From: Azolla caroliniana
Taxonomy: Eukaryota; Plantae; Polypodiophyta
Direction: 5' to 3'
DNA: 64,000 nucleotides
Assembly: GCA_043228905.1 (NCBI GenBank)
Contig: JBHGNT010000006.1
Location: 16,492,001-16,556,000, forward strand
The position numbers and the translations under genes were made by a program. The notes under the pieces were generated by a model. That model was not told the origin of the DNA and made no database searches. It saw only the letters and a program-made list of their open reading frames with translations. Position 1 is the first letter of the stretch. Each line of letters starts with the position of its first letter. Below are positions 1-64,000 of the stretch, one piece after another.

Positions 1-329
1 TGTTTTCTAATTAAATTAAAAGTCTTTTTTCGTTCATTTTAATGTTATGTTTTTTGTTTTCATCTAATTATTCTTTAATCGCCAAGACATTATCATGCCA
101 ATAGTGTGATTACCACTAATCATCTATCGAGACTTAACTATTGCAAATCTGAAAGGATTAGCGTGATCTCATTGAGAAGCATTCAAATCGGTTGATACAC
201 GAAATTTTTTCGTTGGCATGAGATTCGGATTTGGCACCAATTTTGTTTTTCAAAAAACAGCAGCCAAGCGAAAACTAACGAGAATCTGCGGAATAATCTT
301 CGGCCACAACCAAGACTTAGATCACTTAA

Positions 330-901
330 TGATAATCAAACACAGTAAAAAATGGAGAAATGGAAGTAAGTACACAAACAGAAGTGAATACACAGGATGT
401 TAACGTGGAAAACCCTAAACGGGAAAAACCACGGGAGCCCACAGACTCCAAACTATCACTATATGAGGAGAATACAATGAAGAACACAGAGGCAACAACC
501 TCGTCCTCACACTCTTCGCCTGTCGGCGGTTACAACAGAGACTTACTCTGTTTCTCTCTGTCTCTCTCTCTCTTTCTCTCTCTCAATTGCGCTCTGTACA
601 ACAGTTGCACACAATAACACTATACAACAAAATAATGACAACCCTCATCAAGAGTTTGCCTTAGGTCATATTTATACTAATATGACTTTCGGGCTATTTA
701 CAAATATAGCCCTACTGGGCTCTCTGGAACATATTTACATATATGTCCCTTCATCCGGTGGAGGTTCTCACCGGGCCTGCAACATCCGGTTCTCACCGGG
801 CCCTCATCATCCGGTTCTCACTGGGCCTTCATCATCCGGTTCTCACCAGGTCTTCATTGCCGGGTACTCATCTCCCATTCGAAGGGACCGAAATCCTAAC
901 A
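330..901 (-). mobile_element. Solo or partial Ty1/copia-type LTR
   Basis: Reverse complement resembles the copia LTRs at 31281 and 51549 (cccgtggtttttccc...agggttttccacg block, tgtt...ca ends). No clean TSD seen. Confidence 0.65.
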
Positions 902-904
902 AAA

Positions 905-1170
905 ATTTGTCGAGCGTAAAAGTCAACAAGTGAAAACTCGTCCAGTGTAAAAGTCGACAAGTGAAAACTAGTCGACTGTAAAAGTTGACGAGTGAAAAGT
1001 TTTCGAGAGAAAAATCATCACTTCTAAAAGTCTTTGAGTGTAAAGTTGACAAATGAAAACTCGTCAAATGTAAGAGGCAACAAGCGAAAAGACGATGAGT
1101 GAAAACTCGTTGAGTGTAAAAGTCGACAAGTGAAAAGACAACGAGTGTAAAAGCCGATGAGTGAAAACTG
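905..1170. repeat. Degenerate ~31-bp tandem repeat (gtgaaaactcgtcgagtgtaaaagtcgacaa-like)
   Basis: Repeated gtgaaaac / gtgtaaaagtcgac units are directly visible. Confidence 0.75.
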
Positions 1171-1279
1171 TTGGGAACAAGTGTTACCTAATGGACAAGT
1201 AAGACAAGGTGTGAAACGAGTCAAAGGGAGCCGAGCAATAAAAATCGAACAAAGGGAGCCGAGTATTAAGGAGGAACGG

Positions 1280-2400
1280 TGTCGTGAAGATCCGTCACTA
1301 CGCGCAGATCGTGAGGCGGAACCGCCGGGGTTCTGGACCGAAAGGACTCGAAGTTGGCACAAGCTTTAGCGGGAAAGGAATTAAGATAGATTGAAAGAGA
1401 GACATTGAGATAAGATAGAACGCTTGATTTTAGATTGAGAGAGAGATTAAGAACTCTTGACTTTAGATTTCAAGAACAAGGTATATCATCCAAAGGATAA
1501 CGAATTTTCTTCTTAATATTAATTTTGATTTAAAGTACAAAGCTTTTTTTTATCAAAAAATCCCCCCTCTTTTTACATTCTAATTTTTTATTATTTTCTT
1601 TTTTACCCTTCAATTTTACATTCCTTTCCTACCATCTGTCTCTTGGCTCCCACGTTGGTTCTCAACGCAACTGCCCAAGTCTCTAGATGGAGTGTCCTAC
1701 ATGGGTAACACCATCGTCCATCTCTTGGGTCTCACGTTGCCACATCGGCTTGAACTGCCCAAGTCTCTGGAACATGTGTGCTCCTCACATAGACACTCCT
1801 TCTACATTCTAATTTTTTACCTTTCAATTTTACATTCGTTTCCTACCATCATTCTCTTGGGTCCCACATTGGTTCTCAACGCAACTGCCCAAGTCTCTAG
1901 ATGGAGTGTGTCATTGGTTTGCTAAATCAACATACAATCTTCTTGTATCATGGGTTCGAATCCCATTTCCTACATGGGTATCACCACCGTCCATCTCTTG
2001 GGTCTCACATTGGCTTTCCACAACAGCCCAAGTCTTCGGAACATGTGTGCTCCTCACATAGACACAAAGATAATAACTTTTGCTCTACCTTATATATGGT
2101 GATAGCCTTATTCGTCCTGTCTATGTGGGATATCTCATAATTTTCTCTTTTTCTTTCGCAACTTCTTACCCACATAAGTTGACACTTAGATGTCCGTTTC
2201 GTATGTAGTAAAGTGCAACTCTTCAAGATCTTCGTCTTTTATATTAAGATATTAAACTTACTTAGAATTAGTATATTCACTATTATTGTTTTATATGATT
2301 GACACTTGATTTTGTACGTTTTATGTGATTTTCACAACATTGCCGAAAATCTTCACGACATCCACCCCCACCAAACCGCACATCCTCTGGTGCGTGCGAA
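1280..2400 (-). mobile_element. 3' LTR (1280-2360) plus PPT stub of a Phygy-like gypsy element
   Basis: TGTCGTG...CACGACA termini. 2361-2400 is the reverse complement of the PPT region seen at 49990-50026. Left flank is ACGG. Contains an internal ~200-bp duplication. Confidence 0.7.
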
Positions 2401-2497
2401 GAAGAGAGAAAGTGAGATTTCGGCAATGGTGATCAGCATGACTCCTCCACGTCCACCATGTCCTTTCCTTTGCACTCAAATCATGGTTACCATAACA

Positions 2498-3271
2498 CAA
2501 TTTGGCACGCCCGGTTCTAGCTGTGAGTAACAGCGTGCCCTAGGGGAATTTGCACTCGAACAAGGTCCCAACGTGCCGAACAAGAAGAGAGCGTGACCGA
2601 CTTAGCACTCATTGAGCAACCTCTACTGGAATTAGAAACCAAGTGAGCACTGCTTTCCGACGACAATAGCTCTCAGGTCGAACACCCCAACGACAACCAC
2701 TCACCTTGGGGGATACCGGAGGAGTCGGACATAGACACAATGCCTTAACCATATCCGAGATACCATGACGAAGTTGACGCGGAGGCACATGTCTGCACTT
2801 TCCTCATCACGTGGCAAGATAACCACATTTCCCAACGCTTAGGTGCGGCCGATGCGAGTATTCAACGGTTGAGTTCACACTGAGGTCGCATTGCCTGATC
2901 TATCATTCCCATTCCCATACCCTAGATCACTACGAGTATAATTGCTTAATTGAGCAACGGCTCTGGTGCGCCACATTGAGCCACGAAACGAACAAATATG
3001 GATCAAGGAGTGATTCCATCAACTGACTCATTTTCGAGACAACGAACGACCCCGATATGAGGACCGCATTCAGCAAGCAGAGGACAGATATGTTAATGAC
3101 CACTATGTCTATGACCGAGACCAATATGAGGAATATGTGCCTTGGTACCCACGAGGGTCACAGACAGAGAGGAGGCCTGCCGACAATGGTCGATTTGTGA
3201 ATAATCGGCAGTACGGCAGTAATAGGCACCACCATGACCATCGGCGTAGAGATGATGCTCGAGGGGGCCAT
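2498..3271 (+). pseudogene. PBS (tggcacgccc) and gag fragment of a Tat/Athila-like gypsy element
   Basis: PBS follows an ...aaca LTR end. Peptide DAEAHVCTFLITWQDNHISQRL resembles the gag at ~5710. Confidence 0.55.
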
Positions 3272-4452
3272 CGTTGATTTTGTGAGGAATCGTTCTTGGC
3301 CACAACCGAGGTCGAAACTCACTATGGAAGAAACAAATAAAACAGAAAATGAGACAACACAGTGTATTTACGTGGAAAAACTCGAGAGGCAAAACCACGG
3401 GAGTTCTTTGACTCGGAACATGATCATTATAAAGAAGAGGTATAACAATGTGTGACTCAGAGGCAACAACCTCGAGCTCTATCTTTGCCAACCAATGATT
3501 ACAATAAAAAAGCTTTATGTATCTCTCTCTCTCTCTCTCTTTGTACAACAATAACAATGATCACAACTACACACTCAACAGTATTACCCTAGTTATATTT
3601 ATACTTATATAACTTTGGCATTCTTTACAAATATGACCACAATAATCACATCGGAACATATTTACTAATATGTCTGGCTGAATAGAAACTGGATCCATCC
3701 GATCTGGTTCCTTCCTTCGACTCGTCCGGTCCGACTCGTCCCGTTCTCATCCGGATCCCATCTAGAGGGACCGGTTTCCCAACAAACAACCCCTTCACTC
3801 CGGCATGGGATGTCTCGTCAATCCAATTATTGTCCACCGGAGTTGAACTAGTGGGAAACTATGTAACGATCGAAGGGGGTCTAGGGGATAAGCGTAGCCT
3901 CGTAATAATGGAAGTGTTAGGAAGTATAAACGCATGTAACGCTCTGCGCACTGAGACTAACCGTCCATGCCCTGTATATATAAAGTGCATGGGAACACTG
4001 TAAGGGGGGTGTAGTTATTTTGTAAGTTGGAATATAGTTGTGTTGTCTTTTTGAACTGTGTGTTTATGCTAACCTTATGTATCTATGGAGGTGGTAATTA
4101 AGTGTGTTTGTGTAAAGAGCGGTGTCACGGTGCGAAGGAGCTCGGTTGTAGCCGTCTCCTGTACAACACTTCTTCCCTCGCTTATACCCCTGCGATGTAA
4201 AGATTAGGCATAATTTACTGCTCTAGACATTTTACACTCTCCATTCCCTTACCGCAATCTTCTTGAGCTGTACCCCGAAGGACTGAGGGTAGTCCGTGTT
4301 AACCTAGTCGGTAACACTTTTGGCATGCCTGGTGATCTGTGATTCTCATAGCAGAACATTAGGGAATGGATGTCTAACCTCGACGCACCTGAGAACCAGT
4401 TTGTCAAGATCAACCGAAAACCCGGTCCATAACCCCCAAGGCAAAAGAACGT

Positions 4453-5474
4453 TGTCGTGAAGAATGTGCTTCACGATATAAAAATGAGCTTAAATGTTGT
4501 ATTTAATAATATTTGAGAGACTTGAACCCACATCCTTATATACGAAATACAATGTACATATGTCGTGAAGAATGTGCTTCACGATATAAAAATGAGCTAA
4601 ATGTTGTATTTAATAATATTTGAGAGACTTGAACCCACATCCTTATATACGAAATACAATGTACATACCACTAGGCTAGGCTATTTATTTGTAAAAGTTT
4701 GTAATAAATGTGCTTCATGATATAAGAATGAAGCTATATATTGTATTAAGTAAAATTGAGAGACTTGAACTCTCAACCTTGTATGCCAAACACAGTATAC
4801 ACCACTAAGCTAGGTTAGTTATTTTAGAATGCATTTACATCATTATACTTATCCCATATCTATTTTCATACATGGGAGCTCAAGTGAGCATGATGGCTAC
4901 CATGCATCACGTGCAATACATGTGCGCCAAATGGCAATCATGCATTACATGTAACTCATGCATTGCATGCATGCCATGCTCCCATACATTATCATATGCA
5001 TGGCAACACTTATATAAAGAGGGGCAAGGAAAACAAGAGATAATCAAGAGAAAGTGAGAAAATAATACAATCAAGTAAAGAAGACTAGCTCATTGGGTGG
5101 AGAACCTCTCATTTTGAAGTTGAGGTCGTGGGCTCAAATCAAGGGTCGATAGAGAATGTGTTCAGTTTGCGATCAAGGATTGTAAAGTTGGTAAAATATT
5201 ATACTTTTAATATACATGAAATGTTTATATCATATACTCTTGTTCCTTGAATCATACTTTGTCTCAATCTCCTTTCTTGAATCATACATTGTCTCTATCT
5301 TTTATCTATGCTCGTCTCTCTCTCTCACACACACACATTACTCGTAACTCTTCTTCTTACTATTCTTAACCTTTCTAACATCACCATACAAGCCTTATTA
5401 AAATTTAAATTCCTTCAACTCCCCTTAACCTTAGTCCCTACGACTTCGCCACACGAACCACAACTACCCTGACA
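4453..5474 (+). mobile_element. Solo LTR of a Phygy-like gypsy family; 4-bp TSD ACGT/ACGC
   Basis: TGTCGTG...TGACA termini. The first ~108 bp are tandemly duplicated (4453-4560 / 4561-4667). Contains tRNA-like modules. Confidence 0.7.
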
Positions 5475-5669
5475 ACGCGCTACGCGAAAAGCACGCCGTA
5501 ACGATTTCTTTCCGACTCTCTTGGAGTATATGCTAGAATCGACGATCACCACACAAAGCGGTATGGGGTAGGCGATCCTATCTCCACTTGATCAGTCTAG
5601 TGAAACCACCACTTCACATACCCCCTTGCATCGCGTCAATAATACTTACCCAAGCACTAGCCTATTGAC

Positions 5670-6999
5670 CGGAATGACTTTCTCATACCCTCACTTCAGT
5701 GGAGATACCGACACTCAGGGCCACGCTAGTTCATTCCTAAATTTCTGGAACACGAACCATGTGTCGTAGCGGCTTCTGGAAGATGAAGCCCACACATCCA
5801 AAATCACAGAGTTTGGATTAACCCTGGATAGGTGAGCGGCTCGTTGGCATTCCCAGCTTGACATTACGTCATTCGTCTCCTTCGACCAGCTCCAATTGTC
5901 ATTTTTATGCTTATTTCATTGAAACATTCCCCAATGCGAGATCATCGGCCAGTTCTATACAACCAAATAGCTTCCGCAAGAGTTCGTGGCTGATTTCAGC
6001 CCGCGTTTGCAGAGTTTATGACGCCCGTTGATAAGAGCTCCTACAGAGGACGAAGCGAAAGAAACATTTTTGGCGGCATTGCGTCGATGCTAAATATGCA
6101 AAATTTAACGGGCCAAACAATGGAGACAGTTATAGAATGGGCCCTACAGCTTGAGTTAGAAGAGGAGGACGATGGGATAGCTATGACATCGCTACGTCAA
6201 GCATTACCGAGAGACGAAGAGTACCGCTTTTCGTAGCGGCCAGGCTGAGCCGCGCTCGTATAGAGGAAATCGCCAATCCTGAAATCAACAGCTCCACGTT
6301 GAGAGTTTGGAGGAAGAACGATGCCAGAATAATTGTCGCAAGTATCGCCAGAAGCCCCGTAACAACGGGCGGTTTCAGTGATCTCGGGAAGAACAGACAA
6401 CGCCTGTGGGGCCTGTGGCACCCCCAGTTGTCAAAAAAGGTGAGTCTAGTATCCATTTTTTTATTTGTCAACAACGAGGCCATTACGCGACTCAATGCCC
6501 ATGTCGCGATAAAGGAAAAGGGTCAGCAGTGAACACGATCACGACGGAAGTCCAACAAGTTACAACTCGTAGAAAGGCGAAAACCACGGACTAGGTGGAG
6601 CAAGACGAGATCTGAAAAGCTGCAAAAGCAAATGAAGCCAATGTGGAACGCATGCGGCAAGAATCCGGGCATACCGTTAGTTATGACCAAGAGACGGAAT
6701 TGGCGCCGGATCCGATATGGTAGGCATTTGCCGATTGCGAGATCATGCTAACAATGGACAAATTATTAAATTTAGTTACTTGTTTCCGACAGACTATGGA
6801 AAACCGAATACGGGAATTGAACGGAGTCTTGCACTCTTAGGCCTAGTCGTGGTTGATCATCATAATCCAACCATCAAGGTGGTGCTTCAAGGGCAGGAAA
6901 TCACGGGCTGCATTATCGACGACTGCTCTTGGGTGAACGTGATTAGTAAGGTCACGTGTAACCGGCTCGACATTACGGAATGCGAAGCCTCCCATTTTT
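5670..6999 (+). pseudogene. gag-protease remnant of the Tat/Athila-like element
   Basis: Retrotransposon gag motifs, CCHC knuckle at ~6460-6500, degenerate aspartic protease (GCIIDDCSWVNVIS). Many stops. Confidence 0.7.
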
Positions 7000-7325
7000 T
7001 GTCATGATATGACAAGATTCAAACCCATGACCTTATGTTACAAGGGGTGAGCCCTTACCATTAGACTATATATTGTAATACGAAGGATATTATTTTCATT
7101 TATTATTTCACTATAGAAAATTGATGTATATTTCCAGATCTCTCTGGAACATTCTAGAAACTTCAGGAGTACTATTGAAAACACTATAAAAGGAGGCACA
7201 AGGCATTATTTCGAACCAAATCGGTTCAACACCAGTCTTAAGCCTCATAACTACTCTTGTACTTACTCTCCATATAATATAATATATCTTTTGTTATCAT
7301 CATTCTCTCTCTCCCTTGATCACTC

Positions 7326-7358
<33 letters not shown>

Positions 7359-7758
7359 CCCCTTCTCGTGAGTTCTACACCCTTTTCTCTCTCTTAGTAC
7401 TAGCTCGCATCTTTTAGTACTAATTCCCTCTTTGTATTAGTTTTGTTCCTTGACAGTTTGAACCGATTTGTTCTCATCCTCTTACCCCTCCTTCCTTTCA
7501 TACTAATCCTCTTATCCTCCCTAATAAAATGGCAACTGTTTAGCACTCAGGAATACCAATCTGTTTTCTCGGAGTTTCAATGCTTAAAAGAAAAGTTTGT
7601 AGCACTAGAACAAGAAAATCACTGTCTGTTGGGGGATCTTCAACAAATAGCTTTAGAAAAACAACAACAACACGGGGAGCTAGAACATGAAAATCACCGT
7701 CTATTGGGGGATCTTCAACAAATAGTTTTAGAAAAACAACAACACAGGGAGCTGACAT

Positions 7759-8904
7759 TACGTTATTGTAGTGTAATTCACACACTAGTGAAATATATAA
7801 GAAATATCCGATTATGTATGCATAAAGAAATAAAAGAAAATATTAAAATATATGTTACATGCATAGGGAAAGATTCAAACCTTGTACCTCCATGTAAACA
7901 AACCCCAAACCTTATTGTAAAGAATTGATGGTGATTCTTGTGTAGCGGAATAGATATCTGTGTGTGTGTGAGAGAGAGAGAGAGAAAAATAGAGGAGAGA
8001 AGAGAACACAAGATAGATAGATAAGAACACAATGAAGTACTCAAGAAGAAGATGTATATTCACAAGTAGAATAAGAGATACAAAAGTGTAGCATTACAAG
8101 GAGTCACAACCGACTTAGTATGAAGTATGAGGAGGGTGCTTAATATAGAGTCACCCTCTCTCTTCATTAACTTACAACAACCACTATCTCTCTTGGGGAA
8201 TGTGAAGAATCATAGTCATGGGGACTATGTAACTCATTAGTTATGTGTCCTAGAATATGATTATACGACACATAGTTAATGTGTAGAGAGTAGTGGTGTG
8301 ACTCTTGACCTTTGAGTAATCATGGATTCTCAAAAGGTGTGTTCACACGTTGCACTATGTTAAGCTTGATTCTCAACACTTACCATTGTACTAAGGTATC
8401 ATAAGTGATCTAAATATAGATTTAATAGGTATTAGAGTGCGTAAAACCTTTATTTAGAAGAAAAACGCAAACAAAGAAAAAGTTACTCATGCACGTCTAG
8501 AGTGCATGAGCACTATATTTAGAAATTAAAAGCATGGTAGAAAAAGCTATTTAGGGACATCTAGTGGCATGAACACTTTAGAAAAGCATTATGCTAGGTT
8601 TAGCCTCTTCTATCACTATATAAGGAAGAGAGAAAAATGTATATGGTTGTTAATTTTTTATAAGGGTTGATTAATATATTATATTCGTGGGATTCACGAA
8701 TTTTCCATCTATTTCTCTCTTGCAATTTAAATTCATATTCTTTCCTAAACATTAATTAATACACTAACTCGTGGGATTCACGAGTTTCATATCATTCCGT
8801 CTTATAATCTATTCATATTCATAACTAAACTCGTCTCAAATTCTTCCTTCTCCTTGCGGTTCTAACCTGACTCACGCAACGATACGGGGCCAAAAGGCAC
8901 GACA
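7759..8904. mobile_element. Solo LTR (Phygy-like) inserted in the chromovirus gag; TSD ACAT
   Basis: Ends in cacgaca. ACAT at 7755-7758 and 8905-8908. Gag coding resumes after 8908. The 5' end is degraded. Confidence 0.55.
7916..8378 (-). mobile_element. Solo LTR (copia-like) nested in the previous solo LTR; TSD CTTAT/CTTAC
   Basis: TG..CA termini and near-identical 5-bp flanks at 7911-7915 and 8379-8383. Confidence 0.7.
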
Positions 8905-8908
8905 ACAT

Positions 8909-11900
8909 GTAGAAAAACTTGAAGAGACTATTGTATCACTACAAACAAGGATCAAGTACTCAAGGGACTCACAAAGAACCCAAGATCGGACTTCCTATGA
9001 AATTTGATGGGACCCAATCTTAGTTCGTTTTGGCCTACATAATGATGTCAAGGACTTACTCTTAACTTTCCCCGAAGAGCCAAAGTCATTGACAGAAGCA
9101 ATTAGTCGCGCAGTGCGATGCGATAACTACCTTTTCGAACGACATTCGGAATGTCAGTTCTAGATGCCAAGGACAAGATCAGAGCCCACCTACGCCTCAG
9201 ATGTAGCAAAACCTTTTCGAAGTGAGTCATATAATGTGTTTCTAGCAAATACTCCAACTCCGATGGAAATCGACACCACACATCGTACCGGAGCATTATC
9301 GGAAGAGAAAAAGCAGTGACACCGAGCAAATTGACTATGTCTCTATTGCGGTGGACTAGTGCATATTGCGGTGAACTATCCCCATAGGCCAAGAAGACAG
9401 GGAAACCAAATAGTTGCTAGTTCTAATTCTACTAAACTCGAGTCTGTTTCAGTAGGAATATATGATAGTCCTAATAGTACTAATAACCCAAACCTTTCAA
9501 ACAAATTTGAAATCCTTAGTCAACTAGAAGAAGAGTTAAACGATTAAGTCTAGCCAAAATAAGAGCCATTTGGTTGGACAGCCCTAGATCTGTGCAGCCC
9601 ATTAGTGGTTCCATTTCCTCTAAGCAAGTTAGCAATGTGTTCTTAGCTCAAGTAATGGTTAGTACTAAAAGTACTCATCTAGTACATGTCTTAACACTCT
9701 TAGATTCCGGATCCAACTCTTGCTCATGGATAGGATATTTGCCCAAGTTCATAAGATATCCCTAAGAAACCTTCCTCTCCAACCGACGCACCCATTTTCT
9801 TTGTCAAGAAAAAGGATGGATCATTTCTTCTCGTCGTAGACTATCGCGGCTTGAATAAGGTCACCAACAGGAACATGTATGCACTTCCCCTTATCTCAAG
9901 TCTTTTAGAACGGATCAATGGTGCAAGGTTCTTCACAAAGATTGACTTACAAGGAGCATATAACCTCGTACGGATCTGACTAGTAGATGAATGGAAGACC
10001 ATGTTCCACACCAGATATGGGCACTTCGAGTATATGGTCATGTCATTCAGTCTCACTAATGCACCAACAGTCTTCCAGCACATGGCAAATGATATATTCT
10101 GAGATCTCGTGGATTTTCATTTGATCATCTATTTGGATGATCTACTGGTTTATTCGAAGACCCAAGAAGAGCATGATTCTCATGTACTATTAGTACTAAA
10201 ATGGCTTCGAGAACATGGTCTTTATGCAAAACTAGAAAAATGTAGCTTCGAGTGCAACCAGGTGAAATTTCTGGGCTATGTCATCTCCTTGGAAGGCATC
10301 TCTATGGATCTAGCTAAGGTCAAAACTGTGATAGAATGGCAAACTCCATGTTCGTTGCGAGATGTGCAATGCTCTTAGGCTTTGCCAATTCTTACCGCAA
10401 GTTTATACATGATTACTCAAAGCTTATTCCGCCTCTCACACAGCTTACCAAGAAGGGGCAATTGTTTGTTTGGTCTAGAGAAGCGAACATGGCTTTTCAG
10501 AGTCTTAAGAAGGCATTCACATCAGCTCCTATTCTAACTCATGTTGATCCGGCAAAACCTTTCATCATTGAGGCAAACATGTCAGATTTCGCTTTGGGTA
10601 GCATTTTGTCACAATAAGGCAATGATGAAAAGCTACGAGGGTTTTCGATATACCATTGGATTCCCACATTATCGATACCATACGTGAGGACTTGAAGATA
10701 GATGCTTTCGCTCAAGCCATTCTAGCACAAATTGATCCCTCTTGGGTATCATGTTCACAGTCACAACAACTAGGTACGGATTATCGACAATTCGAATGTC
10801 ATGATAGATTACTATTCTTTAAGAAGCTTTTGTATGTTCCTAATGGTTCTTGTCGCCTTCGAGTAGTCCAAAATTGTCATGACACATATACAACTAGGCA
10901 TTTTGGTAGTACTAAAACGTTAGATTTAGTACAACGATCATTCTGGTGGCCCCATATTCGACGCTTTGTCGAAGATTATGTTCAGACATGTGATACATGT
11001 TGCAGAGCAAAGATGCCAAGATATCATCCATATAGTTTTTTGGAACCATTACCAATTCCAAGCAAGCCATGACAATCCATTGCTCTAAATTTCATCATAG
11101 ATCTTCCAATGTCTAAGGGATTCAATGCGATCTTAACAGTAGTAGATCAATATACGAAGATCAATGCCATGTACTACGGTAATCACTAGTGAAGAAACCA
11201 CCGAAACTGTCATGCATGCGGTATGTCGGCATCATGACCTCCCCAATAGTATCATTAGCGACCGTGGACCCCAGTTCGTCTCGAAATTCTGAAAGCACCT
11301 CTTCAAAATGCTCAAGGTCACTTGTAACCTCTCCTCCGGCTACCACCCGCAAATAGACGGACAACCAGAACGAACAAGTCAAATGCTAGAACAATATCTT
11401 CGGTGTTTTCTACGCTATCATCAAGATGGTTGGGCAGATATTCTCCACTTTGTCGAATTTGAGTATAATAACTCTGTCCACTCATCGACTAAGGTTACAC
11501 CATTTTATGCTTATACGGGCTATCATCCCTGGTGGTGTGTATTCGAAACTCCGGAGTTACCCACAAATCCTTGTGTAGAGTATCATTTGGAGCGGTTACG
11601 CAAGATACATGTGTATTTATCTACTCATTTACAACAAGCTCAACAAACACACAAGGATTATGCAGATCGTCATCAGTTTCCATCTAGTTTTAACATTGGA
11701 GATCAGGTATGGCTATTACGACGACACATCAAGACTACTCGCCCATGCGATAAATTGGATTATCGGGGATTGGGTCCTTTCCGTATTATTGGAAAAATTA
11801 ATGATTTCGCTTTTCGTCTTGATCTACCTCCACAACTACAAATACATCTAGTATTTCATAGTTCTCTTCTAGAACCCTATCAAGAAAACACTATCCCAGG

Positions 11901-12150
11901 TCGTATTAAACCACCTCCACCTCCGATCGAACTTGAAGATGGACGTGAGTATGAGGTTGCCGCCATCATCGATTCCAAGATTGCTCGCAACAAGCTCTAC
12001 TATTTGGTCGATTGGCTAGCATATAGCCCTAGCAAGCGTACTTGGGAACCAATAGAGATTGTGACCAATGCTCGTGCTCTTCGTGAAGCCTTCCATCGTC
12101 AATATGCAGACAAACCGGGTCCTCAATCCAAAACGACTTGTAACACTCGT
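8909..12150 (+). pseudogene. Chromovirus gag-pol remnant (gag C-term, PR, RT, RH part, INT, chromodomain)
   Basis: ORF fragments 10109-10378 (IYLDDLLVYS), 10336-10617, 10656-11072 and 11308-12186. Confidence 0.85.
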
Positions 12151-12453
12151 CGTTTATTATTATTTTCATTTATTATTTCACTATAGAAAATTGATGTGTA
12201 TTTCCAAATTTCTTTGGAATATTCTAGAAACTTCCGGAGTACTCCTGAAAACACTATATATAAGGAGGCACAAGGCATTATTTTGAACCAAATCATAGTG
12301 TCTTAGGAATACTCTAGAAATGTGGCTTAGGAATACTCTTGACATTTCTAGTATGTTCTAGAGAAATCTAGAATATACATGGATTTCCTAAGTGAAATAA
12401 TAAATGGAAATAATATTTTTTGTATTATAATGTATAGTTTAATACTCTTGACA

Positions 12454-13267
12454 ACACCGCGGCTTCCACGACCAAATTCTTGTATGAGCACATTTGGTGT
12501 CGGTTTGGTTGTCCTATCGAGCTCATTAGCAATCAAGGAAGCCATTTTCTGAATACGGTCAACCACGATCTCACCAAACATTACGCCGTAGTTCATAAGA
12601 ATAACATGTATTATCTACAGGCCAATGGTCTCGCGGAGTCGACGAATAAAGCACTCCATAATATCTTGAAAAAGATTGTCAACAACAACCGTACGGATTG
12701 GGACACAAAGTTGCATAGTGCCCTTGGGTGTACCACACCAGCTTCAAAACTAGCGTCCAATCAACACCATTCCGATTGGCCTTCGGCGTAGAATCCATAA
12801 TGCTTGTAGAGTTTCAGGTACCGAGTTTATGCATAGAGGTCCGCGAACGCCTTTCGGAGAGACAGTCTGAACAAATCCGCTTACAACAACTACTCGAACT
12901 GGGGGAAGACAGAGTGCACAACATGGCAATTTTGGAGCACGAGCAATGGTGGCGGAAGGCATTCGTGAACCGGTACTGCGGCACCAACGCAAATTACTTT
13001 GAGATGGGAAAATCGGTCCTTGTATTCCAAAATCGCATGGGACAGATGCTGGGAAAATTGCATTTCCATTGGATGGGGCTGTATTGGATAGTAGGAGTTG
13101 AAAATGGAACATTCGTACGGGGCACCCACGTAGGGGAAGTACTATGCCAGAAGGTCAATGGGTTCCAACTAAAGCCGTATTGGGGACCCACACCACCCAA
13201 CCCTTTCCACATCAAGACTAACAATCAGACCGCTTCCCCGTCGGAGGCGGAGGGGAATGGCCACTAA
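12454..13267 (+). pseudogene. Integrase C-terminal half of the Tat/Athila-like element
   Basis: CRFGCPIELISNQGSHF, QANGLAESTNK, GPY/F-like and VNGFQLKPY motifs; frameshifted. Confidence 0.85.
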
Positions 13268-13903
13268 TAGGGCCCACTTGTAAAAATATGTAACGATAGT
13301 GTACCATAAGGCCAACCATAACCGTTAGGTTTGAAATGAAAAAAAGTAAAAGAAAGAAAGAAAAAAAGAAAAAAAGAAAAGTCATGACTATTAAAAGGAG
13401 CACATGCACACAGTTTCCAAGAAAGGGAGAACATGCGTCCATAGGATGACTCGCATAATCTTGAACCCTAACTCCTCATCTTCACAAAAAGAAGAAACAC
13501 GCCATTTACCTGCATATTTCGGAAAACACTCCCAAGCTTTCTTCTTTTCTCGCTCTCCTCGCTCCCCCTTACTCCCCTCGCTCTTAACGTTCCCCTCGCT
13601 CACCTCATCATCACAGAAAATCCATCTTGTGAACCTTGCGTCCTAGTCGTTCCCCTCGATCAGCTCGATCGGACGACATGACGATAGATATCTCCCCCGC
13701 TATGCAACGATGGTTACACGACAAGGGCCTCAAAGGTTACATTCGGGTAGTAGAAGCTCCACCCCACTCGGACGCCTAGGATGTGGCAAGAAAACTCAAC
13801 ATCGACACAATCACAAATGCCAACATCAGGAAAAAACTGGCAAACATCACTTCAAAATCCCTCAGGGATTCTCAAACGATACTTCAGGGAATATTCAACC
13901 TCA

Positions 13904-13940
13904 AACACGTTCACGTTCACAAGTGGAAGGATCGCGCATT
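13904..13940 (+). repeat. Left terminal inverted repeat
   Basis: aacacgttcacgttcacaagtggaaggatcgcgcatt. Confidence 0.93.
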
Positions 13941-14261
13941 AATGGAAGGGTAAGGGAAATTTTAGGGGTTTTTCAATGATTTTACAAAACGTATTGATAC
14001 CAGTATCATACATGTTCAAACATACTATGAAAAAGGTTAAAAATCCACTATTTTCGTGATTTAGAAGTAACTAAAAAAAGACGAATTTCAAAAAGATACA
14101 TTCTCAATTTATATCACAAACTTTACAACCAATGTTATTTTATAAGAAACGATTTTTTAGAAATCATAAGAATTCAAAACACATGATTTTATATTACTCG
14201 ATTTGTTACAAGCGGAATGTAGTTACACTTAATAGCCAAATATACATTCATGATCACTCCT

Positions 14262-17031
14262 TTACGGAGAATCACTACTATAACTAATATACAATGACGA
14301 TTCCTCCTCATCATCCTCGGATGTACCAATCAGTGCATTATCTTCGTCATAAACCAAATGGTTTGACTCTAGATTATATGTAGCAGATCTCATTTGCCTT
14401 TGACTCGAGCCACCTTGTAGACCTGGTAATTTTTCTTTTATTATATCTATTGTTGACTTCCTTAATCGTTCGGCTTTTGTAAGTGTGATGTCGTACACGA
14501 TGATATCCACATCAGAGATATCAAGGGTCGAGGTGTTACGAATGTTTCGCTTCCTCTTCCTACCTCCCCTTCTTGTTTGGCATTCAATCATCTCCAATGT
14601 ATACTTACCTGTAAAAGCATTTGCACTTCTAGTGTTGTACAAATGAACATTTATAGACTTGATCGTGTTTTCTATTTCATGCATTAGCACTTCTAGAATT
14701 TTACCAACCCAAAATTGGTGGCCATGTGAGTTCTCATCAGCCGGCATTGCAATCAACATCCCTGCGGTGAGCTCTTGCAAATTTCCTTGCCATCTAGCTT
14801 CGGCTGCTTTGGTCATCCTTGGTCCCACATAAATGTCTCTTTGTTGTGGATGGACCAAGCTGTCATTAATCGCATTTACTAGTTGCTCCGGACTTCTATT
14901 TACGCGATCATGTTGCAGCGACCATGTGAATGGCGTTTCCAAATTCCAATTATCAACAGATACACAATTGTCTATAATTTCTTTCTGATCACTATAAAAT
15001 ACATCCCACCATGACGTGTCTTGTTGTGCGGCATATTTCTTGGCGGCCTCAATATGCTTTCTTTTTTCTTCTAAGGCTTGGAGCCATGACCATTTTTGTT
15101 CTGATACCAAGTCGCTCTGCAACTGTCCTTTCTTCTCAATTGGCATTTGCTTAGCTCCATGGACAATTGTACTCGGCATACAAAGTAATAACTGTTGTAG
15201 AAGATGTTGTAGAAGATGAATATTGTTTGGCATACAAAAGTGTAGAACCACTTATTCCATTTTTCTTTATCAAAAAAATGTGATTGAAACTTATATTGTT
15301 TAACTGAGCAAGCACTTTAACATTCCCACCACCCCCATCTAATATATATCTCTTAAAGTCATATACCTCCTTCAAGTGTAACACTTTTGGGCGTGGTGTA
15401 TAAGCATCACAAATGACATCAAATAGTTTAGGTAAAGTAAAAGCATCATGCCGAGACAACTATCTGGAGAATGTGCTAAACATCTGATCTATATGGTCAT
15501 GTGTGTGGCCAACCAAAAGGAAATTGACTTTCACTTTCCTAAACAATTCTAGGTTGACCAACATACTTAGATAGCCAAATACAATTGAATTTTTGTTCTC
15601 TCTAGTAGTATTGTCCAATTGAATGTATATAACAGGGGGGAAAGGTTGTCCCCAAGACATCAAAACTCGGTGAATCACTGTAACTGTTAGGTTAGGGTCA
15701 TTGTGAACATTGGGGTAAGTAATGAAGACGTGAGGTCGAACAGACCTATTATAAGCCAAGCATCCCACCAAGTGCATTTGAACAAGGCACTCATCATTGA
15801 CATCTTTGGGGAGCCTCCGCATATGCGGCAAGCATGTCTTCTTCTGGTCCATGCCATCTATCATTAAGCACATGTATTGTTCGGGCCTCTTCAAACACTT
15901 CTCCCTATGATGCATCGCCTTCCTTCGTTCTAAGGATTGTGCCTCACGATGCTCTTGTAGTAACTTCTTACTCGTATCCTTTTCCATTGATGTCTTTGCA
16001 CCTTTAGCCAAACTTTTAAGATTTGCACAAATGGAGCAATACCCCATACGTACTTTACGAGGAATAATAACATTTGAAAACCGAGCTCTCCATAATCTTG
16101 TGAATTGGCTATATGTGATCGACTTATTACGTGAGCCCAGCATATCAGATCGATAGACATCATAAACTTCCCGACGTGTATAATTATCAGAAAGATGCAT
16201 CCTACCTGTAGTGGGCATTACTTCACAATTTAACTGAAAGTAAGTTTTCATCCAGCCAATAGCTAGTCTTCCAATTGCACCTTTCATACTTGGAACCTCT
16301 TTACAATTGAGCATCTGATCCCCGCTAAGTAGACGTTGTTGTACTCTATGTAGCCGCATGTTACTAACACATAACGCAATTTTGAATGCAACTCTACATA
16401 TCTGTTGCGCATGGAAGATATAATACTCGAATGATACTTTGATCCCCGTACATTTGTCAGATACTAGTTGCATATGTGACCCGAGGTAAGTGTCTTGCTC
16501 ATCACCGGTCATCGAAAAATAGTATCGCCTTAATTCTCGCAACTTTGATTTTCCAATCATAGACATACAACCACGGGCACAACATATTTTGTTGACATCA
16601 AATCCAATCTGTTTATCTGATGTCACCAAGCTAAATCTAACTAGACGAATTCTTCGTGGGATTCTTCTAATATGCATAGGGCTCCCAGATTTCTCTTCCT
16701 GCATAGAGGTTGGTGTAACCTTGTTACAGTCTAATTCTTTGCTGTGACCATCGCCAATGTTATTCAATGTTTCCTGGGCACTTCCTTCATTCTCGGTATC
16801 TTTATTAATATCGTATTCTTCAATAGAGAACTCTTCACATGTGTCATTATTTACATTCCCTGTAGATGAGCTCAGACAATATTCTTCGATAGAATATGGT
16901 GAGTCGGTCGACAGACAATATTCTTCAATCGAATATGGTGACTCTGATGACAAACAATACTCTTCAGTAGAAAACGATGGGTCTGATGACAAACAATATT
17001 CTTCAATCGAGAACGGTGAATCTTCACTCAT
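14262..17031 (-). pseudogene. DUF7869/Sola-like DDD transposase, disrupted by a premature TAG (15460-15462) and a frameshift at ~15190-15220
   Basis: Motifs MIDGMDQKKT, IQLDNTTRENKN and FLLVGHTHDHIDQMFS; Cys clusters (CCARGC, CRVAF, CSIC); beta-rich SH3/Tudor-like C-terminus (GMLIAM..FWVGKILEV..INVHLY). Lies between the TIRs. Confidence 0.8.
16800..17025 (-). repeat. Coding tandem repeat, ~36-39 bp (SIEEYCLSS-like, x5), at the transposase N-terminus
   Basis: Seen in the translation: FSIEEYCLSSD / FSTEEYCLSSE / YSIEEYCLSTD / YSIEEYCLSSS / FSIEEY. Confidence 0.85.
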
Positions 17032-17874
17032 GGCTTAAGGTCTAGATAGGGCTCTCTAAGTTATGGGCTTAGGGGAAAGAAAAAAACTAATAAGCTCCTC
17101 TCTAAACATATACTCCTCTCTAAACATAAACTTCTCTCTAAACAAAAGCCAAATCAATAGAATGTCTATATTATGTAATATTCTATTAATACAATACATC
17201 AAAAAATTATTTTTAATAAAGTAATTGTACTTAAAATATCAATTATTATATAAACTAGATCTATATAAAGTTAAATCAAGTAAAATATAAAACTAATCAT
17301 TAACAAGCCATGAATATGTTGGATTAATGTTAAAATCATTGGCTAATTAATGGCACCCATTTTGATATAGAACGTCTCACTCATTGGTTCTTTAATGCTC
17401 ACCATTTTAAATATTAGACTTATCAATCATTGGTTAATTTATGCCCACATCTTTAATACACAACATTTGAGAGTCATAAAAATTGTTGGTTTTAGTAATC
17501 AATCATTGGTACATTCATGAACCTCTATCATTGTCTCATTCATAACCTTTGAAGTCATTGTAGGTTGTTATGACTATAAAAGATTGATCAATATGATAGT
17601 TTGACTTTGTAATCATCAATACAATCATAAGTTTCTCTAGTTAATGTGACTATGGTTACCAACTAACTATCCTCAAAGTTACCAACCTTGGTTAAGGTGA
17701 CTATGGTTACTTTAACCAATGTGTTCAATCCCTATAAATAGGAAGACCTCGTCATATTTCACTCACCAGAGCGTACAGAGCGTACAGAGCACACAGAACC
17801 TAGAGAGCACACAGAGCACATAGAGCACAAAGCACGAAAGCGCGATCTCCGCCTCCACTTCCACACGATCAAAC
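17032..17874. promoter_or_regulatory. Divergent promoter region; TATA box (cctataaata, ~17731-17740) for the methyltransferase gene
   Basis: AT-rich spacer between head-to-head genes, repeated tcattgg (CCAAT-like) motifs, TATA box ~135 bp upstream of the ATG, and agagc(a/g)(c/t)ac repeats in the putative 5' UTR. Confidence 0.55.
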
Positions 17875-20800
17875 ATGTCTTCAAAGAGAATCGAGCGCGA
17901 GGACTCCAGGTAGGCCTCTGACACTGTGGACATTTTTGTAAATATGTTTCGTTTCTCAAGAACTCAATACCCCGTATCGAGTTCATGTATACAATACAAA
18001 TATTTATACATGAACTCGATACGGCGTATCGAGTTCATAATTTAATTTTGCTTTTTATACAGGAACTCGATACGCCATATCGAGTTCATGTTTAAAGTGT
18101 AGGTTTTAAACAGGAACTCGATACGCCGTATCGAGTTCCTGTTTAATGTGTAGGTTTTAAACACGAACTCGATACGCCGTATCGAGTTCGTGTTTAAAGT
18201 GTAGGTTTTAAACACGAACTTGATACGGCGTATCGAGTTCCTGTTTAAAACCTACACTTTAAACATGAACTTGGTACGGCGTATCGAGTTCCTGTTTAAA
18301 GTTTAGGTTTTAAACACGAACTCGATACGCCGTATCGAGTTCCTGTTTAAAGTGTAGGTTTTAAACAGGAACTCGATACGGCGTATCGAGTTCCTGTATA
18401 TAAGAAGGCTTTGAGAGAGAAAAATTGTATTTTTGGGGTAACAAATAATTTTGGGATGGAAAAGATATCAAATTGTCTGGCAAAATCAGTCTTTTTATGT
18501 TGGCTTTCCTTACTTTAAAAAAAAAACATGCTCTAATTATAGGTGTTTTATGACCTACTTTAGCTTAAAATAGTAGAAAATGATCCACAAATTGCCTTTA
18601 CGATAGCAAATTCTCGTCAATATAGGTTTGTAATCTATATAAGTCATACCTACTATTTAAAAGAATATATAACCCTTTTTACTTATTACGATATATATTT
18701 TCTAGGTTGAATAGCCCTGCCTATAATAGATTTTTGAATATAGGACTGCTCCTGGGAACTGTTCTTCATGTTAATATACAACCTTAATCTACGTGACTAC
18801 CTAACTTATGTTTTTGCATATACTTTCTTAAATAGGTCGTTTGAAAACCTGTCGGACCGACCGGTGAAGAAAATAAAGCTTCGCATACAAGGTTCTCCAA
18901 TCGAAGCCCAGACCAAGGTAGCTCCTGAGACCATGAAGAGAGGAAACAAGCTTCTCTTTAACGAAGAGACAAAATCTCAGCCACATAGTGATGTTAGCCA
19001 AAAGAAACTTGTCGCCGCTACTGGAGGTGAAGACCTTCTTGACCGAGATCTAACGGACAAGGAATGGTGTATGCAATATGTCGACTCAAAGAAAAAAGTC
19101 GTATTGTATACAGCAAAGAAGAAGGGTGAGGGGCAACTTGGAAAGGAAACCCCATTTATGTATGGCCGTATTCTACGATTTGACTACGAAGATGCAGATT
19201 CAGCCAACATACTGGTAATGATAGAGTGCTCCAAGGGGGTACGTAAAGTGTTCCTTTCAGAAGACCTTTTAGTAAAAGAATCTTGTGGGCCAGAAGTGTT
19301 CAAAAAAGCACTTGATAGCTCACAAAACCTTATTGTTACCTTGAGGCCTTATATACAAGGCCATGTAACTCTAAGAGATGAAGTGCCCTCCCCATTGAAG
19401 CCAACAAAAAAGGTTTCCAAAGTCCAGTCAAGACTAGCAAAGAAGAAGACAATGAAAATGTCGGATACGGATTCAACAAGTGAAAACGAAGAGGAGGATA
19501 ATAAGGGGACGCCAGGAGCTGAGCTGGCCTCGGGTGTTTTGTCATCCGAGCAGAATAAAATAAGGAGAGAGTTAATGCAACGGAAGCTGGTCAGGAAAGG
19601 GCAAGTATTTAATTTGCCTATAACACACATCCATCGGCCCCCTATTGATGAAAAAACAGGTCGAAGACCACTTGAGATTAGAGAGCCTCACCGCATACAT
19701 GTTCAAAATCTCAAGAAAAAAATGAAAATTAATCCTCATGCCACTGTGGTGCCTTTTATTGTTATGGTGGATCCTGAAGAATGTGAAACCATTGAAGATT
19801 TTGATATTAGAAAGCATGATCAATATAATTATTTTGTCATTGGTGGATCACATTCAGCAGAGGCACGTCGGCAACTTGTGAGAGAACATCCAACCACTTT
19901 CTTCTTCAAGTATGCCGAGTGCAAAATTTATGTTGGGCTCACAACCGAAGAGGCTAAGTTGTTGGCATGGGACCATAATAATGATAATGACTATAGGCAG
20001 AAAATGTCGTCCATTGAGCGTATACGGTTCTTCCACCACGAGTATTTAGATGTGAAACAAAAGTTTGGTGTGAAGTTACATCCAGGCCTTCGACGTCAAT
20101 GTCTGCATGAAGTCGGCATTGTGGTAGATGATAATGTTAGGTCCGATGGTCTTCGAAAGTATGAGTCTTGGTTTCAATTGGCGTTTAGAGATGGAGAAGT
20201 ATGGGACCTACAAGATCAAATCTTCTCAATGTGGGAGAATAAGGAGGTAAAGGGTCAACGACAAAAGAAATGTAGGGTTGACCCTCAACTAGAGTTAAAG
20301 TCACAAGCCGCCAAGAAAATTGACTTGACAATTGAAGAAGCGGCAGATGACATGAAGCTGTCTCTATGGAGAGCGATGCAAGGTATTAAGGATGAGCAGC
20401 TTCTTGTGTCGGTTTTGTCAAGGGTTGTGGCTAAAGATTTAAGCCTTGAAGAAATGGTCGCTGAGTTCAATAAGTAAGTCTCTCAAATACTGAAATTGTA
20501 GTCTATCTAGTGTAATTCAAAGTTCTAATCTTGATTTTTAATTTTACAGTCATAAGGTGTACATGAAGATCCAAGAAGTTATGATGAAACAACTTGGATG
20601 TATAACTTGGGAACAAGTGACCGGGGATTATCCTCTAACGTCTTCGTATAAGGCATTATCAGAGTATTTTATTGCATTCAAGGATTGGGTTAGTATTCAT
20701 GTTTTTTCATTACCCTTTCATCATATGTAGAGCTTGTATAATAATACCTGATGTCCTATTGCTTCTATTAGAAACCGTGTCGAGGCAAGAAACAAGGAGA

Positions 20801-22061
20801 AGTTAAGGATATACACGATTTCCCTACATCCTTCGTTGCACATCTCGAGCGAGCCAGAAAAGAAAAGGATCGTCGCTTAGTCAAGGCGTACGAAATGGAG
20901 GAAGATGGCTCCTTTAAAAAATTTAGCCACAAAAAAGATATTACAAGAGATCTTTACTACAATGTGGTTTGCGGTGATGTCATCGACTTGATCCAGAAGG
21001 TGCCAAAGAAGGAATATACGCTAATGATTGCGGATATTCCTTACGGATTTCGAATGGCTGGGTCATCATACGACGATGAACCGTTTAGGTTTAAACAATT
21101 GGAGAAGATGGTCAAGGATTTCGCTGAGCTAACGACCGCATCCTTGTGGCGAATAGTTGTCTTTCATAGTATGGACCAAGGGTACTCGGTAGCTCAAGCT
21201 TTGAGATCTCGTTGCCATGGCATCGAGAACCTTGCATGGTAAGGATTATTTATAGGTGTCTTTCACTATATTGCATTTCTTAAGGTTGTTGAATCTATTC
21301 TTAACTCGATGAATTATTTTTTATAGGATCAAGACCAATGTAAATAGAGGGCCAACTTTTCGGTTCGTTAATGCCATTGAATACATAACGGTTGGCTACT
21401 TCGATGAAATTAAGAAACAGAGAATCAAAGAGCATTCTAATGAAGTGGGAGGTTCAAATCTGTTGGTATATCCAGCAGTGACTCGGAAATTGCGACATGT
21501 CACCACGACAGAACGGGGACTTGTCAACCCATACCAAAAACCTCAGCGACTTATGATGTGCTTGATCGAGATGTTTTCTGTCGAAGGAGACTGGATATTA
21601 GATCTCTTTTTTGGCACAGGTATTCCTCGAACTAGGGTAACGATCTTGAGATAACCAATCACTTTTTTTTCGTTTGACAACTAAATCTTCTTGTTACTTA
21701 CATCACAGGAACTACGTCAGCATGTGCATTGAAGCTGTTTAGAAATACAGTTGCATTGGAGAAGGACGAGGACCAAGTCATATTTATTAATATGCGGATT
21801 AAGTCTTTGTGGGAGTGCCCAGACCAGGATGAGGAGGTCGGTGCAAAGAACCTCGCCAATACAGAAAGGTTTCAACCTGCTTCGCGAGAGCCTATTCCTC
21901 CGTTAGCCGGCGAACCGGGGGAGCTAATAGAGCTTGATGATGAGCTTATAGAAGATATTTCGTTGGCTCGGCTAACAGGGGAAACCAATGCACGTATAGC
22001 CGAAGACAGTTCTACACAAGATGATGAAGAAAATGACGTTGATGAATTGATTGCTATGTAA
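17875..22061 (+). CDS. ParB/Srx-like domain fused to a beta-class N6-adenine/N4-cytosine DNA methyltransferase, ~974 aa, six exons (17875-17909, 18836-20473, 20550-20688, 20772-21238, 21327-21619, 21709-22061)
   Basis: All five introns are GT-AG with compatible phases, giving 2925 nt without internal stops. MTase motifs in beta order: GDVIDLI, IADIPYG (IV), W-IKTN..EYITVG, NPYQKPQRLMMCLIEMFS.EGDWILDLFFGTGTT (X/I), ALKLFRNTVALEKD. ParB-like VPFIVMVD..YFVIGGSHSAEARRQL..LAWDHN. Confidence 0.85.
17960..18400. repeat. Array of nine 25-bp palindromes (gaactcgatac-NNN-gtatcgagttc) alternating with 26-27-bp units, period 51 bp, in intron 1 of the MTase gene
   Basis: Copies start at 17960, 18012, 18063, 18114, 18165, 18216, 18267, 18318 and 18369. 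Spacers 3-8 are Ntgtttaaa-gtgtaggt-tttaaacaN. Confidence 0.95.
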
Positions 22062-22486
22062 TAGACTCTATAAAGAATATGACACTGACGATTTGTTAAG
22101 ATTTCACATTATTAATACAAATTTTGGGTTTTACCTAGTGGATTCTATTCTTTATAATCTTCTATATGTTTCAATTTTATTTTTATATACTTGATTAGTA
22201 GATTTATGACATTGGTTTCACCGCGTGCATAGCTGACTACCAAACTTATGGAGAAACATGAACTAGTTTAAATGGAGGCTGATTTTGGTCCAAGCTAACC
22301 TTAACAGAGCATGGCCCTATAATTGTTGCCATGACTGTCCATGTTGTTATTATGGATCTTTGTCTTCTATTGTTAAAACTATTATGTTTCTATTCCATTG
22401 CTGCTTAGATTGTGTAGTGTGTTGATAATGGTTCCAGTTGCGTTATCGTTCGGAGTTTGATCTTGTGTGAATCACCTAAGCAATAG

Positions 22487-22732
22487 AGTAGATCAATTTT
22501 AAATACAGGTATGAAAGCCTAATAGGTTTGTTATTTCCACGACATTATCCTAAAGTTCACTGCCTTACATTGTGCACAATTATATACACATATGGTTTGA
22601 TCCCATATGAACAAACTGAGGAATAGATTAGATCAACTTTAAATACAAGTATTGAATACTTTAATAAGTTAGTTATTCCAATCACTTATCCTAATATGCA
22701 CTATCCTACATTTTCCACAATTACATACATGC
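22487..22732. repeat. Diverged ~105-bp direct duplication (period ~140 bp) in the right subterminal region of the transposon
   Basis: tagatcaa(t/c)tttaaataca...ttatcctaa...cacaatta(t/c)atac occurs twice. Confidence 0.65.
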
Positions 22733-23004
22733 ACGTATGGGTCAAAGTATAAATTATATCTCATTTTATTAGTATGGATACAAGTACACCTCATATTTTT
22801 GTAAAACTTACCTAATTAATATAAGTCTTTAAGTTAGTGTTTCCCTTGTCGCACAGTAGTGCCATATTGAGCCATAGTTGAACTTTATTATGCCTACATT
22901 AACTTATCAACATGTCTAAACTTGCATGATTTCTAATGATCTCCACTCGTAGATCTATCATGTATTTTTATATTTGCTTCGTTTTAAGAAGATTCTACAA
23001 GTGG

Positions 23005-23041
23005 AATGCGCAATCCTTCCACTTGTGAACGCGAACGTGTT
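23005..23041 (-). repeat. Right terminal inverted repeat
   Basis: aatgcgcaatccttccacttgtgaacgcgaacgtgtt; its reverse complement matches the left TIR at 35/37 positions. Confidence 0.93.
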
Positions 23042-24482
23042 CTCAACAAAAGCATAGATAACATCGGAGGTACCTAACCCATTCTTTCGCAAAGTGGCTA
23101 AGTTTTTATTGGAAGTAGGGTGCGTACATACCAATGCCTACAGGATGCCGAAGCAGAAAGCGGGTATTGTCATCGCTACATTTCAGGGTCAAGCCATTGA
23201 CTGGGGAGTCATCACGGGGCTAGTGTTACGAGAAGGACTGCACACGTTTCAGGTTGGGAAAAAGCTTCGCCCCATCATCCAGCAGTACTTGACAGTACTA
23301 TTTCTCCCATGTGGCCTCCACGCCTCGGAATCGGACCACCATATAACCACGCCACGTTCATCGAAATGGAAATTAGCTGAACTCACAGTACTGGAATGGG
23401 AGGATGAAGAAAATCCGTGAGATGTAGAAACCTCACAACCACAAGACGAGCAACAACCAATCCTGGTTCAATCTGTTGAATGGAAACCAACAGATTCACA
23501 GATTAGGCCAGAGACGGCACCCGAGAACCCGAGACCCAAACGTAGACGACGGGACAAGAAAGACAGTCGCGGGCTAGTTATAGACACAACCCCACGAGTT
23601 GTAAACCTTGCTACGATAGCGGCCGACACAACATTGGAGTTGATTTTCAAACCTCGACCAATATTAATCGGGCAGTCGCAACACGGTAAGGACGCAAGGC
23701 AGTGAAGGTACTGCAAAACAAGCTCGATGCCGAAATAGCCGAACAAAGGCCTAGCTGAACACACTCAACGAGGAGGGAACCAAGAAAGAAGGAACCATCA
23801 TGGTGTTAAGAGAAGTTGCACAGAAATGGCATGCATGGTATAACGAACAACTCGAGCATGAGCGCCAAAATACCAGAGATGTTGAAATACGCCTCAACAA
23901 TGAGATGGGCCGACTAGAGGGGCTTCATGAGAAGGAGTCTCAGATATTGTCACAAATGAAAATGCATTATGAAGAAGCAATGGCGGTCAACAAACACAAA
24001 ATCGAAAACCTCAAAAAGGCTCTTGAGGATTTGCAGGCCCACACTCGCTTTAACATGGAACATATCCGCCCCCTTCTCCACACAAAACGAGAGTGGTTTA
24101 CGACCCAACTCCGAGCGGCCATGGACAGAGGTTGGGCTGGATGCGCGAAGTAGGCGGCGGAACTCCACACTTACAGGGTGGATTGGGAGAATCAGCGAAA
24201 GGACGGGAAAGATTTTTCCACGTTGAGCGAGGATAACATTGCTATGGTCTACGAAGACCTGATGTAGAACTACCAAGCCTTGGCTGACTGCCACACCGAG
24301 GAAATAGCACAACCAATAGAAGATTTCGGTGAAAGCTAGGATGAGACATTACGCTAACTGCACAACATTAGCAACGAACAATGAAGAGTGGAGGAGACGA
24401 AAAAGGCAGAGGCCATCATCCTTCCAGACAGTGACTCGCGGAGCGGCACGAGGGTCCGCATAAGAAAGAGGAAGTTGTAGAG

Positions 24483-24745
24483 GTCACTATGACACCCACA
24501 CCAAGTGGAGTTCCCCACACCTCGGCAACTACTACGGAAAAAGGACCTCAGGAGGAACCACGACCGGACACCTTCGTACCACAACTGCCAGAGTCCGCGG
24601 AACAACAGGAGAGTCCACATGAACAAGAGGAAGCCCCGATGGTCACTACGGCACCTGCGCCAAGGGAAATTCCCCACACCCCGGCCGCTACCACAGAAGA
24701 GGGACCTCGAGAGGAACCACGACCAGACATCTTTGCACCACAACC
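24483..24745 (+). repeat. ~159-bp-period duplication in the gypsy extra ORF
   Basis: gtcacta..cca..ttccccacacc..gaggaaccacgacc occurs twice. Confidence 0.7.
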
Positions 24746-25797
24746 TCTAGAGTTACAAAGAGAGCCCAACCGTACTTCCACAAGCGCAGATGAAGAAATA
24801 TGGGTAGAATCAACGATGGAGTCACTATGAGAGGATTCAATGGCTGACCATTAGGAGTGGGAGGCCCAGGCCGTGGAGGACACGACACGGGGACCATAAC
24901 CAGAGTCGGAGAACTCCGAACCCTACCATGCTACGACACCAACCATCACAACGAATAACTAGGACCAATGAGGGAAACAATGTAAAGATCGAAGGGGTTC
25001 TAGGGGATAAGCGTAGGCTCGTAATAATGGAAGCATTAGGAAGTATAAACGCATGTGACACTCCGTGCACTAAGAGTAACTCTCCATGCCCTGTATATAT
25101 AAAGGGCATGGGAACACTATAAGGGGGGCCGTAGTTATTTTGTAAGTTGGAATATAGTCATGTTGTCTTTCTGAACTGTGTGTCTATGTTAACCTTATGT
25201 ATCTGTGGAGGTGGTAATTAAGCATGTCTGTGTAAAGAGAGATGACACGGTGCGAAGGAGCTCGGTTGTAGCCATCTCCTGTACAACGCTTCTTCCCTCG
25301 CGTATACCCTTACGACGTAAAGATTAGGCATAGTTTACTAGTCTAGACCTTTTACGCGCTCCATTTCGTGTACCACAATCTTCTTGAGCCGTACCCCAAA
25401 GGACCGAAGGTAGGCCGTGATAACCTACTCGGTAACACCAATCCATCTCTGACATGCGTCTAGCATATCGGTTGATAATACTTTGGTCAGCATGTCCGAC
25501 TCGTTCTCCTCTGTATGGATCTTCATCAACGAAAACTCTTTATCTCCTATCTTCTCCTGGAACCAGTGATATCTCCTCTGGATGTGTTCGATCTGGGAGT
25601 GATAGGCCGTGTTCATTGCAAGGTTTTTGGCGCTTTGATTGTCGGAGTAGAGGCGAAATTCATCATGCCAGATCCTTAAGTCTCCGATGAAGTCCTTCAT
25701 CCAGATTACTTGCTTGTAAGCTTCTACAACTACCATGTATTCTGCTTCCGTTGTCGATAGTGCCACCGATTTCTATAGTCTTGATTGTCATGATACC

Positions 25798-28700
25798 TAT
25801 CAAGACTAAGAGAGAGAGAGAGAGAGTATTGTAAAGATAATGTATTGCACTAGAAGATGGAATACAATGAGTAAACAACAAGGGAACTCTAGAATGGCAT
25901 TGAACCAAATTGGTTAATCCCTTATTATTAGATGCGTATTTATAAGTCTTAATGAGGTATTCTAGAAAGTCCTAGAATAAAGATTGTGCTAGAATACTCT
26001 AGAACATTCTAGACAATAGAGCACTCTAGAATATTCTAGAACATTCTAGAAGATAGAGTACTGTAGAAAACTTTATAATATTCTATATAGTTTATAAATT
26101 CTTTACACATAAATATATCATTACAATGGTTAAGAACTTGATATGTATATAACAAGGTTGTGGGTTTGATTCCTTGTAAACTCAAATCTTATGTAAGTAT
26201 CATCATGACACTATCCCCCTTCTTCAACAACCCATATCACGAGTCGCATGGGTTGAACTAGGACTTGGCTTATGAGGATATTGTCGATGAAATTCGGTGA
26301 CCATGTCTGTAGCATTGACAAGATTTGTTGCAGGTTCCCAAGTTCGATCATTGGGTGTATAGCCTAACCAATCGACCAAGTAATACAACTTGTTGTGCAT
26401 GATCTTGGAATCGAGAATGGCAGCAACCTCAAATTCTTGTCCTTCCAAAAACTCTACAGGTGGTGGGGGAGCTTCGATTAGTCTCTGGATGATAGCCCGA
26501 AGAAAGCTTAGCCGAAAATCGGAGAAGTTTTAACATGTGCTTCCACAACTTTGAGATGAATTGTGGACCTCGATCACTAATAATATCGTCTGGGAGACCA
26601 TGATGCTTGAATACCTCTCGCATAACTAGATTGACTTTCTCTTGACTAGTAATAGACTTTGTACATGGCAAAAAATGTGCCATTTTGGTAAGTCGATCGA
26701 CCACGGTCAGAATGGTATCAAAACCCCTCGAAACTAGGAGATTAGTAATGAAATCCAAGGATATAGACTTCCAAGGATTTTCAGGAATTGGAAGTGGTTG
26801 TAGTAACCCATATGATCGGTGTCGAGGACTCTTTGATTGACAACATGTATCACAACTTCGGACATACTCCTCCACAAAATGACGAAGTTGAGGCCACCAA
26901 TATCGCCGAGAAACTAATTCTAGAGTTTTGGCGACTCCCAAATGTCCAACCATTGGTGTGTCATGACAATGTTGTAAGACTTGCAAGCGTGGGGGACCAT
27001 TAGGAACATACAGTAGGTTTTGTCGAAACAGAAAACAACCATGCCAATAGAGCTACCTATAGTTAGTACGAGGGTTTTGCGACTTCGAGCAAGAAGCACG
27101 ATCCGGGGTGATATGATCCCAAACATCTTACGCGAACACATCTTTTCTCGAATGGAATCAAGAAGAGTGGAATCCTTGGGTGTGGTTATGGAATTAACTG
27201 CCATTAATCGTAGGCGATTTAGACCCAAAAGGATTTGTTTTTTATGCTCAAAAGTTGGTTCTCCTAGATGAAGTTCCATATAAGAGCATCAAGAAAGAGC
27301 ATCCGCTTTTCCTTGCTGCATCCCTGGGCTATATATGATTACAAAGTCAAAGTGAGTTAAAAATTGCGCCCAACGAGCTTGTCGCCGACTTAAGACTCGA
27401 GCATTCTGGAAATATGTTAGGTTCTTGTGATCATTGTAGACAATGATCTGCTGAGAAGAACCTTCCAGAAAATGTCGCCATTGTTGAAAAGAATCCACAA
27501 TTGCTAGAAGCTCTTTGTCATGGATCTTGTAATTAATCTCTACAGCTTCGAATTTTCGGGAATGAAAAGCAATAGGATGTAGTTGCTTGTCATCTCTAGT
27601 TTGCGATGGAATACTTCCTAATGCAAAGTCGGATGCATCAGCTTCAAGGATGAAGCGTTTCTTGGGATCAACATGAGCCAAAATAGGTGTTGCTATCAAT
27701 ACTCATTTTAAACTTTTGAACGCCTCGGTCGCCTCTAAATTCCATATGAATGGTTGATTCTTGTGTGTGAGTCGGGTTGATTCTCATTGATATATTCCCG
27801 CAAAGTCTCTAGCTCTACAGGTGAGAGATTATAAATTGGCACCCATGGCAGTTCTTTCCCTGATTGTAAGTAAATAGGGCAGTCACATGGCTAATGCTCT
27901 GGAAGTGTATTTGCCTTCACCTTATCAAAGACGTTTGAAAACTCTTTGTATTTTTTTGGTAATTGGACATTCGGCTCCGGTAAGATGGGTGATGAGCTTC
28001 ATGGAGTTGTTACGATTGCAAATACGAACATGTCCTTGTTCCTCCCTTCCTCACGTAACTGATGGAGAGAGATGGTTGATAACTTATGGGATCCAATATC
28101 AAATATTGGAGTATTGAGGGATGTGAGTGTAGTTCTTTTTTCTTGGGATTCCTCAATTTTTCTTTTCATCCAATCAATCTTCGGGTTATGTAGTTCAAAC
28201 CAAGGGAGACCTAGAACTAATGGGTGTGCTGGACTACGAATAATATTGAAAGAGAGGTTATTCAAGGGGATGTTTTGTGTCAATGCAAACTCACGATCCA
28301 TGAAACAAGAGTTGGCTCCAGAATCTAAGAGGGCAGAGGCTAGGACTCGATGACATGTAGATGTGCTAAGCTCAACTTGTGCAAAAAAAACTCGACTAAC
28401 TTGATTTGATGAAATGGAACCACGACTAGAAACTACTCTATATACTTATGATTGTCCAACCAAATGGCTCCTATTTTGGCCGGACTTACTCGTTTAACAC
28501 ATCCTCTAATTGGCTCAAGACATTGAATCTATTCTCATGCCATGGACTACTAGGCTTATTTATGTTATTAGAAGTAGTGTTGTCTTGTGCACTTACTTGG
28601 TATACTTGGCGTCTAGGTTTATGCAGACAATTCACAGCTATATGTCCTAGACCCCCACAATATAGACATAAGCAGTGTGCTCGACGTCGTTGCTTCTCAA

Positions 28701-30098
28701 CATCCAATAAAGGCCCCTGACGTTGTGTTGATTCTATTTCCATTGGAGTTGGGCCATCCCTCATGATGGGTCTAGAAACTTGTGGAGTCATTGCGACTAT
28801 AGAAGCGTACGTTTGTTCCAATTGAGGGTGCGGCATTTGTTGGCGCTCCGAGCGTCGCTCAAATAGGCGATTATCACATCGCACAACTCAACTAATTGCC
28901 TCTATAAGAGATTTTGGATCTTCATGAAAGGTAAAAAGAAGATCTTTGACATCATTACGCAAACCTTGACGGAATTGATCCATTAGAGCCGCCTCATCCC
29001 AAGGGATATCGCGTGCGAAGAGACGGAAATCAGTTGCGTAAGTCGACGTGGGACAATCTCCTTGTCGAAGCCTTTGAATCTTGTTTATTGTCATCCTAGT
29101 GTTGTTGGTATCTCTGAAGCTAGCTTGAAACTCCTTAAAAAATGCCTCAAAATCCTACAACAATGGTGATTTCTTCTCAAGGAGTGGTGCAAACCATGCT
29201 AGTGTTGTACCGCTTAGCAAGCTTCCAACTAATCCCACACGAGCAACTTCCGTTGGGTATTGATTGGGATGTAACTGAATAACCAAACGTACTTGATTTA
29301 AAAAGCCTAAAAATAGAGACCTCAAACCATCAAACTTAGCAGGGAGGCTAATCTTCGGTTGTTTGGGGTAGTTTTGAACCCCCGACAGTTGTTCTCGTAA
29401 TGATAATATAGTAGTCTCGAGTTGGCGAATTCATTGTGACAACTCTTCATATTGTTGCGCTTTCTCGGCACTCACATGTTGTAGGTCCCCGAGTAGCATT
29501 TGATTTTCTTGCTCTAGTGCCACAAATTTATTCGTGAGCATGTCGAGCTCAGAAAGGACGCGCATATATTCTTGTTTTCTCACGGACTCCATATCTTACG
29601 AGGGAGGAGGAAAAGAAAGAAGGAAACTTATTAAGGTTTTTGGAAGAGAAAGAAATGAGGGAGGAAAGAAAATTTTGGTTCAAACTGTCAAGACTAAGAG
29701 AGAGAGAGAGAGAGTATTGTAAAGATAATGTATTGCACTAGAAGATGGAATACAATGAGTAAACAACAAGGGAACTCTAGAATGGTGTTGAACCAAATTG
29801 GTTCATCCCTTATTTTTAGATGCATATTTATAAGTCTTAATAAGGTATTCTAGAAAGTCCTAGAATAAAGATTATGCTAGAATATTCTAGAACGTTCTAG
29901 ACAATAGAGCACTCTAGAATATTCTAGAACATTCTAGAAGATAGAGTACTCTAGAATACTTTATAATATTCTATATAGTTTATAAATTCTTTACACATAA
30001 ATATATCATTACAATGGTTAAGAACTCGATATGTACATAACAAGGTTGTGGGTTTGATTCCTTGTAAATCCAAATCGTATGTAAGTGTCATCATGATA
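25798..30098 (-). mobile_element. Chromovirus (Tcn1-like) gypsy element, internally deleted (no RT); LTRs 25798-26210 and 29686-30098; TSD ATACC
   Basis: Paired ~413-bp LTRs, ATACC on both flanks, PPT at 26211-26223. Gag with CLYCGGLGHIAVNC, protease LLDSGA, RNase H ([10 protein letters not shown]), integrase and chromodomain. Confidence 0.92.
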
Positions 30099-31280
30099 AT
30101 ACCACTCCCCCTGCATAGGTCATGATGTATCCGGACATGGACCTCTTGGTATTGACATCAGCCGGCATGTCCGAATTCATAAAGCCTTCCAATAGGTGTT
30201 TACTGGAGTTGAATCAGTGGCACATACTTGAGGTGCCTTCCAAGTACCAGAGTATCCACTTTACAGTTTCCCAATGTTCTCTTCCCGGATTGCTCATGAA
30301 CCGGATGACCACTCCGACTGCATATCGGATGTCTGGTTGGGTACACACCATAATGTACATTAGAATTCAGATTTCAGAGCCATACGGTACCTTCGTCATC
30401 TCCACTTTTTCTGACTTTGCTTTTCGGACAGCGTGAAGTTTGCCGGAAGTGTCAACCCAATCGGCTTTGCATCCATCATGCTGAACCATTGGAGCACCTT
30501 CATCACACACTTCTCCTTTGACATCCACAATAGCTTCTTCGTCAGGTCCCGGACTATGTGCATCCATAGTATCTGTCTCGTTGGACCCAAATCTTTCATT
30601 GAGAGGGACTATTTCAAGGACTTCTTCAACATTCCGATTTTGGTTCGGTCTTGTCCGATGATTAGCATGTCGTCCACATACAACAAGAGTATTAGGAAGT
30701 GTCCTCCGTTGAGCTTCTTCACGAACATGTAGTGGTCGGCCTACGTCTTGTGGTATCCTTGGTCAGTCATGAAGGAGTCCGACTTCCGGTACCATTGTCG
30801 GTGAGCTTGCTTTAGTTTGTATAAGCTCTTCTTCAACCCACACATTAGGTTCTCCTTCCCTTTCTTGACAAATCCCTCTAGTTGTTTCATGCAGATCTCA
30901 TCTTCGAGGTCACCAGGTAGGAATGTTGTCTGGACATCTAGTTGCTCGACCTTAAGATCCATGCTTTCCGTTATGCTCAACACAGTCCAGATAGATGTCA
31001 TTTTCACTACCGGGACAAAGATCTCATCGAAATCCACTCCTTTCTTCTACTGGAAGCCCTTCACCACAATGCGGACTTTGTACCTCAGTGGATTTCCGGC
31101 GTCTCCCGGTTTCAACTTGTATACCCACTTGTTCCGGAGTGCCCTCTTTCTTTTCGGCAACTCCGTCAGTTCATATGTGTGGTTCTCATGCAGGGAATCC
31201 ATCTCATCCTGATGCCACTTAACCACTTGTGGCTGTGGGTGTCATTCTTTGCTTTTTGGAAGCTTTCTAACTCCCCCTCG
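30099..31280 (-). pseudogene. Copia A reverse transcriptase remnant
   Basis: FDEIFVPVVKMTS, QLDVQTTFL, LKKSLYKLKQA, LLYVDDML, MKDLG. Confidence 0.85.
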
Positions 31281-31861
31281 TGTTGGGAAATCGGTCTCTC
31301 CAGATGGGATCCGGTGATGAATAAAGAGGACTCAGTGAGAACCGGAAGAGATACGGAAACCAGATCGGTGGACCCGGAAGAGAAGAGAGATTTTTAAATA
31401 TGTCTTGAATAAGCCCATTGAGGCTATATTTGTAAATAGCCCTAAGTTCCTATAACTATGAATATGACTTAGGGCAATCACTTTAGTGATATTGAGGTTA
31501 TTATAGTTGTGGTTGTATTGTTGTAACTGTTGTACAAACAGAGAGAGTGTGTGTGTGTGAGAGAGAGAGCGATACTATGTTGTAACCGCCACTGTACAAA
31601 GAAACAAAGCTCGAGGTCATTGCCTCCGAGTCTCTGATTGTACCCCTTTCTCTTCATAGTGATAGTTCGGAGTCTATGGGATCCCGTGGTTTTTCCCTAT
31701 TAGGGTTTTCCACGTAAACATCCTGTGTCATTTTCTTTGTGTACTCTCCCCTTCCCATTTCTGTGTTTGATTCTTATAGAAGTGATTTACTACTCGGTTG
31801 TGGCCGAGCGATATTCCGTGCATTTCTCTTCAATCTGGTATCAGAGCGAACACCACAGAAA

Positions 31862-33845
31862 ATGGAAGAATCTTGCGGTGGCATGTTCAAGATCACCGGC
31901 TCCAACTACTCAGTGTGAAAGTCGAAGATGAGGGATATGCCGGTGGTTAAAGATATTTGGTTGCCGGTTCAGTTCGGGGACAAGAGACCGCATAAGATTG
32001 ACACCACGGTGGGGGAGGTGATGCACATGAAGACGACGGCATACATTCGGTGCTTCATCGACATGAGCTTGTATAACAACTTCAATGAAAAGAGAAAGGC
32101 TCATGAACTCTAGAAGAAGATCAGCATCATGTTCTAGAACAAGAATGCCGTTAATCGGCTTTCGGTATTTCGGAAGCTAGTGAGGCTCCGATACCAAGAC
32201 GGCTCTAGTATGACAGATCACATGAATGCCTTCCAGGGTCTGATACACCAAGCAACCTCGTTGGAAGTACCTCTTGCCGATGAGGTACTTGCTCTACTCC
32301 TGCTCGATTCCCTCCTGGATAGCTGGGAGACGTTAGTTGTCACGTTGGGCAACACCGGCCCGGAAGGAAAACAACTATCCCTAGCAAGGGTCAAGTCGAG
32401 CTTGCTAGATGAGGAGGCGTGTCAAAAAGATAAGGAGGTAATCTCTGACACCAAAGCCCTCCTTACCGAATCGGAACGCGGAAGACAAAGGAATCGGAGT
32501 CCCTAGAATCGGGAAAAATCAGGGACATGGTCAAAGTCAAGGGGGAGGCCCACTTGGTTCTATTGTGGCAAGCCTTAGCACTTCCAAAAGAACTGTCAGC
32601 ATTTCCGGAAGGACAAGGGAACCGATAGTACCGATTCGAAGAAGTCACCGGACCAAAACCGTTCGTATCGGTGAGGCCCGGACCGAAAGGGAACGACGGT
32701 GATCGCGGCAAGTGAAGAAGAACTAATGCTTATCACTGAGGAGAGTGAGTTGAACCTTGTCGTCGACGAGACAAGGTGGGTTATCGATTCCGGAGCGTCA
32801 TTCCATCTTACCCCGGACCGGAAATTCTTCTCATCCTACACAACCGGTGAGCACGGCTGTGTCCGGATGGGGAATGAAGGGACATGCCGAATTATCAGCA
32901 TAGGAGATGTGTTGTTAACGACATCAACCGGATGCAAGTTGCTGTTGAAGGATGTTCGACAAGTTCCGGAGGTTCGATTGAACCAGATATCAGCCGATCA
33001 GCTAGATGATGAAGGTTACACAGGTAGCATTCGGAACGGTGTCATTAAGTTCTGCAAAGGGAGCTTAATAGTAGCTCGAGCCCGGAAGGTCAACACACTG
33101 TACTTGATGAATGCCCGGATATGCTGGGAAGAAGTGAATGTAGCATCCAACACTACCGGTGAGCTGTGGCACAAAAGACTGTGTCACATGAGTGAGAAAA
33201 GAGGCTTGCCGAAGACAACCTCATTCCGGTGAAGAACGTGCAATTTGAGAAGTGCACCGAATACCTAGCCGGCAAGCAAAACTGCATCTCCTTCCAGTCA
33301 AGACCATCGATGAGATGGAATGCACCAATGGAGCTGGTGCATTCCGATGTGTGTCAAGTTGACACGAAGTCACATGCTGGATCATAGTACTTCATAACGT
33401 TCATAGACAACCACAACCGGAAGCTGTGGGTCTCACTGTTGAAGACAAAGGACCAAGTGTCATCCCTCTTCAAGGAGCTCCACGCGAGAGTGGAAAGAGA
33501 AACCGGCCAGAAGTTGAAGGCGGTCCGAGCAGATAACGGAGGAGAATACCGGGGGCAGTTCGAGGAGTACTGCCGGTCAAAGGGAATCTGGCTCGAGTTT
33601 ACTGTGTCGAAGACGCCAGAACTAAACGGGTTGGCCGAAAGGATGAACCGGACCATAATGGAGAGAGTCCGGAGCATGCTCACACATGCCAAGTTACCCC
33701 GGAAGTTTTGGGTTGAGGCACTGACGACGGCGACCTATGTGATAAACAGATCACCCTCAGTACCCTTGGACGGAAACTCACGGCAGAAAGTATGGACCAG
33801 TAAGGATGTGTCTTACTGGCATCTGAAGGTGTTCGGGTGTCCCGT
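31862..33845 (+). pseudogene. Copia B gag-protease-integrase remnant (continues 41495-42084, 42670-42909 and 51444-51538)
   Basis: ORF fragments 32180-32506, 32699-33232, 33439-33845 (VRADNGGEY, PELNGLAERMNRT). Most of RT is deleted. Confidence 0.85.
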
Positions 33846-36800
33846 TGTCGTGAAGTTGACACTTCACGATGTGAAAACAATGTCAAAAATCTATAGAAGT
33901 ACAATTTCCATCTGGAGCTTATGACAAGGAGCATGAAGGAATTTTCGGTTCGTGAATCGGAATTCAGAAGCCCAAGATATAAGCTTCGGAAGGATTAATG
34001 TTACTTGGGACAAAAATGTAGTTATGTCAAAAGGGGGAGTCAAAATTAAATAAGGGCTATTTCTATAATTTCTTAAATATAGAACTATAAAATTGAATTG
34101 TAGTATCAATAAATAAAGAAAAAAAAAAGAAAAAAAAAATACAACCGCCTTGCATGAGGCGGTTTGTCAACCGCCTCAAGAGGGTGGTAGGGCGGTTGAC
34201 CACCCTATATAAGCCACGCCTATGGTGGCTAAACAGGGGAGAGAGGAGGAGAAGGAGAAGGAAGAGAAGGAAAAGCGAGTGAAGAAGCTCGTGTGGATAT
34301 GGGATGCAGAGCTCATCAAAGAAGATGGTGGCCTGCATAAATCAAGACAAGAGTTAAAGAAAAGAAAGGGAATACAACAGAAGGAAGAAGTTAAAGTGGT
34401 GTATCTCAAACATCTCTTTGTAAACAAAAGGTCGTGAGTTCGAATCCTCTTTAAATAAATTCTTTTGGTAATCAAATTTTGTAATATAAATTTAGTATAT
34501 ATAAAGTGAAAGAGAAAGACAAATAAATAGAAACCAGAGAGATTGAAGTGGTCTATCTCAAATGCTTCTTCTCCAATAGAGTTTGTGAGTTCAAGTCTTG
34601 CCAACTAACTAACATTTGGCAAATAAATATTGTAAGTGGTTGTTTTACAAGTAAAATTCTTTTCGCGACAACGTCGCATTTATCTTGCCTTCTCGGCTTC
34701 TTGTCATCGTACCATTTGCGATTACACGTTTTCACCCCGATCATCCCTGAGTCACAGAACCCCGGCGGTTGCGACACACAACCACAATCTTCGCGACACA
34801 AATTTGGTGAACCCGACGTGAAGTGTCGTTGACAAGGGGAGTTTCGGAGTTGAAGTCATTACAAAGAGAAGGTCGGAGAATCAAAGAAAATGGCAGATAA
34901 AGGTGCCAACACAGAGATGGCAAATAAGGGCTTCAATGAAGAGATGACAAATTTCATGATGACGATGATGAATTGGATGCTTCAAGAGCAAAGTGCAATG
35001 AACCGGATGGAAAGTGAGTTAACGCTCGTCGTACAAACGGTCATCGAGAGGATAAGCAAATTTATTGGCGAGGACGTCACTCGGTTCCTTGAGGTCTACG
35101 AATACGAGATGGCCAGTAGAGGGGAAACCGGAGAACAAATGGTCTCGTGCATCAATCGGGTATGCACACTTGATGTCCGAGCAAGGGTAATGGAATTATC
35201 AGAGAGATTTCGTGAAGATTGGGTTGGGTTCCGTCAAGCACTGCTTGATGAATACATGCTAGACGACCAGACCTGAATGTCGAAGAAGAGCTTTCTCGAA
35301 TGGACTGAGAAAGGGGGTACAGGACTCTCAGTTTCAGAATTGTTGAGAGAGTTTGAGAAAAGTTATAATGAGCTATCGGTAAGAGACCGAGAACTACTAC
35401 AATCAGAGAAGGTGGATTTATTCGTCCGAGCGACAGATAAATCTTTTAGAAAAGATATGACCATCCTTCTTGAAGACCGGACAAGCACAACTGGTTTGGT
35501 GTCCAATTGGGCGGAAGTACTCGAGGCTTGTCGAGTACTAAGAAGGAGGGCGCTAAGAATGGAGGATGGCTACGACAATAGAATAAAGACAACAACCAGA
35601 GAACATCCAAAACAAGAATCAGGAACCCAAACGGATATTGGCAAAGGAATGGAGCCAGAGTCCACGATTGATGACCTGATAAAGGGATTGCGGGATCTAC
35701 AACTCAAGTTCACAAAGATTGAGAAGGGGGAAAGCTCAGGTATTCGACAAAAGCCCAATGAAGGTGAAAAGGGTGAATTCATCCACCGATGCATATGGTG
35801 CGATAACACGAAACACCAAAAAAGGGATTGTCAGAGCCATAAGGAAGCGTTAGAAAGAAACATTATCTTCTATTAAAATGGGAGAATCCACTCCTCGGAG
35901 ACCCGAAAACCCCTAAAAACCAACTTCGGCAAAGGTGGAATGAAGAAAGTGATGGAGGACGAAGAGTCGAAGAATGTTCAGGCAATGTACTTTTCGACTA
36001 CTTGTGGATTGAAGGTCGATGATCCCCAGATTGAATGAGGACTCTGGGGAAAAGTGATAAAGTCTGCTATTGACAAAAGAGTCCAGCCACAGGACTTACG
36101 AAAGGCTAGTGACGAGATAAGGAGTAGTACTGGGTGGAATGACCTAGTAGATTCACTCACTCTGATCGCCAAGATAGCAGGGGTGAATGCCCACGAGGTG
36201 ACAGTCGAAGAAAAACGAAGGAGAACTGAAGAAGCGGGACCTTCTAGAAAACCTGAGACTTGAGAACAAAAGAGACGAGAAACTGAACGAGTTGTTGCAG
36301 AGGCGATGAAAAAAGACAAAGGTAAGCAAAAGATAGCCCCGTCATTCAAACTCGCCTCCGACATTGAAACATCCACCGACCTAAAGCATGTGCTAGAATC
36401 AAGGATTCTCGATAGTAAAGTTGAGTTAACACTTCGAGAAGTACTAGGGATCGCGAAGAAGGAATTTCATGAAGTGATCATTGATGTGATTCGGAGGAAA
36501 AGACAAGTGGTTGAAGAAACGGTTGGAGTAAATACCGTCATGATACGGGAGGAAGATGAAGATATGGAGACTGCATTGTTAGCCGGGGTACGGAGTGCTG
36601 ACACACAATGTAGTCATGAAGAGGAACAAAGTCATTACACCTGCACACATTGGGCTCGGGCGACAACCGAGGCTCTAGTCAGAATTGGAGATCAGATGGA
36701 ACCATGTGTGGCACTCATCGACCATGGCTCCGAGATAAATATCATATCGTCTGATTTTTACAATCGCAGGAGATGGCCAATAGAAAGGAACGACGGTTGG

Positions 36801-39800
36801 AAGGTGAGAGCAGCGACTGAGGTCGTGGAGGATTTATGTGGCGCATGCCCAAATATTAAAGTTACAATTGGGGACGTGTCAGTAGATCAAAAATTCTTCG
36901 TCCAGGAGAAGTCCTTTTATCCAATAATCCTAGGGCAACCGTACATCACAGCAGTGCGGATGGAGACTAAAGTGATTTATAATGGAGCAGCGTTTGCTAG
37001 GATTCGAAGCCAGGATGGGAAGAGGTTAGTACAGTTCCTTACTGTTCGACCAAATCATGAGAGTAATAAGGGGAATCTACGAGATCATCCACTACGAGAT
37101 GGGTAGAGTGGGCCCTTACAAAAAGGGGTTGTGATGGCCCGAGGGAGGTAAGAAGTCCCATTCATAGCATTGAAGATAACAGTAAATTATATGTTGCGTC
37201 GGTAGATTGCGCAACTATAATAGAAGATTTCAAAGGAAAGAAATTCCGAAAAATAGAAAAAGAATTACAAGGTGGAGGTATGATAGATTCAGAAGAAAAA
37301 TTAGTGAATATATTTGAAGAATATTGTTTTAAAGATACAGTAGGAGAGTTGGAGTCTCTAATGACGGAAGATGATGAAGTTGAAGTTGTGGTAAATTCCA
37401 TCGAGCTATTCAAAACCATCAAGGAGTATGTTCAAAATGAAGAAGCTCGAATAAAGACCAAGTACAAAACGGTGGAGAAGAAGGTCCGGCCAGCAGCAAC
37501 ACCACTTCCAGAAGACAATGAAAAGATAATGAAGGAGGTGTCGACCGAGCCAATTCTTCGGGATCCAAAGAGAATTGGGCACAAGTTCACGGAAGAAACA
37601 ATTAAAGAACTAAGAATTGGAGGGGAGGACTTCCTAAAACCTATAGAAGAAGCAGAATTTAGAAAAATGCTAGGGCAGCATGGGAAAGCATTCTCCTTCA
37701 ACCCTGAAGAAATTGGATGTGTGAATCCAAAAGTAGTTGAACCAATGGTCATCTCCACGATCCCACACATTCCGTGGAATCTGAAGCCAATCCTAGTGCC
37801 AAGAGCAAGGATACCGCAATTAATTGAGCTTCTAAAAGAGAAAATGGACATGGGCATCTTGGAACCATCAAACGCTCCATACTCGAGTAGATGGTTTACA
37901 GTGCAAAAGAAGGATGGGTGGCTTAGATTCATTCAAGACATGCAACCTATGAATCAAGTTACTATCCGGAATTCAGGAGTAGGGCCGATAGTAGATGAGT
38001 TTGCAGAGATGTTCGGTGGAAGAGCGATCTACTCTATGGGTGATCTCTACTGCGGCTATGACCAGTTCCAGCTAGCGGTCGGTAGTCGGGATATCACCTC
38101 CATTAGGACTCCTATTGGATTACTTCGAATTTGTACCCTACCTCAAGGTGCGACCAACTCGGTTGCTCACATGATGAATGGTATGCACAAAGTTCTCTGA
38201 GATTTTATTCCTCACATAACCATGCCTTTCTTGGATGATATACCCATTAAAGGATGCGAGGAAAGAATGAAGAATGAAGAATTGGATAGTAGTGGATGTC
38301 GGAAGTTCGTCAGGGATCACATAGAAGATTGTTATAAAGTGCTTTCAAGACTAGAGGAGGCACACCTAACACTTTCGGCTCCAAAATCAATATTCGGGGT
38401 TCAAGAAGTACTAGTGGTAGGACATATGTGTGGGCCATATGGAAGAAAGCCAACACCAACAAAGATCAACGCAATACAGAATATGAAAGAAGAATGCAAC
38501 TCTGTATCGGAAGTTCAGAGGTTCTTGGGTGCATGTGTCTTCTATTGCAGGTGCATTCCACATTATGCCCACATATCAGATCCATTGTATCGGCTATTAA
38601 GAAAAGGGGAAGCTTTTGAGTGGACAGAAGAACACTCAAATACAATTAAAAGACTGAAGGAGAATCTAGCTAAAGCTCTTGCATTGAAACAACCTGACTA
38701 CACCCAACCAATAATCCTCACAGTTGACTCAAGTCCGATTGGAATCGGGTGGGTAATAAGCCAACAAGATGAGGAAGGAGAAAGACATCCGATTCGATTT
38801 GGTGCAAAGGTACTTAGCGGACGTCAACGAAAGTATGCGCAAGTGAAGAGAGAGCTCTGGGGGATAATCATTGCTATCAAGACGGATAGGGACTATCTAG
38901 TTGGTGCTGAGGTGATTGTGGAGACAGATTGCTTGCCAATTCTGGGGATTATTGCAAATTGCAATATTCCAGACCAAGCAATGCTTAGTTGGTGTATCTA
39001 CATCAAAACCATCAACCCAAATGTTTGACATATATCTGGTGAGAAGAATGCAATGGTTGATATGTTATCCAGAGCAAAATATGAAAAAGAAGAAGTGGCA
39101 GAATTAGATAGCGACGAAGAAGAATAAACTTTGGTCATAAATGCAATTAGAGGGGGTGAGCCACATGAAGAACATGAGTTTAAAGAAGAAGAGTATAACG
39201 AAGAGTTTAAGGAAATCGGGAAATATCTACAAGCACCATGGAAGGAAGACACTTGGAGTGGGAGAAACTTCTCAAATTTCTGAAAGAAGGCACACCGATT
39301 TTTCTTGCACCAAGGTTACCTTTGGAAGCACCCAAAGTATAAAATGGGAAATCCACAACGGCTTATCTGTGACCAAGTGCAGCAGGAGCAGATATTAAAG
39401 GAATTACATGATAGGGAGTGGGCTGGACACCGTGGTGTCTGGGCAACATTTAGTAAAATAAAGGAAAGATATTGGTGGCCAGGATTCTACAACAAAATCA
39501 AGAGGTATGTCGAGACATGCCCAACCTGTCAAATCTACTCCAACATTAAGCATAGAGATGAGTTGCACCCAACCTATTCGCCGAATATACATTACAAGTG
39601 GATGGTTGATATAGTGGCAATGCTAATGGGTACGCGCTAGAGAAGACCTTACAAATCAAGTTGAAGGAAGAGCACTAAGATCGAAGACCACATCGGCAGT
39701 ATGTCAATTCATATTAGAGGATATAATATGTAGGTATAGGTGTATAGGGAAGATAGTGGCTGATAGAGGTGAGCTCAATTCTGATGAAGCAAGAGAGTTC

Positions 39801-41494
39801 TTTGATAGAATTGGAATTCGGTTATCATTGACCACAACATATAATCCTGAGGCAAATGGAAAGATAGAAAGAGTTCATAGCCCGATAGTTAAAGCACTTG
39901 CAAAAGCATGTAAAGGCAAAGTAGGTAATTGGCCAAAGGTCTTGCCATATGCATTGTGGGCGGATAGGACCACACAATTCGGTGACAAGATATATGCCGA
40001 TAGAGCTCATGACAGGACAAAGGCCAATGATGCCGATTTAAGAGAAGATTGCTACATGGGCAATGCTACCATGGGAGTCAGAGATGAGTAGAGAAGACTT
40101 GCTAGCAGTTCGTATCCGACAACTACAATGTCAAGCAGAAGATGTAGAAAAAGCTACTGAGAAATTGAAGGAAGCTCGGATAAAGAACAAAGCAAGATTT
40201 GACAAAGTAAATAGATTAAGACCACGAAAGATTCAAGATTCGAAACTGGGTGTTGGTACTGGATAGTAGCCTCGAGAACCAGTACAGTACAATGAGGAAG
40301 TTCGCAAAACGGTGGTTTGGGCCTTACGAAGTACGAAAGGTGACTGATAAGGCTACCTACTACCTGAATGAGTTGGATGGGACTGAGATACAGACACCGA
40401 TTGCGGGAAAAAGAATAAAGATTTTTAAAAGAAGAGAAGACACCAAACCTAGTCTCATAGAAAATGAGGATGAAGAATTTTTCGAAGAGGATCAAAATGA
40501 AGTGGTGTGAACTCGCCCATAGGTGTGCAAGTTTAGAGAGGGTGGGTGTCGTGAAGTTGACACTTCACGATGTGAAAACAATGTCAAAAATCTATAGAAG
40601 TACATTTCCCATATGGAGCTTATGACAAGGAGCATGAAGGAATTTTCGGTTCGTGAATCGGAATTTAGAAGCCCAAGATATAAGCTTCGGAAGGATTAAT
40701 GTTACTTGGGACAAAAATGTAGTTATGTCAAAAGGGGGAGTCCAAATTAAATAAGGGCTATTTCTATAATTTCTTAAATATAGAACTATAAAATTGAATT
40801 GTAGTATCAATAAATAAAGAAAATAAAATAAAATAAAATAAAAAAATAAAAAGAAAAATACAACCGCCTTCCGCCTCAAGAGGGTGGTAGGGCGGTTGAC
40901 CACCCTATATAAGCCACGCCTATGGTGGCTAAAGGGGGGAGAGAGGAGGAGAAGGAGCAGGAAGAGAAGGAAAAGCGAGTGAAGAAGCTCGCGTGGGTAT
41001 GGGATGTAGAGCTCGTCAATGAAGATGGTGGCCTGCATAAATCAAGACAAGAGTTAAAGAAAAGAAAGGGGATTCAAGAAAAGGAAGAAGTCAAAGTGGT
41101 GTATCTCAAACATCTCTTTGTAAACAAAAGGTCGTGAGTTTGAATCCTCTTCAAATAACTTCTTTTGGTAATCAAATTTTGTAATATAAATTTAGTATAT
41201 ATAAAGTGTAAGAGAAAGAAAAATAAATAAAAACTAGAGAGATTGAAGTGGTTTGTCTCAAACGCTTCTTCTCAAATAGAGTTTGTGAGTTCAAGGCTTG
41301 CCAACTAACTTTTGGCAAATAAATATTGTAAGTGGTTGTTTTACAAGTAAAATTCTTTTCGCGACAACGTTGCATTTCACTTGCCTTCTCGGCTTCTTGT
41401 CATCATACCATTTGCGATCACGCGTTTGCACCCCGATCATCCCCGAGTCACAGAACCCCGGCGGTTGTGACACACAACCACAATCTTCGCGACA
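33846..41494 (+). mobile_element. Full-length Phygy/Selgy-like gypsy element F; LTRs 33846-34798 and 40547-41494; PBS tRNA-Trp; 4-bp TSD CCGT/CCGC
   Basis: Paired ~950-bp LTRs with TGTCGTG..CGACA ends. PBS tggtgaacccgacgtga at 34805-34821. PPT at 40535-40546. Confidence 0.92.
34890..40510 (+). pseudogene. gag-protease (34890-37106) and RT-RH-INT (~37110-40510) of gypsy F
   Basis: CIWCDNTKHQKRDC knuckle, LIDHGSEIN protease, LPQGATNS / FLDD RT, VDSSPIGIG RNase H, integrase with WFGPY. Multiple stops. Confidence 0.9.
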
Positions 41495-42084
41495 CCGCAT
41501 ACGTGCATGTAGTGAAGGACAAAAGAGCAAAGCTAGATCCGAAGTCCTGGCCATGCATCTTCCTTGGATACGACGATGATGATTTCGGTTACCGGGTGTG
41601 GGATCTGGTCGACAGAAAGGTGTTCCGGAGTCGGGACATAGTCTTCATGGAAGACAGGACCATTTCCGATTGGGAGTCGGAGAAGAAGGTAATGAACTCC
41701 GGTTCATACATTGAAAACCGGCTTGAGGACAAAAGGATATACCCGGTTGAAAACCGGATGTTAGCCGGTAATCGGATGACACTTGACGAACCGGTTGGAT
41801 ACGGACAGGAAACCGAACTGACCGAAGAAGAAGAAGACACTGGAACCAGACAAGATCCTGAATGGGATTCGGATTCGGAACAAACGGACGAACCGGAAAT
41901 CAAAAACCAAGGACGGAGATATCCTCTCCGGGAGAGAAGAGCCCCCTGAAGATTTACGGATGTAGAGAATGTGTTGCTAACCAATGAGGGGGAGCCGGAA
42001 AGCTTTGAAGAAGGAAAGGGAAACACCCACAACCGCAAGTGGTTGAGTCCCATGCAGGATGAGATGGATTCTCTGCATGAGAAC

Positions 42085-42634
42085 TGTTGGGATATGTCCC
42101 TCCAGTGGGAGGAAAATCCGACCATTCGCAAAGGCAACAGTCGAGGAGCCGAGTTGATGAGCGACTCGGGAAACCAGAATCGTGTACATAGCCAACTCAG
42201 GAGACTATAATTGTAAATAGTCTAAATGTGCGCCCATGTGGGCTAGGTATGTAAATAGCCAGAAAGCTGTGTAAGTATAGACGCAACTAGGGAAAACTTT
42301 AGTGTGATGAACAGAGTTAGAGCAACAGAAATAGATAGAGAGAGAGCGTAAGAGAATGAGAAGAGTGGGCCACGCCATAACTGTGTGTGTAACAACACAC
42401 ACGAAGAGCCCTGTGCGGCTGATACACTCAAGAGAGTGTTGTAATCATCTCTATATTGTATATCCACTATACTATAGTGAAGAATCTGTTCACCCGTGGT
42501 TTTTTCCCCGTTTTAGGGTTTCCACGTAAATCTCTGTGCATTGTTGTTTATCTTGTTTTTTTGGCATTTCTGTAATTTGTATTTCAGCATTGTCTTTTCA
42601 TTGTGAATTCACATTCCGCATCAATTTCTCAACA
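42085..42634 (+). mobile_element. Copia-type LTR inserted in copia B, next to the deletion of RT
   Basis: tgttgg...ctcaaca ends and the conserved cccgtggttttt...agggtttccacgtaaa block. Right TSD not preserved. Confidence 0.7.
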
Positions 42635-43219
42635 AAACCGGACCTTAACCATTCCGCATCGATCATTGTGTACATGGCAGTCGTGGAAGCCGACAAGGAG
42701 ATATTATGGATGAAGGACTTCATCGGAGAGCTAGGGATCCGACAAGAGGAATACCGGCTCTACTGCGATAGTCAAAGTGCCATCCACCTTGCAAAGAACG
42801 TGACATACCATTCCATAATGAAGCACATCGAGCGTAGGTACCACTTGATCCGGGAGCAAGTTGAAGATCGAGAGTTCGTGCTGACGAAGATCCACATGGA
42901 GGAGAACGGTGTCGTGTGAATATTCACACACTGTGTAAAAAATAATGAAATAATTATTATAGATTAGATTAGTAGCTTACTATAGAAAGATGGATATACT
43001 CAAGAGCTTCAAAATGTATTTTACTATATACAAAATGGAGAAATATATATCAAGTTATGAGAAAATAAAGTTTAATTAGATAGGGAAATTAGAACTATCC
43101 CACATAGATAGGAAAGTTAAGGCCTTGGCTATATAAACACCTTGAGCTCCCTCATTTTTCATTTGTGCTAAGAGCACTTTGGCCACTTTGTCTTGATGGA
43201 TGATGGTGGCCAAATTCCC

Positions 43220-43612
43220 TAAAACCGGAAACCAGCCGGTAAGCAAATCCGGAAAACGGGTTCGGTAAGCAAATCCGGAAACCGGCTAGTATGCAATCCG
43301 GAAACCGGCAGGTATGCAAAACCGAAACCGGCCGGCAAGCACACCGGAACCGGAACGGGTATGCAAACCGGAACTGGCCGGTAAGTAAAACTGGAACCGA
43401 CTAGCAAGCAAAACCAGAAACCGGCCGGTAAGCAAAACCGGAACCGGAACCGGAACTGGCAAGCAAACCGGAACCGGCCAACATCAAAACCGGAACCGGA
43501 ACCGGCCAACATCAAAACCGGAACCGGCCGGGAAGCAAAACCGGAACCGGCCGGGAAGCAAAATCGGAATCGGAACCGACCGGCAAGCGAAATTGAACCG
43601 GCTACCGGACGA
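43220..43612. repeat. AACCGG-rich minisatellite in the 5' LTR of gypsy G
   Basis: Tandem aaaccggaaccggccggcaagc-type units. Confidence 0.9.
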
Positions 43613-44332
43613 GGTTGGACGCGGACGGACGAAAGATTGGATCATGCAACAAACTAAAGTAAAGTGAAGAGAACTAAAGTAAAGGCCATGTGGACGCAAG
43701 CAACTAAAGAAGGAGTGCATGGAAAAAGTAAAGGTCATGTGGACAGTCACATGCAACCAAAAGAAAAAGCTAGGCAACTAAAAGTAGAGGCCATGCAAGA
43801 AAAAGTGGAAAGGCTATGATCAAGGGAGAACTCCATATTTATTCCATTTTTTTTCCTACACTAGGACTCACTCTCCATATTATCTAAATTTTTTTTTCTT
43901 TTGTTGGGGAGCTCTCTTATATTATCGAAGCCAATAACCCTAATCTTCCATACGGAAGCTATCTCTCAAGTAAACCATAATTTCCATATGGAAGCAATCT
44001 CTCAAAATCCAAAATTCCTTGTCAAAGCCATATCACTCAAGAATCATAATCTCTTATTTCCTCTAATCTATTATTCTAATCATCTCTATGAGATAAGACT
44101 TTTGTAATCCCAATCTAGGGATTGATTGTAATCTTTCTTTCCCTTTTATTAATGAAATTTGTTAATCTTTCTCATTTCAGTTAATTCTTAGTACATAAAT
44201 ACACGAATTTGATATCCTCTAGACAAAGGCCCCGGGGTCTTGCCTCAACGTTCACGTATCCTCATTGTATTTTCACGACATCTTTGGTGAACCCGACGTG
44301 AAACGAGGCAGTAGGAGGATATCAAGTACGAA

Positions 44333-46512
44333 GATGACTTCGACAAGTGGAACTCAAGGAGAAGAATTGACGAAAGGCATGGTGTCCATCGTCGAATTCA
44401 TGCTGAAAGAGAGATCGGGAGGCTTTAGTCCACAAAGCTGTTGACCGAACTGTGGAGACAGTTGGAAGATTCGGTGGGAAGAACATCACAAATTTCCTTG
44501 CTACCTACTGGAATGAGATGCAACAAAGAGATGTCCATGATCCAAAACAAATTTCAAGCTTTAAGCGTTTGGTAGAACCCGGGATCCGTGAGCGCATGAC
44601 GGAGATCCAAAACGAGCATGCAACTTGGGCGGAGTTCGAAAGGGCTCTTCTCACTAAATACATGCTTGAAGACGCATCGTGGATGACTCGGCATACGTTA
44701 ATGAATTGGATCGAGAAGAAAGGGAAGAATCTGTGTGCATCGGGAATTTATGCCGAATTCGTCCAGAACTACAACCGACTTCCGAGTGTTGAGCAACGAG
44801 TTCTCGACGGAGATAAAGTCTTACTATTCCTAAAGGCAATGGATGCGAAAGATCGGCGTGAATTGGGTAGTTTCTTGGAGGACGAAACACAACCAAATGG
44901 TTTGGTAGCGGACTGGGCGGCGGTGAAGAAGGCTTGCAGGTGTTTTGATAAGCGGCAACAATGGCAAGAGGAAGTTGAGGTCGAGAATCCACAATTGTGG
45001 AAGAAGGCACCTATGACGATTGAGCCTAGTAAGCCGATCAACAATTTCGACAAGAAAGCAATGGAGGAGTCTATAATCGAAGAGCTCTCCAAGAAGTTTG
45101 AAGCGGTATCGCTAGCCAACTTAGGTCGACGCGGGCCCAAGGGAAAAGAAGCGTATAGATGTGTGTGGTGCGATAGCTTTGTACACTCACGAAGGGAATG
45201 TGCTGACTTGCAAGATGCGATCCGCAAGAATGTCGTCTATTTGGATGGCAACATGATTCACTCGAGCGAGACCCGGAAGCCACTACGAGTGAACTTCGGA
45301 AGAGGTGGGCTGAAAAAGATTGTAGAAGAAGAAGATGCAAGGCATGTGGAGGCTATGCACTATGCCGCTTCGGCTGGGATACGAGTTGGAAAAGAGAATC
45401 TTAAAATGATCAAGCCAGGAGCTGGGTTTTGGCCAATGGTCTTCGAGTGCGAAGAAAAAGGCAAAATCAATTCAGAGGATCTAAAACTTGCTGACCGAAA
45501 CGTGCGACGAGCAACCGGATGGTCAGATCCAATTGACGAAAACACAAGCTTTGCGGAGGTTGTGTGTGACACCTATGAAGCCCTTGTCGAAGAGAAGAGG
45601 AAGAGAACCGGTGAAGAAGATGGCACATCAAAGCGACCTAACACGAGGAACGGAGGGAAAGAAGGGCCAACCCAACCTATCCCAAGAAAAGAGATTGGTG
45701 AAACAAACATGAAGCCCGGTGGATCGAGCCAACCTTCTCGGATGGAAGTCGAAGAATCAACGAAGAAAGGAAAAGAACGAGTGGCACCGACTTACAAGCT
45801 AAGGTCGGATATAGAACAAACAACTAACTTGCAGAAGGTCCTTGAGGAGAAGGTTTTAGATAGTCATGTCGACCTTACCTTGAGAGAGCTACTTGGGATC
45901 GCGAAGAAGGAGTTCCATGATACTATCGTGGACCTTATTAAGAGGAAGCGACAACAATTTGATGAAGAGGAGGTGAAAACAAGTGCCATAACCATGGCAA
46001 GATCGGAAGAGGAGGAAGAAGAAGAAGTGGTGGCGGATAGCCATTACTCGCGGCCTCATTGGGCAAGAGAGACAACGGAGACACCGGTGAAGATTGGGGA
46101 GAAGAAAGAGACCGTGGTCGCTTTGATTGACCATGGCTCAGAGATCAACCTCATGTCGACCGAGTTCTACAAGAAAGGAAGATGGCCGATTAATACAAAC
46201 CACGGATGGAAGATTCGAGTGGCGACGAAGGCTACGGAGGACTTGTACGGAGCTTGCCCCAACGTTAAAGTCACGATCGGGGATGTAGAGATTGATCAAC
46301 ACTTCTTCGTGCAAGACTCGGCTTCACATCCCATCATCCTAGGACAACCATATATAACATCGTCCCGGATGGAGACCAAGGTGTTCGATAATGGAGCGGC
46401 CTTCGCGCGCGTCAAGAGTCTTGATAGTAAAAGATCCGTTCAATTCCTGACGGTGCGAGCTAATCATGAAAGGAACCGAGATAGCCTTGGAGGCGAATCC
46501 TCGGATTTTTAA
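44333..46512 (+). CDS. gag-protease of gypsy G (5' lesion near 44440; long ORF 44452-46512)
   Basis: CVWCDSFVHSRREC knuckle and ALIDHGSEINLM protease. Confidence 0.8.
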
Positions 46513-49500
46513 AGCGGACTATTGAAGCATGGGGCACAAATAGTCCGAGCAATCATAAGTCCCCACAAGGAAGCAAAGTGCGTGGATTGCAAGGAGAAGC
46601 AACATGCGTCACACCTGGCGGCGCATGCAAACTTAGACTACTCAACAAGAAGGAAAAGTGTCAGATACAAGACTTCGAGGAGGTGCTGAAAGAAGAAAGC
46701 ATAATCGAAGAAGAAGAATTCGTGTCATATATTCTGGAGGAAGCCTCATTTAACGACACCATCGGCGAAATCGAGGAAGTCGTGGATTTGAGCTATCCTC
46801 ACCATCAACATGTGATTTCGGTTAACTCCGTCAACATGTATACTATCATCGATGAATATCATCGAGGCATCTTGATAGAGGAAGTCGAAGTCAACACAAA
46901 ATATAAAACCATGGATAGGAAGATCAAGCCAGTTGCAGTTCCGCTACCGGAAGATAGCTGGCAAAAGATGAAGGAAGTTGCAAAAGATCCCAGCTTAAGG
47001 AACCCAAATACAATTGGTCACGTCTTCACTGAAGAGACGAAGGGAAAGCTACGAGTTGGAAGGGAGGATTTCCTCCTCCCTGAAGAGGAGCGGATGTTTC
47101 TTGGAATTCTTGAAAGACATGGGAAGGCTTTCGCATTTTTCCCACAAGAAATCAGGAGTGCTAATCCAAGGACGGTAGAACCGATGGTGATCTTCACGGT
47201 GCTGCATGTGCCTTGGAATTTGAAACCGATACCGGTTCCGAGAGCACACCTACCGAAGCTGATCGAGCTCTTAAAGGAGAAGGTGAGGATGGGAATTCTA
47301 GAACCGTCGAATGCTCCTTATTCTAATAGGTGGTTCACGGTGCCAAAGAAGAATGGATCGTTGCGATTCATTCAAGATCTTCAACCCGTCAACAAGGTGA
47401 CAATTCGGAATGCTGGCATCGGTCCGAGTGTGGATGAATTTGCCGAGGCGTTTGCAGGCCGGTCCATCTACTCCATCGACGATCTCTACTCTGGCTACGA
47501 TAAATTCCAGTTGGTGGTCGATAGTCGTGACATTACAACCATGAGAACTCCAATCGGGTTGGTGCGGATGTGTACCTTACCTCAAGGCGCAACGAACTCG
47601 GTGGCTCATATGGTGAATGCCATGAACAAGGTCTTGAAGGATTGCATCCCGAATATCACGATGCCATTCTTAGATGATATTCCGATAAAAGGATGTTCGG
47701 ATGAAGAGAAGGATGAATCAAAAGATAAGGATGGATGTAGAAAGTTTGTCATGGATCATATGAAAGATTGCGAGAAGGTGCTCCAAAGGTTCGAAGATGC
47801 GAATTTGACATTTTCGGGAGAAAAATCCGCATTCGGGCAACCGGAGATCCTGGTGGTAGGTCACTTGTGTGGAGTATATGGTCAGAAGCCTTCGCCATCC
47901 AAGGTGAATGCAATCCAAGACATGAAAGAAGAATGTGTAACCCAAACGGAGGTTCGAAGATTCCTTGGAGCATGCGAGTTTTATCATATTTGGATTCCAC
48001 ACTACGCCCACATTGCTGTGAGCCATTATATGGTCTACTAAAGAAGAAGCGGATGTTCGAATGGACGAACGAGCATACAATCGCCATCCGAAGGCTGAAG
48101 AAATTATTGATGGAGGCACCTGCATTACGGAAAGCGGACTATTCATACGGCAAGCCCGTTTTCGTGACTGTGGATACTAGTCCAATCGGAATTGGATGGG
48201 TTATCAACCAAGAAGATGAAGATTGCAACCGATATGCAATTCGGTTTGGCACGAAAGTGTTAAGTGACAGGCAAAGAAGCTATGCCCAAGTGAAGAGGGA
48301 GCTATGGGGGATCGTCTCAGCAATCAAATCTGATCGTGATTACCTTATTGGAGCAGAAGTCATAATTGAGACAGATTGCCTACCAATTTTGGGTATGATA
48401 TCTGGTTGTAATACACCGGATATTGCCATGTTGCGTTGGATTGCATATATCAAATCACTCAACCCGGAGATCCGTCATGTAGCTGGGAAGCGTAATGTCG
48501 TTGCAGACATGCTATCACGAGCGAGATACGACAGAGAAGAAGATCGACATTCTGATGAAGATGATGTTGGCCTGGATTTCTTTGCAAGTTCCTATGCTCG
48601 GGTGTTGATTACTTTCATAGAAGAGGACTACGAAGGCGAATTCGTGGAGATCGGGAAATACTTGAGTTCTCTCCAAAAAAATGAATCATGGTCGACGGAA
48701 GACTTCCATCGAATTCGGAAGAAAGCATACAAGTATTTCCTTAAGAATGGAGCTCTTTGGAAGCATGCAAAAAAGAATAATGGGACTCCGATGAGAGTTG
48801 TCTGCGAGCTAGAAGACCAACAAAAACTAATGTCCAAATTTCATGATAGTGTTTTTGCAGGCCATTGAGGAATATGGGCTACGTTTGCGAAGCTTAAGGA
48901 GAAATATTGGTGGTCGGGCATCTACAAAGATGTAGTAGCTTATGTGGAAACATGTAAGGAATGTCAAATGTTTTCGAATATTCGCCATCAAGATGGACTT
49001 CATCCGACTTACCCGTTGGCTATGCATTACAAGTGGATGGTGGACATAGTGATGATGCCAATGGGACAATGGCAGATGAAGTATCTTGTGCTCGTGAGAG
49101 AGGATCTTACCAATCTAGTTGAAGGGCGAGCATTAAGAACTAAGGAGACATCATCGGTATGTCGATTCCTTCTTGAAGATGTTATTTGCAGATATGGATG
49201 CATCGGTAAGATAGTGGCTGATAGAGGCGAGTGGGACGCCAATGAAGCTAGAGAATTCTTCCTGAGGATGGGAATCAAATTATCTCTTACCATGGCGTAT
49301 AATCCGGATGCAAATGGGAAGGTGGAACGTGGACATGGAACAATTGTGAAGGCTCTAGTGAAAGCTTGCCATGGGAAAATAGGAGAATGGCCATGTCTAT
49401 TGCCATTTGCATTATGGGCTGACAGGACTACTCATAGCACGGTGACGGGATACATGCCGGCAGAGCTCATATTCGGACAAAAGCCAATAATGCCGGTAGA

Positions 49501-49960
49501 ACAAAGTATTATTTCATGGTTTGCATTGCCATGGCAAGATGAGATAAGTAGAGAAGATCTTCTAGCATTGAGGATTCGACAATTAGAGCGGAATTTGGAA
49601 GATGTAGAGGTGGCTAAAGCGCGGCTAAAGAATGCAAGGCTAAAGAACAAGAAAGACTTCGATAAACGACATCGACTTCGGCCGAGGAAAATCGTTGAAC
49701 GAGATTGGGTGCTAGTCTATGACAGTAGCCTAGATAACCAACATAGTACGGCTCGAAAATTCTCACAACAATGGTTTGGGCCATATGTGGTGAAGAAAGT
49801 GGAAGATAATGCAACATATCATTTAGTAGAACTGGATGGTACACCACTTGCCTTGCCAATTGCCGGTAAAAGAATCAAGATCTTCAAGAGAAGAGATAGA
49901 ATGGAAATTGGATTCGAAGCTTTTGACGATTCAGTCTTAAGCATCGATGAAAAAGTATAG
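46506..49960 (+). pseudogene. pol (RT-RNase H-integrase) of gypsy G, -1 frame relative to gag; one frameshift (~48020) and one stop (48866)
   Basis: MCTLPQGATNS, PFLDD, VDTSPIGIG, integrase core, WFGPY. Confidence 0.88.
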
Positions 49961-50338
49961 TAAACAAAAATGAATCCTCACCAAAATTGGCACATACCGG
50001 TGGATGTGCAGGTTTGGTGGGGCGAATGTCGTGTGAATCTTCACACACTATGTAAAAAAATAATGAAATCATTATTATAGATTAGATTAGTAGCTTACTA
50101 TAGAAAGATGGATATACTCAAGAGCTTCAAAATGTATTTTACTATATACAAAATGGAGAAATACATATCAAGTTATGAGAAAATAAAGTTTGATTAGATA
50201 GGGAAATTAGAACTATCCCACATAGATAGGAAAGTTAAGGCCTTGGCTATATAAACACCTTGAGCTCCCTCATTTTTCATTTGTGCTAAGAGCACTTTGG
50301 CCACTTTGTCTTGATGGATGATGGTGGCCAAATTCCCT

Positions 50339-50775
50339 AAAACCGGAAACCGGCCGGTAAGCAAATCCGGAAAACGGGTCTGGTAAGCAAATCCGGAAAA
50401 CGGGTCTGGTAAGCAAATCCGGAAATCGGCCGGTATGCAAAACCAAAACTGGCCGGCAAGCAAACCGGAACCAGAACGGGTATGCAAACTGGAACCGGCT
50501 AGTAAGTAAAACCGGAACCGGCCGGCAAGTAAAACCAGAAACCGGCCGGTAAGCAAAACTGGAACCGGTCGGCAAGCAAAACCAGAACCGGAACCGACAA
50601 GCAAACCAGAACCGGAACCGGCCAACATCAAAACCGGAACCGGAACCGGCATGCAAACCGGAACCGGCCGACATCAAAACCGGAACCGGAACCGGCAAGC
50701 AAACCAGAACCGACTGGCAAGCAATATCGGAACCGGAACCGACCGGCAAGCGAAATTGAACCGGCTACCGGACGA
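50339..50775. repeat. AACCGG-rich minisatellite in the 3' LTR of gypsy G
   Basis: Same units as in the 5' LTR, with different copy number and order. Confidence 0.9.
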
Positions 50776-52487
50776 GGTTGGACGCGGACGGACGAAAGAT
50801 TGGATCATGCAACAAACTAAAGTAAAGTGAAGAGAACTAAAGTAAAGGCCATGTGGACGCAAGCAACTAAAGAAGGAGTGCATGGAAAAAGTAAAGGTCA
50901 TGTGGACAGTCACATGCAACCAAAAGAAAAAGCTAGGCAACTAAAAGTAGAGGCCATGCAAGAAAAAGTGGAAAGGCTATGATCAAGGGAGAACTCCATA
51001 TTTATTCCATTTTTTTTCCTACACTAGGACTCACTCTCCATATTATCTAAATTTTTTTTTCTTTTGTTGGGGAGCTCTCTTATATTATCGAAGCCAATAA
51101 CCCTAATCTTCCCTACGGAAGCTATCTCTCAAGTAAACCATAATTTCCATACGGAAGCAATCTCTCAAAATCCAAAATTCCTTGTCAAAGCCATATCACT
51201 CAAGAATCATAATCTCTTATTTCCTCTGATCTATTATTCTAATAATCTCCATGAGATAAAACTTTTGCAATCCCAATCTAGGGATTGATTGTAATCTTTC
51301 TGTCCCTTTTATTAATGAAATTTGTTAATCTTTCTCATTTCGGTTAATTCTTAGTACATAAATACACGAATTTGATATCCTCTAGACAAAGGCCCCGGGG
51401 TCTTGCCTCAACGTTCACGTATCCTCGTCGTATTTTCGCGACAACGGGTCGGATATGCTGACAAAGGTGCTGACACTCGACAAGTTGGATGCATGCCGGA
51501 AGCGAATCGGACTTACAAGACATCCCATACCGGAGTGAAGGGGGAGATTGTTGGGAAATCGGTCTCTCCGGATGGGATCAGATGATGAATAAAGAGGACC
51601 CGATGAGAACCGAAGAAATCCGGAAACCGGATCGGTGGACCCAGTGAGAACCGGAAGAGAAGACAGATTTGTAAATATGTCTTGAATAAGCCCATTGAGG
51701 CTATATTTGTAAATAGCCCTAAGTTCATATAACTATAAATATGACTTAGGCCAATCACTTTAGTGATATTGAGGTTATTATAGTTGTGGTTGTATTGTAT
51801 TAACTGTTGTACAAAGAGAGAGAGAGAGAGAGAGTGAGATATATATATATATATAGAGTGATACTCTGTTGTAACCGCCATTGTGCGAAGAAACAGAGCT
51901 CGAGGTCGTTGCCTCCGAGTCTTTGATTGCAACCCTTTCTCTTCATAGTGATAGTTCGGAGTCTGTGGGCGCCCGTGGTTTTTCCCTATTAGGGTTTTCC
52001 AGGTAAACATCTTGTGTCATTTTCTTTGTGTACTCTCCCCTTCCCATTTCTGTGTTTGATTCTTATAGAACTGATTTACTACTCGGTTGTGGCCGAGCGA
52101 TATTCCGTGCATTTCTCTTCACCTCCTTGGTCAGTAAAACATGCTCTGCATCCAGAAATCTCCGGGGGGCTCTTCTCTCTTTCAGGGGATATCTTCTTCC
52201 TTGGTTTTTGGCCACCGATTCGTCAGTCGATTCTTCATCCAAATCCGATTCGGAGACTTGCCCTAGTCCGTCCGGGTCATTATGGACTTCGATTGACATC
52301 CGACTTATGACTAGATGAATCCTTGCATCTTCCAACCAATCTCTATCGGTCAATCTGGAGGAGGCTATCTTCTTCTTCGGTTCCAAGTCGGGAATGGTCT
52401 TGTCTTCCATGAAGACCATGTCCCTACTCTGGATCACTTTCATTTCAGCTAGACTCCATAGCCGGTAGCCGTACTCATCATCACCGT

Positions 52488-53575
52488 TGTCGTGGCGTGG
52501 CTCGCCTAGAAGCGTAGCGTTGCGCACACAAAGGATAACGTGAAAGTGAGGAAGGAATCACTAGGATTATAGACGGAAGAGACAAAAGATTAGAGATGGA
52601 GTGAATAGAGATCAATATGATATGACAAAATAGGATTTTTAAGGAATATAAGATAAGACAAGATAAGATATAAACTAATATATGAGAAAGTGTATGAAAT
52701 TTATAAACATTTTCATGAAAGTGTTACAAAATGATTGTGCACGTCGTTGAACCTCCTAACTTTGTCTTGCAAGGTAATCACTCTTCTCTTTCTTGATCGT
52801 AGACCACTACAATCTTCACTTCAATATTTTGATGAAGATAAGGCTCGAACCGCCTCCCTCTTGTTGAGAGTTGACCACCATGACCGCCAAGCTAGAGCTC
52901 CTCCTTTATGTTAAACTTTTTCCCTTCTTTATCTATTTTTGTGGTATCTCTTATGTAATACATAATTTGATTGATATCTCATACCTCTCTCTCTTTGATC
53001 TTCACTTTCACCATTTAAATAGGTGCCCCCATGCATATGATGCATTGGAGGGTACAAGTCATGCATGTAGTGCATGAAATGCATGTGACGCATGATAAAC
53101 ATCTCGCTCATTTTGAGCTTTTATGTATGAAACAATATATGCAATAACAATAAACATGAAAATATAATCTTAAAGAGAAAGGACCTAGCCTAATGGTAGG
53201 TGTGTTGACTTTGGTGTATGAGGTTGTTGGTTCAAGTCTCAAAATACTACAACATACAACTTTATTTTTATATCATGAAGCAAATCCTTTATGTAATATA
53301 AAGTATATATAAAGTATGCTTTATTTTATGTATATTACTAGTATAGAGTAAATGGTAAGATTTGAGAGTCATAGGGTGGGGTTATTGGTTCAAGTCCTCT
53401 CTTGTTCGCTCAATATAACATATTTATCTATATATATATATTATTTTTCTTTACATATATATAATATTATCATATGTGTTGTTATCTTTATATATAAAAC
53501 ATTATCAAATGTTATTTTAGTTACGTATTTATCTTATTGTAGACTTTTAATGTGAAGCTTTCGTACTTCACGACA
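52488..53575 (-). mobile_element. Solo LTR of a Phygy-like family; 4-bp TSD CCGT
   Basis: TGTCGTG..CACGACA ends. CCGT at 52484-52487 and 53576-53579. Removal restores the copia A motif FLGYGDDEYG. Confidence 0.85.
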
Positions 53576-56500
53576 CCGTATCCAAGGAATATACATGGCC
53601 GAGTTTTCGGGTCCAGTTTTGCCCGTTTATCTTTTGCGATGTGCACATAAGCGATACAAGCATGTTGGCATAAAAGGCCGACTCCTTCCAAGTTGTACCC
53701 GTCTGAGTGTGAACTCGTCAATAAGTTAGAGCTTAGTATATAAGAGAATACCTAACATTGCATAGAGTGACGAGTGACAGAGCGACGAAGCGTCTATGTA
53801 TTGTATCTCAGAGAGAGAGTGAGAACGAAGCAATAAAGCTTTCCATTAGAGCTTGCACCGTGTAAGTCCACGCCTATTCTATTTTCTGTCTACATTGTTT
53901 GCTGTTAAGAACCGACAACAAATCCATAAACGTTTCCACAAATCACACTCGTTACCGACAACTGGTATCAAAGCAAATCTCTATTGTTTGACGGCAATAG
54001 ACAATAGAAGAAGCTGAAAGAAAAGACCAAGTCAGAAATCTCAAGTTCACAAACAGAATATGGCTTCAACATCCGGAACAAGAGTTGAAATCAGAAAATT
54101 TGATGGCAAAAACTTTGCCTTGTGGAAGGAGATGATGGAGGATGTGTTGATAATTTGAAGACAAGTCGAAGCCATTTGGCACAACGAAAAACCTACTTCA
54201 ATGAAAGCCGAGGAGTGGAGATCAACGGATAAAATCGCACGCTCCACCATCTGAATGCATATGGCCGAAAATGTCTATTTCAGCATGGCAAAAGAGACAA
54301 CATCATTCTCATTGTGGGAGAAGCTATAGGCTGTTTATGAAAAGAAGTCCTCATCTTCGAAGCTGATTTTGATCAAACAACTGTTCAACATGAAGATGAG
54401 AGAGACCGATCCGGCAACCTCCCACATCAACACCTTCAGCCAGGTGTTGTCTGAGCTCTCGTCACAAGGGATCAACTTCGAAGAAGAAGTGAAAGCCCTT
54501 GCCTTCCTATTGAGCTTGTCGGCGAGTTGGGAGGTATTCTGCATGACATACGCCAATAGCCGACCAATCCTAAACTTGGACGAAACAATCAGTCAAGTCC
54601 TCATAGAGGACATCAGGCGAAAATCGATGGGACTAACCATCGATGAGTTTGCAAAAGCCCATCACTCGACCGAGTCATTCGACCGACAGAGTCGAAGGAA
54701 AGAACAAGCCGATAGAACCGGTCGATGCTACATCCAATCGAAAACAAGGGGAGACCGACAACGGTCGAAGTAAAAAACGGGCCGATCAAGTGAGTACTGC
54801 ACACTGCAGGAAAGTTGGCCACAATGTTTTTGACTGCAGGTCATTAAAAAGAAAAAAGAGTGGTCAGTGACCCGAGCAGAATCGGGGACATTCGAACTCG
54901 GACCACTCTCCAGTCGGCAACCAGATCAACATTGCTGACACCCGATCTGGAGAAATCCTCTCCTTTAAGGACTCAATGATCAGAGAAGTCCTATACAGTG
55001 CACAAGTTGCACACACGTGGCTACTAGAATCTGGCACCACATTTCACGTGAACCCCAACATTGAATGGTTCTCGAACTATTCAGCCGACACCAGCGACAC
55101 AGTCTGACTGGGAAACGGGCAGGAGTGCAAGATAGCTGAAACCGGGGAGGTTCCCATCAGATTGCCAAATGGCAAAGGAATAACCGTGCACCGACTTCGG
55201 CATGTATCCGATCTAAAGAGGAGTCTGGTCTTCATCGGCATGTTAGCCGAAGACCGGTATCGAACGACTCTACAGGAGTCGACATGGGTGATCAGTCGAG
55301 GAAACCTCAAATTTGGCAGTGGGCACAAGTATAATAATCTATACCCATTGATGGCGATCAACCCTGAAGGGGCTGTGAATGAAGAAAAGTCTATATGGCC
55401 TAAAACAAGCGCCGAGAATTTGGTACCAGAAGTTTAACTCCTACATACGGCAGCTTGGATACAACAGATTAGACTCCGACCCATGCATGTATGTTCGGCA
55501 ATTGGCTGACGAGTCTAGGATCTATCTTATCCTATACATAAATGACATGTTGATTGCAAGAAGCAATCAAGCAGGGATCAGTAAGCTGAATCGGAGCCTT
55601 CATGCAAAGTTTGCGATGAAGAAACTCAGACAAGCCCAACACATACTGGGCCTAAGGATAGAGCGAAATCGGACGACCAAAACTCTCCAACTCTCCCAGT
55701 CCGAATACATCCGCAAGGTGCTGAACATGGAGAGTGCGAAGCCAGCACCAACACCGCTTCCGAAGTCGATTGGACTATTGGACAGAGACTCTCCTTCGAT
55801 TGACAAGGAGAGAGAACTTAATGGAAAAATACCCTACACATCGGCAGTAGGAAGTGTCATGTACGCAATGGTGGCGACCCGACCCAATCTAGCCTATGCC
55901 GTAGGGGTGGTCATCCGATACATGCCAAACCTAGGAAAGAAGCATTGGGAGGCCATCAAGCACATCCTTAGGTATCTAAAAGGAACCCTGGATGCACAGC
56001 TGACTCTCGGACTGACAATGTCAACCGAAGTCGAAGGCTACACCGATTCCGACTTTGCCGGAAATGCAGATAATCGGAAATCGACATCAGGATACATCTT
56101 CACCTATGGTGGCGGGGCGATATCATGGAGGTCGAAACTTCAAGAGTGCACAACTCTGTCTACCACAGAAGCCAAGTACATAGCAACATCAAAAGCAGCA
56201 AAGAAAGCGACCTGCCTGCACCGACTGACTGCCGACTTCGGAATTGCTAGCCGAAACGACCAAACAACGCCGACCATCTAATGCGACTCATAGAGTGCAA
56301 TACACCTCATCAACAATCCTGTCTATCATGCGAAGACGAAGCACATTGAGGTGCGGTATCATCATATCCGGGAGTTCGTAAACCAAAAGAAACTCGAAGT
56401 CTAGAAGATCGACACTGAGGTGAACATCGCCGATTGCCTGATGAAGCCCCTCCCATATCTATGCTTCGGAGCACTAAGGACGAAAATGGGGCTACGACAA

Positions 56501-56731
56501 GAGACAAAGCAGAAGAAAGCCGAACGAGGAGCAGAAGGTAAGATTTGATCGGAACAATAACGACACAGCCTATACATCTGCCAACTCGGCTGCATGCCGA
56601 CTGACTTGTAACATATAAACTTAGATCAATTTTGTAATCTAGGCTTCCGGGGGAGATAACCCCAAACACTTGTACATGCAAGAAAGAGTAGTCCTTTTAC
56701 GGGGGAGTTTGTTGGCATAAAAGGCCGACTC

Positions 56732-59700
56732 TGTAAAAAGCAACGTGCGGAAGCAAGTATGAAGACCGAACAGAAGGAAGGAAACTCAGGTTTAATGGAG
56801 AGCTTGAGCTTACACGGTATACGCGGGAGAGACAGAGAGAGTGAGAGAGAAGACACAAAAAACTATATTCAACAATAATACTCAGTCTGTACATAAGACA
56901 TGCTCAGTGAACACTTTTATACAAGCCCTAGAAGGACTGACCGATGTATTGACAGTACTTCAATGCTCATCAAGAGCTCCTACACTAACTCCCAAATATA
57001 TTCCTTACGGAATATCTTTCCTAACGACCTCCTGCTTTACGCACTCGGCCTAACCGATTGGTCCCAACTGATCCAGTCCTCGGCTTCTTCAGCCGAACTG
57101 GCCGATGTTGAGCTTGTCTCTCAACACTCCCCCTCAAGCTCAACTCGAGGCTCTTCGGGATCCTCGGGCTCACAGCTCTGGTTCCTCCTGGCTTCACGCC
57201 TCGCTCGCGCTCCTTGACCTGTCCGATTCCGCGTGCTTCGACCCTTCTGGTTGGCTCGTCTGCTCATGCGGCCCTTATAAGCTCTTCTGTTGTTGCGGTG
57301 TCGACACTTTTTCTGCTGCCTTTTCTTCCGCTTGGGCCTCGGTTGATTCGACGTGTCTGAATCAAACATCCGAACCAACTCGGCTACCTCCGATCGGTTT
57401 TCGCTCTCGTCTGAGTTGGCTGTCTCCAACTCGTCTTCGGTCTTCTCGCCTTCGATGGCGTCATCTTCCCCATGCGTGGTTGGCTTCGGCTGTCTCCTTC
57501 GGTTGCTCCCCTTCTGTCTGCTTCCGAACTTTTCCGCGGGTCCGCCCTCGGCTTCTTCAGCCGATCCGATGTCGAACTTGTCAACCGACTCGGTGTCGCG
57601 ATGTCCGCTCCTTTCCTGCTGCCTTGCTTGGTCGTTCGGGACTGTTCTCCCCCTCAAGTTCGGCACGTCAAGGTGACGCAACCCAAGCGCACCTGAGAAT
57701 TGCCGCAACTTGTCCAGACCAAGAGGCTTGGTGAAGATGTCGGCAGCCTGCCGATCCGTCGAAACATACTGAAGTTCGACTTCACTGGAAAGTACACGCT
57801 CACGGACGAAATGGTAGTGCACCTCAATGTGCTTGGTCCGTGCGTGGAAGACGGGGTTTTTCGCGAGCTCAATGTTGCTGAGGTTGTCGCAGTAGATCAT
57901 CGTCGGATCTGACGCCTCCTCTTGCAGGTCCTTAAGAAGCCGCTTCAACCATATGGCTTCGCATGTCGCGACAGCCGCTCCTCGGTACTCAGCTTCGGTG
58001 CTCGACAGTGCAACTATCGGCTGCTTCTTACTGCTCCACACGATCGCGGCACTCCCGAGGGAGAACGCGTATCCGGACGTGGATCGGCGATCGGCGGCAT
58101 TGCCAGCCCAATCAGCATCGGCGTAGCCGACTAATTGCGCGGCTGCACCAGTCCGATATAGCAGTCCGCGGTCCTTAGTGCCGCTTACGTACTGAAGTAC
58201 GCGTTGCGCACACTGAAGGTGCTCCTCGGTAGGTCGCGCCATGAACTAACTGATCACCCCGACCGGATAACTGAGGTCGGGTCGGGTGATGGTCAAGTAT
58301 ATGAGGCTTCCGACAATTTGTCGGAATCTCGTCAGGTCACATACCTTTCCCGTATCGGGACAAAGCTTGATGGTTCTATCCAGAGGAGTCAGGACGCACT
58401 TACAGTCGGCCATCCCGAGTTTGAAGAGCATACTCAGCATGTAATGACGTTGGCTGATCAATATGCCTTCGGGGGTACGGATCACTTCGATCCCGAGGAA
58501 GTAATGAAGGTACCCCAGATCCTTCATGTCGAACGATGCCGCAAGCTCGAGCTTCACGCGGTCGATTTCACCTAGGTCAGCGCCGGTGATGACTAAGTCA
58601 TCAACATACAGTAAAATACTAACCGGTCCGAGTCGACCTTTCCAGATGAACAAGGAAGAGTCTGATTTTGACGTGAAGAAGCCCAACCGACGCAGTTGTT
58701 GTGTGATCTTCGCGTTCCAGGCACGCGGGGCTTGCTTCAGTCCGTAAAGGGACTTCTTCAGTCGGCATATTGCCAAGGAGTTCGTTCTAGAGTGAAATCC
58801 GGGGGGCTATACCATGTACACCTGTTCCTCAAGGTCACCTTGCAGGAACGCATTCTTTACATCCATCTGATGTAGGTGCCACCCCTTGGCCGCGGCTACT
58901 GCGAGCAAAACACGAACGGTCGTCATTTTCGCGACCGGCGCAAATGTCTCATCGTAGTCGATGCCGTGTTTCTGCGCGTAGCCCTTTGCCACTAGCCGAG
59001 CCTTGTACCGGTTGACCGAGCCATCGGTGTTGTACTTGACTTTGTACACCCATCTACACCCGATCGGCTTCACACCCTTCTGTGCGTCAACAAGGTCCCA
59101 AGTCTCGTTCTCCGCCAATGCGTGCATCTCTTCCTCCATCGTGGCGCGCCAATTCGCATCCTTCGCCGCTTCTGCGTAGCTCTCCGGCTCACGCACTTCC
59201 AATACACGGGTCATGTATGCATAATGATGCGCCATGTACTCGTTGTATCCGAACTGCAAAACAGGATTCTTCTGGCGGGTAGATCGGCGTAATCTCACAT
59301 TAGCCGATGTCGAGGCCTTCTCAGTCGACGCGGCCTTCACCTTTAAAGACCCGTCACCGGTTGCCTCAGAGTCGGACTCGCGTCGGTCTGACTCGTTCCT
59401 TTCCGTGCCGGAATCCGACACCTTCTTCCTCCCTTTCTCTTTGCGTGTAAGCTGTCTCCTCGGCCTCCTGCGCGGGGAATGCACGGCCGAGTCTCCACTA
59501 CTCGCCGACTCTTCATCGGACTGGTCATACCGACTCAGTCCTCCAATCGGTCCACTTAAACGGAGCGAAATTGGACTCTCTTCGCAGGTCTCGATTTTGG
59601 GCTCATCTGGAGGCATCTCGGCCTTGCTGACCTCATCGTCAGAGCTCGGATTGGAGTTGAGGTTCGTAGTCAGGGGCAGGTACCAGGACGCGGACTCGTC

Positions 59701-62414
59701 AAACACAACGTCGCGGCTGACACGCGCTTGTTTGGTGCGAGGGTTATAACACTTATAACCCTTCTGCTCGTCCGAGTAACCGACCAAGATGCATTTCTCG
59801 GCCTTTGCGTCCAGCTTCCTCCTTTTCTCCTTCGGTATATGCACATACGCAATGCTACCGAACACCCTCAAGTGTTGCAAGTTCGGCTTCGTTCAGAAAT
59901 ATAGCTCGTGCACCGACACTTTGTCTCCAATCCGGTTCTGGATGTATACCGCGGTCCTTACCGCCTCGGCCTAGTAGAACTTGGGCAAGCTCTTCTCCTC
60001 CAGCATTGCCCGTGCCGTTTCCACAACTGACCGATTCTTTCTCTCGGTCACGCCATTCTGCTCTGGCGTGTATCTACAATTGAATTCGCGGCGAATTCCC
60101 ATTTGTTGTAGGTAACCGTTGAATTGACCGGAAAAGTACTCTTTCCCACCATCCGACCGCAAGCACTTGATCTTTTGTCCCGTTTCGGCTTCCACGAACC
60201 GTTTGAGGTCCCGGAAACAGTCGAAGACTTCGCTCTTCCTCTCAATGAGGTAGATCCACGTGTGCCGCGTGTGGTCGTCGATGAAGGAGACGAAATATCG
60301 GCTCCTGCCAAGACTAACATTTTGTGCCGGTCCCCATACATCGGAGTGTATAAGGTCAAACTTGTTCCGGCTCCGGTTCCGCTCGTTGGGGAAAGGAAGT
60401 CGGTGTTGCTTCCCGAGCTGGCAAGCTTCACAAACTTGTGCCTTTCGGCCACTAAACTTGGGCAATCCGAACACTACCTGTTTCGATTGCAGATCTTGAA
60501 GCCGTTGGTGGTTGACGTGGCCTATCCACTTGTGCCACAAGTCGATGTCCGACTCGGTCTTTTGTCCCTTCGCGAACATTGCGGTGCCGCCGTCAGTGGA
60601 GTCGAGGATGAACATTCTCCCGTCTCTGCGCCCTTGCGCAATCACACGGCCTTCTTCCTCAATGAAGCACCCGAGGTGTGTAAGCCAAACCTCCATCCCT
60701 TGGTCGACGATCTGTCCGACCGAGACCAAGTTTTTTATGATTGTCGGGACGTGCAACACGTTCATGAGTTTCCCTTTCTGCCCGACATAGCTAAGGGGAA
60801 CTTCTCCGACATTCGCGATCGGATGGGGAGTGTCGTCTCCTGTTGCGACTACTCCAGGTTCTATCGGTTTTTCAAGGTACGAGAACCACTTCTTATGGCT
60901 CGCCATGTGGTTTGACGCGCCGGAGTCTACGTACCACACCTCGTCCAATCCCGGGGTGCTTTGTTTCATTGAGTTTGCTTCGTGTCTCATCACAAAGATA
61001 GACCCTTCTCCGACTCTCCCAGAATCTTGGGCGTAGTGTGATCGCTGCTGATTTCCCTTGTCGGTATGTCCGGAGCCGTTTCCGGAACCGGTTCTCTCCG
61101 AATCGGCGCGCTTCTTCCAGCACTCACTTTCCCTGTGGCCTTTCCTGCCACAGTACCAGCACTCGGTGATGGCCTTCCCTTGCCAGTTCTCATCACCTCG
61201 ACTCCCCCTGTTTCCGAAGGGTCCAGAGTTGCTGTCGGCATCACTTCGGTGCCATCTTCCTTGATCTCGTCGGCCGCTTCCATTACGTACCGACTCGCCT
61301 CGTCCGCCACGACCACGGGGCCTTTCTCCCTCCGTGTACAACATCTTGTTGTCGGTGTGCGTGCTCGTCGACGCACCCGAGTGATTCTCCTCTACCAGGA
61401 GCATCAACCGTAAGTCGAAAAAGGACGGCGTATTCTCCCGAGTACACACAGCCGTTCGGAACGCTCCGAACTTCGACGCCAAACCTCCGAGACAGATCTG
61501 GACCATCTCACTCTCCTCGATGTTCACCTCTATGGAGGCGAGGGAGTCGCAGATATCCTTGATCTTCGACGTATAGTCCGCCACCGACAAGTCGCGTTGT
61601 CGTAGGTTGCTCAACTCCTATCGGAGCTGAAGCTTCCTGGCTGTGGTGCTCGCGGTGAAAATCTTCTTCAGATTTTCCCACGCACCCTTCGGCGTCTTTG
61701 CATCCCGAACATAGCTCAATAGTTGTTCGCCCACACACGACGCGAAGCAGTACAATACCCTGCTCGCCGATTGCTCCCACGACGGGAAGTCTCTGTGTGT
61801 CGATTCGGGTGCCGCGTCATTAGCTCGTTCGACATAACTCCAGTAGCCATGCCCGAGCAGGTACTGGTGCATCTTGTAGGACCAAGACGCGTAGTTGGTT
61901 CGGTCGAGCTTCTCTGTTGGAAGCGAGCTCGCCATGCCTCTATCCATCGTTCTTCTCATTCTTCTTCGTCAAGCTGTGTCGGCTGCAGAGAGGTTCTCAA
62001 CCCTCACACTCTGATACCATGTAAAAAGCAACGTGCAGAAGCAAGTATGAAGACCGAACAGAAGGAAGGAAACTCAGGTTTAATGGAGAGCTTGAGCTTA
62101 CACGGTATACGCGGGAGAGATAGAGAGAGTGAGAGAGAAGACACAAAAAACTATATTCAACAATAATACTCAATCTGTACATAAGACGTGCTCAGTGAAC
62201 ACTTTTATACAAGCCCTAGAAGGACTAACCGAAGTACTGACAGTACTTCAATGCTCATCAAGAGCTCCTACACTAACTCCCAAATATATTCCTTACGGAA
62301 TATCTTTCCTAACGACCTCCCGGTTTACGCACTCGGCCGAGCCGATTGGTCCCAACCGATCCAGTCCTCGGCTTCTTCAGCCGAACCGGCCGATGTTGAG
62401 CTTGTCTGTCAACT
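56732..62414 (-). mobile_element. Full-length Ty1/copia element D inserted in the 3' LTR of C; LTRs 56732-57126 and 62020-62414; TSD GACTC
   Basis: Paired 395-bp LTRs, GACTC on both flanks, PBS (tggtatcagag) at 62009-62019, PPT at 57127-57134. Confidence 0.93.
57121..61959 (-). pseudogene. Copia D gag-pol with several in-frame stops and a frameshift
   Basis: [66 protein letters not shown]. Confidence 0.92.
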
Positions 62415-63235
62415 GACTCCTTCCAAGTTGTATTCATCCGAGTGTGAACTCATCAATAAGTTAGGTCTTAGTATATAAGCGAATACCTATCATTGTATAG
62501 AGTGACGAGTGACAGAGAAACAAAGTTTTCAGAACCAACAACAGATCCATACACATTTCCGCAAATCGCACTCGTTACCGACAAACCGAACACCTTTAGA
62601 TGCCGGTAAGAAACATCTTTACCAGTCCATACTGTCTGTGGTGTGTCTGCGTCCAAGGGTGCTAAGGGTGATCTATTTAGCACGTACGTCTTTGTCATCA
62701 GCGCCTCAACCCAAAACTTCTTGGACAACTTAACATGTGCAAGCATACTCTTGACACTCTCCATTACGGTCGAGTTCATTCTCTCGGCTAGTCCGTTCAG
62801 CTCCGGTGTCTTCGGCACGGTGAATTTGAGTTGGTTTCCCTTCGACTGACAATACTCCTCGAACTGCCCTCGCTATTCGCCTCCGTTGTCCACTCGAACC
62901 ACCTTCAACTTCTAGCCGGTTCTCTTTCTACTCTTCCATTGAACTCCTTGAAGACAGGCAATACCTGGTCCTTTCTCTTCAATGTGGATACCCACAACTT
63001 CTGGTTATGGTCATCTATGAACATCATGACGTACTGTGAGCCAACATGTGAATTTGTGTCCACTGAGCATACATCGGTATGCACAAGTTCCTGTGGTGCT
63101 TTCCGTCTCATCAGCGGTGTCGACCGGAAAGAGGTTCGGTTCTACTTGCCGACCAAGCAATCAATGCACTTCTCAAGTTGCACGTTCTTTACCCCTGGAA
63201 TGAGGTTGTCATCGGCAAGTCTTCTCATCCCTTTC

Positions 63236-63694
63236 TGTAAAAGGTAACATGCGGAAGCTTTGACAAACCGGTTTATCCGGATAGCAACATAAGATAGAGA
63301 ATGAAGGTTTAATGGAAGCTTAAGAACAGAGAATATACAGGAGAGATAGAGAGAGAAGAAAGCATAAACTCAATTCAAAATAATAACACTCTGTACATAG
63401 GATGTGCTCAGTGAGTACCCTTTATACAAGTTCACAATGGACTAACAGAAGTACTATGTACTTCAATGCTTAGACGATTGGCTGACACTAACTACGAGGA
63501 CCATGACTACCTAGTAGTCTAGAAGCGTAGACCTCTAAATGGCCTACCGGTACACACGTGGCTCTGGCTTATCCAGTCGAGCCATATCCAATTCAGCTTG
63601 CTCACTCAACACTCCCCCTCAAGCTCAATGTTAACTCTTAGGGCCGGACAATGGCCTAACACAGGGTGTCTACGGAAGACACTTTACCAAAGGG
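63236..63694 (-). mobile_element. 3' LTR (63236-63611) and PPT of a further copia element E, extending beyond the window
   Basis: tgtaaaa..ctcaaca followed by ctccccctcaag, the same layout as copia D. Interrupts the copia A integrase. Confidence 0.8.
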
Positions 63695-64000
63695 TGTTAC
63701 GGCAACCGGATTAGACTCAACGCTTAATCCGACTTAATTAAGTTACTTAGTATGATCGTCTTTCCTAATCACACGCATAAGATATAACAATTAAGGCAGA
63801 ACGGAAATTAACACAGAGAGATAACAACGCTAAGCTTTTATTAATTAACCGCTATTCATTACATTGTATCCGGGCCTTTAAATAGGTTTCCGGTCTGTAT
63901 TACAAAACGGTGCCATCCGCACCTGTTCGGGATCGGTCCGGATCCGGAACGGCATACCGATTCCGGTCCGTCCGTCCACACTCATAGTTTAATTACAACC
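63695..64000. mobile_element. Probable start of another LTR, truncated by the window edge
   Basis: Abrupt tgtta start, TATA-like motif and ccgg-rich repeats. No partner LTR is visible. Confidence 0.35.

Follow-up and report, generated by a model that had tools for sequence, protein, structure and literature searches.

We analysed a 64,000-nucleotide stretch of the Azolla caroliniana genome (the window; all coordinates refer to it) and found that nine 25-bp palindromes, set at a period of 51 bp between 17960 and 18393, form a real array carried by a 9.1-kb multi-copy transposon with 37-bp terminal repeats and a 4-bp target duplication. The array lies within the predicted first intron of a gene for a putative ParB-methyltransferase fusion (hereafter ParB-methylase). 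We consider it probable that the palindromes are parS-like loading sites for the predicted dimer of this protein, encoded by the same element. We infer a mechanism with the following steps: (i) the ParB-methyltransferase would load as a dimer on the array; (ii) it would mark the adjacent promoter and element DNA with 6mA or 4mC; and (iii) the mark would regulate the head-to-head promoter (autoregulation) or counter host silencing.

The ends of the element are well defined. The left terminal inverted repeat (13904-13940, plus strand) and the right one (23005-23041, minus strand) are 37 bp long with 95% identity in an inverted-repeat search, and they are flanked by copies of the target-site duplication CTCA at 13900-13903 and 23042-23045. 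Public sequencing runs, among which the source of the window itself may be present, yielded contigs that exit at both ends: 38 of run X1 depart from the sequence ahead of 13904 and 74 of run X7 behind 23041, in each case into flanks that are unlike one another (agreement 0.39 and 0.36, respectively). Contigs that exit exactly at the element ends into unlike flanks indicate a multi-copy mobile family. We also looked for an empty site, and a second copy of the element flanks was absent from the window and from 12 related loci (see below).

The minus strand carries, at 14262-17034, a transposase gene of the DUF7869 (Sola-like DDD) type, a domain that we take to be linked to Sola transposons. The gene is broken in this copy by a stop (15460-15462) and by a change of frame that falls between 15182 and 15220; in the relative L012, it is one open frame of 933 aa. 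The transposase matches PF25273 (E 6.4e-52), and its acidic residues D399/D402, D480, and D522 are invariant or at least 90% conserved among 37 sequences. Near its N-terminus, 39-bp repeats at 16876-17007 encode a 13-residue acidic repeat, as they do in L012. Sola DNA transposons are characterized, in the portion of the source available, by terminal inverted repeats, a 4-bp target-site duplication, and a DDD transposase (PMC10741241); all of these are found here, the target duplication in the window. The transposase gene is arranged head-to-head with the plus-strand ParB-methylase gene across an 844-bp intergenic region (17035-17874) that is likely a bidirectional promoter. This region contains short direct repeats, and in 17090-17829 these form sets of 18 bp (three copies), 45/46 bp (three copies), and 9 bp (seven copies), together with a 20-mer pair 51 bp apart.

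All parts of the ParB-methylase gene lie on the plus strand. Exon 1 (17875-17909) is predicted to be followed by a 926-bp intron (17910-18835) that contains the array, by exon 2 (18836-20473), and by exons 3-6 (20550-20688, 20772-21238, 21327-21619, and 21709-22061). The six predicted exons join to one open frame of 975 codons with a single terminal stop (974 aa). An earlier reading of this DNA, made from the sequence only, had placed the array in intron 1 of a methyltransferase gene; this placement agrees with the predicted GT-AG ends of the intron and with the open frame that results from splicing. Exons 3-6 are predicted to encode an N6/N4 amino-methyltransferase. This half matches PF01555 (E 5.8e-7, 30.1 bits versus a cutoff of 26.7), and a (D/N/S)PP(Y/F)-like catalytic motif, DIPY at residue 692, stands ahead of an FxGxG motif, FFGTG at residue 854. 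DIPY also occurs in L002 and L005. The order of catalytic motif before FxGxG is, on our understanding, that of the beta class of amino-methyltransferases.

Exon 2 is predicted to encode a small N-terminal beta domain, an acidic linker, and a ParB/Noc/KorB-like part, whose nucleotide-binding and helical domain spans about 19548-20473. It has no Pfam match, and a profile search of PDB sequences returned 0 matches. Its structural model (pLDDT 83.5) matched ParB, Noc, and KorB structures in Foldseek (best E 2.7e-5). The closest agreements were with PadC (Z 9.8, rmsd 3.0, 100 aligned), pNOB8 ParB (Z 8.8, rmsd 5.0, 211 aligned), and KorB (also Z 8.8); the match to the DNA-binding domain of KorB alone was middling (Z 4.9, rmsd 4.7). 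A fern homologue of exon 2 likewise led to ParB clusters in Atlas. On this model, exon 2 is predicted to combine a ParB/Srx nucleotide-binding fold with a helical DNA-binding domain behind it. The ParB part was also modelled as a homodimer, with a score of 0.54 against 0.00 for the best control, at least 70% of contacts shared between runs, and a pLDDT of 76-77. Among solved pairs 21 of 30 reach the score mark, and among single chains 0 of 23 do; the pass seen here may stem from likeness to solved ParB dimers. The modelled interface lies on the GGSH and DHN...R motifs, which belong to the predicted nucleotide site.

The canonical ParB P-motif is GERRxR, according to the accessible text of PMC11790492. 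Neither this form nor GARRYR is present in exon 2, and GGSHSAEAR stands at the matching place, with H conserved in 98% and S in 76% of aligned rows. The altered P-motif makes CTP use uncertain, so we do not class the protein as a canonical ParB CTPase. A ParA-like gene was not found in the element. Between the window and both L002 and L005, exon 2 is 83-84% identical in amino acids and 39-48% identical at fourfold sites; judged from such alignments, it is under purifying selection. Named homologues come from Ceratopteris (the closest, 60%), Adiantum, Ginkgo, Riccia, and Chara, a set that by itself would make a seed-free plant the likely host. Riccia sorocarpa has genes of the ParB family whose locus tags stand next to those of DUF7869 genes (R1sor_010796/010795 and 022317/022315; P0062/P0231 and P0056/P0240), which extends the pairing to liverworts. 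In another relative of the ParB-like region, P0089, the fusion partner is a SAM (sterile alpha motif) domain. We note that the N-terminal beta domain (19038-19379), folded alone, gave a pLDDT of 86.7 and no clear family match; its best weak match was M18BP1 SANTA (Z 5.9, rmsd 4.4, 103 aligned), followed by PH-like folds.

A search of the whole 64-kb window, allowing up to 4 substitutions, found exactly nine matches to the 25-bp palindrome, all at 17960-18393. Five of the nine copies have exact arms, and the other four carry 1-2 changes. Outside the array, pairing at 10 or more of the 12 positions of the arms occurs in 8 of 63,525 25-mers. This background rate, together with the predicted fold of the array RNA (-295.8 kcal/mol, z = -31.5), argues that the array did not arise by chance. 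The nine cores read CCC, GGC, GCC, GCC, GCC, GGC, GGC, GCC, and GGC, just as the sequence-only reading had listed them. It took these as a 3-bp core in two orientations; both orientations do occur, but the palindrome consists of 12-bp arms around one central base, and GCC versus GGC is a single C/G difference. The repeat unit is one 43-bp palindrome, including the outer arms, repeated head-to-tail with 8 bp separating the copies. Such a tandem layout creates a second symmetry axis automatically, which accounts for the 'double palindrome' noted earlier. Spacers 3-8 are palindromic with 9-bp arms, as had been claimed, with pairing at 8, 7, 9, 8, 8, and 9 of 9 positions, respectively. Their core is GTGTAGGT in 4/6, GTTTAGGT in 1/6, and ACCTACAC in 1/6. 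Spacer 6 (18241-18266) was also correctly described as the exact reverse complement of spacer 3 (18088-18113), with 0 mismatches. In L012 (7860-8100), several spacers have TTAGGGTTT or its complement as their core, which resembles the plant telo-box; the cores in the window have no exact match to it.

Relatives were collected as 12 loci from an exact 25-mer scan of metagenome contigs, a scan that selects for the 25-mer and would miss any element whose site differs or is lacking. The loci comprise seven methylase-side pieces and five short derivatives or parts thereof. L002 and L008 are near-identical and L001 is close, and the window plus the seven contigs therefore amount to about six independent families. 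The majority sequence of the 25-mer is identical in 8/8 methylase-side elements (the window and the seven contigs). Between families, fourfold-degenerate sites of exon 2 are 28-48% identical, and intron 1 outside the array barely aligns (z 0.8-3.2 versus shuffles). The intervals between palindromes are exactly 51 bp in 30 of 37 cases, while the 8-bp cores vary. Four CpGs are kept in the 25-mer, and CpG-type changes make up 25 of the 64 differences seen. In the window the array comes after exon 1, and in 4/7 methylase-side contigs (L001, L009, L011, and L012) it comes after an exon-1-like stretch. Among 35 homologue clusters, only 2 are tied to an array-bearing contig at >90% identity. Profile-based locus scans found no relatives in GTDB genomes and IMG/VR, and a 23-mer gave 0 matches in the same collections. 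The comparison across related contigs bears out the expectation that other copies of the element carry the array, and we rejected an unrelated MITE as its source, since the array belongs to the transposon family and recurs in its relatives. Public reads were examined at the two flanks of the array. That independent assemblies hold similar arrays makes an assembly artefact unlikely for the array design.

The short derivatives (L003, L004, and L007; one family; 2.9-3.5 kb) keep both ends and 1-3 perfect sites. Almost all of their coding sequence is lost, with scraps of both genes left, and the 51-bp spacing is gone. They carry an inverted duplication centred on palindrome sites. Matching copies of the target duplication were found in 0/3 short-read contigs with both ends, all of them short derivatives, possibly a result of collapsed copies. 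At 1230-1920 of L004, and also in L003, a segment of about 190 bp between palindromes is present as an inverted duplicate around a site pair, which suggests that the palindrome site seeds fold-back duplications. We take this segment to have tRNA-like A/B-box features; ARAGORN found 0 genes in the 12 loci.

The sequence-only reading had described orientation mosaics with independently flipping cores and attributed them to template switching or recombinase-like inversion. The mosaics are real and recur in related elements: among 26-bp spacers, 10/30 have a C-rich core, the minority orientation, and both orientations are present in the window and in 6/7 methylase-side contigs. The central base of the palindrome, counted over the window and its relatives, is C in 26, G in 14, T in 3, and A in 2 cases, compared with 9 C-G changes at 540 arm C/G positions. 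This excess at the centre points to inversions or to a selected C:G pair. Of the 15 oriented elements in the window copy, 5 run against the majority. Full independence is not supported, as three in-register flips rather than five suffice: the centre of palindrome 2, a block, and the centre of palindrome 9. The block runs from the centre of palindrome 6 through spacer 6 to the centre of palindrome 7 (18228-18279) and flips as a unit; undoing this single inversion lowers the differences from the consensus from 19 to 12. Over the 10 flipped spacers, inversion of the whole spacer fits better in 7 and inversion of the core only in 1, with 2 ties, which places the breakpoints within the palindromes.

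Polymerase template switching between palindromes is the likely origin of the flips, which would then be by-products. The available text of PMC8604942 describes template switching that reversibly inverts short spacers and homogenises arms of at least 10 bp, and this published process is sufficient here, so a recombinase is not needed. The reversible inversion of short spacers between arms and the homogenisation of arms are common to both systems. The yeast cases are single inverted repeats in genes with 2-5-bp spacers, whereas the present case is an array with 1-bp centres and 26-52-bp blocks. We regard it as extremely improbable that the units serve as recombination sites, with a site-specific recombinase flipping them and orientation acting as a switch. 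The arm-core-arm layout with an 8-bp asymmetric core suits such sites, as does the occurrence of both orientations in nearly all methylase-side copies. Lox-type exchange requires matching cores, however, and core sequences differ within one array. The better fit of whole-spacer over core-only inversion and the sufficiency of three events in the window also speak against it, and no recombinase family was found among the six window frames scanned or in the scanned frames of relatives. We therefore rejected a recombinase switch of the lox/FRT type, having found no sign of fixed-core strand exchange and no cognate recombinase in the frames scanned.

Several observations argue that the palindromes are binding sites, an idea that the sequence-only reading had raised and that fits the data. 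Template switching can perfect symmetry but cannot hold a specific sequence, so the identity of the 25-mer in all methylase-side elements, while neutral sites diverged, favours a binding site. The same is true of the four CpGs, kept despite the frequent CpG-type changes, of the 51-bp period, kept while cores vary, of the recurrent position of the array after exon 1, and of the perfect sites retained in short derivatives. The persistence of flips while arms and spacing are kept is expected of a symmetric double-stranded DNA site, which is indifferent to orientation. The exon 2 model adds a candidate binder, as it resembles ParB, Noc, and KorB and models as a homodimer, and Plavaka transposons of Bostrychia pair a ParB gene with tandem inverted repeats. 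Against the binding-site reading stand the selection of relatives by exact 25-mer and the few clusters tied to arrays, the GGSHS form of the P-motif, the middling match to the KorB DNA-binding domain, a site of 23-43 bp that exceeds the 13-bp core of the KorB operator as given in the accessible source, and the loss of the 51-bp spacing in short derivatives. A further-reaching version strikes us as doubtful: a eukaryotic ParB-type clamp would load at the intronic array, close on nucleotide, slide over kilobases, write 6mA/4mC over the element and, in trans, over its short derivatives, and so block host 5mC silencing.

The array could also be bound by the transposase or a host factor. It would then be an internal enhancer or binding cluster needed in cis, with the methylase gene a mere host. 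In favour of this, the array lies less than 1 kb from the transposase start, and the short non-autonomous derivatives keep array sites together with both ends. We nevertheless hold this to be unlikely, since the array is about 4 kb from either element end, array-terminal repeat pairing is absent among the 25 longest inverted pairs in 12000-26000, and the neighbouring gene encodes a fold known for palindrome binding. It is quite improbable that the array works as RNA, with intron hairpins yielding small RNAs that regulate the element or host genes. The very stable fold, many sub-threshold matches to miRNA models, and the position in a predicted transcribed intron speak for this, and the stacked hairpins anticipated by the sequence-only reading are indeed a strong fold. 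Selection for hairpins, in contrast, found no support, because spacer arms are not compensated and pair no better than shuffled partners (204/270 versus a mean of 212); the tolerance of both orientations suits double-stranded DNA. No Rfam match, out of 37 for the element and 43 for four contigs, reached the gathering threshold of its family, and we rejected a miRNA cluster. A functionless satellite, amplified by slippage from one palindrome and kept symmetric by template switching, is in our judgement very improbable. Palindromes do perfect themselves and flip without selection, according to the parts of PMC8604942 available, and the scan that found the relatives favoured the exact 25-mer. On the other side stand a consensus and a period that stay the same between families, although neutral sites in these have nearly saturated.

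Such a design, in which a transposon with a ParB-like protein marks itself, has already been proposed for brown and red algal transposons. In Ectocarpus, Sola1-1_Ec32 carries an opposite-strand accessory gene for a fusion of a ParB-like domain with an N4C/N6A methyltransferase, and self-modification was proposed (PMC12477816). It shares with the present element the Sola-type DNA transposon and the opposite-strand ParB-methylase fusion; it differs in host (a brown alga), in size (21.5 kb), and in protein length (1104 aa versus 974 aa predicted here), and the likeness of the proteins is drawn from its description. The string 'palindrom' is absent from the main text of that paper, which, as far as available, defines no binding site. 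The Bostrychia Plavaka elements with PAG2/PAG3 have a ParB-like gene beside tandem inverted-repeat arrays that were proposed as its binding sites, and self-modification was proposed there too (bioRxiv 10.1101/2025.02.11.637652). A ParB-like accessory gene and an adjacent inverted-repeat array are therefore common to both systems. The Plavaka elements, however, belong to the EnSpm superfamily and occur in red algae; a 2OG oxygenase is the fusion partner of their ParB, and their adenine methylase is a separate SET-fused gene.

Among bacterial systems, the KorB operator offers a parallel that favours the binding-site reading: it is a palindrome of odd length whose centre is G/C, and its core is 13 bp long (PMC11790492). 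The KorB/OB, Noc/NBS, and ParB/parS clamps, as far as their sources are available, resemble the present system in fold, modelled N-terminal dimer, central-G/C palindrome, and promoter proximity; they are bacterial and CTP-dependent, whereas the fern protein has an altered P-motif, a methylase fusion, a longer site in a phased array, and no ParA-like gene found. The anti-silencing protein VANC of the Arabidopsis VANDAL elements binds tandem, non-palindromic motifs of 8-9 bp, which diverge quickly from family to family, and causes loss of 5mC (PMC5735166). VANC acts, and the present protein would act, via tandem motifs in introns or other non-coding parts of the transposon that encodes it. The present site differs in its length, palindromic form, and conservation, and the predicted activity of the present protein is to add a mark. 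MpDN4MT1 of Marchantia is likewise a prokaryote-type amino-methyltransferase of a seed-free plant; it is a host gene with a TSPPY motif, and the available text mentions ParB 0 times (bioRxiv 10.1101/2021.02.12.428880), whereas the present enzyme has DIPY, is ParB-fused, and is borne by a transposon. ParB-linked methylases have been named from phages and chlorophytes, and the present land-plant family is not named in the available part of that account (PMC4738411). In a literature search with most subscription papers and Repbase outside its scope, we found no paper that deals with this element or its site in land plants.

The flips themselves are ordinary, and the value of the system rests on a testable pair of site and enzyme. 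The algal papers propose ParB transposons that bind and modify themselves and, in their available text, give no tested site. The present family offers a sharply delimited candidate, in which a 25-bp palindrome is conserved and repeats every 51 bp beside an intact-looking enzyme, and this turns the idea of self-modification into a simple binding and methylation assay. If the binding-site reading is true, seed-free plants would carry a mobile, sequence-targeted 6mA/4mC writer, with a bearing on the disputed source of these marks in plants and possible use as a targeted epigenome tool. The clamp version, if true, would mean that a bacterial-centromere mechanism was repurposed in land plants as a self-marking epigenetic writer. 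The remainder of the window consists mostly of decayed LTR retrotransposons. A 23/24-bp satellite occurs there in two copies (43221-43600 and 50339-50764) that flank a Gypsy-like gag-pol region and probably lie in its LTRs.

Follow-up and report, generated by a model that had tools for sequence, protein, structure and literature searches.

A Sola-like transposon of Azolla caroliniana carries a predicted ParB-methyltransferase gene with an array of candidate binding palindromes in its predicted first intron

The window analysed in this work is a 64,000-nucleotide stretch of Azolla caroliniana DNA (GCA_043228905.1 JBHGNT010000006.1:16492001-16556000). The gene and the palindrome array described below lie inside a transposon with terminal inverted repeats (TIRs), a feature missing from an earlier, sequence-only reading of the locus. 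The whole element occupies 13904-23041 (9,138 bp). Its left TIR (13904..13940, plus strand) is 37 bp long, has an AACAC terminus and is 95% complementary to the right end, with which it pairs as an inverted repeat (23005..23041, minus strand). Identical 4-bp target-site duplications (TSDs) of CTCA, to which no strand is assigned, were found at 13900..13903 and 23042..23045, and the left-end junction was common to all 25 loci compared. The gene content consists of two genes placed head-to-head on opposite strands: a Sola-like DDE/D transposase (DUF7869; 14262..17031, minus strand; PF25273, E 5e-37) and a cargo gene for a ParB-methyltransferase protein. The element is a cut-and-paste transposon that carries this cargo gene together with an intronic palindrome array. 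The name Sola-like is provisional and based on the motif pattern of the transposase and on resemblance to Sola1-1_Ec32; the traits seen were the DUF7869 match and, as in Sola1-1_Ec32, a 4-bp TSD and AAC termini. Its C-terminus (window 14450-14760, minus strand) contains a conserved W-[VI]-[GA]-K-I...V-H-W-Y block that resembles a BAH/Tudor-type chromatin domain. The transposase is a 927-codon open frame in intact copies; in the window, a stop codon (15460-15462) and a frameshift (near 15200) interrupt it, so this copy could move only in trans.

Other mobile DNA was seen around the element. To its left (10103-13267) lie degenerate pol fragments of Gypsy type, covering RT, RNase H, integrase and a chromodomain-like part, and two blocks sharing tandem repeats (43221-44005 and 50339-51168), likely the LTR pair of a retrotransposon, flank long ORFs at 44407-49960.

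A first look at the genome gave 972 candidates for the left end, 1192 for the ParB region and 1179 for DUF7869, or about 1,000 first-look candidates of the element. For a copy census, 38 of 40 left-end matches were retrieved (left out were the window itself and one match on a short contig); these copies were thus chosen by the left end alone. Twenty-eight were complete within 10 kb, and each of these retained the two gene regions, in some cases with small internal deletions; 25 of them had an exact 4-bp TSD, and the other three had one mismatch. The array was kept in all 38. Seventeen aligned copies were 95.6-99.1% identical, and the cargo gene was open in four of them. Across the copies and families considered here, the element measures 7.7-9.4 kb with TIRs of about 37 bp. 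Between families, the transposases are 50-57% identical overall. Named relatives were a Ceratopteris scaffold (72%), Ginkgo (48%), Riccia and Chara. These relatives, the introns and the CG/CHG mutation footprint described below all point to a land-plant host.

The cargo gene was predicted on the plus strand. A TATA-like box predicted from the sequence lies at 17732..17739, and a similar box was found 225-300 bp ahead of the first array site in 10 of 13 loci examined. Predicted exon 1 (17875..17909) has an ATG and encodes 11 codons plus 2 nt; a short ATG...AG|GT exon also stands ahead of the array in most diverged families compared. Predicted intron 1 (17910-18835) contains the palindrome array, and by this gene model the array is intronic to its own intact gene of 974 codons. 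Predicted exon 2 (18836..20473) holds a 577-codon open frame, and predicted exons 3-6 (20550-20688, 20772-21238, 21327-21619 and 21709-22061) encode a beta-class amino-methyltransferase. Together the six predicted GT-AG exons give an uninterrupted 974-aa product from the ATG at 17875 to the stop at 22061, and the 17 aligned copies, like most of the diverged families compared, share the predicted splice sites and the short exon 1. In comparison with L077, dN/dS was about 0.04 in the ParB N-terminal domain (NTD), the DNA-binding domain (DBD) and each of the two methylase exons. Families further removed showed saturation of synonymous sites, and their domains were still 48-77% identical, with the ParB NTD and DBD at 69-77% between families. 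By these coding-sequence comparisons, the cargo gene is under purifying selection.

The start of predicted intron 1 contains further motifs. The motif TGTACGGAC was conserved 20-30 bp into the intron at L084, L079, L091, L140, L151, L101, L106 and L107. The window family has its own form of this motif, CTGTGGAC, at about 17920, and two further families have AAAGATTCCTAAAGAT repeats at the start of the intron.

Exon 2 contains the segment for which a ParB/Srx-like fold had been proposed. The quoted peptides were found (PFIVMVD at 19752, VIGGSHS at 19836 and LAWDHN at 19962), 1.2 kb from the array. An AlphaFold2 model of 19542-20471 had a pLDDT of 86, and Foldseek placed Noc, ParB and KorB in its top rows, with 15 matches at E<=0.001; further matches included PadC and pNOB8 ParB, and the alignments spanned the NTD and the helical domain. 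The predicted fold thus supports the proposal. By VIA-align, the model matched Myxococcus ParB with Z 10.7 (166 aligned, rmsd 12.2) and Caulobacter ParB with Z 10.2 (100 aligned, rmsd 2.3), and a whole-chain alignment to KorB (8qa9) gave Z 9.6 over 189 residues (rmsd 4.5). We assign 19599..19991 (plus strand) to the predicted ParB/Srx-fold NTD, in which R294 and N393 are kept and GERR is changed to GSHS, and 20001..20471 (plus strand) to a helical domain that aligns with the DBD of ParB, KorB, SopB and Spo0J and has a predicted HTH at about 20088-20183. The helical domain alone reached Z 3.5-5.2 (KorB 1r71 4.7, SopB 3.8, Spo0J-parS 4umk 5.2), which is within the range of common helical arrangements and counts against the DBD assignment. 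Pfam gave no ParB match on exon 2, and a profile search of solved structures with alignment A1 retrieved no ParB; the ParB assignment therefore rests on the fold.

Upstream in the same exon, a folded PH-like N-terminal domain was predicted at 19032..19382 (plus strand, pLDDT 91). A structure search returned no match for it at E<=0.001. Its best structural match was the SANTA domain of M18BP1 (Z 6.3, rmsd 3.3, 95 aligned; the next match had Z 4.5), and the likeness of the modelled domain to this centromere factor is a weak lead. A Tudor or chromo reader, which was also considered for this domain, was not found in the structure comparison. The nearest ESM Atlas clusters of 19572-20471 were fungal DUF3723 proteins (0.96, with 176 features shared and PF12520 carried by 78% of members). 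DUF3723 occurs as Starship cargo, so that mobile elements of fungi may likewise carry cargo of the ParB-like kind. Neither a tblastn search of phage records nor a scan of viral contigs with P0047 gave a prokaryotic or viral relative.

A two-copy prediction scored 0.56 for a homodimer formed through the ParB NTD, and the best of three controls scored 0.00; contact agreement was at least 77% and partner pLDDT at least 76. In calibration on microbial structures, 21 of 30 solved homo-pairs and none of 23 single chains reached the mark; for eukaryotes the figures were 17 of 29 homo-pairs and none of 30 single chains. The predicted interface involves the NTD and residues 143-155. This pass may stem from the predictor's memory of solved ParB dimers.

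We examined the nucleotide-binding motif by mapping the protein onto Caulobacter ParB residues by motif spacing. The sequence-only reading had noted an arginine-to-serine change at this motif; the change is present, and it is family-wide rather than special to the window copy. The GERR equivalent is GSHS in the window and G[NSGC]H[STG] in most homologs. Caulobacter E102-R103-R104 thus becomes S-H-S here, and across 51 homologs the equivalents of R103 and R104 are His and Ser/Thr/Gly, not Arg-Arg. The equivalents of R60 and N136 are retained, as probably is that of R139; in alignment A1, positions G101, G102, H104 and N146 show at least 90% invariance. For Caulobacter ParB, R103A and R104A are described as abolishing or weakening CTP binding (PMC8367383). 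Since both GERR arginines are replaced throughout the family, canonical CTP-driven sliding and spreading, as suggested earlier for this protein, is not supported.

The 3' exons encode a methylase domain assigned by PF01555 (E 3.7e-7), a family that includes both amino-methylation chemistries. Motif IV, DIPY, at 21033 (aa 692) precedes motif I at 21601 (aa 854), which is the beta-class order. Motif I reads FFGTG in the window copy and FSG in 15 of 17 aligned copies, a Ser-to-Phe change. DIPY was found in nearly all loci compared, and the motif IV forms seen were DIPY, DFPY, DAPY and DPPY. In a 13-homolog profile search against solved structures, M.MboIIA was the best match (E 6e-10), with DpnA-like, M.RsrI and CcrM enzymes also retrieved; N4-cytosine enzymes ranked lower (E 3e-4 and 0.36). 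The C-terminal part is thus predicted to be a beta-class amino-methyltransferase of the adenine type. DPPY-type beta enzymes are capable of 4mC too.

The array lies at 17960..18393 (no strand assigned), beginning 50 bp into predicted intron 1. Tandem Repeats Finder (TRF) reported 17960-18397 with a period of 51 and 8.6 copies, and we located nine palindromic 25-bp cores, GAACTCGATACGSCGTATCGAGTTC, starting at 17960, 18012, 18063, 18114, 18165, 18216, 18267, 18318 and 18369, in agreement with the nine tandem palindromes originally described. The units form nested inverted repeats. The 23-bp core pattern had 3911 exact matches in the genome and its reversed control had 0, which indicates that the pattern is not due to chance. 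To define the candidate site, we surveyed the 41 of 101 loci with at least 1.7 kb of sequence upstream of ParB. Homologous genes generally carry such arrays: CGATRC-NNN-GYATCG was present at the same place in 39 of the 41 loci, L159 and L133 having no site. Over the 41 loci there were 258 matches at the 3-bp spacer, versus 2 at the remaining eight spacers in the 0-8 range. Diverged families keep AAnYCGATRC-NNN-GYATCGRnTT at spacings of 31, 41 or 51 bp. Among 19 family representatives, which were hand-picked, with the site motif defined after the same loci had been inspected, the AA four bases beyond the search motif was kept in 18-19, the next base and the centre took three to four bases, and only CGAT/ATCG was invariant. 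TCGA and GATAC/GTATC had been assigned to each arm of the window array and put forward as target motifs; each occurs in 15 of the 18 arms, not in every one. TCGA was rejected as a family-wide methylase target because it is not conserved across families, some having CCGATGC half-sites without TCGA; GATAC is replaced by GATGC in 11 of 19 families.

Inter-site distances clustered at 30-34, 39-43, 49-54, 63 and 71-73 bp. The best period was 10.2-10.4 bp (p=5e-5, 28 distinct distances), a p value that is optimistic given a motif defined post hoc, kinship between the families and longer distances that are built from shorter ones. The number of sites varied from 4 to 14 per array in the 17 aligned copies, and some families have only 1-3 sites. 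Covariation between array and protein across subfamilies had been named as a check, and by eye no clean pattern was found between the recognition helix and the GATAC/GATGC half-site; kin share both traits. In summary of the site itself, the conserved spacer, half-sites and spacing fit a dimeric reader with a conserved DNA-binding surface, as judged from the aligned sequences.

Two further observations concern the arrays. Among ten copies not closed within 10 kb, four (L058, L059, L061 and L206) were interrupted in or right beside the array, and this region is possibly insertion-prone, the numbers being small. Five of six genome sites followed were in these elements, and the sixth was an orphan array at L193:4430-5630 (G000:C1 about 5338700-5339900). 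It is a diverged array of the same core with an AAT centre, lies within an AT-rich fold-back block, adjoins a LINE-like element and has no transposase or ParB match within 5 kb; it is possibly a non-autonomous relic or a dispersed target.

We then examined the mutational footprint of host 5-methylcytosine (5mC). C-to-T change was about 0.03 at CG and CHG throughout the element versus 0.003-0.006 at CHH in most regions, so that the CG/CHG rate was about 5-10 times the CHH rate; a low CG rate at the left end was disregarded, as it reflects copy selection. Within the array, the rates in 17 aligned copies were 0.029 at CG and 0.025 at CHG, matching the rest of the element. Lasting protection from 5mC was not seen in these 17 copies, the array included. 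The footprint indicates that host 5mC covers most copies for most of the time; self-marking, if any, would be transient or confined to active copies.

The reading we prefer, with a probability of about 0.5, is that the array is a landing pad for the ParB-methylase, which methylates adjacent element DNA without canonical CTP sliding. Each predicted dimer would read one AAnYCGATRC-NNN-GYATCGRnTT site, and sites about three, four or five helical turns apart would align the dimers along the same face of the DNA, an arrangement like that of F-plasmid sopC. Tethered in this way, the methylase would write N6-methyladenine (6mA) in the surroundings of the two divergent promoters, acting through proximity or bridging and not through a canonical sliding CTP clamp, and this mark may help element expression in some life-cycle window despite host 5mC. 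The parS-like loading site of the sequence-only reading is retained in part: the anatomy fits a dimer-binding site, with a homodimer predicted by modelling, but CTP-driven spreading is not retained.

The array may instead be an operator, at which dimers repress or time their own promoters in a KorB-like manner while the methylase acts elsewhere (at the ends, on the excised intermediate or on target DNA) or serves as a switch at the sites themselves. In support, the array starts about 230 bp beyond the TATA-like box and lies about 930 bp from where the transposase begins, the best fold matches include KorB and Noc, and the varying site number per copy is what a tunable operator might show. It leaves unexplained why the methylase and the DBD stay in a single conserved polypeptide from Chara to Ginkgo. 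We regard this reading as unlikely.

Another possibility is a nucleotide-gated sliding clamp: the dimer would load onto DNA at the array and carry methylation over the whole element. The protein has the full ParB NTD and DBD architecture, the predicted interface is placed on the NTD and residues 143-155, and the kept R60, N136 and probably R139 with the invariant A1 positions suggest a conserved pocket. The R103/R104 equivalents, however, are replaced in 51 homologs, and both are reported to be needed for Caulobacter CTP binding; DNA-bound proteins are also reported to stop ParB spreading (PMC8367383), nucleosomes would likely do the same, and the footprint of host 5mC is even from one end of the element to the other. 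A clamp of this kind is distinctly unlikely. We hold just as improbable the broader picture of a repurposed bacterial centromere machine, in which phased-array loading and a clamp with a rewired pocket would drag the methylase along, and a private 6mA domain would keep about 1,000 copies mobile.

The transposase or a host factor might bind the array as an internal cis enhancer of transposition, with the ParB-methylase acting otherwise. The presence of the array in 38 of 38 copies, with no short internal-deletion derivative among them, suggests a cis requirement, and the transposase core is 73-77% conserved between families, so that conservation alone leaves the transposase a possible binder. 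Against this, the AAnYCGATRC half-site is absent outside the array within the element, including the TIRs and subterminal DNA, and the TIR interiors, which contain no array site, differ between families while the core stayed. In red algae, moreover, inverted-repeat arrays are described as adjoining the ParB gene in several transposase superfamilies. The enhancer reading is one to which we attach little weight, and we infer that the ParB fusion fits better than the transposase as the candidate reader of the array.

With the same tethering, the enzyme could write N4-methylcytosine on the CG of the invariant CGAT/ATCG and block host 5mC there. PF01555 spans both chemistries, the invariant core contains a CG, and N4-methylcytosine is reported in Marchantia sperm; on the other side, motif IV begins with Asp in all its forms (DIPY, DFPY, DAPY and DPPY), adenine enzymes came first in the profile ranking, and array CGs mutate like 5mC sites. 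We hold this version to be very unlikely. A neutral fold-back satellite hitch-hiking in the intron is hardly credible: its nested inverted-repeat units could self-amplify and the orphan array L193 exists, but the spacer is fixed, and the AA and half-sites are conserved, despite saturated synonymous divergence while centre and flanks change, and the spacing is helical.

The landing-pad reading has precedents. The brown-algal element Sola1-1_Ec32 of Ectocarpus is described as carrying a gene for a ParB-like protein with an N4/N6 methyltransferase opposite its transposase, and self-binding and self-modification have been proposed for it (PMC12477816). As described, the two elements share an opposite-strand gene for a ParB-methyltransferase (1104 aa there, 974 here), a 4-bp TSD and termini starting with AAC (AACCG there, AACAC here). 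They differ in that Sola1-1_Ec32 is said to span 21.5 kb, to have TIRs of 282 bp and to exist in 2 intact copies, whereas the present family has elements of 7.7-9.4 kb with TIRs of about 37 bp, in many full-length copies, and a land-plant host with CG/CHG methylation. The term 'palindrom' does not occur in the text of PMC12477816, which thus defines no site for that element. In red algae, the Plavaka accessory genes PAG2 and PAG3 are reported in a study of Bostrychia as ParB-like transposon cargo beside tandem inverted-repeat arrays, a layout that its authors compare with parS and for which they propose self-modification (bioRxiv 10.1101/2025.02.11.637652). In that EnSpm/Plavaka element, a 2OG oxygenase is the fusion partner of ParB, and the adenine methylase, fused to SET, has a gene of its own; here a single ParB-methylase fusion has the array in its own predicted intron. 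ParB-HTH methylases have also been described in chlorophytes and chytrids (PMC4738411). The self-marking design is therefore already in print as a hypothesis for algal transposons.

Our literature searches found no land-plant ParB-methylase transposon or array; the available text of PMC12730594 mentions neither Sola nor moss, and a term search in that of PMC12695648 gave no match. Repbase (Sola1-1_PPa), Bao et al. 2009, Iyer et al. 2011 and the Bostrychia supplements may cover such elements.

In layout, the element resembles sopC/SopB. F-plasmid sopC is described as 12 repeats of 43 bp with a 16-bp inverted repeat (PMC3177203), compared with nine of 51 bp and a 23-bp inverted repeat here, and the predicted ParB NTD, HTH fold and dimer recall SopB and ParB as described in PMC8367383. 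The element is not a member of ParABS: it has no ParA, its GERR arginines are missing, a methylase is fused, and it resides in eukaryotic chromatin. LTR and DIRS retrotransposons that carry DAM share with it a prokaryote-type adenine methylase, and higher 6mA and carrier transcription are reported for them (bioRxiv 10.64898/2026.05.21.726589). These are retrotransposons, and the abstract mentions no site array, nor the accessible text ParB, Sola, land plants or moss.

In its proposed purpose, the element is like the VANDAL elements of Arabidopsis, in which the accessory protein VANC is reported to target tandem repeats inside a plant DNA transposon and alter its methylation (PMC5735166). It is not a VANDAL, having a DUF7869 transposase and a ParB-methylase instead of MuDR and VANC. 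Moreover, VANC causes 5mC loss and its targets are said to vary considerably between families (PMC5735166), whereas the present elements have a predicted methylase and a conserved core. From its sequence, we regard the element as a land-plant member of the Sola1-1_Ec32-type ParB-methyltransferase transposons with a defined candidate site. The algal proposals, as far as their accessible text goes, give no binding site or activity; here the candidate site is defined to 23 bp, and the idea becomes testable with one polypeptide, naturally occurring variants of the site (GATAC/GATGC, TCG/CCG) and numerous full-length copies in a plant genome. If the landing-pad reading is true, a land plant would have an adenine mark that is addressed by sequence and written by a transposon; the family would be a second plant self-marking system beside VANC and possibly a targeted methylation tool.
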